The translations under genes were made by a program, and so were the position numbers. A DNA stretch of 62,546 bases, filler included, from Stramenopiles sp. TOSAG23-6 (lineage: Eukaryota): NCBI GenBank assembly GCA_900128565.1. It is 6 parts of 6 records of this genome, joined end to end, with 100 filler letters (N's around TTAATTAATTAA, not from the genome) between each part and the next. Parts side by side here need not be neighbours in the genome. Positions count along the whole stretch, not along the records: positions 36,693 to 48,817 come from LT636218.1; 5 more parts are not named here. One strand, written 5' to 3'. How positions within the stretch are numbered: the stretch's first letter is position 1; each line of letters starts with the position of its first letter. Positions 1-62,546 of this stretch are shown piece after piece. Below the pieces are notes generated by a model that did no database searches, had not been told where the DNA came from, and saw nothing but the letters and a program-made list of their open reading frames with translations.

Positions 1-58
1 AATTTTGTACCTAACAAATTTTAGTTTTTTTTTTTTGAAATATTTTTCCAAAATAAAT
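1..58 (+). mobile_element. Introner-like intron, 3' part (ends ...AAATAAAT)
   Basis: TTTTGTACCTAAC core and AAATATTTTTCCAAAATAAAT end, followed by an open frame. Confidence 0.8.
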
Positions 59-3000
59 GTCTTTGCGTTCTGGAAAGGGACAAAACGTTTTCGCAAAAAT
101 TAGATGGTAATCATACAGATTGTATAACTTCACGAGATTTATTATTAAACTCATTAATGCAAATGTACGATTTGATTGGTGAAAAAGATATTGTACTTTC
201 TCTAATTAATAATTTATCGAAATATCCAGAAACAAAATTGGCTGTTGCTTCGGAGTTGCGAGGTGACATTCAGAAAGCTTACCAGTTGTATAATATTCAA
301 TTAGATAAAGAAGATCAACAAATAGTTAACCCAAGTAACATTGAATATTCAAAATGGGCAAATGGAAGAATTGGATGCTTAAGAACTCTGCAAATGTGGG
401 ATGACTTACATGACAACATACTCGCAGATGTTGATGGTATTCCAAATAACCTTTGGATTGAAGAAGGATGTATGTTTTCAGGATCAATTTTAAATTTATT
501 TTTTTTTCGTACGAAACTTTGTACCTAACAAAAACATTTACTAGAAAAAATATTTTTCCAAAATACTTGCATTGATACAATTGGAGATTATTTACGCTCT
601 TCGCTTCAACTGCATCAGCATCATAAAGAGTTGTTTGATTTTATTGATGCAGCCGCCGCAGATAAAACAAATTACCAAAATAATTCATTTAGTGGGTATG
701 TAGGGAAAAAATGGTCCTGGTTGAGAAGAAATCATCCAGCTGAATTAGCTACAATTTATATACTTAGAGAAGATTTTGGTAGAGCTGGAGCTATTCTTCA
801 AGATTTTTTTTCTGCAATGACAAAGCGATGGTGTAGTTTACATCAAATAGCGGGAGCTGCAAAATATCTAGAATTACGTAAACTTCAAAAAGTTGTTGAA
901 GTATTTGATTTTCTTGAATTTCAATCAAAGTGTAGCGACGACTCATCACCAAACGATATTGATATAAAAATATTATTAGGTCGGTGGAAATCGAGAATGC
1001 CATCGATTCAAGTAGATGACTCATTTACCTGGAGCGATGTTATGGGATTTCGTGGAATATTTGCTCAAATTTTGATCAATCGTCTGAATTTATTTGGAAA
1101 ACAATCTAAAGTTCGAGCGTGTAAAGTCGGTGAGGCAACAGCTTTGGGATTTTTAAAAGCATCTGAAGGATTGCTTGCACTTGGAATTGTTCCTGTGGCA
1201 AAAATGTATTTAAATAAAGCGAAACAAATTTCGACATCTCCAAATGCTTTTGATATGATTCGCGTAGAGACTGAAATAAATCGTTATGTGGCGGGTATGT
1301 TTTTTTTTTCAATTTTTTATCTAATTTTTTTTCATACGAAATTTCGTACCTAACAAAAACAAAAACAAAATATTTTTTCACAATAAATGTGTTACAAAAA
1401 TCGGGAAAATTAAATTACTTCAGCGGACCTTACAAATTGTAGATACAAATATTTCAGTGTTAGCAGGTACTATTGATCATATGAAGAGTGCGGAGTATTA
1501 TTTATTACGTGGCAATATTGCAAGAGACTTATTTAAGGCACTTTCAGATTATTCTGATGAAAAAAGAGACCAAAGACGAATAAGCCGAATGAAAGAGTCA
1601 CATGAAAATGCGTTTATTTGTTTTCAAAATGCAACAAAATCATCAATTAAAAATGTAACGGAAAGTCATATGTATGTTTTATTTTTTTTTTTAACGAAAA
1701 AATCGAATTTTTTTTTCGTACGAAATTTTGTACCTAACAAATTTATGTTTTTTTTTTTTGAAATATTTTCCAAAATACATCGAGACTTCTTTAAACAAGT
1801 ATACTGTTGAAAATAGATTGGATAATTTATCCTTGGATATGAAATATATGTATGAAGTTTCACAGCGTTGTTCTTTTGAATGGGCTTCATTTTGTGATTT
1901 GTCTATTCAAAAAATATGTTCGAATAAGAATCAAACTGTTCATGATACCAACATAGTTATAGGTGATACTACATATAATTTTGCTGTTATTGCAGTGAAA
2001 CAATATCTAAAATCACTTTCACTTGGAAATTTTAAGTCTAGTTCAAGAATTCCACGAATTCTGGAGTTATTACAAATATACCCATTTACACATTCAGTAT
2101 TTACAAATGAAACAAAATCAGTCCCTTCTTGGATGTTTTTAGGTTGGGTTTCACAAATGATGGCTAATATGGGAGAATCTCATGGTTTGATTATAGTTTC
2201 AGTTCTTGAGAGAATGGCAAAACATTATCCTCAAGCATTATTTTTTCCTTTTAATATATCACGATCTTCATTTGAATCTTCAGCATTGGGGAGATTACCA
2301 TTCCTTTTATCTTTACCTATTCTTGAGAATATGATTGTTGCATTTCATGGACTTCGACATCCACATCAAAGATGGTTAGATGGAATTAAGTCTATTTCAG
2401 AATCAATTGAAGATACAGATGTAGCAAAACAAATGTTGAAATGTGTGATGGACGACTGCCTTGAATCACATTCAAAAGTTGGCGTAGGACCTCTTATTGG
2501 TGAATACAATAGAATGTGGGCTCTTACGTTTGGTCCAAAACTTCGTAAAATATTTGATTTGAAATCGGATGGAAGTGTAAAAAAAATTGAAAAGAAACAA
2601 TTAAAGAAAGCAATATCTAAAGAAACGATTCAAATGTTTGAAGCTGGTGTCAAAAAAAGTAAAATGAAAAATGGTCTTGGTGTAAACTTTCGACCACCGC
2701 TTCGTTGGTTTTCTGATTGGCTTGATGATTTTGATGGCGTGCAACAATTTGCTGAACATGGTACAAATATTGAAATATTTGGTCAGTATGGAGCTGGGCT
2801 CTCAAGACCTCAACCTGAATTACACGCTCGCATTGAAAACTTTGGTCCAGAATTATTATGTATGAATTCTAAACAACTTCCAAAACGCTTACAAATTCGT
2901 GGATCCGATGAAAAAGAACGTTTTTATCTTGTAAAAGGTGGAGAAGATTTACGACTTGATCAACGAATAGAGTCGTTATTTTGTGCAATGAATAAAATTC

Positions 3001-4400
3001 TTTCTACAGATGCTGCATGTAAAAGTCGTAATTTACAGATTCGAACGTATGAAGTAATCCCAATGACTAAAACGATGGGTGTTTTACAATGGATATCAGA
3101 TAGTGTTCCGCTAAAGAGTGGAATAGAAGAAAGTATATTTCAATCCTTGAAAAGGCAAAATGTATTAAAAAAAGTGTCTCGTCATCGTCAAAATAGTAGA
3201 AAAAAACAAATTTTACAGAAATATGAGTTAACCAATTTGGAATGTGTAGGATTGCGTATACAAAATAATTTCTTAGCTACAAAGAAGAAATTTGGCCACC
3301 CTTTTGATCCAAAGACATATATTAAACTTATGGAATTTGGACAAGTCAAGGATTGTATTTCAAATTTCAATAATTGTGTAGACGATGTATGTTTTATTTT
3401 TTTTCAAATTCCAATTTGTTTTCGTACGAAATTTTGTACTACCACGAGATTTATTGCGACAAATTCTTTTTGATCTCACCAAAACACCAGAAGGCTTTCT
3501 AGCAATTCGAAAGAATTTTGCACAAACATTTGCAACATTTAGCATTGCTTCCTATATATTAGGTATAGGTGACCGACATTTAGCAAATTTTTTATTGGAC
3601 AAAACCAATGGATCGTGCTGTGGTATAGATTTTGGGTATTCTTTTGGTATTGGTTGTACGTTGTCCACTTTAATTTCATTTTTCATGCAAAATGTCGTAC
3701 CTAACAAAAAAAAACATTTTTTTGAATCTGAAGGTTTCTATGATTTTAGTAATATACCTAACAATTCCTAACAATACCTAACAAATGTCAAACGTAAAAT
3801 ATATATTTTCACAATAAATGCACTCTACCTGTACCTGAACTGACTCCTTTTCGTCTCACTCCACAATTTACGAATTTATTTCGCCCATTGGACTCGAAAA
3901 GTTTATTAAGTCAGTCAATGGTTGTAACTCTAGATGCATTACAACGAAATCGTTTGGAATTACTAAATATTATGGATGTTTTTGTCCAAGAACCACTCAT
4001 TGATTGGANAATTTCTGCTTCAAAAAGTAAACAAACTGAATCCTTACCATCATCTGTATTAAATATTTTGTCTAATAGTTCTAATAATTCTAATAGAAAT
4101 ATTGAGGATAGTTGGTATCCACGCAAAAAAATTGCCACGGCGGAGCTAAAGTTATTAAAAGGAAATCCATGTAAAATCATGATTGAACACGAAATACGTG
4201 GTCAATTACATCCATTAGCACGTAAACAACAGGATAAATATGAAGAATGTATTTGGGGAAATGAAAATTGCTCACGTCGAAATGTAAAACATAAAGATTT
4301 TTGTCCTGATGTTGAAACACAAGTGAAATATCTCATCGAAATGGCATCAGATCCAAATGTTCTTGTTCGACAATATGCAGGTTTTTCTCCATGGGTATAA
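59..4400 (+). CDS. PRKDC: DNA-dependent protein kinase catalytic subunit (PIKK), 3' part, 5'-truncated; exons ~59-469, 569-1294, 1389-1671, 1781-3386, ~3436-3655, 3820-4400
   Basis: Motifs MNSKQLPKRL, YLVKGGEDLRLDQRIE, ILGIGDRHLANFL, GIDFGYSFG, LPVPELTPFRLT, MDVFVQEPLIDW and a FATC end (DPNVLVRQYAGFSPWV*). Frames join when the repeat introns are removed. Confidence 0.9.
470..568 (+). mobile_element. Introner-like intron, GT...TT (or AT...AC if shifted 2 nt)
   Basis: GTATGT start and family core. Removing 99 nt joins EEG-C-IDTIG. Confidence 0.8.
1295..1388 (+). mobile_element. Introner-like intron, GT...AT
   Basis: GG|GTATGT...CACAATAAAT|GT joins YVA-G-VTKIG. Confidence 0.85.
1672..1780 (+). 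mobile_element. Introner-like intron, GT...AT
   Basis: AT|GTATGT...CCAAAATACAT|C joins ESH-I-ETSL. Confidence 0.85.
3387..3435 (+). mobile_element. Truncated introner-like intron lacking CTAAC and the 3' half
   Basis: GTATGT...TTCGTACGAAATTTT runs straight into exon VLPRDLLRQ. Confidence 0.65.
3656..3819 (+). mobile_element. Introner-like intron, GT...AT, with four CCTAACAA copies
   Basis: Removal gives SFGIGCTLPVPELTPFRLT, the conserved PIKK motif. Confidence 0.9.
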
Positions 4401-4527
4401 ATTCAATTGTATTCCAAACAAAAAAAACATTTTTACGATAAAGAGAAAACAATAACCAGATGATACATATTAGAATTTTTAAATGTATAGAATTTTTAAG
4501 TAAAATAAACTTTGTAATTTAGTAAAA

Positions 4528-5535
4528 TTAATGACCAATTCCAGTGACAAAACCTAAATCAGCATTTTTCTTTTGGAAACTTTTCTTCAACCAACCATTC
4601 CTATGTTCATCAGCACGGCGAAGATCTCCTAGTGGCAGTATTGGTTTATTTTCCTGTGCCATCTGAGAGTATCTTTCCAAATCTTCTGGCGTTCTTGCCA
4701 TTTTAGGATACCATAATTTACGGAGTTGATGTCTTTCATTCTCAGACATTGAACCAATAATTTCAGGACACATGTGAAAGAGTTGATGAACACAGAGAGC
4801 AGCAGCAACTGACAAATTTAGTGAATCAGCGAAACCATGAAGAGGCAAATATACTCGTTTATCTGCACCAGCTAATAATTCAGCACTAGCTCCAGTTGAT
4901 TCCGAACCAAAGCAAATCGCAAGCTTTTCTGGAAATTCATCAGAACTGCATCGTGAAGACGATAAACACTCGGCTTTTTGGCTCAAGTCAGTGACCCAAA
5001 CTTTTCTATTGTCAGCTTTTAAAGCAGCTAAACATTCTGCCGTAGTACCAAAAGCACGTACATCAACCCACCGCAGAGCCCCCCTAGCGTATGCACAATG
5101 ATCTTCTAACTCCTTTTGGTCATCTTTCCATTGATTCTTCTCCTTTCTTTTAGATCTTTGACCACCCGAACCGGAAGAGCCGTCCATTGCTGGAGGTGCA
5201 ATCACCCATATATGTTGAATACCCAGAGCCTCTGCAGTACGAATAATAGCAGTGTAATTGTGAGATTGATTACTGCGTTCAACAACGACAATTAATCGCG
5301 ATGTGCGGCGACGCAAAATAGTTTCAGCTTTTCTTAAAGTTCGATCCTTTCTTCCACTAATGTCCAAAAGTTCATGAGGAACAGTAAAAGTAGTTGCACC
5401 TATTGTTCCAAGTTTCTTTGCAGAAGTCTTTATTTTTTCTACTTGGGATTCAGTCAAACAGTATTTAGCAACAGTAGCACCGACTGTAGCTGCTGTGATA
5501 GCACCCGCGACAAATGAGCGTATATCATAAGTCAT
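4528..5535 (-). CDS. SpoU/TrmH-family tRNA/rRNA 2'-O-methyltransferase
   Basis: HNYTAIIRTAEALG, AICFGSESTG and YLPLHGFADSLNLSVAAA motifs. Confidence 0.9.
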   Translation of the reverse strand: MTYDIRSFVAGAITAATVGATVAKYCLTESQVEKIKTSAKKLGTIGATTFTVPHELLDISGRKDRTLRKAETILRRRTSRLIVVVERSNQSHNYTAIIRTAEALGIQHIWVIAPPAMDGSSGSGGQRSKRKEKNQWKDDQKELEDHCAYARGALRWVDVRAFGTTAECLAALKADNRKVWVTDLSQKAECLSSSRCSSDEFPEKLAICFGSESTGASAELLAGADKRVYLPLHGFADSLNLSVAAALCVHQLFHMCPEIIGSMSENERHQLRKLWYPKMARTPEDLERYSQMAQENKPILPLGDLRRADEHRNGWLKKSFQKKNADLGFVTGIGH

Positions 5536-5756
5536 CTTAAATTAACCCTACACTTTTGGAGGCTACAAGTATTTGCTACAATACGAATACGACTTCGAGT
5601 TCGGATTGTGCTGACTCTCTGGACGTACGTTTACGTAACGTCAAAGTTTCACAAAGTACTATACCTACTACTAGTAGCTAGCTTAGGCTAACAGTACTAC
5701 TATTTTTTCCACTTCGAAATGCGATTGATGATTTTTATATTGCAGTGATTTTTCAA

Positions 5757-7760
5757 ATGATAAATATTCCTGATAAGCGTACTACTACATTATCAGCCGA
5801 TGATATTGTTTTAAATAGAAAAGGAATAACTCTGAATGAGCGACATATGTTGTTTACGGTAAAGTGCACAAGATTAAAACTTGAAAAATTCGCCACTCCT
5901 CTCAAAATATCTGACATAGTCCGTCTACAGTTTTTTGCTCAAGATCTGACGATGAATGAAGTTGAAGAATATCAATTAAGAGTGACACAACAAGAATTAT
6001 TGGAGCATTTTGATTTTAATTCTGAACTGACTCCTCACTTTATATCTAAATCAATAATTCCAATGCTTGTATTTTTAGAAGGTTCAAGAGAGAAAAATAC
6101 ACCAAACTCAATCTTATTTGGAGCACCAGAGATGCATTCACATTTAAACACGCCAAAATATTCAGGAGAAAGTAAATATAATACATTGCTATCTGCTGAT
6201 GATGTTGGAAAGAATGCGAGACAACAAGAAAACAATGCAGCTACATTAATACAAAAACATCAGCGTAAAAAACAAGTTAAACGAAATAAATTACGCCAAA
6301 ACAATGCAGCTACATTAATACAAAAAAATGAAAGAAGACGAAAACAAAAACAGCACTTTTCTCATCATCGAGGGAAAATAGTACAACAACCAGTACGAAG
6401 AAAAAAAATACAACCTTGGGACAATAAAAGAAATTTGATTATAAGCATTCGATTATTAGGATTTCGTCTTTTCGAATTACCAATGCTAAAAATGGACTTG
6501 TTAAAGTATCAAAAAATCGCAGTTGGAATCGATTCTATAAAGGCTGAAAAATCACCAAAGTTTAAATCATCAGTAATTATAGTTTTCAAAGATTCGCATG
6601 GAATCGATGCGCGAGCTTGTGCCATAAGATTGCTAAAACTTGTATCAAGTAAACCTAGAGAAATGTTTGGGAAACCTTGCAAAGCAATAGCTTTGTTTCC
6701 CCTTCGGAGAAAGGAGGATCCAAGAAAAAGTCCAAAATCTATTCGTTTTCAACAAAAAAAACAACAACGAGAATCTAAATTAAATCGATCCTTGAAAGAC
6801 ACTTTTGCTATTATTAATGAACGCGAAAAGCAAATATCAAAAATAAAGCCAAGCCGTATAGAACAAAATCTGTCTTCTATAAGACTTCACTCTGGAGGTC
6901 GTATTTGCAAAATTATTCGCCCACCAAGAGAAAATATGTTCTCTTCCTCCTCATCATCAAAGATGTTGGAAGTAGCAATTAGAAAAACAGAAGAACAATT
7001 TAAGAATGTTTCTAATAAGAAAAATAGACTTATACATAAATCTTTAGGGAGGTATCCAAAAGCAAAATTAAGATACCATCTTACACCTTTGAATAGGCCC
7101 TTATCTGCATCACAGAAGCAAAAATCAAGTGCAAAATTACCAGTTTATTTGCGTCATGCGGTATGCACTGCCCGTAGATTTATGTCTAAGGCATCAAAAA
7201 GAAGAAGTAATCCATCAACAATAGTATCAAAAAAACGCCCAATGTCTGCAGTTTCATCAAAAAGAAGAAGTAATCCATCAACAATTGTATCAACACGAAA
7301 TACAGCAAAACATCAATTGGGTGCACCATTAATGCTATATAGGAATATCCGTCCTAAACTGGAACTGGATATATTAATGAACTTATTACGTCGATTAAAT
7401 ATTCAAAGAAAGAAATTAATAATCCATTTAGCAGAATGTAAAAAGTTAACAGAAGCTGAAAATTTTACAAAACGTTGGGTTTTTCGTGTTTCAGAAGTTA
7501 TAGCAGAAATCAAACTTGTAATGAGTGATCCAAAACAACCCTTTCCGGAATGGTTAGTAAATACTACTCTTGAAGGAAATGCTTCAAACAATAATGGAAA
7601 AATATCTAAAATATGTAAAACACGTGAAAGAAGAAATACTCATCTAGATCTGAAAGTTTTATTGAAAGAATCAAAATTTGAAAAAGACTTGAGAATAGCA
7701 GTACGCAAAAGTTTGCAAATGCATACAACAGAAAAATTTGGTAGAAATAAAAATGTATGA
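5757..7760 (+). CDS. Basic protein with two IQ calmodulin-binding-like motifs
   Basis: Long ORF with NAATLIQKHQRKK and NAATLIQKNERRR; first in-frame ATG at 5757. Confidence 0.65.
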   Translation: MINIPDKRTTTLSADDIVLNRKGITLNERHMLFTVKCTRLKLEKFATPLKISDIVRLQFFAQDLTMNEVEEYQLRVTQQELLEHFDFNSELTPHFISKSIIPMLVFLEGSREKNTPNSILFGAPEMHSHLNTPKYSGESKYNTLLSADDVGKNARQQENNAATLIQKHQRKKQVKRNKLRQNNAATLIQKNERRRKQKQHFSHHRGKIVQQPVRRKKIQPWDNKRNLIISIRLLGFRLFELPMLKMDLLKYQKIAVGIDSIKAEKSPKFKSSVIIVFKDSHGIDARACAIRLLKLVSSKPREMFGKPCKAIALFPLRRKEDPRKSPKSIRFQQKKQQRESKLNRSLKDTFAIINEREKQISKIKPSRIEQNLSSIRLHSGGRICKIIRPPRENMFSSSSSSKMLEVAIRKTEEQFKNVSNKKNRLIHKSLGRYPKAKLRYHLTPLNRPLSASQKQKSSAKLPVYLRHAVCTARRFMSKASKRRSNPSTIVSKKRPMSAVSSKRRSNPSTIVSTRNTAKHQLGAPLMLYRNIRPKLELDILMNLLRRLNIQRKKLIIHLAECKKLTEAENFTKRWVFRVSEVIAEIKLVMSDPKQPFPEWLVNTTLEGNASNNNGKISKICKTRERRNTHLDLKVLLKESKFEKDLRIAVRKSLQMHTTEKFGRNKNV

Positions 7761-7833
7761 GTTGTACCATATGACTAGTAGGCAACTGAAAAAGTTTATA
7801 AATAACAATAAAAAATTAAAAAATGTTTTTTTA

Positions 7834-8807
7834 CTAAAATCTTTGACCTATAGCAGCAATTCCATAACTCTTTTTTGGATCATAGACTCTAACATGTATT
7901 TTGGAAAAATATTTCAAAAAAAATCTTAAAAAAATTGTTAGGTACAAAATTTTCAAAAAAAAAAAATCAAAATTGAAAAAAAAATAAAACATACATGCGA
8001 CGATTTTTTATCTACTTTACATCTTGCTTGCGCATTTCCTGATGCTCGCAATTTAGCTTTTTCTCCCCAGATTCCCGTCTGGATTGTTGGTTTATACTGA
8101 CCGTTAGCACGAGAAATACTCTTTTGGGCCGGACCACTCGTTCCAATAGAACTTATTGAAAACGGTGTTTTTTTTTCACTCATTTGTATAAATTCTGAAG
8201 GATGACGAGCTTTCTGAAAACGTAAATAATCATTTTCCCTCCTCTGAAGAATAGCATCCTGCTGAATTTTATAATTATCTTTTTCATCTTTTCTTGTCAT
8301 TGATTGATCAATACTATCAGATGCTAAACTTTTTCCTGGATATAACTGGGCTTTTCTGTTCAAGGCATCACGTTGGTATTGCATCTCAAGTTCTAAACTC
8401 TCACTTTGAACTTTAGAATTTGTACGAGTTTTTTTATTTTCTGTGACAACCACACCTTGAATATGAAAAAAGTCTGGAGCAAGTGCAGACACACAACTAC
8501 CACCAACAGGTTTCACTTCTGTCTTATAGTCGTACGCCCACACACTTTGTTTTTTTGGCCTATCAACTCTAGCAACACCTGGAGTAAGCATGAATGCTGG
8601 TACATCATAAGAAATTGAAGAATCTTTATTTCTAGTATTTATTGCTGGATGAGGTTGTTTCTGAAGAGACTCATAATTATCCATTGCATATTCAGGACCA
8701 CAATCGAGGTATAACGTTTCACTTATATCACCCTTTATTCTAGGATTGACAACAATACCATTGATTTTCCAGTTATCTGGAACATCCGCTGACACAGCTG
8801 AATCCAT
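7834..8807 (-). CDS. Hypothetical protein; exons 8807-7995 and 7893-7834
   Basis: ORF interrupted by a repeat intron. Spliced end reads SSH-VRVYDPKKSYGIAAIGQRF*. Confidence 0.65.
7894..7994 (-). mobile_element. Introner-like intron, GT...AT
   Basis: CAT|GTATGT...CCAAAATACAT|GTT. Confidence 0.85.
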
Positions 8808-9124
8808 TATTATACAAAATCTATATGAAACGTTTCAATTGAAATTTATAAAGTCTGTCAGTAAAAAAGATTAAAGAAAAAGAAGGATATGAAAGAGGGA
8901 GAGAGAGGTCAAATCAATCAATAAAAATCGTTACATTAATGGTTACCCGGTAACTCACAGAATAAAAATGCTAAAAATGTCCAAAAAAAAACTTTTAAAA
9001 AAAGTGATAAAAAAGTGAATGGATGTCAAATTTATTCAAAAGAAAAACATGTCGAATAACATGTTCAATAATGTTTTGGCAGGAAAAATAAAACATTTCG
9101 ACAAATAACAAAAAATATCAAAAT

Positions 9125-12100
9125 CTAATTAAATCGCACAGTCTTTCGTGGTTTTTTTGTCTCAGTATCAAAATAAGACTGTCTCGGAGTGACTGGATAA
9201 TCTCTTGAGGGTGATAAAATACTATTCATACCCATGTCACCATAACTTGATTGTCGACGAATGCGATCAGCACGAGACAATCCGCCCTCTGATTGAGCAT
9301 CTCCTCGTAACCGACTAAATGGAATTCTATTTGTTTTCACAGGGGTAAACTTATTTGGTGTTACACTAGATCTATTATTATAATTTTCTCTATTCAATTC
9401 TCCATTTCTATTATTATTAAATATACTGTTTGGTTGTCTTGAAATCGTAGTCGGTGCCCCTAACCGACGCAAACTAGAAGGTTGATAAGTATTTTGTGTC
9501 GGGGACAAAGGTCCATTTGGAGAAGTACGTATATTCTGAGGTTTATTTCCATATCCCATTTGACACAATATATGATATACCCAAGAAGAAAATTTACCAT
9601 TAGGTCCTTCACAAAGCCAATGCTTTCGTTCATTAGCATCAACTTCCTGTCCTTCTCCTACTCGAACACCTTCTGTTTCAAACATAGTTTTCAATTTAAT
9701 TCTAACAGCTTCACGAGCATCAGGTTTGTGCGTATATACTTTATCGTGAATAGTAATATTAGTCAAAAGTACAGCAAGCGCCGTTTCTGCGATAGCCACT
9801 AATAATTTTTCAACCTTTGGACTACATTTTCTATGAAAAATCATGCTGCCACAGAAGCGAACACATGCACATATGTGACCAATACTAGGAGGGTCTAGAG
9901 AAGAATCTGATACAGAATAATCCAATGTTGGATAAATTGCATCCATTGGCATCGAATTATCAGTAGAATAAGGATTTGGTGTAATGACTTGAAGAACGCC
10001 TAATATATTACGAATAATTCGACGAAGAACATCTTCCACTCGTAATGCAAATTCCGATATTGTATCATCCTCCTTTTTTTTTTCGCGAAAATTCGATGAA
10101 GGTAAGGGTACAAATGTTTTTTTCAAAATTGGTTTGAGTGGTTTAGAATTACTCTTTGGGGTACTTGGAGCTTTTAGTGAAGACATTAAACCTTTGTTTT
10201 TCATTCTTGATAAAAGTCCACCAACTTTTTTAATAGATGTCTTCAATCTAGACCATCGCTTATGGGTTCTTTGTTGCATTTCTTGTCTACGTTCCAAATA
10301 CGAAATCGGGACAATTTTCTTTCTCGCAACCCAAAGGGCACTAGGATCCATTAATTCAACAAGACGTGGCAAAAGACGCCATGCAGATTCAATGAGCATA
10401 GCAAATTTACCTTCGGGAAATGCCAACTTTAATTTTTGCATATGATACGATAGCATATACATCAAATTTGAAGCTTGTTCTGCTTCCTCCAAAACTGCAA
10501 GAGTTAGAGGTAAAGAAGGACGTAAAGCCCGGCAAATGTCTTCACTATAAGCCATCACGAAATCTAAACCACACTGAATAATTGATTCTTGTTCTCTAAT
10601 TGATCTTGCTGAACTTCGAGCATGTGACAAAAATTCACATACAAACCCTAACGTTTTACACCAAAAACGATGCGCGAGATTTCTCTCGCCTCTTTCAAGA
10701 CCATACCCCCAACCGGAACATCGAACACGATGCTTTCTTCCACTCACTTCCGAAATTCGACCAGCACTCCATCGTTCTTCATACCTCCCATCACGTGATG
10801 CGAAGAGAGCTTTGAGTAAAGGATCCGTACATATCATGCCAATTAATTGTCTTGGCATTGCAACAGCTGCTCTAGCAGACTTCACTTTTACTATACCAGG
10901 ACCACTTCCTCCAACAAAACCATCTCCATCAATATCGAGATTCATTGACTCAGAATTATGTTTTAGTTCTGTGTCTAGACCATTCTTCGTTTTGAAGTCT
11001 GTTTTCGATGTATCATGGGAACGAATTGGCTTGAAAAGTGAAATAAAACAAGACAAAATTGCTTCTGCAGTTTCTATTGCTGCACTAGCACGACTAGATG
11101 TTGATGACTCATCTACAGCAGTTGTTTCTCGTACTGCTCCTGCCTCTATACCATCTGATACAGCGCCTCCAGATGCTGCTGCAACAGCCGTTGCTACCCG
11201 TAGAGTTCTAAATAGATTAGGAAATACACCTGCTGATTCAAGTAGTATTGCATCATTACGATAATCAGAATTCATCGGACGAACTGATAAAAGACAGGAA
11301 AGGAGCGTCGATGTTACAGAAAATATTAAATCTAAACCATTTTTCCCACTTCCTGATGTTTTACTCACAAATCCACCTGCTATTGCAGCTGCAGAACTAG
11401 TAACAGTAGATATCGCACCAGCTGATGAACCCCGCATTCCAGTAGTACCCTCTGCACCACCAAAACTATGACCCAAGACAGATTGTTGCCGCAATACATC
11501 ACATAACTTCTTTAGAAAATATAAGCGCAAGTCTTGAAATTTGATAGTAAAATCTTGTAGTGCTTTTTGATCCAATGTCTCAGCATTATTCGACGTCATA
11601 TCGGCAGCGGCTCGAAATAAAATAAGCACTGATGTCAGTAGCACACTTCTTGTATGTATCGCCATGCTTAGAAAATCAGTACCAGAATCCCTAATATTTG
11701 CCATCAGCGATCCACCGACAACAGAACGTGCACCACCACCTGTTAATCCTCCAGCACCAGCACCCGATAGAACAACATCTGAAATTTCTTTCAAACGACC
11801 CAAAAGACGAAGACATTGACGCCAATTTAATTGTTTTTTTGCACGAGCTTCAATCACTGCTAATCTTGGATCAGCAAATTTACGAGTTACATCATAAATT
11901 TGATGATGAATCATTCCTAATAGCATAGCACATAACTCCTGGGCAACAGCACGACGGGCGTATCCAATCCATTGTTCTTCTCCACGGCTAAGTAGTAATT
12001 CTGATACCATACTCATTATACCAAATGAAGTACCATCACCAGCAAAATGAGAATTTGAAGTAGAATTCATTGACAATGACGACGTTGCACGTTGTAACGA

Positions 12101-12132
12101 TGGCGGTTCAGCTAGAGATGAAGAACTAACAA
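9125..12132 (-). CDS. NUP188: Nucleoporin Nup188-like, C-terminal part (5' end lost at contig edge)
   Basis: Helical ORF of about 1000 aa. GLDFVMAYSEDI...TLAVLEEAEQASNLMYMLS resembles the Nup188 C-terminal segment as I recall it. Confidence 0.65.
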
Positions 12133-12232
12133 NNNNNNNNNNNNNNNNNNNNNNNNNNNNNNNNNNNNNNNNNNNNTTAATTAATTAANNNNNNNNNNNN
12201 NNNNNNNNNNNNNNNNNNNNNNNNNNNNNNNN
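12133..12232. other. Artificial contig linker (N-TTAATTAATTAA-N)
   Basis: 100-nt spacer with stops in all frames; same design occurs five times. Confidence 0.97.
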
Positions 12233-12286
12233 GGTACAAAATTTCGTACGAAAATAAATTCGAAATTGAAAAAAAATAAAACATAC
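12233..12286 (-). mobile_element. Introner-like intron, 5' half, cut by contig end
   Basis: CTT|GTATGT...TTCGTACGAAATTTTGTACC. Confidence 0.8.
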
Positions 12287-13159
12287 AAGGCCTAAAGAAG
12301 TTCGACTCAAAATTGGAATTTCCTCATATAATGGCAATGTACGATTTCGTGTCATAAGCCCCCCCTGACCTTCTTCATATTGGTCTAACATTACTGTAAC
12401 ATCTATAAGTTCTAATACCTTATGTAAAGTTTGTGACGGTCCTTCAGGCTCTTTTACTCTGGGTGCCCATTCGTCATATGGATCAGCAGAAAAGACGTGT
12501 AAAGATTTCAAAGCGACACAACATACAGTATTTTGACATATATATTTGAAAACTAAATCATTTACTTGTAGCTTGACATTTGCCAATAACTTTACAAGGG
12601 TTTTCTGTATCCATCCAGAACTTGCTGTGTTATCCGGTACTGTTTTATTTTGAAATGAGTCTGAAGACGCAGTTCTATGCCGCCCTTGTTTACTACTAGA
12701 AGACTTACGCAATGTTGACGCACGAGACCGAGACTTACGCAATGTTGACGCACGAGACCGAGATGTTTGATTTGCGTCAATATCGTTATCACTATTGCTT
12801 TCTGTGCCACTGGAAAATTCTTCGTCGCTTTTGTATTCGCTGTTTGGTTGTTCGCCTGCTTCTAGAATACATTCAACCGTCTTTATATAAACACTAACGG
12901 GCTGAGACATTAGATTTAACCATGGAATGGAAATACGGAGTTCCTTTATAAATCCCCGTACAAATTTAAAACCCATTGGAATGAAAACGGATTCTTGAAA
13001 TACATCAAGGCGGAGCTCCAAGTTGTGTAATACAATGTCATCTGTAACTCCAATGCCTCGTAAATCCACATTTTTCACGTACTTTGAAAGTAAAGCTTGC
13101 AAAGCTGATGTCAATGCGGAATGAAGAGGTGACGCAACTAGATTAAGCAGCGCGGACAT
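12287..13159 (-). CDS. VPS13: VPS13-family (VPS13B-like) lipid transfer protein, first exon with chorein N domain
   Basis: LLSKYVKNV...DIVLHNLELRLD...RGFIKELRISIPWLNLMSQPV. Confidence 0.85.
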
Positions 13160-13555
13160 GTTTCAGGTAATACCCTTTATCGTACTCTGGAGAGAGTAAC
13201 TAGCATTCCATTGAAAAGATGAAACTGATATTTACAAAAAGAAGAAGAATAAGAGAAAGACGTTCGCGATTTAGAAATTTCGCGAATTTAATAATGGCCG
13301 TAGTTTCCCTAACCCTAATGAAAAAAGTCCGAAAAAGTCACTTGAAATTAGAAAATTAATCAAGAGTCAAGAGTCTCACCAAAATTAAAATCACATTGGT
13401 GGAACAAGTAGCGAATCCGATGAGGAGAGTAATTTGAGTGATTACTATAGCAAAATTAAAATTGTACACAATGTTTGTGCAGTTAATTTTTACCCAGCGT
13501 CTTTTATTTTTTTATTTTTTATAAGTCATTCTGAAGATAAGTTCTTATTTATTGA

Positions 13556-16326
13556 TTAATCACGATTTATTCCTTCTGATATTTTCTCATTATTGGTTTC
13601 GGATTCAACGGGATCAGATATTTTCTCATTATTTGTTTCGGATTCAGTAGGCTCGGATGTTGTTTCATTATTTGTTTCGGATTCAGTAGGCTCGGATGTT
13701 GTTTCATTGTTATTATTTGAAAAATTATTAAAATGATTTTGAAAGGCAGGTAACAATTGCCCCAACATACCTTGCATATCAGAATTTATATCGGACATAT
13801 TAATTATACGAGTGCCACTTGTGGTTGTTGTTGAATTAGGGATTTCAGATAAATTTTGAGTATGTACACCATTCATTTGACCATTTATTCCATTCATTAA
13901 TTGTAAAAACATTCCTTCCACATGTATAGTGAAAAAATATTGTTTTTTTGTTAAAAATTCATTAGGTACAAAATTTACTATGAAAAAAGTTAGGGATACA
14001 ATGAATGATGAAAATGTACCATATCGGGTGGATTTGTTGTTTGAGTGTCATTATTTGGAGTATTCGTGGACGCTGAGATTGGCCTTTGAGACGTTTCATT
14101 TGATTGTGCTTGGCCAGTAGACCGATTTGGCATATTTGTCATTCCCGAGTCTGCGACAACTGCCTGGATATGTATTCCAATATTATTACCAGAGTTACTA
14201 TATGCGGGTGATTGCGATGGTATAGATACTAGCTGAGCATACGCATTTGATGTATCTGCTATACTTACTGAATGTACTGAAGTATCAGCTGAACTTCCCG
14301 ATCGAAGAGTACTCGATGAATCTACTACATCATTCTGATCTGAAGATATTGAACCGGTATTTACTACATTGTCAGATTCACTTGATCGAATTGATCGAAT
14401 ATTCTCCTTCGTATCTATTTGTGCCGACTCTTCAACTTGGCTACTACAAGAAACTTTCTCTGTTTTCGCAATTTCAGAAACAAGTGGAGCTATATCAGAT
14501 ATTAGTCTCCCAACACGATCTATTAGGGGTGCTAATTCTACCGCATATTTTTTGAGTTCTACCTCTCCATTCTCAAGAAATCTATTAGCATCATCAGTTA
14601 CTTTTTCTTCTTGACTATTTTGTAAATACTTATCATCAGCTACCTTCTCTTCATCACCAAATCCAACAGTACGACTATTCATAGAATTAGAAAGAGTGCA
14701 AAACTTATTCAACAAAGGCACAACATTTGAAACCATTCTATTTACACTATTAATCGCATATTGTGAATCATTTGGGCCTGTTGAAGGACAGTTTGGTACC
14801 CACGAGGTAGGCGAAGGTGACATAAAAGGACCAGCGGAAGCTTTTCGTGTTTTTGTCCTAAAAGGGGCGACACGATTTGAATCCATTGGAATCCATTCGT
14901 CCCATCTAGAAGGCCAGCCATTATAATGTATATATAAATGAGTCTTGGAACACGAAATAACTGTAGCCTCTAACCACTGCTGCACTGTATCTTTCACATC
15001 TAACCACTGTCCCGTAGAAAATTTGCGATGTTTGGACATTGAGCGTTTTTTTTCTGTAATGTTATCTGAGATATTTTCATTTTCACGACTTTCAGTAGTA
15101 GATGAAATTAGATCAGGAGGACAAGGTGGGGGTAAAGATACTGGAGGACCTATAATATGGGAGTAACGAGGTTCTTCGGATTGTGCTGAGTTCATAACCT
15201 CAGTCCTTGCGGTTTGTGAAAGACTACTTAGAGCTTGAGCAAATTGTGAATTAAAAGTATCCAAAGATCCTGCTCTGTTGTTAGTTTCTCCTTCGGTAGA
15301 AGGAGGAGTTCCTTCTTGTTGAACTTGACGAGGTATAGAAATAGTGATAGGTGGAAGAGCTACAATACCAGCTTGTACCATTACTGGCCTTGGTACCGAT
15401 GCATTAGATGACGATGTATTATTTGTCGTAGTCGCCGAAGTACTACTAGTTACAGTAGATGAAGTACCACTAGTTGTAGTCACTGGAACTGGAACAGATA
15501 AGTTACCACTAGTTGTAGTCACTGGTACCGATGCATTAGATGACGATGTATTATTTGCCGTAGTCGCCGAAGTACTACTAGTTACAGTAGATGAAGTACC
15601 ACTAGTTGTAGTCACCGGAACAGATAAGTTACCACTAGTTGTAGCCACTGGAACAGATAACTTACCACTATCCACACTAGCAGTATAACTCACACACCCT
15701 CGATCTACTCTTGCATCACGTTTCGAATACTTTGCAGCACTCTCAACAATTGCATTAGCTTCCTCTTTTACTTTGTCATCGGCAATACTCAGAGCTGAAA
15801 TAAGTGTATTCATGGTTAGTAATCCTTGCCAAAGATGTTCCAGTTGCATGTTTTCTGGGCATCGATCTGGACGTACCCGTCCAGATGCACGTACCAGTCT
15901 ACGTGGTCTCCCAATATTTTGTAGCACACTATTCATAATAGAATTTCCCAAGTCATGCTGAGCTGTCGAACCCATAACAAAACGATGACTTGAATTCTGA
16001 TCAACAGTACTTGAAGTTGAATCAACACTAGATGTTTCACCATTATTAGTGGATGTGGGAAGTGTGGGACGTGCAATCATGTGCAATGTCATATTATTCT
16101 TAAATTTATACTTGGATAGAAGTTCTTCATCCTTGAGCAATTTCCCCTGAAAAATGAGTCGCTGCTTTTCTTCGGGAACTTGAGTTTTTTCAACGAGCAT
16201 ACTCCGTAAATCTTTTATAGGAATATCAGGCTCAACCCTCAAATGAAAAACTTCATTTCCTAATGTTTTTACCCGCATTGCGATTTTACCATCATTGGCA
16301 TCCATTGATGTATTATTTTCTGACAT
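13556..16326 (-). CDS. BAG6/Scythe-like ubiquitin-like-domain protein with an internal Tudor/MBT-like domain; exons 16326-14020 and 13921-13556
   Basis: N-terminal UBL (VKTLGNE...QRLIFQGKLLKD), GQWLDVKD...HYNGWPSRWDEWI, and S/T-rich tandem repeats. Confidence 0.75.
13922..14019 (-). mobile_element. Introner-like intron, GT...AT
   Basis: ATG|GTACAT...GTACCTAAT...CACTATACAT|GTG, phase 0. Confidence 0.8.
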
Positions 16327-16608
16327 TTCACTTTGCGTATTGGTGTTTTCTTTCCTTCTTCTTCAAGTTAACGACGTGTCCATCAGCAAGGGAAGTTTGC
16401 CATCAGGCAGTTCCTTCCTTTGGCCAAAATACAGTACCCGGTACTGGTCAAGTAATACAATTACCCGGTACCAATTGTGATCTGATTAATTTAGAAATTT
16501 TAGATTGATCCATAATAACAAAAGTTACAAAACTATCATTCACTTTATATTTCAAATATAATTTGTTGCTCATTCACTATATAAAGTACCCCATACATTG
16601 AAAAAAAT

Positions 16609-17628
16609 CTAAAACCCTCCTCCTAGGTCATTTTTACTTGGAATGTCTTGAAACCGTTTCATTTTGAATTTCTTTCCCTTTTGTTTCTGAGCTTCCATCT
16701 TTTTACGTGCTGCAGTAGCATGTCCCAATGAGGCTTTTGTAGGTTTCATTCTGTCAAATTTCTTTGCATTAGCCTTACGACGTGCACGGTTGTCCTTGGC
16801 AGTGTTCAAAGGGTAGTCTGATTCAGTAGCTGAGCTTTGTGTATAAGGATTAAACATTGTGAAAAAATATTTCAGACATTTTATATTCGTTAGTTAGGTA
16901 CGTAGGAAATTTTCATAAAAAAAGAAATAAATTTGAAATTAATGTAGACAACCTACAAACTTACCATTAATAAGGTCCCTAATGGGCGTGTCTTTTTCTC
17001 TAGTTACACCGTAGATTTTCTCTTTTAACGCTGGATTACGACTATAATTTTCCAACATCTCTTTGCGAGATTTCGAACCAGTCAATTGTTGCTGGTCATA
17101 AATCTTGTGGGTTTTGTTGTAATTGTTTATATCTTTCACATTTGTCATGCCACCTTTTGTAACAGCGATTTTATTCATTTTAACAACATTCAGTTTTTTT
17201 TTATATTTGGATGTTGGTTGGAAACCAGCCCATGTTGTAATAACTTCACCCGCTCCTTCAGGATCTCGTTTGAGTTTATTACCAAAGCAGTGGTAGTCAC
17301 CTGGAAGGTCATACGAGGAATTCTTTGATCTTCCAATTGTTGCTTTCAGTAACATACGGTTATATTTGGTAGAGTTATGTTGCATTGACTTGTGTCTATC
17401 AAAAAAAGACACGAATTTTTCTCGAGAAACAAGTTGTTTATCCCCCCCGTAAAGTCGGTCGATCATTTGCAATAATTCTGCCTTGTTAAATTTCACACCC
17501 GATGCTTGCAGTACTTGTCCAAACGACTTTTTATTGAGGGATCCTTCCGTTTTCGATTGGAAGTCGTCAAATGCGCGTATGAGTGCTTGTGTATCCGTCA
17601 TTTTCCTGTGATTATTCGACGGCGGCAT
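16609..17628 (-). CDS. EF-hand plus CFAP77 (DUF4483)-like ciliary protein; exons 17628-16957 and ~16851-16609
   Basis: GRSKNSSYDLPGDYHCFG...EGAGEVITTW...VKMNKIAV and C-terminal KFKMKRFQDIPS. Confidence 0.7.
16852..16956 (-). mobile_element. Introner-like intron, GT...TT (GT...AT if 3 nt longer)
   Basis: GTTT|GTAGGT...GTACCTAAC...CACAATGTTT|AAT. Confidence 0.7.
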
Positions 17629-17860
17629 AGTTACAGAGTTTATTTCTTTTTCAAAAATGTATGGATGAATAAGAATAGATACTGTAATGTAAGGTATACC
17701 ACAGTATGTAACGGCGAAGAACGGGTTTAAACACGAAATCAGAACAAAAAAGACACACCGACACGTGTTGCATCACTTTTATTTTTTTACTTGACTTTCC
17801 TTGACGTTTTCACAAACAATACAATCCTACAATGGAATTTATGTAAACATACCACGATAA

Positions 17861-18922
17861 ATGACAATGCATCAGTACGCAATTCTTCGAGTTGAGTATG
17901 TTGGCACTGCATATGGTGGTTGGCAGCGACAATCAAAAGAACAGGAAGCTAAGCGTTCCTCAGTGCAAGGTCAAATTGAGCGTGCGGTAACTGCTGTTTC
18001 AAAAACAGGAGAAGCTGTTGTTGTACAAGCTTCTGGAAGAACTGATAGAGGAGTTCATGCCCTAGACCAAGTTGTAGTACTAAGATTGCCACCACTTTTT
18101 AGAATTTTTGAAGCTGTAAATAAGAATACTGATGAAACCAATAAAAGTGTTACCCGTTTGTCAACCAACAGTTTTCTTAAAGTAGTCAACGAAAATCTTC
18201 CAAACGATATAGTTGCTTTGAGTTGTTCGGTTGGGAGTCAGTTTAGGATGCGTTTTAGAGCAAAACGATACAAATATTATATTTTACAAAGACCATATTC
18301 CTCATCCAAACCTATATCGGCATATCCAGATTTGATTTCATCCTTCCAGTTTGCGTGGTATATTCCTTTTTCACTTAATTTGAGTGAAATGAGTTCTGCA
18401 TTGCGGAAGTTGGAAGGTTCGCACGATTTCAAAAACATATCTTCCAAGACATGTAGAATGGACACTACAAGAGAGATATTTTCTACTCGTGTATCCATAT
18501 GTAATGCAAAGATGTTCACGTTTGGAACTAAAAGATGTATCGTTAGGAAAAATAATGTGACTGAAATAGAAAAATTAGAAATAATAGAAAATAATCAATC
18601 GAAGATAGAAAAATTAGAAATAATAGAAAATAATCAATCGAAAATAGGAAAATCAGAAACAATAAAAAATAATCAATCGAAGATAGAAAAATCAGAAATA
18701 ATAGAAAATAATCAATCAAAGATTGTTGTTATAGAAATTACAGCAAATGGATTTCTAAAACATCAAGTCCGACGAATCATTGCATGGTTAATTAAAATGC
18801 AAAAATTGAAACTTCATGCTTCTTGTATTGTGGATATTCTCGATGGTTCTATGAAAAACTCAACACCGCCATCTGCACCATCTCGAGGGTTATGGCTTGA
18901 TAAAGTGTATATAGAAAATTAA
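17861..18922 (+). CDS. tRNA pseudouridine synthase, TruA/PUS family
   Basis: EYVGTAYGGWQRQ, ASGRTDRGVHALDQV, LEGSHDF, ANGFLKHQVR and APSRGLWL. Confidence 0.92.
   Translation: MTMHQYAILRVEYVGTAYGGWQRQSKEQEAKRSSVQGQIERAVTAVSKTGEAVVVQASGRTDRGVHALDQVVVLRLPPLFRIFEAVNKNTDETNKSVTRLSTNSFLKVVNENLPNDIVALSCSVGSQFRMRFRAKRYKYYILQRPYSSSKPISAYPDLISSFQFAWYIPFSLNLSEMSSALRKLEGSHDFKNISSKTCRMDTTREIFSTRVSICNAKMFTFGTKRCIVRKNNVTEIEKLEIIENNQSKIEKLEIIENNQSKIGKSETIKNNQSKIEKSEIIENNQSKIVVIEITANGFLKHQVRRIIAWLIKMQKLKLHASCIVDILDGSMKNSTPPSAPSRGLWLDKVYIEN
18565..18724 (+). repeat. In-frame 39-bp tandem repeat, about 4 copies (IEKLEIIENNQSK)
   Basis: Seen directly in the sequence. Confidence 0.9.
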
Positions 18923-19021
18923 TTAAATAAATCTCGAGGGTTATGGCTTGATAAAGTGTATACAGAAAATTAATTAAATAAATGTTCAATGCTTTAGTTT
19001 ATTTTTTTAAAATATGAATTT

Positions 19022-20768
<1,747 letters not shown>

Positions 20769-21072
20769 TTAATGTATTATTTGTTTTTTTCAAAGTCGAA
20801 GTCGGAAGTCGAAGTCAAGTGACTTTTCAACAATTTTGAATTTTTTTCGAATTTTCGTGTTTTTTTGCTATTTTTTTTTTTGCAAGTGAAGTCAGTCATT
20901 TTGACTTCAAGTCGTACTAGGCTCCGTGTCAATTAAGGTGGAGGGCATACATTATAATTTCCTCACTGACTTTCTCCGTGGTATTGTCGATTTTCATTGT
21001 ATAAATTGCTTACGTACATTGGAACTCAAGGTGTGTGAGAGTAGCAAGTGTTTCATATACAATATTTCTAGT

Positions 21073-21981
21073 ATGTCTACCAATTATAGTAAATGGGATG
21101 CGTGGGCAGCAGAGGCAAGTAGTAGTGATGACGATGATGAGGTGAATAGTCCAACTGTAACAACTCTAGAAGAACCAATGTCGGTAACTTTTGGTGGCAA
21201 GCAGAGTGATATTATCGCTAAACCAATAGACTCAACTGACTCTCTGAAGAAAAAAACAATAGAATCTTCTCTAATGAAAGAAAATGCAGCCGCTGCTCTT
21301 GCAAAACGATTTTCAAAGGACTGTTCTGTTGAATCACAGTCTAAAAAAGATATAAAGTCTGGAAATATTTCTAAAGCTTTTATGAGCGATGCATATTCAG
21401 TATTTAATGCTATCACTCGCAACGGTTCAGTTACAAAACGATATTTATGGGGACAAGATAGGCGTGATTGTATTATTTCATGTTTCATCCCACCAAACAT
21501 TCGCGGTAAAGATATTTCTGTCGTCTTGGTCAACAAAAAACTTAGTGTGAGAGTGAATTCGAAAGAACATACTTGTCTGAAACTCGCTTATGATATAAAC
21601 ACAGACACTGAAGAGAATAAAGCTCCGCAATACTCAAGTGATTCCACAGGTGAAGGCAAAGTATTTGACGACTTAGATTGGGAAGTCATAACTGTAGATG
21701 TGCCCGCCGTGTCACTTATGAAAATTAACGAGGAGTATTTTGTAAAGAGCGGGAAAGTGAAGAGTGTGAGAGTTGTCAAGATTACAGTAGAAAAATCTGT
21801 CCCAGTGCCGGGGACAAATATTTGGTGGTCGAATGTTGTGAAAGGCGAAGGAGAAATTGACGTAAGTGTGATTCCTGATCGTTGCCAAATGAAGAATAGA
21901 AAAAATTATCAACAGGTCTGGGATGAAGCTCACAGACTTTTCAGAGAAAAAGTGAAGAATTCAAAAAAAATTGAAATATAG
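21073..21981 (+). CDS. NudC-like CS/p23-domain co-chaperone
   Basis: MSTNYSKWD start, RYLWGQDRRD...GKDISV, and WWSNVVKGEGEID. Confidence 0.75.
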   Translation: MSTNYSKWDAWAAEASSSDDDDEVNSPTVTTLEEPMSVTFGGKQSDIIAKPIDSTDSLKKKTIESSLMKENAAAALAKRFSKDCSVESQSKKDIKSGNISKAFMSDAYSVFNAITRNGSVTKRYLWGQDRRDCIISCFIPPNIRGKDISVVLVNKKLSVRVNSKEHTCLKLAYDINTDTEENKAPQYSSDSTGEGKVFDDLDWEVITVDVPAVSLMKINEEYFVKSGKVKSVRVVKITVEKSVPVPGTNIWWSNVVKGEGEIDVSVIPDRCQMKNRKNYQQVWDEAHRLFREKVKNSKKIEI

Positions 21982-22139
21982 CCAACAAGTATTCAAAAAT
22001 AGTATTGTACAATTGACTACATTTGAATATTATAAAAGAATTAAATAAATAGTTGAAAAAAAAAATATTCTTTATTCTATTAATAATTTACATACAAGCG
22101 AGTGGAAATAATAATTTACATACAAGCGAGTGGAAATAA

Positions 22140-22206
22140 TAATTTGTCAGCAATATTGCACTTCTGGAATTAGATTTTTAAGCAAAATTTGCATCAATCA
22201 AATCAA
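22140..22206 (-). promoter_or_regulatory. Candidate SECIS element
   Basis: Hand-folded: TGAT, ~12-13-bp stem, AAAAA loop with TCT/AGA mini-stem, TGAC, and a lower stem TGATTTG/CAAATTA. Confidence 0.45.
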
Positions 22207-22230
22207 TAATAATTAATCAAACTTGTTCTG

Positions 22231-23381
22231 TTACACTTCAGATCGTTTCTGGTGTTTTATGCACCAGGAAATTGGTTTCAGAAGAATAGCCACGCCAGCA
22301 GATGTTGGTCAAAACCGCAGAATACTCAGTAGTGAACTATTAATGATACCCGTTATAAATGTAGTTTCGTGGGTGCCTTTGAAACATTCTTTGATTGAAA
22401 TTGTGTCGTTCCTTTTAAAACCACAATCATTGATAAATTCCCAAAGTGCGACTAGATAAAATATAAATACAACCTTGTATGGTATTGCAGGAACGGCACC
22501 GCCTCTGAAATTCCACACCAAGCGAGTTGATAAAACTCCAAGAACTGACGTCGGAGAAGCCCCCCAGAGAACAAAGAGAGAAATATCAATAAACAAAAAA
22601 ACACTTAGTATTAGAACAACATACCCTAACTGACTAGATTCCCCTGTGACACCAAATAAGAGTGCTAAACAAAGGATTAGGGTATGGAAGCAGCTCATGG
22701 CACGGAAAACATTAGCATATACATTGATATGAAAGCAATACCACTTATACTGAGACCCTGGAACGATACAGTATTTTCGGAAAATATTTCAAAAATTTCA
22801 AAATTGTTAGGTACAAAATTTTCTATTGAAAAAAAAAAACGGATTGAAAAATTCATCAAAAAAGCGTACAAGTATTTTGGCTTCTCTTTGTGTAAAATCC
22901 TATTATTCATAGACCAAGGCACACGATCCGTTTCATCACTGATTAGTTTTGATAATTCACCAGAACGATGTAAGCGTTGTATTTCTTCCTCTCCACCAAG
23001 GTACATCCCCTTTATATAAACCACAGGAAAGGTCAAAACTGGAAGTCCTAAAATTTTCTTTAGTGCAGCTCGATATGCAGGCGGGGTACCGACAATAAGT
23101 TTGGGGTTCAAATCATATTCTTCACGTAGTAGAGATTTAGCCCGCTCGCAGAATCCACATCCTTCTTTTTCAATAACTACAACGTCATTTCTTTCTATTG
23201 AAATTTGTAAGTCATTTTGAGCTTCGAGTGTATCTGCGGAGTCTACGAATATTGTACACTTATACTCTTCCAAGTACGATACTATATCTGACTTTACATC
23301 AGAAAGAAATCGTGTAAAATTATTCCTATTAGACATATCAGTCACATCATCTGATGACATAATAGATCCATACAATGTCAT
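22231..23381 (-). CDS. Glutaredoxin (CGFC) fused to a multi-pass membrane domain (DUF4395-like); ends at TGA 22309-22311, or at TAA 22231-22233 if the TGA is Sec
   Basis: KEGCGFCERAK and TFPVVYIKGMYLGG. The frame joins the hydrophobic ORF after intron removal. Confidence 0.7.
22769..22869 (-). mobile_element. Introner-like intron, GT...TG (GT...AT if 3 nt longer)
   Basis: TT|GTACGC...GTACCTAAC...GAAAATACTG|TATC. Confidence 0.75.
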
Positions 23382-23759
23382 TTCATTATATTCAAGGAAA
23401 GAACAGCGAAAAAAAACTATATAGCCTAAATTGAATGAATCGAATTTTTCGGGGGAATTTTTGCGGAATTTTTCGCGCAGCGCAAAATCTCATCAGCAGA
23501 GCTTCAGCTCGAATTTCGAATTTATTTATGGAGGAGCCTCCCTTCCGTTGGCGTTGGCTGCATGCAACTTTGCAACTTGCAAGTCTCTGGGGCGTATCTA
23601 ATAGTTTTACATTTTTACGATTCCATTCTCCATCAACAGTTATCCGAAATATAAAGTTTACTTTTGCAAATGAATTCTGCTGTTTAATATTCACACCTTA
23701 TATACAACAAATTTGCAGTAAGTTACTCAAAAATAAAAAATAGTTTATCTTGATATAGA

Positions 23760-24310
23760 ATGGAATTTGACGAGGGCCTGCTGGCGAACGAGCATTCAAC
23801 ACTTCTCCCAAGAGTTGTGAAAGTTCGTTCTCGAGTTCAAGAAAAAGAAAGTTCACCTGAAAAAAAGCAAATAAGTCATATTTCTGGTAATGAGAAGGAT
23901 TTGGAAAAAAAGAATTCAAAAATAGAAAAAGTGAATCCGAAACTAGAGATGTATAGACTTTCAAATATCATGCTTCCCTATGTATATTTTATGATTGGTT
24001 TTACACTGAAACTACCCTTTGTCGCATTGAGACAATATTTTAGAAAAGTAATTCATGTTGAACCTGATATACAAGCACTCTTACTTGGTGTTTTCTACCA
24101 TGTTCCTTGGAATTTGAAAATAGGCTTTGCATTTTTATCTGATTCCGTGCCAATATTTGGACAACGTCGGAAACCTTACATCTTCCTTGGTTTATGCATT
24201 GCTTCCGCAGCTTGGATGACATTTGGTCTTTCCGAAAAACCACCAGGTCTCCAATTTTCGGCATTGATACTTTTTATTGCTTCATTCGGTCTTGTAATGC
24301 TTGACGTTAT
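23760..24310 (+). CDS. BT1 folate-biopterin transporter (MFS), first exon
   Basis: PWNLKIGFAFLSDSVPIFGQRRKPY signature; FGLVMLDV. Confidence 0.88.
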
Positions 24311-24364
24311 GTATGTTTTATTTTTTTTTCAAATTCGTTTTTTTTTCGTACGAAATTTTGTACC
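24311..24364 (+). mobile_element. Introner-like intron, 5' half, cut by contig end
   Basis: AT|GTATGT...TTCGTACGAAATTTTGTACC. Confidence 0.8.
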
Positions 24365-24464
24365 NNNNNNNNNNNNNNNNNNNNNNNNNNNNNNNNNNNN
24401 NNNNNNNNTTAATTAATTAANNNNNNNNNNNNNNNNNNNNNNNNNNNNNNNNNNNNNNNNNNNN
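24365..24464. other. Artificial contig linker
   Basis: N-TTAATTAATTAA-N. Confidence 0.97.
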
Positions 24465-24573
24465 ATGTATTTTGAAAAAATATTTCAAAAAAAATTCTAA
24501 AAAATTTGTTAGGTACAAAATTTACTATAAAAAAAAATTCGATTTTTTTGTTAAAAAAAAAAATAAAACCTAC

Positions 24574-25123
24574 TTTTTGAATCTTGGATAATGACTTCTA
24601 AATCGGACAGACCTGTATAGTGAAACAAATAATGTAAAACATTTAAAATTTTGTGACAACTAAAATTCTTAGGTACAAAATTTCGTATGAAACCAAAAAA
24701 AATAAATAAATTTGAAATTCATGATGAAATCATACACAATTCAAACACTAAATGGAGTCTCTCTTTGTGTGAAAAAATATCTAGTAGTGATATTATATTG
24801 GGGTGTGGTAGTAATTGAAATTCCTTTAGTAATTTGATTTCACGAAGTGTTACTACGCCTACACCTTCAGCTGTATTTTCCATACGCATTTTCTTTACAG
24901 CTACTTGAGTTCCAGAATGTTCATTATCTGTTGCCAAATAAACCGTCCCAAATGTTCCTTTTCCCAGTTCTTTTCCCTTTGTATATCTATGCCATCCTAC
25001 TTTTTGTGTACTTACATTTATATTTGATGTAAGTGTAGAACTCACATGTGTAGATGAAAGTGTACATGCTTTTTTTAAGGTTTTTGAATCAGTCAAGCCA
25101 ACGTTTTTTCGTTTTGTAGACAT
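24574..25123 (-). CDS. Mirror copy of CDK7 exons 1-2
   Basis: Reverse complement of 28070-28619; the ORF translations are identical. Confidence 0.7.
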
Positions 25124-26798
25124 GGTGGTTGAAATTGTACTCTAAAGAGTGTACGTAGTGTTGAACACTGTTCGATGAACGATTTGCCAAGCTAATCTAT
25201 ACCGTATCACAACGCTTGGATATATATTCAATACTTTATTTATATTTGAGCAAGTCAATCACTGAAAAACACTATTGTTATTATTATTATACTCTGTTTT
25301 TTTTTAGTATACGTAGTGTGCGAGGTGTAGTCAATGATAGTGAGAGTACTTGATTCGCACTTGATTCCTTGACTACGACTTTCTAACCCTAACCCTAAAC
25401 ACCAAACACAAGCAACAACACTCCATGGATTTGGTTTTAAAATTGCGGATTTCGTGTATACTTTCGAAAGTTGAAAAACGACAAATAAAAACCATTAGTA
25501 TTATATCTTGAAAAACGTATCTCATTTTTCATTCTTTTCAAATTACAGTTGTTTATTGCTTCATAATAAAACTAATTTGGGATAATTTCTCATTTTTCAT
25601 TCTTTTCAAATTACAGCTAGTTGACCAGCTAGTTGAACCAGGCTTTCAACAAATGATCTTGTAAATCATATATATGATTTTATTCAAAAAATGTACATCA
25701 GGTATGTACCAACTAAATATAGCTACTTATTATATAGAACAAGATGTCGTATCTATATGTATATATGATACGTATTTTGATGATAATAATACTAATAATG
25801 GTTATTCGATTTCTATATTGGATACGATTTCTATAATACCGTATATTTTAAATCAGTACCGGGTGTACGCCTAGGAGGGAATAGATTTTAATATAAATAA
25901 AGACATTTTAAAATCAAAATTGTAAAACATTTTTACTCAAAAAATAATTATTACACTTCATATGTACATTCACCCGTTACCTGGTTCCAATAGAAAGCCA
26001 GTGAATTCGTGTTTGTATTAATCACACTCACCCACAAATTTTGTTTTTTGGATTGTCTTTTTTTTTGTCTAGGGTTAGGGGTAGTAGAATCATTGATTTC
26101 GTGTCGTTCAGAATCATTTATGTTTTTCCTTGTATTGTTTTTATTATTATTCAAAATACGTAAATTCTGCTCTTCATCTATTTCATCTCTTGTGCGTATT
26201 TTAAGTTGAGAAAAATGTGTCATATCATCAAAATGTTCAACAGTACTAGGGTTAGGGTTGGAATTTTTTTCAATATCATCATTATCATTCAATACATCAA
26301 TCATATGATGATTTTCAATATTTTCAACAATTTCAATATTTTCATCATCAGCATCATCATCATAATCATCATAATCATTATAACCATCAGTCATTATTTT
26401 TTTCAGCAAATAATTTAACAATTGTTAAATGAAATTTGAGAAATAAATTACTTCCACATCCTTGACTCAATTCATCATGAATTGTACAAAAATATTTCGA
26501 AAAAATTTTATATTTTTGTTAGGTATGAAATTTCGTATGAAAAAAAAAAAAAAAAAAAAATAAAAAAAAAAAAAAAAATTTAAAAAAAAATAAAAATTTT
26601 TATTTTTTTTTAAATTTTTTTTTTTTTTTTTATTTTTTTTTTTTTTTTTTTTTCATACGAAATTTCATACCTAACAAAAATATAAAATTTTTTCGAAATA
26701 TTTTTGTACAATTCATGATGAATTGAGTCAAGGATGTGGAAGTAATTTATTTCTCAAATTTCATTTAACAATTGTTAAATTATTTGCTGAAAAAAATA

Positions 26799-27242
26799 AT
26801 GACTGATGGTTATAATGATTATGATGATTATGATGATGATGCTGATGATGAAAATATTGAAATTGTTGAAAATATTGAAAATCATCATATGATTGATGTA
26901 TTGAATGATAATGATGATATTGAAAAAAATTCCAACCCTAACCCTAGTACTGTTGAACATTTTGATGATATGACACATTTTTCTCAACTTAAAATACGCA
27001 CAAGAGATGAAATAGATGAAGAGCAGAATTTACGTATTTTGAATAATAATAAAAACAATACAAGGAAAAACATAAATGATTCTGAACGACACGAAATCAA
27101 TGATTCTACTACCCCTAACCCTAGACAAAAAAAAAGACAATCCAAAAAACAAAATTTGTGGGTGAGTGTGATTAATACAAACACGAATTCACTGGCTTTC
27201 TATTGGAACCAGGTAACGGGTGAATGTACATATGAAGTGTAA
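26799..27242 (+). CDS. Acidic low-complexity ORF with a C-terminal WW-like domain (mirrored at 25951-26394)
   Basis: LWVSVINTNTNSLAFYWNQVTGECTYEV*. Confidence 0.55.
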   Translation: MTDGYNDYDDYDDDADDENIEIVENIENHHMIDVLNDNDDIEKNSNPNPSTVEHFDDMTHFSQLKIRTRDEIDEEQNLRILNNNKNNTRKNINDSERHEINDSTTPNPRQKKRQSKKQNLWVSVINTNTNSLAFYWNQVTGECTYEV

Positions 27243-28069
27243 TAATTATTTTTTGAGTAAAAATGTTTTACAATTTTGATTTTAAAATGTCTTTATTTAT
27301 ATTAAAATCTATTCCCTCCTAGGCGTACACCCGGTACTGATTTAAAATATACGGTATTATAGAAATCGTATCCAATATAGAAATCGAATAACCATTATTA
27401 GTATTATTATCATCAAAATACGTATCATATATACATATAGATACGACATCTTGTTCTATATAATAAGTAGCTATATTTAGTTGGTACATACCTGATGTAC
27501 ATTTTTTGAATAAAATCATATATATGATTTACAAGATCATTTGTTGAAAGCCTGGTTCAACTAGCTGGTCAACTAGCTGTAATTTGAAAAGAATGAAAAA
27601 TGAGAAATTATCCCAAATTAGTTTTATTATGAAGCAATAAACAACTGTAATTTGAAAAGAATGAAAAATGAGATACGTTTTTCAAGATATAATACTAATG
27701 GTTTTTATTTGTCGTTTTTCAACTTTCGAAAGTATACACGAAATCCGCAATTTTAAAACCAAATCCATGGAGTGTTGTTGCTTGTGTTTGGTGTTTAGGG
27801 TTAGGGTTAGAAAGTCGTAGTCAAGGAATCAAGTGCGAATCAAGTACTCTCACTATCATTGACTACACCTCGCACACTACGTATACTAAAAAAAAACAGA
27901 GTATAATAATAATAACAATAGTGTTTTTCAGTGATTGACTTGCTCAAATATAAATAAAGTATTGAATATATATCCAAGCGTTGTGATACGGTATAGATTA
28001 GCTTGGCAAATCGTTCATCGAACAGTGTTCAACACTACGTACACTCTTTAGAGTACAATTTCAACCACC

Positions 28070-30109
28070 ATGTCTACAAAACGAAAAAACGTTGGCTTGA
28101 CTGATTCAAAAACCTTAAAAAAAGCATGTACACTTTCATCTACACATGTGAGTTCTACACTTACATCAAATATAAATGTAAGTACACAAAAAGTAGGATG
28201 GCATAGATATACAAAGGGAAAAGAACTGGGAAAAGGAACATTTGGGACGGTTTATTTGGCAACAGATAATGAACATTCTGGAACTCAAGTAGCTGTAAAG
28301 AAAATGCGTATGGAAAATACAGCTGAAGGTGTAGGCGTAGTAACACTTCGTGAAATCAAATTACTAAAGGAATTTCAATTACTACCACACCCCAATATAA
28401 TATCACTACTAGATATTTTTTCACACAAAGAGAGACTCCATTTAGTGTTTGAATTGTGTATGATTTCATCATGAATTTCAAATTTATTTATTTTTTTTGG
28501 TTTCATACGAAATTTTGTACCTAAGAATTTTAGTTGTCACAAAATTTTAAATGTTTTACATTATTTGTTTCACTATACAGGTCTGTCCGATTTAGAAGTC
28601 ATTATCCAAGATTCAAAAAGTAGGTTTTATTTTTTTTTTTAACAAAAAAATCGAATTTTTTTTTATAGTAAATTTTGTACCTAACAAATTTTTTAGAATT
28701 TTTTTTGAAATATTTTTTCAAAATACATCACCACTTTCACCAAGTGATACAAAAACATATATGCTTCATATTCTACGGTCAGTCTCACATTGTCATAATA
28801 ATTGGATTATGCATGTATGTTTTTTTTTTTTTTTTTTTAAATTTTTTTTTGTATGAATTTTTTTTTCGTACGAAATTTTGTACCTAACAAATTTTCAAAA
28901 TTTTTTTTTTTGAAATATTTTTCCGAAATACATCGAGATTTAAAACCAAATAATTTTTTTCTTGGTGTTGACCATCAACTAAAGTTGGGTGATTTTGGTG
29001 CAGCCAAGGAATATGTATGTACTCATAATGAACACACACGAAATATTTTGAATAAAGATTATTTTTGTGTGAAATTTGTGAAATTTTTGAAATTTTTGAA
29101 ATTTGAAAAAAAAAAAAAAAAAAAAAAAATTTTGACCAATTTTTAATCTGTACATAAATTTCACAATACATGCATCTCCTGAACGACAATATCATAATGT
29201 AATGGTGACTATATGGTATCGTCCTCCTGAATTACTGTTTGGTTCAAGAAATTATGGTGTTGGTGTTGACATGTGGTCTATTGGTTGCATTTTTGCTGAA
29301 TTATTACTGAAAAAACCTTTTTTAGCAGGTCAAAATGTTTGTTTTTTTTCTCAATTTTTTTTTTTTCGTAGGTAATTTTGTACCTAACAAATTTTCAAAA
29401 TTTTTTTTTTTGAATTTTTGTTCAAAATATTTATATTTATTATGAACCTTTTCAAAGTTTTTTTTNTTTTATTTTTTTTTGGTATGAAATTTTGTACCTA
29501 ACAAAACCCAATATATAGACAAAAAAAAATATTTTTTTACAAAAAATGAATTAGATCAACTAGGAAAAATGTATGTTTTTTTTTTTTTCAAATTCAAAGT
29601 TTTTTTTCGTACGAAATTTTGTACCTAACAAAAAAAAATTTCAAATATTTTTCCAAAATACATATTTCATTATTTAGGAACACCAACTGAAGCCATTTGG
29701 CCCGGTATGACGTCATTACCATCATATATTGGTTTTACACCATGCAAAGCACCACCACTAAAATCATTATTTATTGGAGCATCCAGCGCAGCTGTTGATC
29801 TTATATCTAAATTACTCATGTACGCTTTCATCGTTTTTAATTTTTTTTTTTTTTTTTAAATTTTTTTTTTTTTCAATTTTTTTTTTCAATTTTTTTAATT
29901 TTTTTTTTTTTTTTTTTCATACGAAATTTTGTACCTAACAAAAAAATAAAAAAAAAATTTCAAATATTTTTTTTCAACATAGTTATGATCCTTCGAAGCG
30001 TATTTCTGCTAAAGAGGCGTTACGTCATAAATATTTCACAGAAGGTGTTCAACCAACACAACCAAAAAACTTAGCAGCAGCAGTGAAATTATCATCTAAA
30101 AGGAAATAA
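28070..30109 (+). CDS. CDK7: Cyclin-dependent kinase 7 (CAK/CDKD)-like; exons 28070-28457, 28581-28619, 28729-28814, 28934-29014, 29172-29336, 29548-29570, 29664-29819, 29983-30109
   Basis: Spliced product [85 protein letters not shown]. Confidence 0.9.
28458..28580 (+). mobile_element. Introner-like intron, GT...AG
   Basis: Family core; joins FEL-C-LSDL. Confidence 0.9.
28620..28728 (+). mobile_element. Introner-like intron, GT...AT
   Basis: AA|GTAGGT...AAAATACAT|CA joins DSK-T-PLSPSD. Confidence 0.88.
28815..28933 (+). mobile_element. Introner-like intron, GT...AT, inside the catalytic HRD motif
   Basis: CAT|GTATGT...AAATACAT|CGAGAT gives H-RDLKP. Confidence 0.92.
29015..29171 (+). mobile_element. 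Intron GT...AT with a degenerate family core
   Basis: TAT|GTATGT...CACAATACAT|GCA gives KEY-ASPER. Confidence 0.85.
29337..29547 (+). mobile_element. Introner-like intron, GT...AT, with two core copies
   Basis: Joins AGQN-ELDQL. Confidence 0.85.
29571..29663 (+). mobile_element. Introner-like intron, GT...AT
   Basis: Joins [10 protein letters not shown]. Confidence 0.9.
29820..29982 (+). mobile_element. Introner-like intron, GT...AG
   Basis: Joins KLL-I-YDPSKR. Confidence 0.85.
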
Positions 30110-30451
30110 GAGAGATTTTAATTAGACAATAATTTGTAGGTATGAAAAATAAAAAATCTTAAGATTTCGTGTTTTTTTCGGGGTTTTCTTCGGAGATTTT
30201 TTTTCAAAATTCAAAAATATTCAAAAAAATTCAAAAATATTCAAAAACAACAACACATATAGCAGCACAGCAGCAGCACTGAAGGCAAGGGAGGCTCCAC
30301 CTTTTCTATTTCTGTGTAATAAACACTAGCTCTACAACATTTACGTACATAGATATGATATACTAACTAAGTGTATCAAGTATATTTGTGATATTTTGTC
30401 TTTGTAACATAACAAAACCTCCGAAAAACTCGTGAGTAGTAAATTTAAATT

Positions 30452-30490
<39 letters not shown>

Positions 30491-30581
30491 ACCAACAACA
30501 ATACCAACAACACTATTTAAACACACTATTTAAACAAACAAACAAACAAACAGACACAAAAACAAACACGAAATCAAAGCG

Positions 30582-30833
30582 ATGGTGTATACTACTATTA
30601 TTTTCTTGTGTTTGTTTTCCGTTCTATCGGTTCTATCGTCAATGGCTGAAGTTATTGAAGCTTTTGAAGCTATTGAACCTATTTCTATATCAAATGCTCG
30701 AGGTGGTCTCTACACCATTCGTTCTGTTCCAATAGATGTTACAAGTCTTACAAGGAGTAGTAGTAGTATAGGAATGAATAAGAAGAAGAGTAATACAAAA
30801 CATTCAATGTTTGTTTTTTTTTCATCATACATT

Positions 30834-30865
<32 letters not shown>

Positions 30866-32118
30866 GTAAAAAAATTTTGTTTTTTTTTTTTTTTTTAAAC
30901 ATTTTAAATTTTTTTTTTTTTTTTTTTTTTTTTTGGTAAAAACATTTCGATTTTTTTTTTCTTTGTGTCATAAAAAAATTTTAATCCAACATTTTTGTAA
31001 AAAAAAGAAATATTTCAGTACAAAATAGGGTTCATAAAAATCTAATACGGTTCAAACAAAAAGATTTTGATACAATTGTTGAAAATCCTATAACAAATCC
31101 TATAACAACAATTGTATCTACACAATATCAAAATGTTCAAAATGTAAAACAATTTAAACAATTGGATAGTATAAGTAATGATAAATTTGTCGTTGGTACG
31201 GATCATGACATTTCAAATCGTGTTTCTTTACTTGAAACGAATATGTATGTTTTTATTTTTATTTTATTTTTTACAAAAAAATTGAATTTTTTTTTTCGTA
31301 CGAAATTTTGTACCTAACGATTTTTTTTTTTTTTTTTTACAAAAAAATCGAATTTTTTTTTTTATAAAAATTTTGTACCTAACAAAATTTTAGGTTTTTT
31401 TTGAAATATTTTTCCAAAATAAATTGTTCAACACAGACAAATAATTGATACTATAACTACAAAGCTTCTGAAAATTATGAATATAAAAGATTCTTATGAA
31501 CTCAAAGCAATGTATAATTGTGTATTATATGAAGAGTTTTGTAATAATGTGGAAGAAAAAATTGAATTTATTTTGACAACTTTTGAAAAACAACAAAAAC
31601 ATATGAAATATAATGTAGAAAAAGAAGCAAAAAAAATATCAAATGAAACTTTCAAATTAAACATGAAAGATTTTGATGATGATATTATTGATGATGATGA
31701 TGTTGTTGATGATGATGATGATGATGATGTTGTTGATGATATTGTTGATGATATTGTTGATGATATTATTAATGATGTTGTTGTTGATGATATTATTGAT
31801 GATGATGATATTGTTGATGATGATGATGATGATGATATTATTGATGATATTATTGATGATGATGATAATGATGATGATGATAATAATAATAAAAATGAAA
31901 AAAAAAAGTTTCAAAGAGGAAATTTTTTTGATTTTAGTGATGGATTTGCAAAAAAAAAAAAAAAAAAAGATCATTGGAACAATCATGAATCAGTATTTGA
32001 TGAAAATGTTTTTGGTGAATTTGGATCACAAAACATAAAGACAGTGTTTGATGAAGATGTCTTTGGTGAATTTGGTCAATCTAACTCTAGTACGAAATTG
32101 AATTCACAATATTTATAA
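30582..32118 (+). CDS. Putative secreted protein with an Asp-rich tract; exons 30582-30808, 31029-31244, 31425-32118
   Basis: Hydrophobic N-terminus. The frame is continuous after removing introns 30809-31028 (GT-AG) and 31245-31424 (GT-AT). Confidence 0.65.
31245..31424 (+). mobile_element. Introner-like intron, GT...AT, with two core copies
   Basis: Two GTACCTAAC motifs; ends CCAAAATAAAT. Confidence 0.8.
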
Positions 32119-32314
32119 CAAAAATTTTGACACTCAAAAAAAAAGTCATATAATGAAAACACAATCTTTATTCACAATATTGTACATTTGATATAATAAA
32201 AAAAAACATTTCAAAAAAGGTATTTTTTTATTTTTTTTAAACGAAATTTTTTTTTTCATAGTAAATTTCGTACCAAAGAAATTGTACAAAAAAAAAATTG
32301 AAAAAAAAAAAAAT

Positions 32315-32735
32315 TTAAATCGCACGGCCAGCATGACAAGGACAACACCAACAACCCCAATTAGGATCAGGACAATGAGGACCTTGTTGGAGTATTTTTT
32401 CATTTTTGACTCGTTGAATTTCATTTGGGTTAAGTGCAAAGACAAAAATCGATAAAGATCCATCATATAAAATAGAAAAATATTTTTTTTTTTTAGAATT
32501 TGTTAGGTACTATGAATATAAAGTGTAAAAAAAAAAATTAATTTTCGAAAAAAAAAATTTCAAAAAAATTTCAAAAAAATTTGAAAATAAAACAAACATT
32601 CCATTGATGGCCTCCATTTCTCATTTGTTTAAAACTAAATCCCTTCACAAAAATTCCTTTTGGTTGTAAATACTCATTAAATTCACGAAACCAATCATGT
32701 AAAGCAAGCTGAAGAGGATCACATTTTGACCATGG
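32315..32735 (-). CDS. Last two exons (32735-32598, 32464-32315) of an unknown protein with a Cys-rich tail (WGCWCCPCH)
   Basis: Open frame across GT-AT intron 32465-32597. Confidence 0.55.
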
Positions 32736-32838
32736 ATTGTATTTTAGAAAAATATTTCAAAAAAAAAAAATTAAAAATTGTTAGGTACAAAATTTCGTAC
32801 GAAAAAAAAATCGAATTTGAAAAAAAATATTTACATAC
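32736..32838 (-). mobile_element. Introner-like intron, GT...AT/AA
   Basis: GTATGT...TTCGTACGAAATTTTGTACCTAAC...AAAATACAAT. Confidence 0.8.
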
Positions 32839-33120
32839 GTATTCACCCCAACCTCCAACACCATCAGCCACGCCGATAACACGACCACAAGATGACATCA
32901 GATAAGAATCTTCCGACTTCCCTTTTTTTGATGGATGTGCTAAATTTATCGCACTTGCCTTGAGTATAGAAGGGGTGCGTTGCATTTTTATAGTACTGAA
33001 ATTTTTCGTTTTACATAATGAACTAAAGGATCTTAAATATATGGGTGAAAATGAGAAATTAGGCTTCAACCCACGTGAAGTATATCTAGAAAAAAAGGCA
33101 GAGTATTGTATCCGAGACAT
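32839..33120 (-). CDS. PTC7-type PP2C phosphatase, first exon only, with a mitochondrial-like presequence
   Basis: HPSKKGKSEDSY...VIGVADGVGGW. Confidence 0.75.
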
Positions 33121-33579
33121 TCCCAGTATCGCAACTATTTAGAGCTGTAAAATATTGATCAACGATTGTATTGATCAATTGGTGTTCAATCAATATTGGA
33201 CACACAATATTTCAAGAGAGAAAGATACGTATAGTACAATTTTTGAAATTGTACGTTTGTGTTTACGTCATTCCCGCGCCAAATCCTAAAATTTTGCTCC
33301 TGCAAAAAAATACACGAAATATTCACGAAGAATTTGCTGAATAACACGTGTCACGAAGAATGCATGTGATCGATTCTAATCATTCTATCATTCTATCGAT
33401 TCTGATCATTCTGATCTATCACAACAATCGAATCGAACGTACAAGTAAGTCGACGACACAAACACACAACAAGTTCAACAACTGTATTTTTTTCGCTGGC
33501 TAATTCTTTGTTACATTTACCTTGGTTGCTCTTCTATCTGAGAAATCTTCATTATTCGTTTATACAATAGTTCTTAGCA

Positions 33580-33960
33580 ATGGGTAAAGGTGGTATCGAT
33601 TACAAGGGTCAAGAACTAGCTGAAAACTTGCACCAAATTCTGGTTATCTCATTTTCAGCTGTTGGTTTTTGTATTGGTTGGTATAAACAAAGTTTCCGAC
33701 ACACATTTATTGGATGGCTTATTGGTTCTGTTTTAGCTTGCATTTTTTGTATACCTGATTGGGGTTTCTACAATAGAAATCCAGTCAAGTGGTTACTGAC
33801 TGTTCCCCCAATTCCAAAGAAACGGGGCAGTGAAACAGCGTCATCGAATATTGGTATTTACGTAGGAGTTGGAATTGCTGTAGTTGCATTTTTTTTACTT
33901 GTTGTAATATTTGCTGCACGATCTGGTGCTTTTGGACCCCAATACCGATTTATAATTTAA
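33580..33960 (+). CDS. SPCS1: Signal peptidase complex subunit SPC12/SPCS1
   Basis: IDYKGQELAE...IPDWGFYNRNPVKWL. Confidence 0.9.
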   Translation: MGKGGIDYKGQELAENLHQILVISFSAVGFCIGWYKQSFRHTFIGWLIGSVLACIFCIPDWGFYNRNPVKWLLTVPPIPKKRGSETASSNIGIYVGVGIAVVAFFLLVVIFAARSGAFGPQYRFII

Positions 33961-34020
33961 AAAATAAATCTATTTTTGTTCATAATATAATTTAATTGAT
34001 TTTGGAAAACTTTTAAAAAT

Positions 34021-36552
34021 TCAACAGAAAGGACGACGCCGACGAGATCGACAGTCTTTGCACGTTTTTGGTTCAAACCAGCCTTTTGATGCATATTTAA
34101 CTTGATCCACACTCGACCAAATGAAAATTCTATTGCATACTCTGCACATTAACTCTTTTTCCGGGTGTAATTGATTAAACATCCACTCGTGATAGGTTTT
34201 GTCATGCTCTTCATTTGTATAACTATATCCCGAATATTGCCGCCTATTACTATATCTATTTGAAGTACTTTCGTTGCGCGAATGTCTCTTATTTAGTTTC
34301 TTCTCCATATCGTACTCTAATCTTGTACTAGCACACTTAAGGCACTCATATGCAGACTGAATCAACTGAAATGCTTCAGCTGATCTCGGTAACCGATTTT
34401 TGTCTGGATGCAATAACAACGCAAGCTTTCGGAATGTCAACTTTATTTTTGATTGTTGAGCATCATCTGGAATCCCAAGAACCTCATAATGACATCTAGC
34501 AAATTTCTTAACATCAGAATTACGCGAATTTATTTGCCTCTGTGGCAATGAAAGTATTCTATCTAAATGTTCCATTTGTATTTTTTGTCGTCCGGTTTTT
34601 GTAGAGACATTCTTCTTGTAGTTTTGTCCTTTATCTGGAGAGATTGGTTTCGATGTCGTTTTGTTTCTCTGTCGAGCCTCCTTCAGCTTTCTTTCTTCTG
34701 CCCTTTTCATCGCATACGCTGCTGAAGCTGCAGAGGCTGCCATATTTTGTGCAGCTTTTCGAGCTCTATGTGCAGCAGCTGCTTCTCTTGCTTCTTGTTC
34801 TCTCCGCTCTCGTTCGCGTTTTTTCTTCAAAGCGGCAGCTTTTTCCAGTGCAATTCTTGTACGTCTTCGCATTCTTTCTTGCATTCTTTCATTGAGCTTT
34901 TGCTCTTCAATTTCTGCTTGACGAATTGCAGCTTCTGTAGCTTCCTTCATCTGCCTTATTTTCTCATCATCATCATCTTTACCTTCATTTGATTTCTTTT
35001 CTTTCATCCGACTTCGAAAAATCTTTGCAACATTTTTATACTTTCGCCTGGAAGAAATTGAACTAGCTTTAGCATTTCGTGTCTCTTTACAAGCCTTCAT
35101 AAACTTATTTGATCTGCCGAAAGTAAATGTTTTTTTTTTATCTTTCACTTTATTTTCTTCTTCTTCGGTATTTTCTTTCCGAATAAACATTCCTTCAAAA
35201 GATTTTGTAAATTGATCTACATTACTCATATTTATATTTTTTCTACTTTTTGTACATTTTTGCCTATTTTTGGTCTTCCTATTTCGTGTTGTACTTTTTG
35301 GACTTTTTTTGTTCCGTTTCTTTTGACCAACGGAAAAAACTGGTTTTGTATCACTATATGTAGGATTTTGAAAAAACGTATTTTCCTGATGAAATACAAA
35401 AGGTTCTGTATTTTCTTGTTTTTTTTTATACAAGTTTTTGTACTTAAATGTTTTAGTTGATACATTCTTGAAGTGTTCATATTTATCTGTGTCACTAAAT
35501 ACAAAAGGATTATCTGGATTTTGTTCCACTTCATTCGCATTTGAAAAATACACTGGAGATGTATACATCGGAGATTTTCTATTTCTAATTTTACTATTAT
35601 TATTCATTTTCTTCTTACTCTTTTTTGTACCTTTTCTATTCGGCATCTTTTTTCCTATTGAAAATCCAAATGATGAATCTTTAAATATATTGTCTTGAAT
35701 ATCATTTTCTGTATGCGATGTTGTAGAATTCATATATTTAGGAGACTTTGGTGTAAAACGTGTAGACTCTGTTCTGGTTGAAGTTTCACTACATTTCGCT
35801 TTTTCTATATGATTTACTTCTTCTTCATCATCAGAGCTACCTGAGTAGTAATTAAATATCCTCACAAATGGATGTTCGTCTTCAGTATTATGATTAACAG
35901 ATGTGTATTCGTCTTCAGTATTATTATTAACAAATGGATGTTCGTCTTCAGTATTATAATCCATTCCAGATGAGACAGACATGGCATCTTCCCAGTGTTC
36001 CTTTTGACTATTTTCAATACTAGCAGAATTATTTTGGGATTCTTCTGAACTTTNNNNNNNNNNNNNNNNNNNNNNNNNNNNNNNNNNNNNNNNNNNNNNN
36101 NNNNNNNNNNNNNNNNNNNNNNNNNNNNNNNNNNNNNNNNNNNNNNNNNNNNNNNNNNNNNNNNNNNNNNNNNNNNNNNNNNNNNNNNNNNNNNNNNNNN
36201 NNNNNNNNNNNNNNNNNNNNNNNNNNNNNNNNNNNNNNNNNNNNNNNNNAAAACTATCTGGTCCAGCAAAAGATGCATTTACTTCTGTTGAGGTTTCTTT
36301 TAAGAAAGTACTACTAGGAGCTAGCTTAGAGGGTTGTTTGTGGCAACTCTGAAACATTGGTGTAGTCGTGTCACTGGAAAATACAGGTGTCACCATTTCC
36401 GAGCTTTTACACGGCATTTGAGAGGAATTATCAGTACGAAAATTTTTCATATTACTTTGCGGGTCAATAGAGTCTTCACTTTCGAAACTATTGAAGCTAT
36501 CGCCCCGAGGACGGGGTAACGGTGTAAACCTTGCAATTAAAGGGATTGGCAT
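34021..36552 (-). CDS. DnaJ-domain protein with a C-terminal CxxC...CxxC zinc ribbon (spans N gap 36054-36249)
   Basis: HYEVLGI...FRKLALLLHPDKN and LMCRVCNRIF...KGWFEPKTCKDCR. Confidence 0.8.
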   Translation of the reverse strand: MPIPLIARFTPLPRPRGDSFNSFESEDSIDPQSNMKNFRTDNSSQMPCKSSEMVTPVFSSDTTTPMFQSCHKQPSKLAPSSTFLKETSTEVNASFAGPDSFXXXXXXXXXXXXXXXXXXXXXXXXXXXXXXXXXXXXXXXXXXXXXXXXXXXXXXXXXXXXXXXXXXSSEESQNNSASIENSQKEHWEDAMSVSSGMDYNTEDEHPFVNNNTEDEYTSVNHNTEDEHPFVRIFNYYSGSSDDEEEVNHIEKAKCSETSTRTESTRFTPKSPKYMNSTTSHTENDIQDNIFKDSSFGFSIGKKMPNRKGTKKSKKKMNNNSKIRNRKSPMYTSPVYFSNANEVEQNPDNPFVFSDTDKYEHFKNVSTKTFKYKNLYKKKQENTEPFVFHQENTFFQNPTYSDTKPVFSVGQKKRNKKSPKSTTRNRKTKNRQKCTKSRKNINMSNVDQFTKSFEGMFIRKENTEEEENKVKDKKKTFTFGRSNKFMKACKETRNAKASSISSRRKYKNVAKIFRSRMKEKKSNEGKDDDDEKIRQMKEATEAAIRQAEIEEQKLNERMQERMRRRTRIALEKAAALKKKRERERREQEAREAAAAHRARKAAQNMAASAASAAYAMKRAEERKLKEARQRNKTTSKPISPDKGQNYKKNVSTKTGRQKIQMEHLDRILSLPQRQINSRNSDVKKFARCHYEVLGIPDDAQQSKIKLTFRKLALLLHPDKNRLPRSAEAFQLIQSAYECLKCASTRLEYDMEKKLNKRHSRNESTSNRYSNRRQYSGYSYTNEEHDKTYHEWMFNQLHPEKELMCRVCNRIFIWSSVDQVKYASKGWFEPKTCKDCRSRRRRPFC

Positions 36553-36592
36553 AATGACGATGAAACTAAACACTGATCAAGCTATTCGACGA

Positions 36593-36692
36593 NNNNNNNN
36601 NNNNNNNNNNNNNNNNNNNNNNNNNNNNNNNNNNNNTTAATTAATTAANNNNNNNNNNNNNNNNNNNNNNNNNNNNNNNNNNNNNNNNNNNN
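36593..36692. other. Artificial contig linker
   Basis: N-TTAATTAATTAA-N. Confidence 0.97.
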
Positions 36693-36878
36693 CTGGTGAT
36701 GCAGTTGTTGGTGTTACAGTTGGTGCTGGTGATGCAGTTGTTGGTGTGGCTGTTGGTGCTCCCTACATAAAAGCATAACTCTCCAACAATCTTCAGATGC
36801 ATTTATACAATTATCTAACCGTTTTGGATGAATAAAACTTTCTGATGTAAAATTTTCTGATATAAAATTTCTGGTATA

Positions 36879-37160
36879 TCAACGTTGAACTTTGCATCCT
36901 CTATAACTATTATTCTTTACACAAAATTTCAACATTTCAGACCAACATTTCAGACCAATATTGATCATCTGCTAATGTAAATGGATTACCTACAACAATT
37001 GTTAGCAATTTTGCACGAGTTAACACAACTTGTGTTTTAGAAAAATATTTAATTTGTTTTTTGTTAGGTACAAAATTAAATACGATTTTCTTTTTTGAAA
37101 TTGAAATGATAAAATCGTACAATAAATTTACGAGGATTTCCCATTAAACCAAGTCCCATT
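36879..37160 (-). pseudogene. MOV10/UPF1-type SF1 RNA helicase C-terminal fragment
   Basis: LGLMGNPRKFI-VVLTRAKLLTIVVGNP...DQYWSEML. A 13-nt duplication shifts the frame away from KFCVKNNSYRGC. Confidence 0.7.
37030..37120 (-). mobile_element. Introner-like intron, GT...AA
   Basis: GTACGA...TTTTGTACCTAAC...AAAACACAA|GTT. Confidence 0.75.
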
Positions 37161-37540
37161 TTAATACGTAATTGACAAGCTCGTTGCTCTGCTGCTTTTG
37201 ACACAGGTCCCAATGTTTCCTGTTGTAACTGTAATTTATTTAATTTTGATAAAATTACTTCATTACTCAGTTGACTGCTCACCAATTTGATTTTTTTGTT
37301 CAATCAAAAATCTGATTGATTTGATTAGATTCGATTATCAGATTATGGTAAAGATATACAACAATTTGGAATAAAATAAGACACATACATAAAAACTCTT
37401 CTTGGTAAAACAAATTTTTATTAGCAAAAAATAAAACTCAATTTTACCTTAACTTATATCATGCAGTCAAATTTTGGGTTATTACTCTAAACATATACAT
37501 GACAAACTCATAAAACAGCTTTCTTTCAATATATATTGAA

Positions 37541-39738
37541 TTAATAACCTAAGAAATGTACAAGAGCACAAACTGTGAGAAGTAAACTCCAGTTACCTTG
37601 AATGATTCCACCAGGCGCACCATTATCAGGTGTAGCTCTATCTCGATGAGCTATTTTGTGAGCTGGCGTTGGAGGTGACTCTGGCGTTGGAGGTGACGCT
37701 GGCGTTGGATGTGACTCTGGTTGCAAAGGTTGCTGTGGGTTTGATTTCGGAGGTGGCGTTGTTGGAGCTGGCGTTGGAGCTGGCGTTGGAGCTGGCGTTG
37801 GAGCTGGCGTTGTTGGAGCTGGCGTTGGAGCTGGCGTTGGATCTGGCGTTGTTGGAGCTGGCGTTGGATCTGGCGTTGGAGCTGGTGTTGGAGCTGGCGT
37901 TGGAGCTGGCGTTGGTTTGTTTTTCATATCAGACTGAGTATAATATGTCAGTAGCATTACAAATGAATAAATATTACAACTTTGAAAATAAAATATTTCA
38001 AAGAAGCGTTTGTAAACAACATACCATATAGCTTCAAGGCCTTTACCTTTTCCACACCTTTTACAATTAAAGTCGGCACCAGGCGTTTTACAAATATTAT
38101 ATGGAAAATATGTTACATTGATTTTTCTGTGTAAATCTTAATAGTTTTAAACAATACTAAACTAAAAGTACCATTTGTTATGAATATAAAGTACGCAATG
38201 TAATATATACAATATGATAACTCTACANCAAATGAATAAAAGTCAATATTGAAAAAATATAGTATTAGATGTACAATTCATAAAATACTTGCAATAATTT
38301 TTAGAATATGTCACAACTTCACCACAAATGAATAAATATTAACTTTACGTAGTACATTTTAAATATGTATCATCAAAATATGTAAAAAGTACCAGTCTNT
38401 TTTTNTTAAAGGTGTCGTATCTTTATCACCTTTAGCATTTTTNTGACCGTCTTTAGTATNTNTGCAANTNCCACAATCGAGTTGANCGGNACACATACAC
38501 TGTGGACAATATATAACTTTTTCTACTACTGAGTAAACAATNATACTACTAAAGGGCAAGATGTTTTAGCCTAATTTAAAACCAATACAAAATATTTGAT
38601 GTATTGTGTACAATATCTTGATTATAACTAAAATAAATAAACACTGGTTGCATTAAAATGCGTAAAATTATTCAATTTCTGTTAATAATTAGAAAATACC
38701 AAATATGGTGCATATTATATGTCAATTGTAGTACAAATGAATTACAACAGTATTTGCCTATGGTTTCAATTAACAATAAATTTGTTTCAAATCAATAAAA
38801 TGTATCCTTTTGAATCTTCGCCGCATCCAGCGTTTTCTTCAGGGTTAGCACATTGCAAATAATGTACACAATAAATCAATGATGAAACACGTAAACAATT
38901 ATAATTTGATCAAGTTTTTTTCTCGTAATAGTAATACATCCAACAGATAGAACATTCTCAATAAAATGTGTACCATATGCAAATAATAAGAAATATGAAT
39001 CATAATTTTTCCAATAGACTCATCGTTCTAGCAATGCTTGTTAGAAATACAATATACGCCACATAATGTATAGAATATGCAAATAATAAGAAATATGAAT
39101 GACCATAACTCTATCAAAAGATCCATTGTTGTAGCAATATATGTAATACTTAGCAAATACGTAATATAATGTGCNAAGTATTTACATTAGATGACAAATA
39201 AAAAATGTTGATACCGTATAAAATTACACAAATTATTCTGTTGACTGTAATAAATAGAAAATACCAAATGTGGTGTAGGATATATGTCAATTGTACTGTA
39301 AATGAATAAACAGTGATGCTATACAAAGTTTAGTATTATAGTCTCATTTCAAATGAACTGAAAATACTTGATCTTTGATGTCACCGCCTTGTTCACCACC
39401 GCTGTTGCTTCTTTTTTCATGTGATACACGATATATGTCAATGGTACCGAAAATGAATAAACAGTAATATATACAAGGTGTAGTATTATTATATCAACTT
39501 CAAATAAATATCGTATACGCGCTTCCGAACCATTTTTTAATGTGATACATGATATATGTCAATGGTACCGAAAATGAATAAACAGTAATATTATACAACG
39601 TGTAGTATTATTATATCAACTTTAAATAAATATCGTATACAGGTTATCCCCCGGACGCCATCCTTTCGCATCAACAGTTTCAAATTGGTTCGCAACAAAT
39701 ACAGCAAGCAGAAATACTGAGAGATATTTTGTTTTCAT
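37541..39738 (-). CDS. Micro-exon gene (or pseudogene) for a secreted Cys-rich, (TPAP)n-stalked, possibly GPI-anchored surface protein
   Basis: Signal-peptide exon 39738-39641, in-frame 21-nt and 51-nt exons, and a last exon with PTPA repeats and a hydrophobic C-terminus. The middle exons cannot be fully phased. Confidence 0.5.
37755..37915 (-). repeat. 12-bp tandem repeat (GGCGTTGGAGCT on +) encoding TPAP
   Basis: Seen directly in the sequence. Confidence 0.9.
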
Positions 39739-40288
39739 CGTTATTTTTGCTATTCGAGTAAATATATATACATGAATGGTTTAATGTGTAAGTGTGCCGA
39801 AACTATGTTCTATCGGATTACTCACTGTGGAAAACCTCGTTTGAAAGGTCTTTAGTACTCGTTTTGCATTGCACTAAAGTTTGTCCACATGGACTTTCAA
39901 TTACAACTGTCGTTATCATAAACGATACTTCAAATGACATTTAAAGTGTTGGATATGGAGAAAATAATTATAATAACAATGTGTGTGGTATACGTACCTT
40001 TTGCGGAAGAGTATCGGGTGATTTTTATAATACGCTCTTTCTTTGCGTCGGTTGGATTTCAAATTGCAAGGGCAAGCGGAGAACAGAAAGAACAACAAAT
40101 TTTAAAAACAGGATACGATTTTGAATGCGTTCCTCCATGTGGTGTGATACCCGGTACTTACAACCCTAACCCTAGATTGATGTTGACTATCGGACATAAT
40201 ATCGCAGTTACATTCTATTCGACAAATTTTATTTTCACTCGGAAGTAGATTTGATAGTACTCGTAGTATAACACAAAAATACAATAAT

Positions 40289-42436
40289 ATGGATGTAGAT
40301 TTGCCCTACTTGGACATTCTCTGTTCAATGGATGATGCAGAAGCAGCAATTCAGACAGAATTAATAGGAAAGCACCCAGATAGGCTACTTCACATAATGA
40401 CCCAATGTGTTGGTTTAGCGCGGGTCCAAGAAATAGGATGCCGTGCTATTTCTCTTTTATTGAGTGATCCAAAGGATTCACAGCAATTAAAGCTACTTTT
40501 ACTTGAAGCACATGTGATTGATGTACTTTCCAAAGTAATGAGCTTACATCCGAAAAATAAAGGTGTACAAGTACAAGCTATGTTTACTTTTTCATACCTA
40601 TGCTGGGGTGACTGCAGCGTATCTTCACAATGTGTACGCGCTGGATTAGATACACTGATATGTGAAGCAATGGCAAAACACCCAGAAAATATTATTCTTC
40701 AAGAATCTGCATGCCGATTAATTTCTATTTTAACTACAAACCATAGATTAAATCAGGTAAATATTTATCGTAGAGGAGCGATCAAACTAATACTTTCTGC
40801 TATAAACTATATTTCTTTACCAAAAATAAAAGAAAGCAAAGAAATTGTCTCACAATTGAAACCAAAATTAATTTTATCGGGCTGTTTTGCACTCTATAAT
40901 TTGACCAGAATTGGTGATGCACTTGACGAGATTCAAGGCAATATTACTACAGATGAGGATATTCAGGAGAATAGTAAAGCAAAAGTTATAGTTGATGCTT
41001 TAGAAAATATTTTCACAATCCTTGTAGAAAGTACAAATCATTTAAAATTACAGGAATGGGGATTTCGTGTGATTGCATGTATTACATTTCAAAGAATTGA
41101 CCTACAGAATGTATTAGTAAAAAAAGGAATTTCTTTACAAATTGTGAAAATTTTAAAATTACACCAGAAAGTAGCACCCGTGTGTATTTCTGTTTGTCAA
41201 ACTTTGTATGTATTTGCTTATAATAACAAAAGGGTGTGCGGCGAGACTTTTCGATACAATTCTATTTCTATTTTGTGTAATATTTGCAAATTTCATACAG
41301 ACAATAATAATGTTGTGAGTAATGTATTGAGATGTATGTGTTGTTTAACAAATATATCCCGCGGAATTGAACAGCTGATAGAAAATGAAGATTATATTTC
41401 TATAATTTCACATGTCTTTGAAGATACTACTACTACTAATGACAATAGTAATAATATAAATGAAATAATTGTAAATGCACTAATGCTACTTACAAATATT
41501 TGTAGTAACGATATAGCCCAAAACAAAATTGGGAAAAGTTCATTGTTTGATCGTATAATATCATTACTTATTAAAAATGTTCAAAACTTTAAAATTTCAA
41601 GTTGGTGTATTGCAGTTTTGTGCGCTCTGACTATTGAAAATGATCCAATTATACAAAAAATCACAAGTAGTAACATTTGTATTATTCTCATAAAGTCGAT
41701 TTATAATGATATTCAGTGTAGTTCAACAAAAACAGAACAACAAAAAATAATGAAAAACAAGCATCAAGAAGAAAGTTTGTTTTTGGTAATTAATACATTG
41801 CGACTAATTTATGCAATTTCATTTTCAGGAAAAAATTCTTCCTATAAAAGTGTACTAGGTAAAGAGATTTATGCTCTTTTACTTGATGTACTCACCAACG
41901 AAAAGTATCAAAATAATAACATATTAATAATGAATACCATGAAATGTATATCATCCTTATGTTTTCATTGTCCTAGCAATCAAATGATGTTTTCTGAACC
42001 TGCGGAACAGGTTGGTCAAGTAAATGAAGATTCTTCCAACAAGATAAAAAATACAAAAAGTGATCCATCGATTATACCCTCGATACTTCGTTGTATGCGA
42101 TTGCATAAACTTAATGAAGAAGTTCAAGAATGGTCGTGTACCTCAATTTATAATTTAAGTGTTAATATTACAAATCAAATTTTATTCGGCGATCTTGGTG
42201 CCATTGAAGATATTTTGTATGCAATGAAAGCATTTGAAAACAGTTCCGTTATTCAAGAACAAGGTTGTGTGGCTCTTAGAACATTGTGTTTTCGAAATAA
42301 ATTAAACAGAATCCGTGTAAAAAAATTGGATGGTATAGATATTGTTCTAGTAGGTATGAAAATACACAGCGACAATGCAGATGTACTTTATTGGGGGGAG
42401 AAGGCACTAAAATGTATTCGCAACACAAAAAAATAA
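40289..42436 (+). CDS. Armadillo-repeat protein
   Basis: Repeated M..H..N..VQE..C..L..L units; intronless 715-aa ORF. Confidence 0.85.
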   Translation: MDVDLPYLDILCSMDDAEAAIQTELIGKHPDRLLHIMTQCVGLARVQEIGCRAISLLLSDPKDSQQLKLLLLEAHVIDVLSKVMSLHPKNKGVQVQAMFTFSYLCWGDCSVSSQCVRAGLDTLICEAMAKHPENIILQESACRLISILTTNHRLNQVNIYRRGAIKLILSAINYISLPKIKESKEIVSQLKPKLILSGCFALYNLTRIGDALDEIQGNITTDEDIQENSKAKVIVDALENIFTILVESTNHLKLQEWGFRVIACITFQRIDLQNVLVKKGISLQIVKILKLHQKVAPVCISVCQTLYVFAYNNKRVCGETFRYNSISILCNICKFHTDNNNVVSNVLRCMCCLTNISRGIEQLIENEDYISIISHVFEDTTTTNDNSNNINEIIVNALMLLTNICSNDIAQNKIGKSSLFDRIISLLIKNVQNFKISSWCIAVLCALTIENDPIIQKITSSNICIILIKSIYNDIQCSSTKTEQQKIMKNKHQEESLFLVINTLRLIYAISFSGKNSSYKSVLGKEIYALLLDVLTNEKYQNNNILIMNTMKCISSLCFHCPSNQMMFSEPAEQVGQVNEDSSNKIKNTKSDPSIIPSILRCMRLHKLNEEVQEWSCTSIYNLSVNITNQILFGDLGAIEDILYAMKAFENSSVIQEQGCVALRTLCFRNKLNRIRVKKLDGIDIVLVGMKIHSDNADVLYWGEKALKCIRNTKK

Positions 42437-42598
42437 AAAATTCATTGTGTTTTTATTCTTTAAACATAATTTCATTCTTTATTTCTGTTTTGAAAATGAA
42501 CCTCCATCGGGAGATGAAGTCATCTGCGCTACTCATGAACACTGTCTGTATAATTTCCTTACATTCTTCATTTGTTTTTGTTCGCTATTATTGGTCTC

Positions 42599-45500
42599 TT
42601 ATTTTCCAGTGAATGCTAATCCAGATATAGTAGGTGCTTCACACCAATCTTGCCCATACACTTTCTTCAACAACTCAGAAGATTTTTCTTTTTTCTTCAA
42701 TATTTCCTTGGTCGGCTTTTTTGCTGTGGGATATGCTTTATTACAAGTTTCATTTATTGTAATATGATCATCTTGATTTTTTGAATTTGCCATTTTCTGT
42801 GAAGATTTAATCTGTTTTCGTATATTTTGCACAAAACTATCACGTGAACCTGGATACTTTTGTACTTTATCCAATACATTTTCATCTCTATTAAATCGCT
42901 GTCGACGACGTTTGTACCCTTTTAAAGCTGCGTAATTAATTCCACCTACACCGCTTATATCCGGGATTTCTTCATTTGTTTTCACACCTGTTGAAATGTT
43001 TGAAAGTTTTCTATTTTTTTTTGAAATATTTTCAAAATTTTGTTGACTTTCAGTATACTCAGTAAAGTTGAAATTTTTCTCAAATAAATTTACAGCTTCG
43101 CGTGTAGCACGATCAGTTTCAGCAATGACTCGGGGGTTTTGCTTATAAACAGCACTTGTTTTAGTTAAAACGTGAATCAGTCCAGCTGTAGGAGTTTTTT
43201 TCTTCTTAGACTTTGTGTTTTTGCGCATTTGTTTTTGAACATGTTTTTTTGTTTTGGATCTTGAGATTTTCGATGAATTTTGAGTTCGTCTTTGTTTGCT
43301 TTTTCTAAGCATCTTCGGTGTTTTCGCTTTTAAAGAATTTGCAAATTCGCGAGCTGATGACTGAATATTTTTCCCAACACCATCATCAATATTATTATTA
43401 TGATTAGGGGTAGTTGCAGTAGTTGATAATCTTTGCAATCTTCTAATTTCACTTTTAATATTAGCTGCACTATGAAAATCTTCTACTTTTATAGCGATTT
43501 GTTTTAAAGCTTCTAATCTCTCAATTTCTTCATTTGTAGCATGTATTTCGCTTAAAGCTTCAATTTGCTCTTTCAACCGGGCAGCTTCATTGTAATTCTC
43601 TGCCTCTACAGCTTCTTTCAGTTTCACTTTTAATGCCCTCTTTGTTTCATAAATGACTTTCCCAGTTTCACTCAAATTTTGAATTTGATCAATTTTATGC
43701 TCATTTTTATCACCTATTTTATTATCAATCTTATGCTCATTTTTAACATTATTTGTTTTTGTACTTTGTATTGAATCATAAGAAATAGTATTTTCTTCTT
43801 TGATAGAATGCTTATTATTAATTGTATTGCGACTGGCATGACGCACTATTGCACTTTGTGGTCGTTTTGTTATTCGTTTTTTTTTATGCAAATTCTTTTT
43901 CGAATAAACTATTCTCTCTTGGGCAGGTCTGCGTAATGCTGCACTCATAGGTCGAACAGGTCTGGGCAATATCGCCTTCTTATCAACTGTATTACTCCAC
44001 TCTTTTGAAATAGATCGAATTCCAGACCAATCTCTGCCATAACCATATACACTTTGCTTTTGTTGGCGCTTTTTCTGCCGCTGTAAACGACGATATGATG
44101 CAGCTTTTGCAATAGATCGAACTCGATTTCGTGTTTTTTGCTCAGACGCAGCGAACTTTTGCAACATTTGATTTGTTTCTATTCTAACTTTTTTATCATT
44201 TAATTTTGCTGCTAAACCTCGGAGTCTCGCCTCATAATGTGCAGTTTCTCGTAATTTATTTATACGAATCTCTTCAATGTTTGATACATTTTCAGAAATT
44301 TTCATTTTATCTTCAATTATTCGATTTTGTCTTCTTTCGCGTGCGTTTTTTCTCTTGATAAATTCTTTTTCTCTTTTTTTATAACCAGAAAAAAAGCTAT
44401 GAACGTTTGTCTTTGTTGCATTTGATGAATTTGATGAATTTGATGAATTTGTTGAATGAGTTAAAGTTACTGTATTTATTGAATCTGTTTGCATCTTTGG
44501 AGGTGATTTTCTAAAAGGGTTATCATTTGTGTTTTGAGATATTCCATCACTAACGGTGGCTCCACTAATAGAACTATCTATACTAGTTGAATCCACCAAA
44601 TATTCAGAAGAGTAATCCGTAGATAAAGAGTCACCATCACTGTGAATTGTATTTGCACCCTGAGACTTCATCGGCAGACGATACTGGGCTACATATAAAC
44701 AAAATTGTTCGAATGTAACAATTGGTCCAAGGCTATTCCTTTTAAATACTTTTGACTTTTTTGAACCTTTTGGACTTTTACTTTTCTGTTTTAACACCAT
44801 TTTACGTTGCTGTCGTTCAAGCTTTCGAAATGATGCATGAACTTCTTTCTCTCCCATGTCTTTCATACCAATTCTTTTTATCGCCGTTCTAAATCCTGGC
44901 AATGTTAAGTTCCCAAATGTTTCTTTACTTTCATTGTATGTTGGGTTCAATACTAAATATGCCGTATTGAAATAAAACAAATTCCGTAATAAACATGGAA
45001 AATAACATTCTTGTATCAATGTATTGTTTTGTACATTACATTGCATAGTACTGTAACATGTTTGTTTCACGGCAGCTAATACAGCATATTTATTATTCAA
45101 TTGTGGAAAGCTTTTAGATAAAAAATTACATAATGTAATTACACTGATTTTCCCTTGTGATTTCGTGTCCATTTCTTTCCATAAATCACTCAAATGACTG
45201 GAATCGGACAAAACTGTGCGCATATCAGTTTCTAATTGCCTTAACTCAGATGGAGTTAATTCAATACTTGTATTACTACTAATCGTAACACTTGCCAGAT
45301 TTTTCGTGGTTTTTGTAGTATTTGAAGAAGCCGCTATTTCACTTTCATGAAACGAAGAACCAGTTTTTGTGGACAATCCAGCTACTCTACTAGATGATGC
45401 ACGAAGTTGCCGAGCTGCTGCTTCACTATTTGCATCGAGTCTATTATTTTTCATATTTTGATTTCTTTTCAAGTTTTTTGAATCTCCAAGAAATTCTTCA

Positions 45501-47584
45501 GTAAATTTACCTGCATTACCTTGTAATTGATGCAATTCTCTTAATTTTTGTTGTACCTTAATTCGCCAACCTTCCTTTTCTGTATTTGATAAACCTCCAA
45601 CACCTGCCTTCTGTTCAGCTTCTTCTTGGTGTTTTTCTAGAGTACACAAATCTTGTAAAGTCTCAGAGATTCGACTTTGTGCCACTGCCGCTAGAAGCCT
45701 GATACATTTTAATATAAGTGGATGATTAGAATTACTCTTGTCATGCTTTGAATACATTTTTAAACATTTTGTGAAACAGTTTTGGGCCTCTACTAATTTA
45801 TTTTGGGCCTTCAATGAAATCCCTAAATCTATCCTAGTACTAATAACAGAAGTAGAAGAAGCTTTTAACCCCGCAGTTAACTTTCCATGTAAAACATTTC
45901 GTAAAGAATACTCGGCCTCACTAGCATTATCAAATGTAACATAACCCATACAACATTCAGATAATTGTTCGTGTGCTAGCCAAGTACCAGGGTGTTTCAT
46001 GCTACGAAAAGATTTTGATAGAATAGCTGCTCGCGATAATAATGGAGCTGCTTTACCATAAGATATTCTTGTTCCAACTTTCATATATTGTCGTCCAGCA
46101 CTCAGCAATGTGCCAAAACATAAATCTATATACCACGAAAAAATTGTCTCTTTTAGATTTATGTTTTTTTGATTATTCATATCGTTGCTTTGATCATTTT
46201 TCATACGTTGTAACAATTCTCGCGTTATTGCAGTCCCTTTATTACTATAACTTATGTTTCTTGTATAATCACTTAAGTGATATTCGATATTTCGTAGCCA
46301 TTGTAAATGATGGCTGGACCATTTTTCACTTTCATCAGCAATTGGATGATTATTGTTGTCAATAATACTACAATCACTAACATTATTTGATACCAGGGTA
46401 TTATTATTATTATCTAAAATACTGCACATGGAAAGCTCTTCTGTCGGTGCACAAAGGGCATTTTCTAGTGACAATACTTCAGTTGCACTTAGATAAATGC
46501 TGAAGGTTTCTTTTCTTGACAAAACTGCTTCCAACAAACACGGAATTTCGTGTAAAACAAAAGGTTTATGCCATGGATATAATATAAATATTGTATTATC
46601 AATTGTCGAAATACCATTTGGTAATGCGTTTGTTAACCACCGAACATCAGTGGATATGGGTGATGTTGTGTGTAGGTTCACGCAGTAAATATCAATCCAA
46701 AAATATGGTTGATTTCTTGAATTTTCTTCTCCATCATGAATGTCATCTACAACACTGACATTTGTAGAAATATTCTGCAGTACTTCAACTAGTTCAATAA
46801 AAGGCATTTCTTGAGAATATGACACGAAATGTGTAGCTTTTGACACACTGTGAATTTCATTTGACTTTTTATCTAAAACGTGACCTAAAGCCGAATCTAG
46901 CAACATGGTTGTGATATTATTATCATTAACAGTATCAGTAGTATCATTTGTATAACCATTTGAAGATTTTCGAAGTACATTAGTAAAGCTTGTGAATTCT
47001 AATCGTGTTTTAGGCTTTATAAATAATTCACAAACCTGTTTTACAGACAAATCATCGTTGTTACTGTCTTTCACCATTTTTGCATGTTGTAATAAAAGAG
47101 CAATAGGAACACCATCAATTGGGAAAATATTTAGATCTTGTGGTGGAAAACGAAGACTTTGAGCATTCTCCACAGCTGTGCGTGCACGAATACATGCCTC
47201 ATTAGCTGCAGTTGACGCTCCAATTGAAACTATTTTTGCTGTCATAATTGCGCTTGTGATACACTTTATATTTTGCTTATGTGCTATTTTTCTACCAGAG
47301 TTACCTCTATACAATGATTGTACCTGTAAAGCAGCAGCGTCAACAGACTTTTCTCTTTCACTTGGTTGCTTTTCATGACTCGTAGAGTTGTGATCTCTCA
47401 AAAGACTGACTAAATTCTCGTGTGCCTCGATAGCGTGAATGAAAGTTTCTACAGAGATACAATCGTTGTCATTCTTTTTTGATGCTTCCCAGAGTGCTTC
47501 ACTCCAAGCAGTACCAGAAAGTTTCTTAGCTGTGTCTTTATCTATCTCTACAAATGAAATTGCTGATGTTGCAGCATTTCCCAT
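42599..47584 (-). CDS. 1661-aa multidomain protein: possible myristoylation site, IQ, HET/TIR-like, TPR, EF-hand-like, two UVR motifs
   Basis: MGNAATS; AALQVQSLYRG; ATHFVSYS...YFWIDIYCVNLH; LGISLKAQNKLVEAQNCF; WKEMDTKSQGKIS; EAVEAENYNEAARLKEQI. Confidence 0.7.
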   Translation of the reverse strand: MGNAATSAISFVEIDKDTAKKLSGTAWSEALWEASKKNDNDCISVETFIHAIEAHENLVSLLRDHNSTSHEKQPSEREKSVDAAALQVQSLYRGNSGRKIAHKQNIKCITSAIMTAKIVSIGASTAANEACIRARTAVENAQSLRFPPQDLNIFPIDGVPIALLLQHAKMVKDSNNDDLSVKQVCELFIKPKTRLEFTSFTNVLRKSSNGYTNDTTDTVNDNNITTMLLDSALGHVLDKKSNEIHSVSKATHFVSYSQEMPFIELVEVLQNISTNVSVVDDIHDGEENSRNQPYFWIDIYCVNLHTTSPISTDVRWLTNALPNGISTIDNTIFILYPWHKPFVLHEIPCLLEAVLSRKETFSIYLSATEVLSLENALCAPTEELSMCSILDNNNNTLVSNNVSDCSIIDNNNHPIADESEKWSSHHLQWLRNIEYHLSDYTRNISYSNKGTAITRELLQRMKNDQSNDMNNQKNINLKETIFSWYIDLCFGTLLSAGRQYMKVGTRISYGKAAPLLSRAAILSKSFRSMKHPGTWLAHEQLSECCMGYVTFDNASEAEYSLRNVLHGKLTAGLKASSTSVISTRIDLGISLKAQNKLVEAQNCFTKCLKMYSKHDKSNSNHPLILKCIRLLAAVAQSRISETLQDLCTLEKHQEEAEQKAGVGGLSNTEKEGWRIKVQQKLRELHQLQGNAGKFTEEFLGDSKNLKRNQNMKNNRLDANSEAAARQLRASSSRVAGLSTKTGSSFHESEIAASSNTTKTTKNLASVTISSNTSIELTPSELRQLETDMRTVLSDSSHLSDLWKEMDTKSQGKISVITLCNFLSKSFPQLNNKYAVLAAVKQTCYSTMQCNVQNNTLIQECYFPCLLRNLFYFNTAYLVLNPTYNESKETFGNLTLPGFRTAIKRIGMKDMGEKEVHASFRKLERQQRKMVLKQKSKSPKGSKKSKVFKRNSLGPIVTFEQFCLYVAQYRLPMKSQGANTIHSDGDSLSTDYSSEYLVDSTSIDSSISGATVSDGISQNTNDNPFRKSPPKMQTDSINTVTLTHSTNSSNSSNSSNATKTNVHSFFSGYKKREKEFIKRKNARERRQNRIIEDKMKISENVSNIEEIRINKLRETAHYEARLRGLAAKLNDKKVRIETNQMLQKFAASEQKTRNRVRSIAKAASYRRLQRQKKRQQKQSVYGYGRDWSGIRSISKEWSNTVDKKAILPRPVRPMSAALRRPAQERIVYSKKNLHKKKRITKRPQSAIVRHASRNTINNKHSIKEENTISYDSIQSTKTNNVKNEHKIDNKIGDKNEHKIDQIQNLSETGKVIYETKRALKVKLKEAVEAENYNEAARLKEQIEALSEIHATNEEIERLEALKQIAIKVEDFHSAANIKSEIRRLQRLSTTATTPNHNNNIDDGVGKNIQSSAREFANSLKAKTPKMLRKSKQRRTQNSSKISRSKTKKHVQKQMRKNTKSKKKKTPTAGLIHVLTKTSAVYKQNPRVIAETDRATREAVNLFEKNFNFTEYTESQQNFENISKKNRKLSNISTGVKTNEEIPDISGVGGINYAALKGYKRRRQRFNRDENVLDKVQKYPGSRDSFVQNIRKQIKSSQKMANSKNQDDHITINETCNKAYPTAKKPTKEILKKKEKSSELLKKVYGQDWCEAPTISGLAFTGK

Positions 47585-47797
47585 TGTATCGTGCTAGTCA
47601 ATTACTTTTATTAGCTAATGTACTAAAAAGTATTGGTGTGTGTCCGCATGGGCTTAAAATATCTAGCACGTTAACGTATATTGATTGCGTAACGGATGGA
47701 CTCGAGAGAAAAAAATGACGTTCGGGTGCCAGGTACCGTACAATATATATCCAAAATGATAGTAGAACGATAAAAAATAAGATGTCACAGTCTTCAT

Positions 47798-48568
47798 TTA
47801 TGTTGCCTTACTCTTTCTGATTGTATTATTCATTTTCATGGTGAAAACTGCATATAATCTCGTCAAATTAGCAATTGCACGAAATATAAAACCTGGTAAA
47901 GAAATAAAAACTAACCCAGGGGAATTACTAATTATGCCAATTGATAAACCCTCATATGAAAAACAGCCAAAGGCTAATCCAATTTTACTCTCTAGATACA
48001 TCCGTACAACAGCATAATCAAACCCAAGAAGTTTTTGATGAACTCCAACAACTTCAGAAAAGTAGCAAACGACTGCATGAGAAACAAATTCAACAGAAAG
48101 AGCGCAAAATAGTAAAATAAATGAAAGTGTATTTTCAGATATAGGTGAGTATTGTAATGGTCCACTCATAACAAATTCACCATTTTGTAAGACTGTAGCA
48201 GCAATATATAGTGCTAATATAGACGATATGCGATCAATAATCATATCCAAATAATAGCCAAGTTTAGAACACTGGTTTAAAGCTCTTGCGACGATCCCGT
48301 CAAAGCAGTCAAGAAAATACGAAAATCCATAGATCACAGCAAAACAATTACCTCTTGAGTAGTAATCGCCCAATGCGAGTGGCCAAATATCTTTATTATA
48401 TGCACAATCATTGAATCCTCCCATAGCTAGCCATAAAAATAAAATACGAACGTAGTCAATAATGTTTGCTGGGTAAACTAGAACAGCAAAGTCAGACAGT
48501 GAGAACTTACGCCCGACAACGTCGTCAAATTTACCACAACTCGCAGATTTATATTGCGAATCTGTCAT
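47798..48568 (-). CDS. CDP-alcohol phosphatidyltransferase, phosphatidylinositol synthase-like
   Basis: YPANIIDYVR and LDCFDGIVARALNQCSKLGYYLDMIIDR. Confidence 0.88.
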   Translation of the reverse strand: MTDSQYKSASCGKFDDVVGRKFSLSDFAVLVYPANIIDYVRILFLWLAMGGFNDCAYNKDIWPLALGDYYSRGNCFAVIYGFSYFLDCFDGIVARALNQCSKLGYYLDMIIDRISSILALYIAATVLQNGEFVMSGPLQYSPISENTLSFILLFCALSVEFVSHAVVCYFSEVVGVHQKLLGFDYAVVRMYLESKIGLAFGCFSYEGLSIGIISNSPGLVFISLPGFIFRAIANLTRLYAVFTMKMNNTIRKSKAT

Positions 48569-48817
48569 TTTCCTGTTAGTATTATGCAATTTGGGTATAT
48601 TACTTAATAATTTATACCAATCCTTGCTTTTGAAAGAACCTTTGCTTTATAGTGTTTACAGGTTCGAATTTTTTGGCTGCAACTTGCTCGGTGCTCGCAC
48701 TCGTGACTACTACTAGTCAAAAAAAAAAAAAAAAAAAAAAAAAAGCAGGTTTGCGTTCGTTTGCGTTTGAAAATAAAAAAAAAAAAAAATTTTTTTTTTT
48801 TTTTTCTTCAAAAAATT

Positions 48818-48917
48818 NNNNNNNNNNNNNNNNNNNNNNNNNNNNNNNNNNNNNNNNNNNNTTAATTAATTAANNNNNNNNNNNNNNNNNNNNNNNNNNN
48901 NNNNNNNNNNNNNNNNN
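48818..48917. other. Artificial contig linker
   Basis: N-TTAATTAATTAA-N. Confidence 0.97.
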
Positions 48918-48983
48918 TTTTTTTTTCATACGAAATTTCGTACCTAACGATTTTAATGTTTGAAATATTTTTCCAAAATACAT
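48918..48983 (+). mobile_element. Introner-like intron, 3' part (ends AT)
   Basis: Family core plus CCAAAATACAT. Confidence 0.8.
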
Positions 48984-49316
48984 GGCCACTGTAAATGTGT
49001 TGCAGGGCGTAAAGGTAAAGATTGTTCTGAGTCAGAAATAAACACGAAATGTCCAAATGATTGTTCTTCACATGGGATATGTAGAAATCAAAATTGTTTT
49101 TGTTATAATGGTTTCACAGGGAAAAAGTGCAAAACATCTATTGCTCATATCGTGCATAATATAATGGAACAAAGTATCAACGAAACCAGAAATCCAAGAG
49201 CTATTTTTTTTGAAAACGTCAAATTTTATTTACGTTGTTTTGTATGCGTTGGTATTTCATGCTTTTGCGGTTTGTGGGCACGGCGAAAATGTAAAGGTAA
49301 ACGCTTTTTATGGTAG
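48984..49316 (+). CDS. Last exon of a tenascin-type EGF-repeat membrane protein
   Basis: CPNDCSSHGICRNQNCFCYNGFTGKKC and a C-terminal hydrophobic segment. Confidence 0.75.
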   Translation, partial: GHCKCVAGRKGKDCSESEINTKCPNDCSSHGICRNQNCFCYNGFTGKKCKTSIAHIVHNIMEQSINETRNPRAIFFENVKFYLRCFVCVGISCFCGLWARRKCKGKRFLW

Positions 49317-49436
49317 TGTTGATGCTAGATACTCTCAATGATGTTTTATTTATTAAACTAAATTAAATTATTTTTTCGTTCTTTTTCCTTGTATATAGAG
49401 CGGAGTACCTCCTACACTTGATGATTTAAAATTAAA

Positions 49437-51377
49437 TTATTTTTTCGTTCTTTTTCCTTGTATATAGAGCGGAGTACCTCCGACACTTGATGATTTAAAA
49501 GCAGTTTCCGCACAAGGGGTTAGTTTCATACCATCTTTAGTATCATGCATTTGAGTTGATCTAATCGGGGATACTTTGAATTTAATTCCTTTTGCTTGAA
49601 TATCGGGTCTAACCCAGTTAAGATGTGGTACAGCAATAACATTTTCAATAGTATACAATATCTCATTACTACAAATATCTTCAGCTACATCCTTTTCTAC
49701 CTTATCATTCATTATTTTTGAACTTTGATGTACAATATATACAATTGGTAGAGCAAGGCGAGCGGGTAGGGGCATTTGTATATATTTCAATTCTGGCCAC
49801 ATTTTTTTAAGTTTACTCCATACATTTGGAGACATTCGACGAACTACAGTTGACATATTTATATGTTTTACATCAATGTCTCTTCTATTTATACTTGACA
49901 TATTTATATCTTTTCCATCAATGTCTCTTCTATTTATACTATTACTATTCATTTCAATACAAAATTTTCTATCCCATACTATAGGTTTATCCAAGTGAAT
50001 CGTTTGTTGCTGAAAAGAAATTAGAGATGGAGTTTTTGACTGAGGTTGTCGCACCATAAGAACAGTACAACCTGAGCGAGACCACGGAATTATGACACAA
50101 CCACAACCTCCAAAAGTACGAATAAAACCTTTATTTCCATTACCTTTTCGTAAATTGTTTGTACTTGATACAATAATTTCATATAAACGTTTAAGAAATT
50201 TTCTATTCGGTGGGTATTCCAAACCACCACAAGCTACCAAAAGTCGACTTAAAGCTTGGTAGTAGATGCTATTACTTTTTATACCATCGCATAAAAATGA
50301 AGGTAAATGTATCAAAGAATATCCTAAATGATCATCCATCATTACTGAAGATGATAAAATTTTATCTACCTTGAAATCTATATATTGCTGGTGGCAATCC
50401 ATACGCTTCATCATTGCGATAACATCCTCTGTAAGGAGATCATTTCCTTTGTTAGACATTGATAATCGACAAGCTCTAATACGCGGACGATCATATAACA
50501 TATTTGTGTTGGAAGGATCTTCGACCCAGCTGTGATTTTGTTCAACCATTGTAGCTACTAGTCGATTATGTGAGACATTTAGAAAAGGTCGAAGCAACAC
50601 AACAGAGTTTTGAGACAAAGAAGCATCAAACGGAGGCATTTGATGAGGATTATGTAACCAAGAAGCAATTTTCATTCCAGAAAGACCGCCAAGACCAGAA
50701 GATTTTACCATACGTTGGATAAAAGTTTCTATTTGATCGTCAGCATGGTGGCCTAGAAGTAAGTGCTGTACCTTAAATGTTTGACACATTTCTAATAGTA
50801 ACCGACGTCTTTCTTTCCTCGCCATTGAGTGAATTTTACTTTGAGTTGGCTTGCCACCGATACGATCCCATAGTATCTCACTTGACTGTACCACGAATCC
50901 CAATGGTTCTAACCATTCAAAAACTTTCTGAACTTCAGATTGACTTTCAGGACGGAGGTTGTGATTGACGGTAAAAGCATAAAGTTGAATACGCGAAGGA
51001 GAGCGTTTAGTTGAATTAATTACCCCACTCCGATATTTAACCCATTTTGCAAGAGTAGCACATACGGCTAGTGAGTCTACCCCGCCTGAAACAGCAATAC
51101 CAATACGTTGAGGTAGGTCAACGTTCAACATATGTTGATTGTTTTGTCGACGAAAGTTCTTATGTCCATAACATTTATGCGTTGGTTCACGATGGGCAGC
51201 GACCAAATTTTTAATTTTTGCCGCTTCTTTAAACGCATCCAATAAATACGCATCCGCTTCAGTGACGGATATGGGTGAATTAGACTTAACCATGGTGGAT
51301 GCTTCACACACACCACACTGGCCACGACGCTGATTACGAGGTATCTGAAGACACAATTTAAATAGAGTTCTCCTCAT
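49437..51377 (-). CDS. tilS: tRNA(Ile)-lysidine synthase, probably organelle-targeted
   Basis: IAVSGGVDSLA, VNHNLRPES, LLGHHADDQIETF, LLRPFL, WVEDPSN. Confidence 0.9.
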   Translation of the reverse strand: MRRTLFKLCLQIPRNQRRGQCGVCEASTMVKSNSPISVTEADAYLLDAFKEAAKIKNLVAAHREPTHKCYGHKNFRRQNNQHMLNVDLPQRIGIAVSGGVDSLAVCATLAKWVKYRSGVINSTKRSPSRIQLYAFTVNHNLRPESQSEVQKVFEWLEPLGFVVQSSEILWDRIGGKPTQSKIHSMARKERRRLLLEMCQTFKVQHLLLGHHADDQIETFIQRMVKSSGLGGLSGMKIASWLHNPHQMPPFDASLSQNSVVLLRPFLNVSHNRLVATMVEQNHSWVEDPSNTNMLYDRPRIRACRLSMSNKGNDLLTEDVIAMMKRMDCHQQYIDFKVDKILSSSVMMDDHLGYSLIHLPSFLCDGIKSNSIYYQALSRLLVACGGLEYPPNRKFLKRLYEIIVSSTNNLRKGNGNKGFIRTFGGCGCVIIPWSRSGCTVLMVRQPQSKTPSLISFQQQTIHLDKPIVWDRKFCIEMNSNSINRRDIDGKDINMSSINRRDIDVKHINMSTVVRRMSPNVWSKLKKMWPELKYIQMPLPARLALPIVYIVHQSSKIMNDKVEKDVAEDICSNEILYTIENVIAVPHLNWVRPDIQAKGIKFKVSPIRSTQMHDTKDGMKLTPCAETAFKSSSVGGTPLYIQGKRTKK

Positions 51378-51671
51378 GAAGAAGAAATGTCCTAAGAGCA
51401 AGCTTACACTCAAGACACAATAGAAAGTCGGAAACTAAACTTCATTACATGCTTAAGTACATTATATTCATTTATGATTTATTCCACCAAAATGAATGTA
51501 GATTTTAGTTCAAGCGTGGAAAGTTTATTTTTTGAGTTTACTCTGTAGTAGTGACTGTATGTATAGGTCTATCGGTAGTCTCCGGCAAGCGCCCTCAAAT
51601 TTCGAAAAATTGACACGTGTTTTTGTGGACCCTCTCTATCTACTGCTATTACTAGGGTTAGGGCTAAAATA

Positions 51672-52967
51672 TCACAACATAGCTCTCTGGCGTTCTCTAT
51701 TGATACTTCTTTTTCTGAGTGAATTATATACCATTTTAGAAATGACTACATCCTGGACAGCCACACCTGAAGTATCAAAAATTGTAATATTTGCAGCAGT
51801 ATTTTTTGGTTTTGTATTTTTTTGCAGATTAGGGTTAGGGTTAGGTGTATTTTTTTGACATGCCAAGAGAATTGACCCAATTTCTTTTACTCTCGATATG
51901 TTGACCTTACCTGACTGTATCGCATGTTGAAATTCACCACGTTCCGCCGTTTGTTTCACACAATCTGTGACTAACAAATATTGTGAAAAAATATTTTTTT
52001 TTTTGGTAAAAAAAAATCGTTAGGTACAAAATTTCGTACGAAAAAAATTAGGAAAAAAATTAATGATAAAAACGTATATATCTGCTGCACATACTAATTC
52101 CACGTCTAATTCTTGTTTTCCTGGAGAATCAGCACCAATTGCGTTTATAAGCACTGGTGTTTTTCTATACTTAAACCATTCAGCGAAAAGAATGTAAGTA
52201 TGAAAAAATATATTTTTTTTTAGTTTACAAAAATTCGTTAGGTACAAAATTTACTATGAAAAAATAAATTTAAAATTCATGATGAAAACGTACATGGGCT
52301 CTCTAGACGGAGTCACACATATAATAACATCTGCCTCTGTAGCTATTACCTTTGGATGTAGAACAATTTCCACATCCCAGCCTTCATTATTCAGCTCAGT
52401 TTGAAACAAAAGAGCTGATGCACGAGTTTTAGAATAGCACAAAACTTTCTTACAGGTAGTGACACTTTGTAATAAGCGAAGTTGCCACCTAGCTTGAATT
52501 CCCGCCCCAATCACACCAATTGCTCTGATATATTGAGGTGCAAACAATTGTGTAGAAAGCGCTCCTGCTGCAGCTGTTCTAATTTCTGTAAGAATACCTT
52601 CATCAAATAAAATAGCTTCTAGTTTCCCACTCGTTTGACTAAAGATCAACATCAACCCCGTATTAGGAGAACCTAGTTTTCGTCTAGGATTCAAAGTAAA
52701 CCCACCCGAAGCTACTTTAGTGACATAAAATTCCCCACCATCAATATAACCTGATTTTACGCAAGTACTAGAATTTGGTGAATCGGACGATTTGAAGGGA
52801 TGGAAAGGTGGAGAACCCATTGTTTGTATTGGTGGAATAGAACACTTTCCGGATGATAAAGCAATGAATCCCTCAGCAACATTATTGATGACAGTAGAGT
52901 GATCGGAAATGACACGTTCTATATCATCTAAATAGAAAAGCAAAGGTATTGATTTGGAAGTTAGCAT
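51672..52967 (-). CDS. Ornithine cyclodeaminase / mu-crystallin family; exons 52967-52294, 52191-52078, 51975-51672
   Basis: LTEIRTAAAG, IGAGIQARWQ, INAIGADSPGKQEL, FDTSGVAVQD. Confidence 0.9.
51976..52077 (-). mobile_element. Introner-like intron with ATACGT in place of the GT donor
   Basis: GATAT|ATACGT...core...CACAATATTT|G. Confidence 0.7.
52192..52293 (-). mobile_element. Introner-like intron, GT...AT
   Basis: Joins SREP-I-LFAEW. Confidence 0.88.
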
Positions 52968-53243
52968 TGTGACTTTGTGTTACACAATTAAGACGGATAC
53001 TGGAAAACTATAGTTGATTGAATCAGAAAGTTTATCCACAATTATATCCGCGTTGTCCATTGCGAAATAAAAATTAAATTAAGATTAGCACTTTTTTTAG
53101 GACGCTGAAATTTGACAGCGACATCATCATGAACATTGGTCAAATCACGATCGATGTTGTCATCCATCGTCGTCCTTGCACAGCGCTTGCAGAATCTATT
53201 CATCTAAAATACGAAAAATACCTTGGCTATAGTAGTTATAATA

Positions 53244-54062
53244 ATGAGTGTATTCCGTTCTTTCCATCGACATGATATTGATATATCTAGCTTTCATGAA
53301 GCAGCCTGTACGTGTAATATTGATGCTTTGCGTATCTTAAAAAAACATCGCAATCGTGTCTCAAAGACATATAGTCACCCACAATATCACAATCATAATA
53401 CAAGTCTTCTACATACAGCGGCAGCTGCAGGTCATCCTTCTTTGGTGGATTACCTTTGCCGAGAGTGCTTGGCCGATATAGAGTTGGGTGATACAAATGG
53501 TGACACGCCACTTCATTTAGCATCTAGATTAAATCATTATCCTGTTGTCAAAGTGTTGCTTAACTTTGGTGCGAACCCTCATTCTCGTAATAAATTCAAT
53601 GAGACGCCTCTAGATCTAACAAATGCTCACAGTGAAACTAATAGAGCTCTTCTTTCTTCCCTACAAGAAGATACATTTTACAACATAAATTTAGGAAATT
53701 TCAATTTAGGTAATTCGGGAAAAGCCATATTTATTCAAGCAACAGGATCGAACGAAATTTCAACAAAGACAACACAACCAAAAAGGAAAACAAAAATCCA
53801 ACAATTTCAACCTCATTATACTTGGCTCAATTCGACAAATAAAATAAAAAAAGGGACTGTTTCGACATGCACGGTGCCTAGGGTCTCTGGTCAAGTAAAA
53901 ACTTTGAAAAAGTTTAAAGTGGAAATTCCTGCTGGAGTTTCTGCTGGAAACTCATTTTTCGTACAATTTCCAAGTAATTGTTATGGGAATATAACAAAAA
54001 CAGTCATCGTTCCAACTGGTAAAAAATCTGGAGACCATATTTATGTTGAATCGTGGATCTGA
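53244..54062 (+). CDS. Ankyrin-repeat protein
   Basis: SLLHTAAAAGH, GDTPLHLASRLNH, GANPHSRNKFNETPLD. Confidence 0.88.
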   Translation: MSVFRSFHRHDIDISSFHEAACTCNIDALRILKKHRNRVSKTYSHPQYHNHNTSLLHTAAAAGHPSLVDYLCRECLADIELGDTNGDTPLHLASRLNHYPVVKVLLNFGANPHSRNKFNETPLDLTNAHSETNRALLSSLQEDTFYNINLGNFNLGNSGKAIFIQATGSNEISTKTTQPKRKTKIQQFQPHYTWLNSTNKIKKGTVSTCTVPRVSGQVKTLKKFKVEIPAGVSAGNSFFVQFPSNCYGNITKTVIVPTGKKSGDHIYVESWI

Positions 54063-54304
54063 GATTCAGCCAAAAACGTATTGATTTGTAAGTAACATCT
54101 GCTTTACTACCATAAATGATAAATTAGTATTTCGTTATTTTAAGGTTTTTTATGGTTCTTTAAGGAAAAACACGAAATCCTAATACTCCTTTATTATTGA
54201 AACCGAAAGAAGTTCCGTTTCTCCGACGAAAGACATACGGTACCCGTGGGTACACAGAGTCAAGTTACTGGTCCATTGAACGCAACGGAATTTTTCGGAA
54301 TACA

Positions 54305-57300
54305 ATGCGTGTTTCTTTGGTAATAGTATCATGTTTGATCATCATGGCACACGCTAAAATGATGAACCATAAAGACAAACAAGCGATAAAGGATCAGCAA
54401 AAACAAGATTTGGCAGACGCAAAAAAAATACAAGAAGAATTTAAAAAAGCACAAGAGAAAAAAGCAGCTGATGCGAAGGCGGACGATAAAAAGAAACTAG
54501 AGGACGATAAGGCTAAAAAGACGGCGGAAAGCGAAAAACGTCGGAATGACATGGAAGCTATATTTAATACAATGAAAGATAAGAATACTAAAGAGGAAAC
54601 TGCAAAAAAAGGACTTGCTGACGACTTTAAGGCTTGCAAAAAGTCCATTAAACAGTGTGAAGATGATTTAAAAGCCAAAATGAAGCAAGATACTGGTAAA
54701 AGCGACATGAGTGATGCAACTTTTAGACGATATCTAAATAATGCTGCCGAACGTGCTTCTGCTACAGAATTGTCCAACAACCAAGGTAAATCATTCGAAG
54801 AACAATCAGACGCATTTAAAATAAAGTTAAAAGAATCAGGTGGTAAGGATTTGACTGATGAATTTGAAACCAGAGAACTAATGATAAAGGCCTCTAAAGA
54901 TGCAGGGGCATTAAAATTCAAGGATTGTAAAAAGAATGGAAACGATGAAAAAACATGTCGAAACGAAGCATTGACTGAAATGCAAAAAACTCACGTTTCA
55001 GGAAGTAAAACGGAAGATATGGCTGACGTCTTTAAGGCTTTAAGACGACAAGCCGATAAGGATGTTGCGGAATCACTTGAAAACACTAGCGGCTTAACTA
55101 AATTAGAACGCATTGAAGTTGCAAAAGAGGCTATATCTGGTGCGGAGGGTAAAAATATTAAGGATATCACAATGTCTGAAGCACTAGCCGCGATTGAAAG
55201 GGGAACGGAAAATGCGACATTGGGTGAGTTTTATGAGTGTATGAACGAAAAAATAAAAACTAAAAAACAATGTACTGCTTTAGCAAAAACCAAAGCACAA
55301 AAGGCTGGTGGAGAATCAAGTTATACTGACCTTGAGGTACAGGAATTTATGAAAAAGGGAATGAGAAACAAGGTTAATGAAGCAGTGAAAGCATCAGAAA
55401 CTACTGACGGTAGTGTTACAAAAGAGAACTTGGAAGAAAGAATAAAAGGAGAACTGAAAATTTTTCTTGGTGCAGACCCTACACATACGCAAATTCGTCA
55501 ATTCAAAAAAGAGGCAGGGAAAAAGGAGTCTACTGAAGTTATGGACGCTTGTATGGAAGCAGAAAACAATCGTGCGAATTGTAAAAGAAGGGCCACATCA
55601 GACTTAAATAAGTATGTTGCATCAACCCAGGAAGTGGGTAGAGCTTTTCTCGATGGCGCATCATCCGCGGCTTTAAGTTCTCAGTACGTTTTCTTCATGA
55701 ATTTTAAATTTATTAATTTTTGTACCAAAATTTCGTAAGATTGTTTTTAACCAATATCAAATGTAAAACATATTTTTTCACAATATATGCGAAATTGTAT
55801 GACATTAGCAGCAGGAGATACAGATGAACAGAAAATATGCCGAATTTTGTTCCGAGACGAACTCCAAAAGAGAAGGGGAAAAGACTCCCTCACTGTGTAT
55901 GAGATCGAAGAGGCAATAGTGTCTGCTGCAGAGCAAGATGTGAAAGAGTCTCTTGAAGCATATGTAGAAACTGAACAAAATCCGACAGTTGCTGGAAGTA
56001 GAAAAAATGTGAAGGATCGCCTTGCATTAACTCTTGGTCGTACAGTAACTGATGAATTTGCAGAATTTTACAGAAAGCAAAGTTCCCTGGTCGCTGCTGC
56101 AGATACACTTGGTCCTTGCATGGAAAATGCAAAAAACAAATCTGGTACAGAACTAACAAACCTTGAGAATACATGTATTACGCAGGCAAAAGATGCGGTG
56201 AGAAGGGCTCGTGGTGATAAGACTGCACCAAGTACAGTAGCATTACAAAAACTGATACAAGAAGCTGTTGAAGTTGAAACCGCAAAAGTGAAAGCTTCAT
56301 GTGGAGAAGATGAAAATGCTAACTGTAAGGGAAAAGAAGCCCGGCAGGAATTCGCAAACCAAGCCGCCAAAACGAAAGGAAAAGCTAGCATGACGGAGAA
56401 AGATTATTTGAAAGACCTAGTAAAAGGTAGTCATGTATCTTTTATTTTTTTCCAATTTCGAATTTATTTTTAGTACGAAATTTTGTACCTAACAAATTTT
56501 AGTTTTTTTTTTAAATATTTTTCCAAAATATATCGTTTGGTCAGTGATATTATCTCACAATGTCAAGAGGGAAATGAAGCTGATGGGGAAGCAGTTGATT
56601 GTACTGCAGGTCTCAAAGAGCATATGGGTAACTTGGGTGAAGATGCAACTGACAAGATGGCAACGCAAAGTGTCCAGCAATCTGCACCATATTGTGTTGA
56701 CGAAAAAATGAAAGTATGTGAGTCTCTTAGCAATTCACAATGTAATTCAAAACCAAACATAAAGAAGCATACTCAAATATGTTTAGGTAAGAATAAAGAC
56801 GATCCAGCTCTTGACGATGACACTGTACGTTTTCAAAATTGAATTTCGAATTGTTTTTGTACCAAATTTTGTACCTAACAAACTTTTACTAAAAATAATA
56901 TTTTTACAAAATACATGAAAGAATGATAAAAGAAGTTACTGCCATCGCTATGGAAGTCCTTATCAGTGGTTTTGAATATGAAAGCAGGCGTCGCTTAAAA
57001 AAAACTCCATCGGCTAAACGTCAAGAAAAAGAAAATGCTTTTAAATTGTCAACTGGGAAGACAGTTGGAGCTAATGGTGAAAATATCGGTTCGTACCAAA
57101 GCGCACATGACCGCGTCCTTGCTGCGGAAGCTGCAAGAGACGCAATGGCAAGAGCCAGGATGAGTGTTGAAGATGGTGGCTCGTCGGAGTCAACGGATGA
57201 AGAAAAAGAAGAAATGGCTCTTTTAGCCGAAAACGCTGTGGGTAAAACAAATAAATCAGATGTAAAGAAGCCTGAAGATGCTACAAATATGGAAAGGGAA

Positions 57301-58596
57301 CTCTTGAAAGGTGCTAAATATATTGCAAAGGGAGCGTATTATGCATGCATAAAAGTTTCCCCAAAGCCTGATATGAAAGACTGTCTGAGTCCCGTCGAAG
57401 ATGTTGCTTCGAAAAAACTTATGACTAACAATCGTAAATGGATCCCAAGACGTGAAGCAAAACAATCAATTGTTAAAGACACGTTCAAAAATTGCATGAG
57501 CAGAAAAGGCGCTGCGACAGCTTCAAGTGAACAACGACAAAAAGACTTAATTTTTTGTCAGGCGGAGATGGAAACAACTCGAGGCAGCCTCAAAGATTCA
57601 AAAGATCCAGAAGAGACAAAAACCTCACCAAAGGCCCTTGTTTATCTCACATGGATGGATGAACTTAGACTTGCCAGAGAAGCATATATAAATTTGAAAT
57701 CTGATGGGGATATAACTGGTACGGCTCTGGAAACGAAGTTGACAAATTTTATGGCTGATGGCAAGAAAAAGGCAGAAGAGCTTGGTGCTCAACCAGGTAA
57801 ATTTGTTACAATGTTGCGAACTTTGGCAAAGGAAAGTCACATTGACATTTCTTCCAACTGTATAACGAGTCAAAATAAGTCAACAAAAGAAGAGTGCTTC
57901 AATTTGGGTAAAGCAGAATTTGAGGCCATCTCCCCAGGTACATTAACTGAAGAACTCGAAAAGAAACTAAAAGACTTGGGAAACGCAAAGGCTGATGGCA
58001 GAACTATATCTCTTGAAACTCCAGAGGAAATTGAAACAATAATATCAATGAGCACAAGTGAAGATAAGGCAAAAGCAAAAGTCGATGATATTAAAAGTGA
58101 AATTTCAAAAACTGTTGGAGGAAACCCTGCAGACTCTACATGCGAGACAGTGAAACATTCATCTGATACAAATAAATCGACGGTTATCTGCTATACAAAA
58201 CTTACAGGTAAAACTGAGGATGAAGTTGACGAGCTCGCTATAAAAGTAAGTGATGCAATTAAAAAAAGTCGTCGTCGTAATTTATGGACAACAGATCGCC
58301 GTTTGACGGTTGCTGATGTTTCATCTTGCGAATCATCTGCATCTTATAAGTTCTCCGCTGATAAAAAGATTTTAGACGATACAGATGAGTCTAAAACAAA
58401 ATACTGGATTATTGGAGTCGTTGTTGGTGTGGTAATCGTTCTTGGTGCTATTGCTGCTTTCATTTTTTATAAAAAAAAGAATGGAGGCAAAAAGCGTAGG
58501 AAAACAGTCCCTCATACTGATGTAGGGGCCACAAATGGGAACAATACTTCATCGCCTGATACCTTCACTACGCCTACGACAGTGGTTACGTTATGA
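54305..58596 (+). CDS. Type I membrane protein with Cys-pair helical repeats; exons 54305-55683, 55789-56434, 56534-56824, 56917-58596
   Basis: Signal peptide MRVSLVIVSCLIIMAHA and TM WIIGVVVGVVIVLGAIAAFIFY. Frames join across three GT-AT introns. Confidence 0.8.
55684..55788 (+). mobile_element. Introner-like intron, GT...AT
   Basis: CA|GTACGT...CACAATATAT|G. Confidence 0.8.
56435..56533 (+). mobile_element. Introner-like intron, GT...AT
   Basis: CAT|GTATCT...CCAAAATATAT|CGT. Confidence 0.85.
56825..56916 (+). mobile_element. Introner-like intron, GT...AT
   Basis: ACT|GTACGT...CAAAATACAT|GAA. Confidence 0.85.
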
Positions 58597-58661
58597 AAAA
58601 ATTATACATATTGTATATTTAAATGTATATTAAAATTTGAAATTACATATGATGGATATTT

Positions 58662-59997
58662 TTATGTAAAATCGTTTAATCCGAATACCTTGTTTACTTT
58701 TTCGTGTTCATCAAGTTCTGTATTTGCCGTGAGAAGCATTTTAGATATCTGCGTTGCTAAGTTGTGAATATGAGCTCCATGGTCTTCCAATGTTTTCTGT
58801 AGTTCTAATATTGCGCTACGTGCAGCTTCAGATGCAACATGTTCTGTTTTTTCTAATGCTGCAGATTCTTTTAAAATCATTGCATCAATTTCAGAATCTG
58901 TGATACTCTTGTTGTTTCTTTCGATATCATCTTCATCTAATGGAACAATTTCACCAATTGCATTCACAATCACAGAAGCACCAACGTCTCTGTGTGTCGT
59001 CCCTAATTCTTTAATTTCTTGTGCTATAGCTGATGCCTTAGATTGCAGTAGTGCGTGATGTATTTTGTAAAAATATTTCAAAAAAAAATCGTTAGGTACA
59101 AAATTACGTACGAAAAAAAAATCGAATTTGAAAAAAAATAAAACATACATGCTCTTCAGCATCGAACGCCGCTTTAGTTGCATCATTTAAAGCATTCTTT
59201 TCATCTTGGAGTTTATCGACAAGATCTTCTACTTTATCCTCTAATTTTTCATCCAAGTTCTCACATTTTTTACGCGCAAGAACCACTTTTTGAAATTTTT
59301 CTTTTAAATTGGACATTTGGTTTTCATGTTTTTCATTCAATTTTTTAATTTCATCCTCCGCCTGCGCTGCGGTGACGTCACAAGTCGGGCACCTTTCGCT
59401 CCCTGGAAGACATGCGTCTTCACAACAATGACAACCTTTTGGTACTTGTTGAAGTTTCTTTGGGAAAAAACTTTCTGAGAATCGTTTCCCCCCGCCACAA
59501 GCACAGCAAGCATCTGCTGCGGTTTTCCCGTCTTTATTTATAAAGTCTAAATATTGCGCACAAGAGCGTGCTCGCGAATATGCTTTCTCTGCACTTGGAT
59601 CTTCACGCATGACATTGTGTAGCGTTTTCAAGTTATCCAATGGAAAATAAAAATAACAACCTACTCCATCACTATCCCTCCAATTATTGAGGTTTCGACA
59701 AGAACCATCATATATTGGGTGTTGTTGAAGTTGCCGTAAGTGACCTTTTACAAATGGAATTTTTGACTTTAGACCTCCACCACAAGAGCAACAAGCCTGT
59801 TTCCCAGATGTACCATTAACCTGATAATCTTCGGCCTTGTCACACCTATCAGTAGAATATTCATGGCAGGGGAAACCTTCTTTATCACTCCAACCATGCT
59901 GATCAAAACATTCTTCTTTCAAGACGCTCCATTGATCTGCTAAACAAGTTCGCACTGAAACTTGAATTAAAACAATAACGATCAGTTGTTCGATCAT
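58662..59997 (-). CDS. Secreted protein with two Cys-rich (W.D..G..C...ACC.CGGG) repeats and a coiled coil; exons 59997-59149, 59057-58662
   Basis: Signal peptide, repeats, and a frame join across the intron. Confidence 0.75.
59058..59148 (-). mobile_element. Introner-like intron, GT...AT
   Basis: CAT|GTATGT...CAAAATACAT|CAC. Confidence 0.88.
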
Positions 59998-60267
59998 TTT
60001 TAAATTAAAAGCTTGAATGACTTAACTTGACAAAGCAAATTTTCTTCTCTTGGCTTTTCCAACTAAGCAAGTGCCAATATAATAATAGGTAGCTTGTGTA
60101 AGTTGTAAGGATATAAAAAATTTAATTCCGTTGATGTGTATAAGTGTAACTGTGTGATTGTGTGTGTGGGTGGCTAAATATATCAAAGCAGGTTTGCGCA
60201 TATTTCTGCAATCTTTCAACTTGTAAATATATTTTGGAAAAATAAAATTTGAAAATTGAATTTTTAT

Positions 60268-60957
60268 TCACTTGAAAGTTTTACTACGGTCTCTAGGTAT
60301 AGCCGTTGCATGAGGGCTCAATTTACGAGTTTTTCTTGAATCTTGTCTTTTACCTCTACCACGACCTCTACCTCTACCTCTACCACGACCTCTACCACGA
60401 CCTCTACCAGTTTGCCTTAAGTAAGGATTATGAAGTGACCTATTCCGAAATTTAGCATTCATAGAGGCTTTCTTACTACTACCATTATAATCAAATGGGG
60501 TAATGACAGTATTGTCTTGAATGGGTGAATTTGTTTTTGTTTTTTTTGTTTTTTTTGTTTTATGTTTTGAAAATTTCTTTGACTTTTCAAATTTTTCAAC
60601 TGAATTATTAGTATCATCACCAGAACCTTCATTATTTGTGATATGATTTGTTTCAACTGAATTATTAGTATCATCACTAGAACCTTCATTATTTGTGACA
60701 TGATTTGTTAATGAGGAAATACTACTCGATAAATCCAAGTCCCAATCATTATTTGGCAAACTGCCATTTTTTTTTGACTTTTTTGACTTTTTATTTGTAC
60801 TTCTCAGTGTCAAATCTATATTTCGTTTTTTCCCACGATTTCGTGTTCTATTCTTCAGCGTGACACCACGTTCATACATAGATTTAGGTAGAGAATGAAC
60901 AGTATCTTCCTCTTCATTCGGGTTAGAATTAGACATTTCAATTTTTTCAGGAGAAAC
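60268..60957 (-). CDS. Last exon of a low-complexity basic protein with an (RG)n tract
   Basis: ORF begins at the repeat's AT end; contains GRGRGRGRG. Confidence 0.6.
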   Translation of the reverse strand, partial: VSPEKIEMSNSNPNEEEDTVHSLPKSMYERGVTLKNRTRNRGKKRNIDLTLRSTNKKSKKSKKNGSLPNNDWDLDLSSSISSLTNHVTNNEGSSDDTNNSVETNHITNNEGSGDDTNNSVEKFEKSKKFSKHKTKKTKKTKTNSPIQDNTVITPFDYNGSSKKASMNAKFRNRSLHNPYLRQTGRGRGRGRGRGRGRGRGRGKRQDSRKTRKLSPHATAIPRDRSKTFK

Positions 60958-61041
60958 ATGTATTTTGGAAAAATATTTCAAAAAACAATCGTTAGGTACA
61001 AAATTTCGTACGAAAAAAATAAATTCGAAATTGAAAAAAAA
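60958..61041 (-). mobile_element. Introner-like intron cut by contig end
   Basis: Family core plus CCAAAATACAT. Confidence 0.8.
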
Positions 61042-61141
61042 NNNNNNNNNNNNNNNNNNNNNNNNNNNNNNNNNNNNNNNNNNNNTTAATTAATTAANNN
61101 NNNNNNNNNNNNNNNNNNNNNNNNNNNNNNNNNNNNNNNNN
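61042..61141. other. Artificial contig linker
   Basis: N-TTAATTAATTAA-N. Confidence 0.97.
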
Positions 61142-61228
61142 TTGGGAAAATATTTAAAAATTTTGATTTTTTTTGTTAGGTATGAAATTTTGCATGAAAA
61201 AAAAATGAAATTGAAGTGGATAACGCAC

Positions 61229-62546
61229 ATTACTTGGTTGCTTTGCTTTCTCTTTTATCCATATTTTTTCAGATGCAGTTTGAGCCTTTTCTCTTTCTAA
61301 TCGTTTTAGTTTTGCTTCTGATGCTTGAAGGCGAAGAGAAATCCATAAAAGTTCTTTTTTGTGTTTAATTTCTTCTGCTCTTGACTGATGTATTGTTCAA
61401 ACAATATTTAAAAAAATTATTTTTTTTAGGTATAGTACTACATTTGGATTTTCTATAAAACAAAAAAAGAAAAATATAAATTTGAAATGAATGATAAACA
61501 ATCAAAAAAAATCGTTTTTGTTTTCTATTAAAATTTCGTATAAAACAAAATAAATTTGAAATTGAAATGAATGATAAACATACATGAACTTCACGTTGTT
61601 TCAAAAGATAATTATCTAACTTCTCTAATAATTCCAAATGTTTTCTTCGCTTAATTTTTGACTTTTGAATTATATCCTCAACAACTTTCATTTTTAATGT
61701 ATTTAAAAGCCTGATTTGATTATTACATCGCAAACGTGAATTTGTCAGAGTTTTTGTGAGATCTTCAGGACGTAGATGTAATTGTAAAGCATTCAGACCA
61801 TGTACAGTGAAAAAATATATCAAATTTAAAATTTGAAAAAAACAATTGTTAGGTACAAAATTTCGTATGAAACCAAAAAAAAAAATGAAATGTATGATGA
61901 AAACGTACATCCAGTGTCGAAAGTTCACATGCGGTGCGATAAGGCAAAGAGCGAGGAGATTTATTTTGTTTCAATTGAAACATGAGCATACCACATCTAA
62001 AAATATCTTCTGAAGATGTACCTCTAAGGAATTCAGGAATGTATTCCAAACCTCTTTTATATGGAATATTTGTATTTTTTGTATTTTTTATATTTTTTGT
62101 ATTTTTTGTATTTTTTGTATTTTTTGTATTTGTACCAACTAAAAACTCTTCATATGGATCTATCTCTTCTGATACATTACCTTGAAATATCCAATTACTT
62201 AACATATACCCATATGGTAAAAAACTTTTTATAAATAATCGTCTAAATATTTGACCAATTCCTCCACGTTCATCAAATCTTTCATTCAGACAATTTATTT
62301 CAGATAAATTATAATTATTAAATGAATTTTGTGTATTTTGTGAAATGACAACACCATCAGAAGCAGTAAAACTTCTTTCAGCCATGTTAAATAACAAAGT
62401 TAATAACTTTGCACCACGTGGCAAATGTATTTTGGAAAAATATTAAAAAAAAAAAATTTTGAAAATTTGTTAGGTACAAAATTTCGTACGAAAACAAAAA
62501 TCGAAATTGAAAAAAAATAAAAGATACTTGATCGATTGCCTCTCGT
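61229..62546 (-). CDS. Gamma-tubulin complex component (Spc97/Spc98 family, possibly GCP6), internal exons 62546-62528, 62424-61909, 61799-61584, 61387-61229
   Basis: PRGAKLLTLL, LPYGYMLSNWIFQG, DPYEEFLV, IPEFL, IFRCG. Family introns at 62425-62527, 61800-61908, 61388-61583 and <61142-61228. Confidence 0.75.

What the first reader, a model, noticed from the sequence alone, without database searches (positions are those of the whole stretch)
1670..1780. MITE-like anatomy: terminal inverted repeats and an AT target-site duplication supplying the acceptor
Seen: ATGTAT(G)TTTT at the left junction is the reverse complement of AAAATACAT at the right end. In about 21 of 35 donors the exon ends in AT. 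Where the intron ends differently the exon end sometimes matches it (AG|..AG at 19144-19235; GTTT|..GTTT at 16852-16956). Known: DNA-transposon introners co-opt one splice site from the target-site duplication (TSD). Inference: a non-autonomous DNA transposon inserts at AT, carries the GT donor, and uses the duplicated AT as acceptor so splicing is scarless. No transposase is present in this window.
Basis: inference. Interest (0 to 1): 0.8.

Follow-up and report, generated by a model that had tools for sequence, protein, structure and literature searches.

The report
Mobile introns that end in AT
The flagged 109-base stretch is one copy of a repeated, self-spreading intron family in a marine stramenopile; it is cut out of messenger RNA exactly from GT to AT instead of the usual GT to AG, and standard gene finders miss it.

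Summary
Window 1672-1780 is one of at least 30 complete and 6 contig-truncated copies of a ~90-125 nt AT-rich repeat (core 20-mer: 28 hits vs 0 in shuffles). All copies sit in the sense strand of protein genes.

Removing GT...AT restores the reading frames. Five removals give one 1269-codon PIKK ORF. Spliced katanin and CDK are colinear with homologs. Poly-A metatranscriptome contigs skip three copies exactly, while a DNA metagenome contig keeps one.

Each copy carries GTAYGT, a TACCTAAC branch-like site 34-49 nt from its end, a T-run and a terminal (C)AT. Counts over the 30 complete introns:
- start GT: 29 of 30
- end AT: 23 of 30
- end AG: 2 of 30

Exon ends are AT in 18 of 30 against a 9.4% background (p~1e-11). 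However, 8 of the 12 introns whose exon does not end in AT still end in AT, two of them RNA-verified. The acceptor therefore travels with the element and is not simply a copy of the target.

The inverted termini are only 4-6 nt, and perfect in 8 of 29. No transposase is in the window.

Verdict: an RNA-validated introner family with GT-AT boundaries. The MITE/TSD mechanism is possible but unproven. I found no published report of it.

The parts
1672..1780 (+). Focal intron (109 nt, GT..AT) in a DNA-PKcs-like PIKK gene. Exon-side AT at 1670-1671. 5' signal GTATGT at 1672-1677. Palindromic core TTTCGTACGAAA at 1714-1725. Branch-like TACCTAAC at 1731-1738, 43 nt from the end. T-run at 1748-1759. 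Terminal ACAT at 1777-1780.
   Evidence: sequence; only offset 0 keeps 563 codons open downstream; one 1269-codon ORF after five removals; branch-site distance.
470..568 (+). Element intron in the PIKK gene, GT..TT, exon ends AT
   Evidence: Colinear with homologs at the junction.
1295..1388 (+). Element intron in the PIKK gene, GT..AT, exon ends GG, next exon starts GT
3387..3450 (+). Truncated element intron (64 nt), GT..AT. It uses an AT outside the normal element end. GAT is repeated at both junctions.
   Evidence: The homolog alignment places the junction at the conserved D|LLR without an indel.
3656..3819 (+). Element intron in the PIKK kinase domain, GT..AT, with three CCTAAC repeats
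7894..7994 (-). Element intron, GT..AT, CAT|GT repeated at both junctions
13922..14019 (-). Element intron (subfamily B) in a ubiquitin/Tudor-domain gene, GT..AT, exon ends TG
16856..16960 (-). Element intron in a CFAP77 gene with a 4-nt repeat GTTT. GT..AT is one of five equivalent registers.
19140..19231 (-). Katanin intron 2 (92 nt), a 5'-shortened copy with a 10-nt direct repeat. A GT..AT register is possible.
   Evidence: (colinear with P0002)
19313..19404 (-). Katanin intron 1 (92 nt), GT..AT, exon ends AT
22769..22869 (-). Element intron in a glutaredoxin-domain gene. GT..TG by frame; an acceptor 3 nt further on (22766) would give GT..AT.
28458..28580 (+). Element intron, GT..AG. A perfect twin lies at 24613-24735 (-) in the palindrome arm.
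28620..28728 (+). Element intron, GT..AT, exon ends AA. The frame is not decisive. Twin at 24465-24573 (-).
28815..28933 (+). CDK-like gene intron, GT..AT. The junction rebuilds the kinase catalytic-loop motif.
29015..29171 (+). CDK-like gene intron, GT..AT, diverged interior, exon ends AT
29337..29547 (+). CDK-like gene intron made of two adjacent copies, GT..AT
29571..29663 (+). CDK-like gene intron, GT..AT, exon ends AT
29820..29982 (+). CDK-like gene intron, GT..AG (element end ACAT followed by AG)
31245..31424 (+). Element intron with an internal partial duplication, GT..AT
32739..32838 (-). Element intron in a PP2C/PTC7-like gene. GT..AC by frame, with a 5-nt repeat AATAC.
   Evidence: Frame only; the gene name rests on a recalled motif.
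37030..37120 (-). Element intron (subfamily B), GT..AA by frame
51976..52077 (-). Element intron in an ornithine cyclodeaminase-family gene, AT..TT by frame (first G replaced by A)
52192..52293 (-). Element intron in the same gene, GT..AT, CAT repeated
55684..55788 (+). RNA-verified intron (105 nt), GT..AT, exon ends CA
   Evidence: table 5: one contig each in X6 and X8 skips it, with 1 nt of ambiguity. DNA contig X3 record 5 spans 55042-55800 unspliced.
56435..56533 (+). RNA-verified intron (99 nt), GT..AT, exon ends AT
   Evidence: tables 5 and 5c, read together
56825..56916 (+). RNA-verified intron (92 nt), GT..AT, exon ends CT
   Evidence: table 5 (X6 and X8; weak in X7)
59058..59148 (-). 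Element intron, GT..AT, CAT repeated
61388..61583 (-). Intron with two partial copies in a gamma-tubulin-complex gene, GT..AT, CAT repeated
61800..61908 (-). Element intron (subfamily B), GT..AT. This is the only copy with a compensatory GTAC/GTAC terminal pair.
62425..62527 (-). Element intron, GT..AT, exon ends AA (the upstream exon is cut by the window end)
1..58 (+). 3' part of a copy cut by the contig start; ends AAAT
12233..12286 (-). 5' part of a copy cut by a contig end; exon ends TT
24311..24364 (+). 5' part of a copy cut by a contig end; exon ends AT
48918..48983 (+). 3' part of a copy cut by the contig start; ends ACAT
60958..61041 (-). 3' part of a copy cut by a contig end; ends ACAT
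61142..61228 (-). 5' part of a copy cut by a contig end; exon ends AT
32217..32285 (+). Decayed copy between two convergent genes. It is preceded by AG, its branch-like site is mutated and it has no recognisable 3' end.

Best explanation
Window 1672-1780 is one member of an introner-type family: a short mobile sequence that arrives with its own splicing signals and so behaves as an intron wherever it lands in a gene.

Shown:
- The family is abundant. It supplies every intron I could find in the window.
- Pre-mRNA splicing removes each copy exactly from its first GT to its last AT. The mRNA is left as if nothing had been inserted.
- The terminal AT takes the place of the canonical AG (23 of 30 end AT, 2 of 30 end AG).
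- The AT belongs to the element or is kept by selection. It is present whether or not the upstream exon ends in AT.

Inferred:
- The major (U2-type) spliceosome does the splicing. The basis is the GTAYGT start, a TACCTAAC branch-like site 34-49 nt upstream of the end, and a T-run. This lineage's 3' splice-site recognition would then accept AT.
- The family spread by DNA-level insertion with a strong preference for landing just after AT, often before G. That gives AT|GT...AT|G junctions. Whether the second AT is a 2-bp target duplication or part of the element cannot be decided from this window.
For: Family:
- The core 20-mer has 28 hits at 3 mismatches or fewer, against 0 in 100 shuffles.
- nhmmer gives 41 hits at E<1e-4.
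- 23 single-copy introns align end to end, with nearest-neighbour identity 0.72-0.93 across unrelated genes.

Exact removal:
- In 21 of 27 copies the exact element end gives the longest open downstream frame among offsets -2..+2.
- Five removals turn the PIKK region into a single 1269-codon ORF ending in a FATC domain.
- The spliced katanin C-terminus is colinear with P0002 without an indel.
- CDK junctions rebuild conserved kinase motifs.
- PIKK junctions at 470-568 and 3387-3450 are colinear with seven homologs.

RNA:
- Contigs from two poly-A metatranscriptomes (X6 and X8, one study) skip 55684-55788, 56435-56533 and 56825-56916. The only GT-starting register ends in AT. A third run from another study supports one joint weakly.
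- The DNA metagenome X3 shows no such joints among the 15 of 350 joint rows shown, and one of its contigs spans the first intron unspliced.

Signals: junction counts over 29 introns and branch-site distances are.

AT statistics.
Against: - 7 of 30 introns do not end in AT: AG x2, TT x2, TG, AC, AA. Most of these boundaries rest on reading frame alone and could be off by multiples of 3.
- The RNA contigs come from a relative about 95% identical and from Logan contigs, not raw reads. In principle that strain could lack the three introns in its DNA.
- Only 3 introns have RNA support. The focal intron has frame support only, because its protein region is too variable for homology.
- No snRNA or splicing-factor gene is in the window, so the assignment to the major spliceosome is untested.
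- The insertion mechanism has no direct evidence. There is no empty site, no autonomous element, and all but one copy are in the sense strand of genes.
Confidence: 0.85

Rival explanations
1. A non-autonomous TIR DNA transposon (MITE) with body GT...AC inserts at AT and duplicates it. The downstream copy of the target becomes the acceptor.
For: - AT flanks both sides in 15 of 30 introns.
- Exon-end AT is commoner in the younger GTATG subfamily (12 of 16) than in the older GTACG subfamily (4 of 12). This is my count, and fits erosion after insertion.
- ATGTAT/ATACAT termini occur in 8 of 29.
- One decayed intergenic copy exists.
- Introner families that carry the 5' site and co-opt the 3' site from a TSD are documented (PMC9860276 Fig. 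2 legend passage).
Against: - 8 of 12 introns with a non-AT exon end still end in AT.
- 5 of those 12 exon ends (GG, TG, GT, CA and one more at two differences) would need two substitutions in adjacent coding positions.
- With a non-AT target, a true TSD would put that dinucleotide, not AT, at the intron end. That is not seen.
- The TIR is 4-6 nt, absent in most subfamily-B copies, and overlaps the splice signals.
- No transposase was found in 32 ORFs.
Confidence: 0.3
2. RNA-mediated spread. Excised intron RNA reverse-splices into other transcripts at sites resembling a spliced junction (..AT|G..). It is then reverse-transcribed and recombined into the genome. No TSD or TIR is needed.
For: - All 36 genic copies are in the sense strand of transcribed genes.
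- Each copy is a complete intron from GT to AT.
- The exon context (A-2 in 21/29, T-1 in 22/29, G+1 in 16/29) mimics the intron's own ends, like a proto-splice site.
- One 5'-shortened copy has a 10-nt direct repeat (19140-19231).
Against: - Sense-only survival is also expected for a DNA element in a gene-dense genome.
- The introner surveys conclude that most introner families move as DNA (PMC9860276, passages).
- A decayed copy lies between genes.
Confidence: 0.2
3. Recombinase-type (Crypton-like) insertion of a circular form. The circle's junction reads ..AC-AT-GT-AT.. and crossover occurs at any 2 nt shared with the target (AT, TG or GT).
For: - A 2-nt repeat exists in some register in 24 of 30 introns, against a null mean of 5.1 of 29 with 0 of 5000 simulations reaching the observed 23 of 29.
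- All three registers occur: AT|, T|G and |GT.
Against: - Independent preferences at the four flanking positions predict about 75% such repeats (my arithmetic), so no obligate microhomology is needed.
- No tyrosine recombinase was seen.
Confidence: 0.1
4. These are minor-spliceosome (U12-type) introns, which tolerate unusual terminal dinucleotides.
For: - Three copies start GTATCTTT, close to the recalled U12-type 5' consensus.
- CCTAAC resembles the recalled U12 branch consensus.
- The 3' dinucleotide is non-AG.
Against: - 24 of 29 have G at +5, and +6 is T in 24 of 29, where the recalled U12 consensus needs C C.
- The branch-like site lies 34-49 nt from the end in most introns. That is far beyond the short spacing recalled for U12-type introns.
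Confidence: 0.05
5. The elements are removed from DNA (ciliate-IES-like), not from RNA.
For: Removal is precise and scarless, and the junctions carry short repeats.
Against: - DNA sources keep the elements: the window itself, and X3 record 5 across 55684-55788. Poly-A RNA contigs lack them.
- The copies carry complete spliceosomal-type signals.
Confidence: 0.02

Closest known systems
Introner elements of Micromonas pusilla, Aureococcus, Chrysochromulina and others (review PMC11282704, passages; PMC9860276, passages)
   Same: - Short, non-autonomous, near-identical sequences that make new introns in many genes.
- Removal leaves the mRNA length unchanged.
- One splice site is carried by the element.
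- Short repeats sit at the junctions.
- Found in a marine protist host.
   Different: - Those families use canonical GY..AG boundaries, with clear 3-9 bp TSDs and/or TIRs of 6 nt or more.
- Here the 3' end is AT in 23 of 30.
- The flanking repeat is a constant AT that cannot be told from a target preference.
- The inverted termini are 4-6 nt.
Non-canonical introns of the tunicate Fritillaria borealis (review passages; abstract of 10.1101/2025.08.15.670264)
   Same: - Transposon-like introns with non-AG 3' ends, including AT.
- They are spliced by an adapted spliceosome.
- They dominate the genome's introns.
   Different: - Fritillaria's main classes are AG-AC and AG-AT, with the 5' GT lost as well and diverse sequences.
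- Here the 5' end is a strong GTAYGT in 29 of 30.
- Only the 3' dinucleotide departs from the canonical rule.
- A single sequence family is involved.
Amoebophrya non-canonical introner elements (PMC7789003, passages)
   Same: - Repeated introns with non-GT-AG ends.
- Short direct repeats overlap the junctions.
- Inverted repeats lie at the ends.
- No transposase lies inside.
   Different: - Amoebophrya shows no fixed terminal dinucleotides, has 8-20 nt end-pairing hairpins, and U1 was not detected.
- Here the boundaries are regular (GT..AT).
- End pairing is weak and not conserved.
Yeast-type U2 introns (5' GUAUGU, branch UACUAAC, 3' YAG; recalled, not from a call)
   Same: The 5' signal, branch-like site and pyrimidine run of the element resemble this pattern closely.
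   Different: The last base is T instead of G.

Membership tests
Introner elements | Many sequence-similar introns at unrelated positions in different genes | tested here: met
   30 complete copies in about 15 genes, with nearest-neighbour identity up to 0.93.
Introner elements | Copies are removed from mRNA as introns | tested here: met
   RNA contigs skip 3 copies exactly. Frame or homology supports the others.
Introner elements | Recent gain: presence/absence differences between relatives | tested here: inconclusive
   A relative about 95% identical shares the three RNA-verified introns. The metagenome scan for orthologous loci found only distant AAA ATPases.
MITE / non-autonomous TIR DNA transposon | Terminal inverted repeats (about 10 bp or more; 6 nt or more in the introner survey's criterion) | tested here: inconclusive
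   Perfect 6-nt ATGTAT/ATACAT in 8 of 29. GTAT/ATAC in 11 of 29. Self pairs match no better than non-self pairs.
MITE / non-autonomous TIR DNA transposon | Target-site duplication of fixed length flanking every copy | tested here: inconclusive
   AT on both sides in 15 of 30. 12 of 30 exon ends are not AT. There is no locus-specific matching position.
MITE / non-autonomous TIR DNA transposon | A cognate autonomous element with a transposase and the same termini | not testable with these tools
   None among 32 ORFs in the window. No whole genome is held.
MITE / non-autonomous TIR DNA transposon | Copies in both orientations and in non-genic DNA | tested here: inconclusive
   One decayed intergenic copy (32217-32285). 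All 36 genic copies are sense. The window is too gene-dense to judge.
Canonical U2-type GT-AG introns | GT at the 5' end | tested here: met
   29 of 30
Canonical U2-type GT-AG introns | AG at the 3' end | tested here: not met
   2 of 30 end AG; 23 of 30 end AT
U12-type (minor) introns | 5' RTATCCTT consensus (recalled) | tested here: not met
   +5 is G in 24 of 29 and +6 is T in 24 of 29
U12-type (minor) introns | Branch site close to the 3' end (recalled: roughly 10-26 nt) | tested here: not met
   The nearest CTAAC-like site lies mostly 34-49 nt from the end
Structure-dependent nonconventional introns (Euglena/Amoebophrya type) | Stable pairing of the intron ends that juxtaposes variable boundaries | tested here: not met
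   Fold z-scores run from -1.7 to +0.95. The ends pair in 3 of 6 folds and in none of the 3 RNA-verified introns. There is no copy-specific complementarity.
DNA-eliminated sequences (IES-like) | Absent from the DNA that is transcribed | tested here: not met
   A DNA metagenome contig retains 55684-55788, while RNA contigs lack it

The most novel reading that the evidence does not exclude
In this marine stramenopile lineage a single introner family has supplied essentially all introns. In step with that invasion, the major spliceosome has shifted its 3' splice-site rule from AG to AT (AT much more frequent than AG). GT-AT would then be the dominant intron class of a whole genome. That class is not described as dominant in any organism in the literature I could search.
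Probability: 0.45. Interest if true: 0.85.

Novelty: new variant of a known kind. Interest (0 to 1): 0.72.

Why it matters
- Intron gain. This is a clean, RNA-supported case of intron gain by a mobile element in a heterotrophic marine stramenopile, a group not yet on the introner map.
- Spliceosome evolution. The elements keep a textbook 5' site and branch site but end in AT. That isolates one variable, the identity of the 3' terminal base, for studying how far the spliceosome's second-step and 3' site recognition can drift.
- Annotation. Gene finders that demand GT-AG mis-build genes here. The public katanin model P0001 drops nine conserved residues and translates part of an element. Protein catalogues and functional inferences from such single-cell or metagenome assemblies would therefore be systematically wrong wherever these introns occur.
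- Assembly. The elements also break assemblies. At least 7 of 11 contig ends in the window lie inside copies.

Tried and rejected
Tools that gave nothing:
- Whole genome: none is held.
- Brute-force listing of all GT donors and in-frame acceptors was too noisy. I replaced it with an element-anchored frame test.
- The metagenome scan with the katanin exon returned only 24-30% identical AAA ATPases.
- Rfam and tRNA scans of the window found nothing, so no snRNA could be examined.
- RNA folding of six copies showed no stability beyond shuffles.

Parses considered and rejected:
- A TA duplication of Tc1/mariner type. This would leave ATGTACAT in the mRNA, contradicted by colinearity.
- AT..AC boundaries. 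These are impossible where the exon does not end in AT, and are excluded by the ambiguity ranges of two RNA joints.
- TG..CA. This is impossible where the repeat to the left is 0.

Read-laying results not used as evidence:
- Stretches without RNA cover say nothing.
- The X7 joint has only 19 letters on one side.
- X3 joints between distant copies are cross-matches of the repeat.

Literature:
- Searches found no report of GT-AT introners or of unusual introns in MAST lineages.
- The same was true of the passages read.
- Supplement term searches found no introner entry under MAST, Nanomonadea or Incisomonas. One stored supplement file was cut and one file was not searched, and I read only passages, not whole papers.
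Full report
What the window is.

The sequence is eukaryotic and about 33% G+C. It is a concatenation of six contigs of 12132, 12132, 12128, 12125, 12124 and 1405 nt. The contigs are joined by N44-TTAATTAATTAA-N44 linkers, so adjacency across linkers is artificial.

The genes are ordinary nuclear genes (Pfam):
- a DNA-PKcs-like PIKK
- katanin p60
- a CDK-like kinase
- CFAP77
- TruA
- a SpoU methylase
- a VPS13-like protein
- a gamma-tubulin-complex protein
- others

The best katanin hit, P0001, is 86% identical and carries a source label beginning GSMAST32. The next, P0002, is 68% identical. PIKK homologs are led by stramenopile and MMETSP proteins. I read this as a marine stramenopile of a MAST lineage. 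That is an inference from labels and hit lists. Seawater metagenomes and metatranscriptomes hold the same DNA.

The observation.

The quoted letters are at the quoted places. The segment is not unique. A 20-mer from its middle has 28 matches at 3 mismatches or fewer, against 0 in 100 shuffles. A profile built from 16 copies finds 41 hits at E<1e-4.

I curated 30 complete introns plus 6 copies cut by contig ends. The two copies in the palindrome arm were counted once. Twenty-three single-unit copies align end to end. Nearest-neighbour identities run from 0.72 to 0.93 and the median pairwise identity is 0.685. Two subfamilies are visible:
- a younger one starting GTATG/GTATC
- an older one starting GTACG

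A look at all adjacent same-strand ORF pairs found no intron that lacks the element.

They are introns, removed exactly from GT to the element's last base. There are four lines of evidence.

(1) Frame. For 27 copies I placed the acceptor at the aligned element end and tested offsets -2..+2. In 21 of 27 the exact end gives the longest open downstream frame, often hundreds of codons. The six misses are:
- a truncated copy (3387)
- two copies with longer junction repeats (16964, 19231)
- one frame-ambiguous copy (28620)
- one short micro-exon case that homology confirms (29337)
- one GT..AC case (32838)

(2) Whole gene. Removing 470-568, 1295-1388, 1672-1780, 3387-3450 and 3656-3819 gives one frame with a single stop in 1270 codons. 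That stop is the terminal one, after a FATC domain.

(3) Homology.
- After removing two 92-nt units, the katanin C-terminus is colinear with P0002, residue for residue.
- CDK junctions rebuild the catalytic-loop and following conserved blocks. The motif names are recalled.
- PIKK junctions at 470-568 and 3387-3450 are gap-free against seven homologs. The 3656-3819 junction shows a one-residue difference in a variable loop. The focal junction lies in a region too variable to judge.

(4) RNA.
- Contigs from two poly-A metatranscriptomes (X6, X8; one study, two samples) run 54421-58581 and 54984-58533. They skip 55684-55788 and 56825-56916, and skip 56435-56533 once three strain differences beside the joint are read through (tables 5, 5c and 8).
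- A run from another study (X7) shows the third joint with only 19 letters on one side.
- The DNA metagenome X3 has a contig across 55042-55800 with the intron in place. It shows no such joints among the 15 of 350 joint rows shown.
- The RNA contigs differ from the window by about 5%, so they come from a relative.
- These are assembled contigs, not reads.

Which boundaries.

Because junctions carry short repeats, each intron has several equivalent registers. Across the set, GT..AT is the only pair available in nearly all of them:
- start GT in 29 of 30
- end AT in 23 of 30
- end AG in 2, TT in 2, and TG, AC and AA in 1 each

AT..AC is impossible wherever the exon does not end in AT. It is also excluded by the ambiguity ranges of two RNA joints (1 and 2 letters). 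One non-AT case (22769-22869) becomes GT..AT if the acceptor lies 3 nt further on. The non-AT cases other than 470-568 rest on frame only.

The 64-nt truncated copy uses an AT that is not the normal element end. Homology supports that junction. This argues that AT itself is the recognised 3' end.

Signals carried by the element (n=29).
- 5' end: G28 T29 A26 [T18/C10] G24 T24, followed by T's.
- A CTAAC-like site, usually within TACCTAAC. The nearest one lies mostly 34-49 nt from the end (range 18-56; none in the truncated copy).
- A T-run.
- 3' end: C(-10) A A/C A A T A C A T, with A(-2) in 26 and T(-1) in 24.
- In the last 45 nt, 18 of 29 introns have no AG. In another 7 the only AG lies 24 nt or more from the end.

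The pattern resembles the yeast-type U2 intron (recalled consensus) with the last G replaced by T. It does not fit the recalled U12-type pattern. Positions +5 and +6 are G and T rather than C and C, and the branch-like site is far from the end.

The AT at exon ends.

Exon ends are AT in 18 of 30, and in 20 of 33 when three cut donors are added. The background at 20,001 coding positions is 9.4%. The phase-matched expectation is 2.9 of 29, p = 6e-11, and p = 1e-11 for 18/30. T at -1 occurs in 22 of 29 (background 29%). G at +1 of the next exon occurs in 16 of 29 (background 20%). A direct repeat of 2 nt or more, in some register, occurs in 23 of 29, against a null mean of 5.1, with 0 of 5000 simulations reaching 23. 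With the added intron it is 24 of 30.

Is it a target-site duplication that supplies the acceptor?

The evidence is mixed.

For:
- AT lies on both sides in 15 of 30.
- Exon-end AT is commoner in the younger subfamily (12 of 16) than in the older (4 of 12). This is my count, and is what erosion after insertion would give.

Against:
- Of the 12 introns whose exon does not end in AT, 8 still end in AT. Two of them are RNA-verified.
- Several of those exon ends differ from AT at both positions, inside coding sequence.
- With a non-AT target, a real duplication would place that dinucleotide at the intron end, which is not seen.
- No single definition of element ends plus a 2-nt duplication fits the three junction types found (AT|, T|G, |GT).
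- Multiplying the observed single-position preferences gives about 75% two-nt repeats, close to the 79-80% seen (my arithmetic). An obligate duplication or microhomology is therefore not required.
- The introner survey notes that a constant dinucleotide cannot be told from an insertion preference without a locus-specific matching position (PMC9860276, passage). Here the third position matches (CAT) in 4 of 9 informative cases, which is only weakly above the roughly 16% expected.

I conclude that the AT acceptor travels with the element or is held by selection. AT, or more loosely T|G, is a preferred landing context.

Inverted termini.

The perfect ATGTAT/ATACAT pair is present in 8 of 29 introns. 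GTAT/ATAC is present in 11 of 29. Ends of the same intron match each other no better than ends of different introns (5.3 vs 5.0 of 12; shuffled 3.9). One copy (61800-61908) has a compensatory GTAC/GTAC. In the focal region, 24 other inverted pairs of 6 nt or more occur by composition alone. RNA folds are no more stable than shuffles (z from -1.7 to +0.95). The ends pair in the minimum-energy fold of 3 of 6 copies, and in none of the three RNA-verified ones. The termini are thus too short to prove a TIR transposon, and they overlap the splice signals.

How it spreads.

This is not shown. No transposase, recombinase or reverse transcriptase is among the 32 ORFs scanned. No genome is held. All 36 genic copies are in the sense strand. 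One decayed copy lies between convergent genes.

My rough odds, which are inference:
- DNA insertion, MITE-like, with or without a 2-bp duplication: about 0.45 overall.
- RNA-mediated reverse splicing: 0.2.
- A circular or recombinase route: 0.1.
- Something else: the remainder.

Comparison with what is known.

Transposon-derived introns that bring one splice site and leave the mRNA unchanged are established in Micromonas, Aureococcus, Chrysochromulina, Symbiodinium and others, with canonical ends (passages). Non-canonical, transposon-like introns are known in three cases:
- Fritillaria borealis, with AG-AC and AG-AT classes and U2AF paralogues implicated (abstract)
- Amoebophrya, with no fixed ends and 8-20 nt end hairpins (passages)
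- euglenids

The present family differs in three ways. It keeps a strong GT 5' site and a regular branch site. It changes essentially only the last base. It is a single family that supplies all introns seen in 62 kb.

Literature status:
- Searches and the passages I read found no mention of it. The passages included the single-cell stramenopile genome paper's gene-prediction methods, an Incisomonas genome paper and a 2026 SAG preprint.
- The introner surveys depend on annotated introns, and the 2025 survey lists AG and AC as the accepted 3' ends (passage).
- Their genome table includes marine stramenopile single-cell assemblies with no annotated proteins (passage). Such genomes would not have been screened.
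- I saw only passages and term hits in supplements. One stored supplement file was cut and one was not searched.

Consequences already visible.

The public model P0001 is identical to the window over the element-derived stretch. It omits nine conserved residues at the first katanin intron and translates part of the second element. At least 7 of 11 contig ends lie inside copies.

Verdict.

It is a new variant of a known kind. It is of real interest for intron gain, splice-site evolution and the annotation of uncultured protist genomes.

Noticed in passing
window 12133-12232, 24365-24464, 36593-36692, 48818-48917, 61042-61141: The window is six contigs of nearly equal, descending length joined by N44-TTAATTAATTAA-N44 linkers. 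At least 7 of 11 contig ends lie inside copies of the repeat, so the assembly breaks at these elements.
   Followed up: yes
window 24465-26596 / 26597-28728: A perfect 2132-nt inverted duplication with no spacer starts at a contig end. It looks like an amplification or assembly chimera rather than biology. Its two introns were counted once.
   Followed up: partly
P0001 versus window 19140-19404 (-): The public gene model of the same or a near-identical katanin gene skips nine conserved residues and translates part of the second element. This is a mis-annotation caused by non-AG introns.
   Followed up: yes
window 19140-19231 (-): This copy lacks the first four bases of the consensus and is flanked by a 10-nt direct repeat (8 nt left, 2 nt right), far longer than at any other copy. 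It is unexplained. Possibilities are intron sliding, or a different insertion route.
   Followed up: partly
window 13307, 25387, 26070, 26247, 26936, 27113, 27796, 40164, 51653, 51830: Short telomere-like CCCTAACCCTA / TAGGGTTAGGG motifs recur, apparently outside the ORFs I listed. They may be a promoter or boundary motif.
   Followed up: no
window 29337-29547, 31245-31424, 3656-3819, 61388-61583: Some introns hold two adjacent or partly duplicated copies, or three tandem CCTAAC units. The family also grows by internal duplication or by insertion next to itself.
   Followed up: partly
window 32739-32838 (-), 51976-52077 (-), 37030-37120 (-), 470-568 (+): Single introns with GT..AC, AT..TT, GT..AA and GT..TT ends. 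Only 470-568 has homology support. The others rest on frame alone and may be mis-placed by multiples of 3, or may show further tolerance at the 3' end.
   Followed up: partly
window 36054-36249 and 38228-39175: There is a 196-N gap and a scatter of single N's in an AT-rich, ORF-poor stretch.
   Followed up: no
table 7, window 52295-52296 and 59150-59151: In the DNA metagenome, dozens of contigs matching other copies diverge 2-3 nt beyond the GT on the exon side (28, 27, 58 and 28 contigs). This fits AT or CAT preceding many copies genome-wide. It is soft evidence only.
   Followed up: no

Follow-up and report, generated by a model that had tools for sequence, protein, structure and literature searches.

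The in-frame UGA codon at positions 22309-22311 on the minus strand of the DNA analysed here, a window of 62.5 kb of joined contigs from Stramenopiles sp. TOSAG23-6, is very probably read as selenocysteine (Sec) by means of a SECIS element in the 3' UTR, a prediction from sequence comparison that is strongly supported. The sequence-only reading of the same region had proposed that this TGA encodes Sec, and the proposal is supported by the presence of TGA in all of 38 related loci, by conservation beyond the codon, by the tRNA-Sec and the elongation factor eEFSec of the same genome, and by a SECIS-like hairpin downstream. The predicted gene, also located on the minus strand, is composed of two exons and encodes a protein of approximately 348 residues, in which a glutaredoxin domain with a CGFC site is followed by a four-helix membrane domain (Table 1), and it probably belongs to a real, undescribed selenoprotein family of marine protists. 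Elsewhere in the window, the contig joins can be recognised by N runs flanking a short spacer made up of A and T only (12133-12232, 24365-24464 and others), and the region at about 24500-28700 contains a mirror-image duplication, with identical ORFs at 25951-26421 (-) and 26772-27242 (+) and part of a kinase gene on both arms, which is probably an artefact of assembly or amplification.

Table 1. Predicted features of the glutaredoxin-membrane selenoprotein gene, in window coordinates
Feature	Position	Strand	Description
Exon 1	22870..23381	-	170 codons plus 2 nt, encoding the N-terminal region, the glutaredoxin domain and the linker; ORF 22695..23381, donor GTACGC at 22869
Glutaredoxin domain	23004..23183	-	Pfam PF00462, E 2.7e-8; dithiol CGFC at 23148-23159, residues 75-78
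Intron (predicted)	22766..22869	-	GT..AT, 104 nt, preferred end; motif of the repeated intron family at 22821
Exon 2	22231..22765	-	From translation: four predicted membrane helices and an interfacial helix before the Sec codon, and a C-terminal helix between it and the TAA stop
In-frame TGA, predicted Sec	22309..22311	-	About residue 323 of 348; motif R-F-U-P-T-S
Post-TGA codons	22234..22308	-	25 sense codons, conserved helix (P at +1, S/T/C at +3, K at +11); TAA at 22231-22233
SECIS-like element	22134..22209	-	U-UGAU core 22197-22193, AAAAA 22179-22175, mini-stem, UGAC 22149-22146

The reading frame of exon 1 is opened by an ATG at 23381 (-), and translation of exon 2 confirmed the earlier description of LLSILRF-TGA followed by 25 sense codons and a TAA. 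The glutaredoxin half and the membrane half of the gene lie in different frames, with a predicted intron between them whose 3' end is not AG. Following the frame over the acceptor positions showed that removal of 22869-22766 (GT..AT) yields the 348-residue protein with the TGA as codon 323, and that an alternative intron of 101 nt, 22869-22769 (GT..TG), likewise restores the frame. GT-AG splicing from the donor at 22869 to an AG at 22758, 22750 or 22744 breaks the frame. With a donor at 22814 and the acceptor AG at 22750 the frame is kept, but half of the repeated intron element then remains in the exon, and this pairing was ranked lower. Introns of this repeated family are found on both strands of the window (e.g. 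at 19362, 19193, 22821, 24353 and 59106); they start with GT, are about 100-120 nt long, have 35 matches to their internal motif in the window and end mostly in AT rather than AG. The RNA runs provided only short pieces (depth 2-4), among whose contigs no splice joint was found and none crosses the predicted junction; one RNA contig runs into the intron, as far as 22824, and may represent DNA or unspliced RNA. A polyA RNA contig covering 22292-22547, TGA included, shows no differences from the window. The two domains occur in the same order within a single open frame in many homologous loci, so that the fusion is real at the family level, and it is kept in every tree clade with full-length members. 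The glutaredoxin-membrane fusion that had been read from the sequence is thus borne out by the Pfam Glutaredoxin match and by the domain order of the homologues, with the predicted intron joining the two halves in the window.

The upstream motif alone, written as a degenerate pattern that is blind to the stop codon, was used to scan metagenome contigs and returned 38 related loci with a GC content of 0.30-0.68. Each of them carries TGA at the column in question, with no TAA, TAG, TGG or TGY among the 38, which answers for these loci, in favour of TGA, the earlier question of whether homologues have Cys or TGA at this position with conservation beyond it. For the counts by column, 10 near-duplicates were taken out and the window was added, giving 29 distinct sequences, which are well diverged (the best identity of the window protein is 39%). 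The residue at +1 is Pro in all 29, encoded by all four Pro codons; the one at +3 is Ser in 17, Thr in 7 and Cys in 5; and Lys is present at +11 in 25 of 28, with amino-acid conservation accompanied by synonymous variation persisting for about 15 codons past the TGA. The later, true stops of the 27 sequences that reach one are TAA (14), TAG (8) and TGA (5), and upstream Trp codons are invariably TGG (52/52). Together, the 38 TGA loci, the downstream conservation and the codon counts therefore effectively exclude both an ordinary stop and a genetic code with UGA as Trp or Cys.

Protein databases present the same family cut short at this codon. When 1.84 billion representative proteins were searched, 115 matched with an E of at most 0.001, including one with 98% identity to the query, and 87 of the 115 end in RF, the residue just before the TGA; among 186 fetched proteins, redundant members included, all 156 that carry the preceding NS..L..RF-type motif end there, and no Cys form at the Sec column was seen among these 156. 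A search with the membrane domain among longer proteins gave no match. Several individual loci may be mentioned here: the genomic copy L030 is interrupted by an intron two codons downstream of the Sec codon, and the matching intron-free contig L046 restores the conserved tail; a clade of five loci (L011, L016, L018, L026 and L041), which includes the Prymnesium-labelled sequence, has UxxC in place of UxxS/T together with a CPFC glutaredoxin site, and could form an internal Se-S bond; and L039 (P0010) keeps only the second Cys of the glutaredoxin site, with the Sec codon and a canonical SECIS retained.

The hairpin downstream of the stop has the quartet, the stem, the AAAAA loop and the mini-stem that had been described for it, with a 5' stem strand of 13 nt, and its distance from the stop, given earlier as about 25 nt, is in fact 33 nt as measured to the core. 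By our own ad hoc scanner it scores 9.5, a value reached by 0/20 and 0/10 shuffles, and it is the third of three places with a score of at least 9 across the whole window, the two others scoring higher. When the scanner was applied at a threshold score of at least 8 to the 23 distinct family UTRs of at least 150 nt, the window included, SECIS-like elements were detected in 8, compared with 17 of 230 shuffles; the other 15 lack an AA-type SECIS at this threshold, several of them having strong hairpins without AA. By free-energy folding, the window hairpin does not exceed shuffles in stability (z +1.34 and -0.02 to +0.91). Rfam reported no SECIS for the window, nor for a set of 20 loci among which were three control selenoprotein genes, and it is evidently insensitive here, since the controls were missed as well. 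With a leave-one-out model, built without the window element, the window hairpin is the top match in the 62.5 kb, at E 0.3. The match of model R1 to the same element arises by construction, R1 including that element, and lends no support; in 30 loci, R1 identified no further element at a significant level. The pairs counted in alignment A7 were likewise set aside as evidence, the elements having been picked as hairpins, which makes the counts circular, and a slide of -1 scoring nearly as well. The putative SECIS of the window is thus supported by its position, its type and the enrichment within the family rather than by its own score, by which alone it would be weak. A perfect 28-nt tandem duplication (22081-22136) follows directly after it.

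The sequence-only reading had cautioned that T precedes the quartet. According to PMC2375036, the base at this position is usually A, and G in Ostreococcus, whereas it is U in the element of the window. Inspection by eye of the SECIS-like elements of the GPx and SelW-like genes of the same genome revealed U at this position too, and the caution is answered by this shared feature. The elements concerned are located at L006:1250-1327 (-) for GPx and L008:1793-1868 (+) for the SelW-like gene, with U before the UGA quartet strand; that of the SelT-like gene (L007:905-974) has A before the quartet. No publication on UUGA-type SECIS elements was found in the literature as far as it was covered, and search patterns that allow only A or G would undercount selenoproteins with U-UGA cores in this lineage.

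With regard to the Sec machinery, of which the sequence-only reading had named tRNA-Sec, SecS and eEFSec among the parts to be looked for, tRNA-Sec (64.3 bits, against a cut-off of 47) and eEFSec are present in the organism's own genome, and SecS was not found in the fragmented, intron-rich assembly of 21 Mb in 6236 contigs; nor was selenophosphate synthetase (SPS) found in the same assembly. The genes for GPx, a SelT-like and a SelW-like protein of this genome have TGA at the catalytic position, and searches of it for Sep15/SelM, the C-terminus of TrxR and SelU-like genes brought up no further selenoprotein. A tRNA of standard length with the anticodon UCA lies at L004:426-496 (-), next to a tRNA-Asn, on a small contig that is richer in GC; it looks like a tRNA-Trp(UCA) of organellar or foreign origin and not like tRNA-Sec.

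The N-terminal domain belongs to the glutaredoxins by its match to the PF00462 profile, its CxxC site and its thioredoxin fold. The AlphaFold2 model of the homologue L010 (97 rows; pLDDT 89.6, pTM 0.81) has an N-terminal domain that matches human Grx2 at E 1.3e-5. The dithiol is not universal, as 14 of 53 long homologues show no match to C[PGV][FY]C, some of these being truncated proteins and one having a single Cys. In the model of the membrane domain of the window (pLDDT 90.3, Sec modelled as Cys), four long helices and an interfacial helix are followed by a last helix (148-170) with Sec at its start. The Sec is approximately 245 residues away from the glutaredoxin site, directly after the fourth membrane helix, and forms part of a UxxS/T/C motif. 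Searches with the membrane domain yielded no Pfam family in 27 members, an NCBIfam match confined to the glutaredoxin part, and no specific match in PDB sequence, Foldseek or VIA-align searches; the best Z of the fold search, 10.0, was to generic four-helix bundles, and VKOR and DsbB are absent from the matches listed.

By the positive-inside rule, positively charged loops are cytosolic. In 27 sequences, Lys and Arg average 1.8 per sequence before helix 1, 3.0 between helices 2 and 3 and 2.0 around the Sec, and the two other loops, which are acidic, have 0.4 and 1.4. From this charge distribution we infer that the Sec and the glutaredoxin share the same, cytosolic face of the membrane. In 14 of the 27, at least two Cys are found in the loop that connects helices 3 and 4, and glycosylation sequons do not discriminate between the faces, being present in that loop in 12/27 and in the cytosolic loop in 11/27.

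A bacterial counterpart is suggested by ESM Atlas, where bacterial DUF4395 clusters came first for two homologues of different clades, with feature scores of 0.87 and 0.89 that are below the 0.9 mark and a TM of 0.72 by query that is under the bar for naming a family. The DUF4395 Pfam profile (PF14340) matches 0/27 members at E up to 1 and detects no DUF4395 in the organism's own genome, and profile-profile comparison with bacterial DUF4395 gave a non-significant probability of 0.4%, with one local profile match placing the Sec on the first Cys of the DUF4395 FCLGC. As the top look-alike comes without a significant profile match, the membrane domain is probably a remote relative of DUF4395 rather than an established member, so that the DUF4395-like label given to it earlier holds for features and predicted structure and fails for the sequence-profile family. 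DUF4395 proteins are bacterial four-helix membrane proteins ending in F-x-F-C-x-G-C, and the F-R-F-U-P-x-S/T/C of the present family aligns to their F-G-F-C-L-G-C; the first motif position is Cys in DUF4395 and Sec here, the second is part of an invariant C..C in DUF4395 (alignment A5) and is S (17), T (7) or C (5) in the 29 sequences of this family, and the loops are longer in this family. Both have a thioredoxin-fold partner, which is a fused glutaredoxin in the one and the product of an adjacent thioredoxin gene in the other. Among the bacterial loci (within L050-L125), a same-strand thioredoxin gene was found in the flank of 26/31 DUF4395 loci and 0/49 other loci, and a rhodanese gene in 7/31 and 0/49, respectively, the neighbour profiles having been built from the same loci, which come mostly from related actinobacteria, and therefore not being independent. 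These neighbours hint at a role of DUF4395 in thiol or sulfur chemistry.

In the model that we favour by a modest degree, electrons would pass from the glutaredoxin to the Sec, as suggested by the predicted topology, the fusion, the bacterial gene neighbours and the UxxS/T/C motif, a motif of redox type. The cytosolic dithiol glutaredoxin fused to the four-helix membrane domain would then constitute a glutathione-fed membrane reductase, in which the disulfide of the CGFC site would be reduced by glutathione and the oxidised Sec, in turn, by the glutaredoxin of its own chain. The selenolate so formed would act as the reductant of a substrate located at the surface of the membrane, for which the most plausible candidates are lipid-soluble oxidants, for example hydroperoxides or quinones, or a persulfide. 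An alternative that accepts the selenoprotein and departs from the relay is that the membrane domain is a sulfur- or selenium-transfer, transport or redox-sensing unit, in which the Sec would be the carrier of a persulfide or have a gating function, and the glutaredoxin would act on other substrates or regulate the unit. This alternative would accommodate the rhodanese genes next to bacterial DUF4395, the homologues without the dithiol motif, a window motif that lacks a resolving Cys (as do most members, Cys standing at +3 in only 5 of 29) and a fold for which no solved structure indicates a reductase; it is harder to reconcile with the retention of the glutaredoxin in every clade with full-length members and with a predicted topology that places both sites on one face, and we consider it unlikely, if still a serious competitor of the relay.

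The remaining alternatives dispense with selenium altogether. Programmed readthrough of a leaky UGA-C by a near-cognate tRNA (Trp, Cys or Arg) would add the conserved C-terminal helix to a fraction of the molecules. UGA-C is a leaky stop context, and C does follow every TGA, for the reason that the next residue is Pro; many homologous UTRs are, in addition, without a SECIS by our scanner. Nevertheless, readthrough is highly improbable, as the SECIS-like hairpins of the family are above chance and of the same unusual type as those of the GPx and SelW genes of the genome, the codon is set in a UxxS/T/C motif and corresponds in the alignment to the first Cys of FCxGC in DUF4395, and no TAG or TAA variant exists in the 38 loci. 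Reassignment of UGA as a sense codon for Trp or Cys in these organisms could invoke the UCA-anticodon tRNA on contig L004, but that contig looks GC-rich, which the window is not, and may be of foreign or organellar origin, and the exclusive use of TGG for Trp upstream, the lack of TGG or TGY at the column and the five family genes with TGA as their true stop make such a code exceedingly improbable. No more credence can be given to the view that the protein truly ends at RF with the TGA as an ordinary stop: all database proteins examined do end there, yet such a stop would be expected to alternate between TAA, TAG and TGA in the way seen for the later stops, and would not be followed by conservation with synonymous variation over some 15 further codons. 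The reading as Sec, by comparison, explains why every examined database copy ends at the catalytic residue.

Concerning its range, one family cluster is labelled Prymnesium polylepis, which by this database label would be a culturable carrier, and one EukProt entry of the family has the prefix Hpha, which we take to denote a diplonemid. No match to the family was found in phage records or viral contigs. None of the 30 family clusters looked up lists a UniRef source, and the members that have a name are called glutaredoxin. In the portion of the literature covered, no publication naming this family was found, and by title none of the DUF4395 publications retrieved concerns selenoproteins; the passages seen of PMC9404770 contain nothing further on the family, and the main-text passages of the algal selenoprotein survey PMC7539508, whose other families include UGSC, Hypo, Delta1, GILT and PUB, name no such family. 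Judged by these sources, the family is likely to be uncatalogued among published selenoprotein families, and it is rather improbable that a member is catalogued in the supplement of the algal survey or in the Aureococcus paper. The complete picture, of an uncatalogued, Sec-only eukaryotic family spread over several protist supergroups, with a membrane fold that has no solved relative, representing a selenium version of the bacterial DUF4395 and thioredoxin module, acting as a self-contained glutathione-to-membrane reductase and found in a host lineage for which a SECIS quartet preceded by U is a regular variant, is offered tentatively, with the balance leaning slightly against all of its parts holding at once.

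New selenoprotein families of eukaryotes are rare, and most have their Sec in a thioredoxin fold. Here, the Sec is placed in a membrane domain of no known function, with no Cys form among the sequences seen, and searches that rely on Sec/Cys pairs would therefore miss the family. The finding also gives an indication of which residue of DUF4395 is active and what its thioredoxin-fold partner is, and would add a selenium-dependent membrane redox step to the biology of marine plankton.

Like the GPx, SelT-like and SelW-like genes of the same genome, the present gene has an in-frame UGA at a redox-type motif and a 3' UTR hairpin with a UGAN/NGAN quartet, a stem and an AA loop; it differs from the usual eukaryotic SECIS-dependent genes in that its Sec is located in a membrane domain without a Pfam, NCBIfam or PDB match. 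In the VKOR-thioredoxin fusions of bacteria and plants and in DsbB/DsbA, a thioredoxin-fold domain relays electrons to a four-helix membrane redox centre. The working of the present protein may be analogous to these systems, in having its redox centre at a helix start within a membrane domain of four helices, and would differ from VKOR and DsbB in that the redox site is predicted to be cytosolic and to consist of a single Sec and not a CxxC, with no loop Cys pair on that side. The membrane selenoprotein MSP, as described in PMC2375036, resembles this family in being a membrane selenoprotein of unicellular eukaryotes that nearly always contains Sec, but it is about 180-230 residues long, has a G-S-U-C-W-P motif near its N-terminus and lacks a glutaredoxin, whereas the present family has one Sec near the C-terminus; identity with MSP was rejected on this difference of motif, as judged by eye against the alignment in supplement 2 of that paper. 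The hypothetical selenoproteins 1-3 of Ostreococcus, which have a C-terminal CUG (1 and 2) or G-L-U-N (3), likewise differ in motif from the present family, as judged by eye from their sequences in supplement 2 of PMC2375036. A further likeness is to the algal Sec-containing GRX proteins, as presented in the main-text passages of PMC7539508, which share with this family a glutaredoxin domain plus Sec and a range across SAR and haptophytes. In contrast to them, the glutaredoxin site is here all-Cys (CGFC, CGYC or CPFC) and the Sec lies in the distant membrane domain, and it may be that an outlier filed under GRX in that survey is a member of the family described here.

Follow-up and report, generated by a model that had tools for sequence, protein, structure and literature searches.

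The window and its CDK7-like gene

The window (the whole stretch of DNA analysed here, 62.5 kb long) is made up of several molecules, contigs of ca. 12.1 kb each, joined by five identical linkers (44 N, TTAATTAATTAA, 44 N) at positions 12133, 24365, 36593, 48818, and 61042; the adjacency of genes across a linker therefore carries no meaning. Its sequence is AT-rich (GC 0.25-0.40) and eukaryotic, and an Rfam scan of the window returned no RNA families. The large exons encode a katanin p60, a PIKK-type kinase, a DnaJ protein, a PP-loop ATPase, and ankyrin repeats, among others. The best match of the katanin exon is a protein of the public protist proteome that bears the label GSMAST32, and exon 5 of the CDK7-like gene described below is 100% identical to the GSMAST32 gene model P0122. 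As this model even includes residues translated from the start of intron 5, the window appears to be the sequence of that annotated assembly, or nearly so. From the name alone we take the label to stand for MAST-3, and the host to be a MAST-3-like uncultured marine stramenopile. The contig that bears the CDK7-like gene opens with a perfect palindrome mirroring the 5' part of this gene (Table 1); it is probably the result of an amplification or an assembly chimera.

The gene itself is read from eight exons (28070-28457, 28581-28619, 28729-28814, 28934-29014, 29172-29336, 29548-29570, 29664-29819, and 29983-30109), the internal ones measuring 39, 86, 81, 165, 23, and 156 nt. Once joined, they form a single frame of 354 aa from an in-frame ATG at 28070 to a TAA at 30107-30109. 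Exon 1 matches Pfam Pkinase (E = 8.7e-17), and in the protein search the top named matches (P0121, P0126, and P0154) are all listed as 'cyclin-dependent kinase 7'. The closest homologue, P0121 (276 aa, 82% identical on exon 5, and named cyclin-dependent kinase 7 by its source), aligns with the joined frame with zero gaps at all seven junctions, while the Capitella CDK7 (P0126) is gap-free across the junction region. By homology the gene is a CDK7-like kinase, and judging from its exons, which are all intact, and its catalytic motifs, which are present, it is not decaying.

Introns had been placed between 28458 and 29982 in an earlier, sequence-only reading, and these positions are indeed the first base of intron 1 and the last base of intron 7. 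Both alignments agree with its claim that exact removal leaves a gap-free CDK7-like kinase, the 23-nt exon it called is the sixth exon, and its tally of five introns ending in AT and two in AG is what the sequence gives; all seven begin with GT. The observation is confirmed as real and lies far beyond chance. For the intron inside the HRD motif, where that reading had seen no AG near the 3' end, the case turns out to be stronger, as the 119 nt of intron 3 contain no AG at all. This intron splits the catalytic loop precisely after the His codon and before those for Arg-Asp, and CAT is found at each of its borders. The closest AG lies in the following exon, ending 4 nt into it; its use would need a shifted donor and would wreck the HRD motif. 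To restore the CDK7 protein, borders other than GT-AG are needed, as at intron 3, and 24 of the 28 family introns surveyed below are without a terminal AG. The remaining introns show some variety: intron 4 is a diverged copy with neither an HMM match nor the TACCTAAC motif, intron 5 carries the core of the element twice in tandem (motifs at 29377 and 29491), and in intron 7 the ACAT end of the family is followed by an AG that the reading frame demands.

Table 1. Coordinates of the features discussed, counted along the whole window; names of genes and introns are assigned from homology and alignment.
Feature	Position	Strand	Description
Katanin p60 family introns	19404-19313 and 19235-19144	-	removal gives a gap-free match to P0002
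Linker before the CDK7-bearing contig	24365-24464		
Palindrome, perfect	24465-28728		2132 nt per arm, no spacer; arms 24465-26596 and 26597-28728, reverse complements of each other
CDK7-like kinase gene, ATG to TAA	28070-30109	+	Pfam Pkinase on exon 1, gap-free alignments
Intron 1	28458-28580	+	123 nt, GTATGA..TATACAG; family member, AG end
Intron 2	28620-28728	+	109 nt, GTAGGT..ATACAT; exon ends AA, register non-redundant
Intron 3	28815-28933	+	119 nt, GTATGT..ATACAT; splits HRD after the H codon
TTTGTACCTAAC, invariant branch-site-like block	28877-28888	+	copy in intron 3
Intron 4	29015-29171	+	157 nt, GTATGT..ATACAT; at KEY/ASPER
Intron 5	29337-29547	+	211 nt, GTTTGT..AAAAAT; at GQN/ELDQL
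Intron 6	29571-29663	+	93 nt, GTATGT..ATACAT; after the 23-nt exon, at GK-I-FHYLG
Intron 7	29820-29982	+	163 nt, GTACGC..ACATAG
Neighbouring-gene GT..AG intron	30809-31028	+	family-like ends, no HMM match

A family of introner-like introns

The sequence-only reading had spotted sibling copies within the gene; what it missed is that one transposon-like family runs across all genes here. By their shared sequence, the interruptions of the CDK7-like gene are copies of a single MITE-like introner family of ca. 100 nt, with the layout GTAYGT ... AAATTTTGTACCTAAC ... AATACAT. The consensus of 20 copies reads GTAtGTtTT.., a T-rich stretch, cgTAcgAAATTTTGTACCTAAC, a variable stretch, and AAATATTTTTcCAaAATACAt. 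Its best-conserved blocks are the yeast-like donor, the TACTAAC-like block, and the 3' terminus, the most conserved of all being the TTTGTACCTAAC block. Besides the copy in intron 3, the CDK7-like gene carries this block at 28514, 28674, 29377, 29491, 29618, and 29928, and in the six CDK7 introns that contain it the TACCTAAC block lies 35-56 nt from the 3' end. With one mismatch allowed, the 12-mer TTTGTACCTAAC has 30 matches in the window compared to 0.49 expected (two of the 30 are mirror copies in the palindrome). An HMM built from the 20 copies gave 53 matches at E<=1 and 40 at E<1e-3 in about 61 kb; three of these 40 are again palindrome mirror copies, leaving 37 distinct loci. A 22-mer of the element had zero matches in viral_contigs and genome_contigs.

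The GTAT and ATAC ends of the element are inverted repeats and, joined with the flanking AT, give the palindrome ATACAT/GTAT. Among the six introns folded as RNA, a terminal helix of 6-7 bp that includes the exonic AU was present in four and absent in two (z-scores from -3.3 to +0.25). We take this helix as a footprint of the element ends rather than a proven splicing device; the idea that a helix between the intron ends defines the cut was set aside, since such a helix is not general and the z-scores are mixed.

We based our census on the 28 introns that have both ends inside the window. Left out were six copies interrupted by the end of a contig or by a run of N, the three palindrome mirror copies, a truncated copy (3387-3439), the copy at 16956-16856, a weak match (32510-32473), and two copies in an unclear context (26646-26712 and 32228-32285). 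The diverged introns at 29015-29171, 30809-31028, and 55684-55788 were taken in because their ends and frames fit. The 5' end is GT in 26 of the 28 introns, AT in one, and GA or GT, depending on the register, in another; three copies start with GTATCT and an odd one with ATACGT (52077, minus strand). The 3' ends are more varied: AT (19), AG (4), TT (2), AA (2), and TG (1). Upstream, the exon ends in AT before 16 of the 28 copies (background frequency of AT 0.0995, p = 9e-10), and the following exon most often begins with G. AT stands at both borders in 15 of the 28, and a match of the third base is no commoner than chance; no site free of the element was seen. In several of the non-AT exceptions (470-568, 22869-22769, and 32838-32737) an in-frame AT or CAT is found a few bases off, which is not significant where AT makes up 10% of dinucleotides.

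Every one of the 28 copies lies on the sense strand of its host gene, and none of the 40 HMM matches at E<1e-3 is an antisense copy inside a coding frame. Removal joins the longest flanking open frames in frame in 25 of 28 cases (one third expected, p = 1.2e-9). Two of the three misses are CDK7 introns next to short exons and are confirmed by homology; the third, 32838-32737 on the minus strand, is out of frame at its aligned end. A protein search with the PTC7-like exon (P0241) for sequence across this last junction found zero matches, and among the alternative downstream frames of that gene the best Pfam/PDB hit was a non-significant one (E = 1), between exon 1 and a PP2C chain. In-frame interruptions of the same kind occur in the genes for katanin, the PIKK kinase, and others; without its two introns, the katanin frame matches a relative of 68% identity (P0002). 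In short, many similar copies are found, 28 of them scorable as introns, all of these lying sense in genes and most restoring the frame upon removal, as is typical of introners.

Register of the splice junctions

Where AT is repeated at both borders of an intron, cutting it as GT..AT, TG..CA, or AT..AC gives identical mRNA. This ambiguity of register affects 16 of the 28 copies, and four of the five CDK7 introns with an AT end follow an exon that has this ending too; the claim for AT acceptors consequently rests on the non-redundant copies. A first alternative makes use of this: the same introner introns may be cut 2 nt further to the left, as AT+GTATG...ATAC, so that they would be AT..AC introns keeping an A(+1)/C(-1) rule, with the AT acceptor an artefact of the repeat. 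Besides the 16 copies in which the exon ends in AT, it can draw on the AC at positions -4/-3, kept in 20 of 28 copies including some that end in TT, AA, TG, or AG, and at 470-568 a switch of register merely exchanges one Gly codon for a synonymous one. Its difficulty lies at the 5' side. Shifted, the introns have a 3' AC in 20 of 28 but a 5' AT in only 16, the other 12 starting with TT (3), AA (2), GG, TG, AG, GT, AC, CA, or CT (1 each), whereas the unshifted register finds GT in 26 of 28. In line with this, the shift that the sequence-only reading had rejected fails where that reading said it would, giving AA..AC at 28620 and starts other than AT at 1295 (GG), 3656 (TT), 55684 (CA), and 56825 (CT). 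Moreover, the conserved GTAYGT acts as a donor signal only in the unshifted register and is out of register in the other.

Residues at the junctions point the same way. Among the AT-ended CDK7 introns only intron 2 discriminates: the unshifted product TTCAAAAA/CACCAC encodes Thr, the product of the 2-nt shift (TTCAAA/ATCACC) Ser, and P0121 has Thr at this position, which fits GT..AT. At the junction of intron 1, the unshifted cut gives Cys, as in the nearest homologue, and the shifted one Gly. A similar comparison at 22869 (a glutaredoxin-domain gene), 37120 (helicase-like), and 14019 found no close homologues, and no residue was decided there. On the donor signal and these residues we favour the GT..AT register, which would be the one used, and regard the shifted cut as unlikely. 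The sequence-only reading had gone on to treat AT as an acceptor in an essential gene; of this, the pinned lengths of the excised segments and the intactness of the gene stand, and AT is a candidate for the chemical acceptor.

In GT-AG and AT-AC introns the first and last nucleotides follow a pairing rule, which a G at +1 with a T at -1 breaks; we count this breach against the GT..AT explanation.

The shifted register also recalls the AT-AC introns of the U12 type, as it reads AT..AC in 13 of 28 copies and AT..AA or AT..AT in three more, and U12 introns tolerate varied 3' dinucleotides. They differ in that the copies here have a GTAYGT donor and a branch-like block far from the 3' end. We rejected a U12-type minor intron on these features: the 5' ends (GTATGT, GTACGT, or GTATCT) are off the U12-type consensus, and the TACCTAAC block, at 35-56 nt, is too distant from the 3' end, both of which also weigh against the shifted cut.

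RNA evidence

The window was compared, over 26600-36050, with seawater metatranscriptome contigs, the only RNA sequences to contain parts of it (shares 0.05-0.09); parts without cover by such a contig are uninformative. No AT junction appears among the 32 of 2762 pieces and 15 of 42 joints listed, and relevant junctions may sit among the rest. The CDK7 pieces among them are colinear with the DNA, that is, unspliced: X1 record 3 (29237-29387) crosses the border of exon 5 with intron 5, X3 record 17 (28907-29017) spans exon 4 together with adjoining parts of introns 3 and 4, and X1 record 4 starts 8 nt before exon 8. The summed RNA depth over the repeat core is very high and reflects many other copies, and loose ends of RNA contigs begin exactly after the ACAT at 28728 and 28933, marking the end of the repeat. 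The only spliced contig among the listed rows is X2 record 9, which joins 30808 to 31029. Removal at the RNA level is thereby observed for the AG-ended intron 30809-31028; for the AT-ended copies it would follow from their sequence. A search of metagenome contigs for orthologous loci close to P0121 gave 80 loci, the best at 52% identity and none of them close enough.

The unspliced CDK7 contigs would also be expected if the copies were recent MITE insertions left in place and the genes inactivated, with functional versions elsewhere or in other cells; a second CDK7 copy outside the window is possible. Such decay is hard to reconcile with the census, in which 25 of 28 insertions keep the flanking frames, homology recovers two of the three misses, and all 28 are in sense. 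The copies are mutually diverged, yet the exons, in a sequence rich in AT, are all intact, and the same pattern recurs in every multi-exon conserved gene examined (CDK7, katanin, and PIKK). Furthermore, only a single protein of the same public proteome matched CDK7 exon 5. We consider insertions left in place to be very improbable.

Even less credible, in our opinion, is a programmed elimination at the DNA level, similar to that of the TA-bounded internal eliminated sequences of ciliates, that would leave behind one flanking AT. The elements do resemble such sequences in being short and AT-rich, lying in coding sequence, and having inverted ends, a dinucleotide repeated at the borders, and joined ends that are palindromic. 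DNA elimination needs no strict orientation, yet 28 of 28 copies are sense; moreover, the blocks they conserve resemble splice sites and a branch site, removal from RNA is seen for a GT..AG intron whose ends are like those of the family, and contigs bearing the element are present in RNA libraries. We know of no nuclear dualism in stramenopiles.

Proposed origin and removal

In the explanation that we propose, the seven interruptions would be spliceosomal introns born as copies of a short, non-autonomous, transposon-like element. Each copy would come with signals of its own: a 5' splice site resembling that of yeast (GTAYGT), the invariant branch-site-like block AAATTTTGTACCTAAC, and the conserved 3' terminus AAATATTTTTCCAAAATACAT. 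The element, whose short ends are inverted (GTAT/ATAC, with runs of T and A), would usually have inserted after an exonic AT, and the pre-mRNA would be cut at the GT and at the end of the element, mostly AT instead of AG. Since most copies end in AT, this proposal implies that the spliceosome here must accept non-AG 3' ends. That copies of the introner family are removed as introns with mostly non-AG ends we hold to be fairly likely. The fuller reading of the AT-ended copies, in which a major spliceosome of MAST-3-like organisms routinely uses GT..AT introns and the public gene models are systematically wrong, we put forward more tentatively, as a serious possibility.

Comparison with known intron systems

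MITE-derived introns in Fritillaria borealis were reportedly described by Henriet et al. in 2019. According to passages of PMC11282704 and 10.1101/2025.08.15.670264, these introns, with the borders AG-AC or AG-AT, dominate in that species and an exonic TAC repeat forms their 3' site; the same passages document an adapted major spliceosome and divergent U2AF paralogues. So described, they resemble ours in that the 3' border repeats the last bases of the exon (TAC there, AT or CAT here) and in the frequency of AT as the 3' end. They differ in their 5' end, which is AG rather than GT, and in their animal host.

A second parallel is offered by the introners of Amoebophrya, for which the portions of PMC7789003 consulted describe inverted repeats between the intron ends, short direct repeats over the exon/intron borders, no dominant dinucleotide pair, and a U1 component reported missing. 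On this account the two cases share repeated intron families, a marine protist host, non-GT-AG borders, and the defeat of standard gene predictors. In contrast to Amoebophrya, the copies here keep the GT, the GTAYGT site, and the TACTAAC-like block, and only the 3' end departs, mostly to AT. The junctions in Amoebophrya, as given in the same portions, were backed by RNA-seq, whereas the AT junctions here are predicted from the sequence.

Non-canonical transposon-derived introns also occur in some dinoflagellates and euglenids, as mentioned in part of PMC11282704. The introners of Micromonas and Aureococcus have inverted ends and target duplications and have produced introns at a genomic scale (passages of PMC11282704 and PMC7789003); their splice sites are described as canonical, with one co-opted from the duplication (PMC11282704, same passages). 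As far as these extracts go, Aureococcus resembles our case as a stramenopile with short, non-autonomous, intron-making elements, and the difference lies in the 24 of 28 copies here that lack an AG. In the literature on MAST-3 or other heterotrophic stramenopiles we found no report of such introns; in the passages available from the single-cell genome paper (PMC5778133), introns come up in the methods only and splicing is unmentioned. To judge from the likenesses set out in these partial sources, our case is, by analogy, one that joins the class of transposon-derived non-canonical introns of Fritillaria and Amoebophrya.

Gene models and significance

The public model of the CDK7-like gene, P0122, has 144 aa compared to the 354 aa of the joined frame: it continues past exon 5 into the intron and leaves out the exon of 23 nt. 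Likewise, the public katanin model reads into one of the two introns and skips a segment at the other, so that segments are missing and others mistranslated. As public models mis-splice these introns, inferences for this lineage that are based on its proteome are compromised until re-annotation.

If the AT ends are real acceptors, a lineage of free-living marine grazers known from single-cell genomes only would join Fritillaria and Amoebophrya. About two thirds of the sampled introns would then combine a GTAYGT donor and a TACTAAC-like branch site with a last base T, not G, and thus form a single defined non-canonical pair that breaks the rule for first and last nucleotides. This would be the third independent eukaryotic lineage, and the first among the stramenopiles, in which the rules for splice sites were re-set by a burst of transposons, mobile elements having forced the spliceosome to relax its rules. 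With the donor and branch signals intact, recognition of the 3' end would be isolated as the step that changed, provided the AT acceptors are real.

Contig joins and the inverted repeat

The contigs between the identical linkers are nearly the same size, about 12.13 kb each, the window being a concatenation of contigs in size order, and the breaks of several contigs fall within copies of the intron element. The contig carrying the gene for the CDK7-like kinase opens with a perfect, spacer-free inverted repeat of 2132 nt (24465-26596 / 26597-28728) that mirrors the 5' part of this gene and stops precisely at the final base of its intron 2. It looks like a chimera of single-cell amplification or of assembly.

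Features of the window discussed here
Feature	Position	Strand	Characteristics
Linkers, identical	12133-12232, 24365-24464, 36593-36692, 48818-48917, 61042-61141		44 N + TTAATTAATTAA + 44 N
Truncated element copy, PIKK kinase gene	3387-3439	+	5' half only; ends within the conserved GTAC
Double-core intron	29337-29547	+	two tandem element cores, each with the block TACCTAAC
Double-core intron	31245-31424	+	two tandem element cores, each with the block TACCTAAC
Family intron with unusual ends	52077-51976	-	starts ATACGT (not GTACGT); ends TT
Katanin intron	19235-19144	-	10-nt direct repeat ACAGGAATGT across both borders
Element intron, PTC7/PP2C-like gene	32838-32731	-	ends ACAA; out of frame at that end

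Gene models and RNA coverage

Two public protein models of the same sequence, P0122 for CDK7 and P0001 for katanin, were compared with the window (29172-30106 and 19025-20729, respectively) and are wrong at the element introns. In P0122 (144 aa) the start of intron 5 is translated and the 23-nt exon that follows it is skipped, while in P0001 part of one intron is translated and nine residues are dropped at the other. The activation segment of the CDK7-like kinase (29172-29230, plus strand) holds a His that is common to this protein and its closest homologue, P0121, at what we take to be the position of the activating Thr in animal CDK7.

In poly(A) seawater metatranscriptomes, the summed contig depths over the element core between 28496 and 29759 run into the thousands, compared to 0-65 in the adjoining exons. 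These RNA libraries contain many element-bearing, seemingly unspliced sequences, either from the TOSAG23-6 organism or from its relatives.

Atypical copies and intron borders

With its 53 nt, the truncated copy fails to restore the reading frame, for which a length of 52 or 55 nt is needed. It may represent a deletion derivative, or the assembly may have collapsed here. The two double-core introns, with their paired branch-site-like blocks, suggest that one copy was inserted beside or into another, or that an internal duplication took place. At the ATACGT-starting intron the long open frames on either side (57 and 100 codons) are still joined in frame.

The border repeat of the katanin intron far exceeds the 2 nt seen in most copies, and the intron's GA..AG and GT..AT readings give an identical product. 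In the PTC7/PP2C-like gene, in-frame ends are offered by ACAAT, in a 54-codon frame, or by CCAT five bases on, in a 29-codon frame, with the cut after the final T in each case. If the CCAT end is the right one, the site of cutting is not fixed but falls after whichever CAT comes next.

Follow-up and report, generated by a model that had tools for sequence, protein, structure and literature searches.

Micro-exon genes (MEGs) of Schistosoma mansoni contain 10 to 20 exons of 6–81 bp, mostly multiples of three; the introns between them range from 100 to almost 5000 bp, and variety is generated through alternative splicing (PMC10526429). The locus analyzed here is a split, unannotated candidate gene on the minus strand (39738-37541), in a stretch without a long ORF; all positions count along the window, that is, the whole 62,546-nt stretch of Stramenopiles sp. 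TOSAG23-6 DNA that was analyzed. Like the MEGs, the candidate gene opens with a signal-peptide exon followed by very short internal exons, has 21- and 51-nt exons that are multiples of three, encodes a highly variable product that is predicted to be secreted, and is overlooked by automatic annotation (PMC10526429). Unlike the MEGs, its spacers are look-alike units of ~76-101 nt, its variety lies in the exon DNA itself, the contigs that cover it are unspliced, and there is no sequence likeness between this protist locus and the flatworm genes (PMC10526429). An earlier sequence-only reading had compared the locus to schistosome micro-exon genes; the analogy stands and membership does not, since no related protein was found and the host is not a flatworm.

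Conotoxin genes belong to animal venom families and mostly have three exons and long introns (PMC10561478). Their mature-peptide exons diverge faster than the adjacent non-coding DNA and cysteines are kept, as is seen here; unlike in the conotoxin genes, our locus offers a single variant contig and the ambiguous bases as its basis, and its predicted product has the look of an anchored surface protein, not of a toxin (PMC10561478). Introners and transposon-derived introns resemble our units in being short look-alike elements of ~100 nt with fixed ends (PMC11282704, PMC7789003). Unlike introners, the units were not seen as many near-identical copies in unrelated genes: their copies lie in one gene of the window, form several unrelated groups, and show no AT duplication ahead of the GT except at the seventh (PMC11282704, PMC7789003). 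The units have the look of tandem duplicates made locally, with no sign of transposed copies.

Giardia VSPs and ciliate immobilisation antigens combine CXXC motifs, a signal peptide and membrane anchoring with variability. The same traits are predicted from sequence for our locus. Unlike those antigens, to which it has no sequence match, the product would be far smaller, with a mucin-like stalk, and encoded by a split gene. Almost nothing is known of cell-surface variation in uncultured marine protists, and the variable-exon pattern described below suggests that a surface protein here evolves fast or swaps cassettes.

Anatomy of the candidate gene

The idea of a hidden gene in this ORF-poor region has fared well in part: 39738-37541 very probably holds a split gene for a secreted protein, and the chain of 3-, 8-, 8- and 28-nt micro-exons once placed inside it was not upheld. 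The two ends of the gene lie on the same strand, with a start codon and signal-peptide-like exon at one end and a Thr/Pro exon 1.7 kb downstream. Between them, composition alternates (Table 1). GC content is 35-54% in E1, E2, E3, E8, E9, E10, and E11 and 19-28% in every unit between them. Codon scores follow the same division, with positive values for the coding islands and negative values in all three frames for each of the six units scored.

Table 1. Features of the candidate gene, in the order of the minus strand (positions in the window).
Feature	Coordinates	Strand	Description
Exon 1 (E1)	39641-39738	-	98 nt; ATG at 39738; predicted signal peptide; ends in codon phase 2
I1	39540-39640	-	101 nt; GTATAC...TCACAT; GC 23.8%
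Exon 2 (E2)	39519-39539	-	21 nt (multiple of 3); GC 42.9%
I2	39419-39518	-	100 nt; unchanged in the environmental contig
Exon 3 (E3)	39368-39418	-	51 nt (multiple of 3); GC 45.1%; hypervariable
I3	39268-39367	-	100 nt; related to I1 and I2
I4	39169-39264	-	96 nt; GTAT...ACAT; matches unit 38699-38601
I5	39066-39160	-	95 nt; GTAT...ACAT; resembles I6
I6	38966-39057	-	92 nt; GTAT...ACAT; resembles I5
I7	38862-38937	-	76 nt; GTAT...ACAT; singleton
I4-I7 run	38862-39267	-	Spacers of 3, 8, 8, and 28 nt
E8	38805-38861	-	Coding-like island; exon 3 paralogue by alignment; GC 43.9%
Second I3-TTG-I4 block plus one extra unit	38509-38804	-	Internal duplication; contig collinear over 38652-38814
E9	38393-38508	-	Cys-rich exon; 116 nt; two CXXC motifs
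Three intron-like units	38110-38392	-	~96, 91, and 85 nt; spacers 8 and 3 nt long under the best-scoring model
E10	38025-38109	-	One CXXC in the better-scoring frame; GTATGT donor next
Last intron-like unit	37926-38024	-	99 nt; GTATGT...GATAT in the Cys-frame model
Last exon (E11)	37541-37925	-	Thr/Pro/Ala repeats, short unique part, hydrophobic C-terminal tail

The signal-peptide exon was found where it had been proposed, with its start codon and length intact and a signal peptide predicted by hydropathy. By inspection, the exon 1 peptide has a basic start, a hydrophobic core, and small residues ahead of a likely cleavage site; its best 11-residue Kyte-Doolittle window reaches 2.95 (residues 6-16). 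Exon 1 has a GC content of 40.8% vs. 24% in the adjoining unit and a codon score of +10.8 in that frame only, and read alone it gives a 38-residue product. The translations proposed for exons 1 to 3 were likewise reproduced. For exon 2, a possible second AT acceptor lies 8 nt inward, use of which would cut the exon to 13 nt and put exon 3 in another frame. Two frames of exon 3 are open in the reference and also in the variant described below, so the frame is doubtful.

Further downstream, E8 has a codon score of +12.1 in its Cys-containing frame and meets stops in every frame before any GT donor. It may thus be a dead cassette or use a non-GT donor. E8 and exon 3 are 41% identical in the exon part and ~60% identical in the adjacent introns, forming two paralogous blocks. 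The sole open frame of E9 scores +14.2, and the better-scoring frame of E10 scores +6.8 vs. -0.8 for its other open frame. The last exon ends with a stop codon at 37541-37543, has a codon score of +112, and carries 31 Pro and 16 Thr within the first 70 residues and a tail with a hydropathy of 2.4. In composition it resembles an extracellular stalk, yet it lacks its own signal peptide. The lower limit once given for the gene, 37934, was not confirmed and falls on a CAG; the ATG of the Thr/Pro exon is at 37927.

By composition and hydropathy, the parts follow the layout of GPI-anchored mucin-like proteins: a signal peptide, a Ser/Thr/Pro-rich stalk, and a C-terminal hydrophobic signal. The signal-peptide exon, GC-richer islands, CXXC exons, Thr/Pro exon, and hydrophobic tail suggest a product that is secreted and probably GPI-anchored. 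The encoded small surface protein would have four parts, namely a signal peptide, short variable peptide exons, Cys-rich exons with CXXC motifs, and a Thr/Pro-rich stalk that runs into a GPI-signal-like hydrophobic tail. Standard gene finders would miss genes of such a build completely in genomes of this kind.

Intron-like units

All seven proposed introns (I1 to I7) were recovered at the positions expected for them, each with a GTAT start and an ACAT end, and the spacers measured 21, 51, 3, 8, 8, and 28 nt as described. The ends that the AT-acceptor proposal calls for are present in 7/7 units; their use as acceptors in this gene we infer from the unit boundaries only. One sharp boundary is given by I1 and I2, which are 96% identical over their full length from GT to ACAT and are preceded by unrelated exons, the likeness beginning exactly at the GT. 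Both have imperfect inverted termini followed by AT. In predicted folds, the ends of I2 pair in an 11-bp terminal helix; those of I1 and I6 pair more weakly, and other units lack such a helix. No excess fold stability was found in any of the 12 units folded (z-scores from -1.4 to +1.9), and among the units an AT repeat precedes the GT only at I7. The donors are weak, as the G at position 5 that is present in the main intron family of the window is missing from most units.

We also tiled the locus for units of this form. The minus strand between 39640 and 37926 has room for 12 non-overlapping GTA[TC]...ACAT units, each 70-105 nt long; in first-order Markov simulations the mean was 4.9 and 1 of 2000 runs reached 12, a figure inflated by the internal duplication. 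The opposite strand gave 6 units and other 1715-nt stretches of the window at most 6. For the last unit, alternative ends are an ACAT 19 nt earlier, in the other frame, and the CAG at 37934. GC-richer relics were seen within I5 and I6.

The branch-like motif reported from several introns was confirmed as TTGACATAT-type sequences in I1 (~14 nt upstream of its end), I2, I3, and the units at 38742-38703, 38342-38306, and 37977-37941.

The units were said to lack the core of the main family, and we found no detectable likeness to it: an nhmmer profile built from 19 copies of the main family gave nothing better than E = 0.9 in 37400-39900. Within the window, the second family that had been suggested breaks up into five or more groups that are unrelated in sequence and have only their ends in common, and BLAST of seven units against the 62.5-kb window matched only 38703-39640, with no copies outside the gene. 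A metagenome scan with the intron motif returned 0 loci. Because the groups are mutually unrelated and their ends alike, the units appear to be of independent origin. They would have arisen mostly by local duplication, with GTAY starts and mostly ACAT ends, the same ends as the main intron family.

Variation between conserved introns

An environmental contig of 253 nt (39275-39527) carries the same introns, including the first 93 nt of I3, around a heavily changed exon 3 of the same 51-nt length. Its 9 substitutions and 4 gap letters all fall at 39372-39410, and the remaining 202 aligned bases are identical. The first 8 and last ~4 nt of the exon are conserved and the interior is replaced, with two open frames retained. 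Five of the nine substitutions are on third positions of the frame that was not chosen in the sequence-only reading.

A second sign of variation comes from single Ns, 12 of the window's 14 being inside the gene (binomial p about 3e-16). The count confirms the scattered Ns noticed earlier; taking them to mark polymorphism presupposes a certain way of building the assembly. E9 carries nine of them, with none in Cys codons. The proposal of a variable surface protein thus gained support from both the changed 51-nt exon between unchanged introns and the Ns clustered in the Cys-rich exon.

Since the exons at 39418-39368 and 38508-38393 vary strongly from copy to copy or allele to allele and the adjacent introns are identical, the locus behaves like a series of exon cassettes, exchangeable or quick to evolve, in a conserved intron frame. 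In the most far-reaching version of this, which we consider improbable, the GT...AT introns would serve as fixed homology frames, and recombination or gene conversion between alleles or between hidden paralogues would exchange or replace the exon cassettes, so varying a GPI-anchored, CXXC-rich surface protein. The introns being unrelated to the main mobile family and sharing its ends, the AT acceptor would, on this cassette reading, be a rule of the spliceosome and not a property of one element. If true, a free-living marine protist would vary a surface protein exon by exon, a protist equivalent of micro-exon or cassette variation, with a spliceosome that does not need AG.

Searches for transcripts, products and relatives

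The check suggested for the gene was to look for transcripts that join exon 1 to the Thr/Pro exon. No joints appeared in metatranscriptome contigs aligned to 38543-42500, in which exon 1 is not covered. The RNA came from two seawater metatranscriptome runs of one sample, with word shares of 0.10 and 0.06. No spliced RNA was seen, and the two contigs on this gene, at 39275-39527 and at 38652-38814, follow the genome without a break across proposed introns. Contig depth over the gene (3.5-5.1) equals that over the neighboring gene (3.4-4.5), and the contigs may thus be DNA carry-over or unspliced RNA.

The protein product was sought among 5.8 billion protein clusters, in those of similar or shorter length for the last ORF and in longer ones for exon 1; low-complexity Thr/Pro matches or nothing came back. 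A metagenome scan for relatives with a degenerate pattern of the CXXC exon found 0 loci. Of three exon translations, two matched 0 Pfam families and the third had one match far under the cut-off.

Splice rules and alternative explanations

Models that each allowed a single splice rule were of limited use in choosing between acceptors. GT-AG and GT-AT, and likewise the rules GT-AC, GT-TT, and GT-AA taken as controls, connect exon 1 to the last exon in frame, with coding scores of 135-166 across these paths. Because the controls score equally, frame continuity has no power to separate AT from AG acceptors. Enumeration of splice paths gave 0 paths under strict rules with introns of 60-130 nt and from 1.7e5 to >1e26 under looser rules; with the scored and single-rule models and their controls, this means that an open path proves nothing at this gene.

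On balance, we lean toward one much-interrupted gene that is spliced at GT...AT ends and has variable exon cassettes between conserved introns. The spliceosome would remove units at these ends in the first, second, and last introns at the least. What lies between exon 3 and the Cys exons would leave as one or a few composite introns that bypass the 3-, 8-, 8-, and 28-nt exons; I3 and the I4-I7 run are probably one such composite intron.

An unlikely alternative is a real gene with conventional splicing, in which exon 1, part of exon 3, the Cys exon, and the last exon are connected across a small number of longer GT-AG introns, and the units are only duplicated intron filler. A path with three to five GT-AG introns scores 135-153, near the best GT-AT path (141-166), and uses the frame of exon 3 in which the variant has four synonymous codon changes; some main-family copies in the window also end in AG. 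That the control rules score as well means that the GT-AG path is not itself evidence. Neither a pyrimidine tract nor a branch motif precedes its AG sites, one of which comes after a stretch of A; one of its introns would be just 50 nt, and it leaves out E8, most of E10, and the 21-nt island that is rich in GC. Main-family introns in the window mostly end in AT, one of them fixed by homology, which also counts against it.

We give similarly little credence to the view that there is no single functional gene but a decaying tandem array, or two small genes, one for a secreted peptide and one for a Thr/Pro-rich tail-anchored protein from the ATG at 37927, with splice look-alikes left by duplication. 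The lost donor of E8, the relics within I5 and I6, the unspliced contigs, and RNA and protein searches that found no spliced product speak for this view. Against it stand a strongly diverged exon 3 variant that retains its length and open frames, Ns that spare Cys codons, a stalk-like Thr/Pro exon that lacks its own signal peptide, and the 38-residue product of exon 1 read alone.

Least probable is the micro-exon model of the sequence-only reading, in which each unit is a separate intron, the 3-, 8-, 8-, and 28-nt pieces are true micro-exons, and the phase error reflects an assembly indel or collapsed variants: the regular units (92-101 nt) with an ACAT end abutting a short spacer and then GTAT, the ACAT-TTG-GTAT junction kept in both copies of the duplicated block, the 8- and 3-nt exons of the best-scoring model of the 3' half, and the visibly imperfect assembly at the gene (Ns) favor it, and a stop codon in the chain under either frame of exon 3, the intron-like GC content of the 28-nt piece (28.6%), and RNA in which no support was found tell against it. 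The chain was indeed out of frame, in keeping with the 1-nt phase errors already noticed at some middle junctions, and meets a stop within a few codons of entering the island that begins at 38861. None of the small pieces is higher in GC than the surrounding introns. Serial micro-exons of 3 to 8 nt are very rare, which also weighs against the model.

AT-ending introns elsewhere in the window

If the gene is spliced at GT...AT ends, as we favor, it would hold a second, independent set of AT-ended introns in this organism, and would separate a mobile element that supplies its own acceptor from a spliceosome that accepts AT generally. The main-family introns of the window also end mostly in AT. 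For one of them, in a DNA-PKcs-like gene, the AT end is fixed by protein homology, a control within the window for the removal of AT-ended introns by this organism: the alignment to solved structures ends at chain residue 3807 and resumes at 3811, and the gap spans a GTACGT...AATAAAT unit of the main-family type with no AG nearby. In a katanin-like gene, homology ends exactly at a GTATCT donor; a 27-residue query for its 3' border matched designed repeat proteins only. AG ends (...ATACAG) were seen in some main-family copies, at about 24630 and 28560. A copy near 19236 was considered as a case of a non-GT donor and rejected, as a 10-nt direct repeat at both of its ends permits a GT...AT reading.

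Coding islands and intron-like units

In our reading, the minus-strand locus between 39738 and 37541 is a genuine gene, coding for a CXXC-rich, mucin-like surface protein that is secreted and probably GPI-anchored; the gene's short exons lie among conserved intron units that carry the organism's GTAY...ACAT ends. The sequence-only reading had proposed a signal-peptide first exon followed by seven introns with AT ends, and the exon and all seven intron-like stretches were found. Exon 1 starts at an ATG, runs for 98 nt and encodes a good signal peptide (best hydropathy window 2.95). The seven stretches (I1 to I7), separated by spacers of 21, 51, 3, 8, 8 and 28 nt, all start with GTAT and end with ACAT, and similar units extend downstream of I7 as far as the Thr/Pro-rich last exon. 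The minus strand from 39640 to 37926 can be tiled with 12 non-overlapping GTA[TC]...ACAT units of 70-105 nt, compared with 6 on the opposite strand and at most 6 in any 1715 nt elsewhere in the window. In simulations from a first-order Markov model, the mean was 4.9 and one sequence in 2000 attained 12, a figure that overstates independence because several units duplicate one another.

Exons and intron-like units of the gene (minus strand); groups are from alignment against shuffles
Feature	Position	Length (nt)	GC (%)	Group
Exon 1 (E1)	39738-39641	98	40.8	
I1	39640-39540	101		larger group
Exon 2	39539-39519	21	42.9	
I2	39518-39419	100		larger group
Exon 3	39418-39368	51	45.1	
I3	39367-39268	100		larger group
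I4	39264-39169	96		pair with 38699-38601
I5	39160-39066	95		pair with I6
I6	39057-38966	92		pair with I5
I7	38937-38862	76		singleton
Island E8	38861-38805		43.9	
Unit	38804-38703			larger group
Unit	38699-38601			pair with I4
Cysteine exon (E9)	38508-38393	116	37.4	
Two units after E9				larger group
Unit	38194-38110			singleton
Island E10	38109-38025		35.3	
Last intron				larger group
Last exon (E11)	37925-37541		53.7	

Every unit between the islands has a GC content of 18.9-28.0%, a clean separation from the islands. We trained a codon-usage score on 12 of the window's long ORFs; it was positive for the islands, and the scored units (six of six) were negative in every frame. The cysteine exon has one open frame only, which carries CXXC motifs, and for E10 the better-scoring frame likewise yields a CXXC. 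The first 70 residues of the last exon include 31 Pro and 16 Thr, and the exon ends in a hydrophobic tail (hydropathy 2.4); it lacks its own signal peptide.

Relatedness of the units

The units had been described as a second intron family. They are indeed distinct from the window's main intron family: when 14 units of the gene were compared pairwise by alignment against shuffles, they showed no likeness to two main-family copies (z <4.3), and a profile from 19 main-family copies reached a best E of 0.9 on the region. However, they are not one family. The shuffle-tested grouping, the profile search and a BLAST of I1-I7 against the whole window, which returned copies within this gene only, point to at least five unrelated sequences with only ends and length in common. 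In this window, the units are local to this gene. Ends common to units without common descent are the best internal argument that GTAY...ACAT would be a pair of functional signals. From the G of GT through ACAT, I1 and I2 share 96% identity, and the exon ends preceding them are unrelated. GC-richer patches lie within the related units I5 and I6 (39008-39046 and about 39110-39140); these could be remnants of exons once present in the duplicated array.

The proposed chain of 3-, 8-, 8- and 28-nt micro-exons did not survive translation. Joined to exon 3, it enters the island at 38861 in a frame that stops within seven codons, and in the alternative open frame of exon 3 it meets a stop inside the 28-nt piece. 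That piece has an intron-like GC of 28.6%; pieces of 3 or 8 nt are too short for such a judgement. By alignment, E8 is a paralogue of exon 3, without a GT at the position of exon 3's GTAT donor and with stops in all three frames before the next GT. A single composite intron is a likelier account of the run from I3 to I7 than a chain of micro-exons.

RNA and protein searches

The runs that contain the window's DNA are seawater metatranscriptomes only, and their contigs differ from the neighbouring gene at 0-1 positions. Two runs from one seawater sample contained 10% and 6% of the sampled words. No transcript joining the proposed segments was found: contigs of both runs, aligned to 38543-42500, gave no splice joints. 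Record 1 (164 nt) is collinear with the genome over 38652-38814, and record 2 (253 nt) over 39275-39527, spanning I2, exon 3 and 93 nt of I3. Exon 1 is uncovered, a 33-nt piece with 3 mismatches there not being credible. Because contig depth on the gene (3.5 and 5.1) equals that on the neighbouring gene (3.4-4.5), these contigs may be DNA carry-over or unspliced RNA. We found no spliced product in the protein collections searched and no relative in the metagenome contigs.

AT and AG acceptors

Strict ends with introns of 60-130 nt gave zero complete splice paths, and looser rules gave 1.7e5 to >1e26. A scored splice model picked the first two introns of the sequence-only reading. Its path then ran through introns of 123 nt (ending ACAG) and 654 nt and three short ones separated by exons of 8 nt and 3 nt, and closed with an intron of 99 nt whose end is GATAT; we count this path as a model, not as evidence. 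Single-acceptor coding scores were 141-166 for GT-AT, 135-153 for GT-AG and 138-159 for the controls GT-AC, GT-TT and GT-AA. Since control rules score alike, the existence of an open route between exon 1 and the last exon is uninformative on AT versus AG.

AT acceptors had also been proposed as a general property of this spliceosome, and here homology is informative. The DNA-PKcs-like gene at the window's left end aligns to solved structures to chain residue 3807 and resumes from 3811 in the next ORF. The intervening kinase-domain intron (3656-3800) starts with GTACGT, and its sole frame-keeping end is ...AATAAAT, with AG absent nearby; this end leaves two residues versus three in the human protein. 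At least one intron in the window is therefore truly AT-ended. In a katanin-like gene, homology ends exactly at the start of a GTATCT donor. For the gene under study we infer AT acceptors from the unit boundaries; the strongest candidates for GT...AT splicing are its first two introns and its last one. No paper using the phrase 'GT-AT introns' was among the matches listed in a full-text literature search.

Variable exons between constant introns

The proposal of a variable surface protein gained unexpected backing from variation in exons; the surface role is our reading. Compared with the window, record 2 has 9 substitutions and 4 gap letters, every one of them at 39372-39410 within exon 3. 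Its other 202 aligned bases are identical and comprise the whole of I2, 93 nt of I3 and 9 nt of exon 2. The variant exon as rebuilt by script, which depends on the reading of the gap table, is again 51 nt long, keeps the first 8 and last few bases and shares both of the reference's open frames. In this rebuilt sequence, 10 of 16 codons are changed in the originally proposed frame, none synonymously; the other open frame has 7 codons with a changed residue and 4 synonymous changes. As an independent observation, the gene, 3.5% of the window, contains 12 of the window's 14 single Ns (binomial p about 3e-16). Of these, nine fall within the cysteine exon, distributed 2:5:2 over codon positions 1, 2 and 3, and no Cys codon is hit. 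Comparison of the two paralogous blocks gives an identity of 41% for the exon (21 of 51) and of about 60% for the introns. All three observations thus point towards exons that vary and introns that do not. This may reflect diversifying selection, cassette exchange via the conserved introns, or tandem units collapsed in assembly.

In conotoxin genes, according to PMC10561478, exon divergence also exceeds flanking divergence, by an excess comparable to that seen here. The suggested analogy to schistosome micro-exon genes, as PMC10526429 describes them, extends to a signal-peptide first exon, short symmetric exons and variability, but not to membership, given the different intron size, the other lineage and the absence of homology. 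Alternative splicing is a further trait in that paper; our gene, known from genomic sequence and unspliced contigs, gives no sign of it. By analogy, the gene would work somewhat like a micro-exon gene, yet it is not a family member.

Window setting

The window is AT-rich (GC 25-40%) and densely packed with genes. Its long open frames encode ordinary eukaryotic proteins and are interrupted by ~35 main-family copies of roughly 100 nt. The core of this family, GTACCTAAC, has 40 matches in the window versus 6.6 expected. On the same strand, the gene that follows downstream has a main-family-type intron (37008-37120) starting GTACGA; therefore, both intron kinds occur in adjacent genes. A 10-nt direct repeat, ACAGGAATGT, flanks the main-family copy at 19186-19245 on either side, which allows several placements of that copy's borders, GT...AT among them.

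An exact inverted duplication (24719-25141 / 28052-28474 and 25951-26424 / 26769-27242), centred near 26.6 kb, carries identical 140-aa and 157-aa open frames on opposite strands. It includes a kinase-like gene interrupted by main-family introns, and the duplication is either a true palindrome or a product of the assembly. Paired 44-N blocks, 12 bases apart, recur about every 12.2 kb (12133-12232, 24365-24464, 36593-36692, 48818-48917 and 61042-61141); they look like a masking or scaffolding artefact and are probably not biological.
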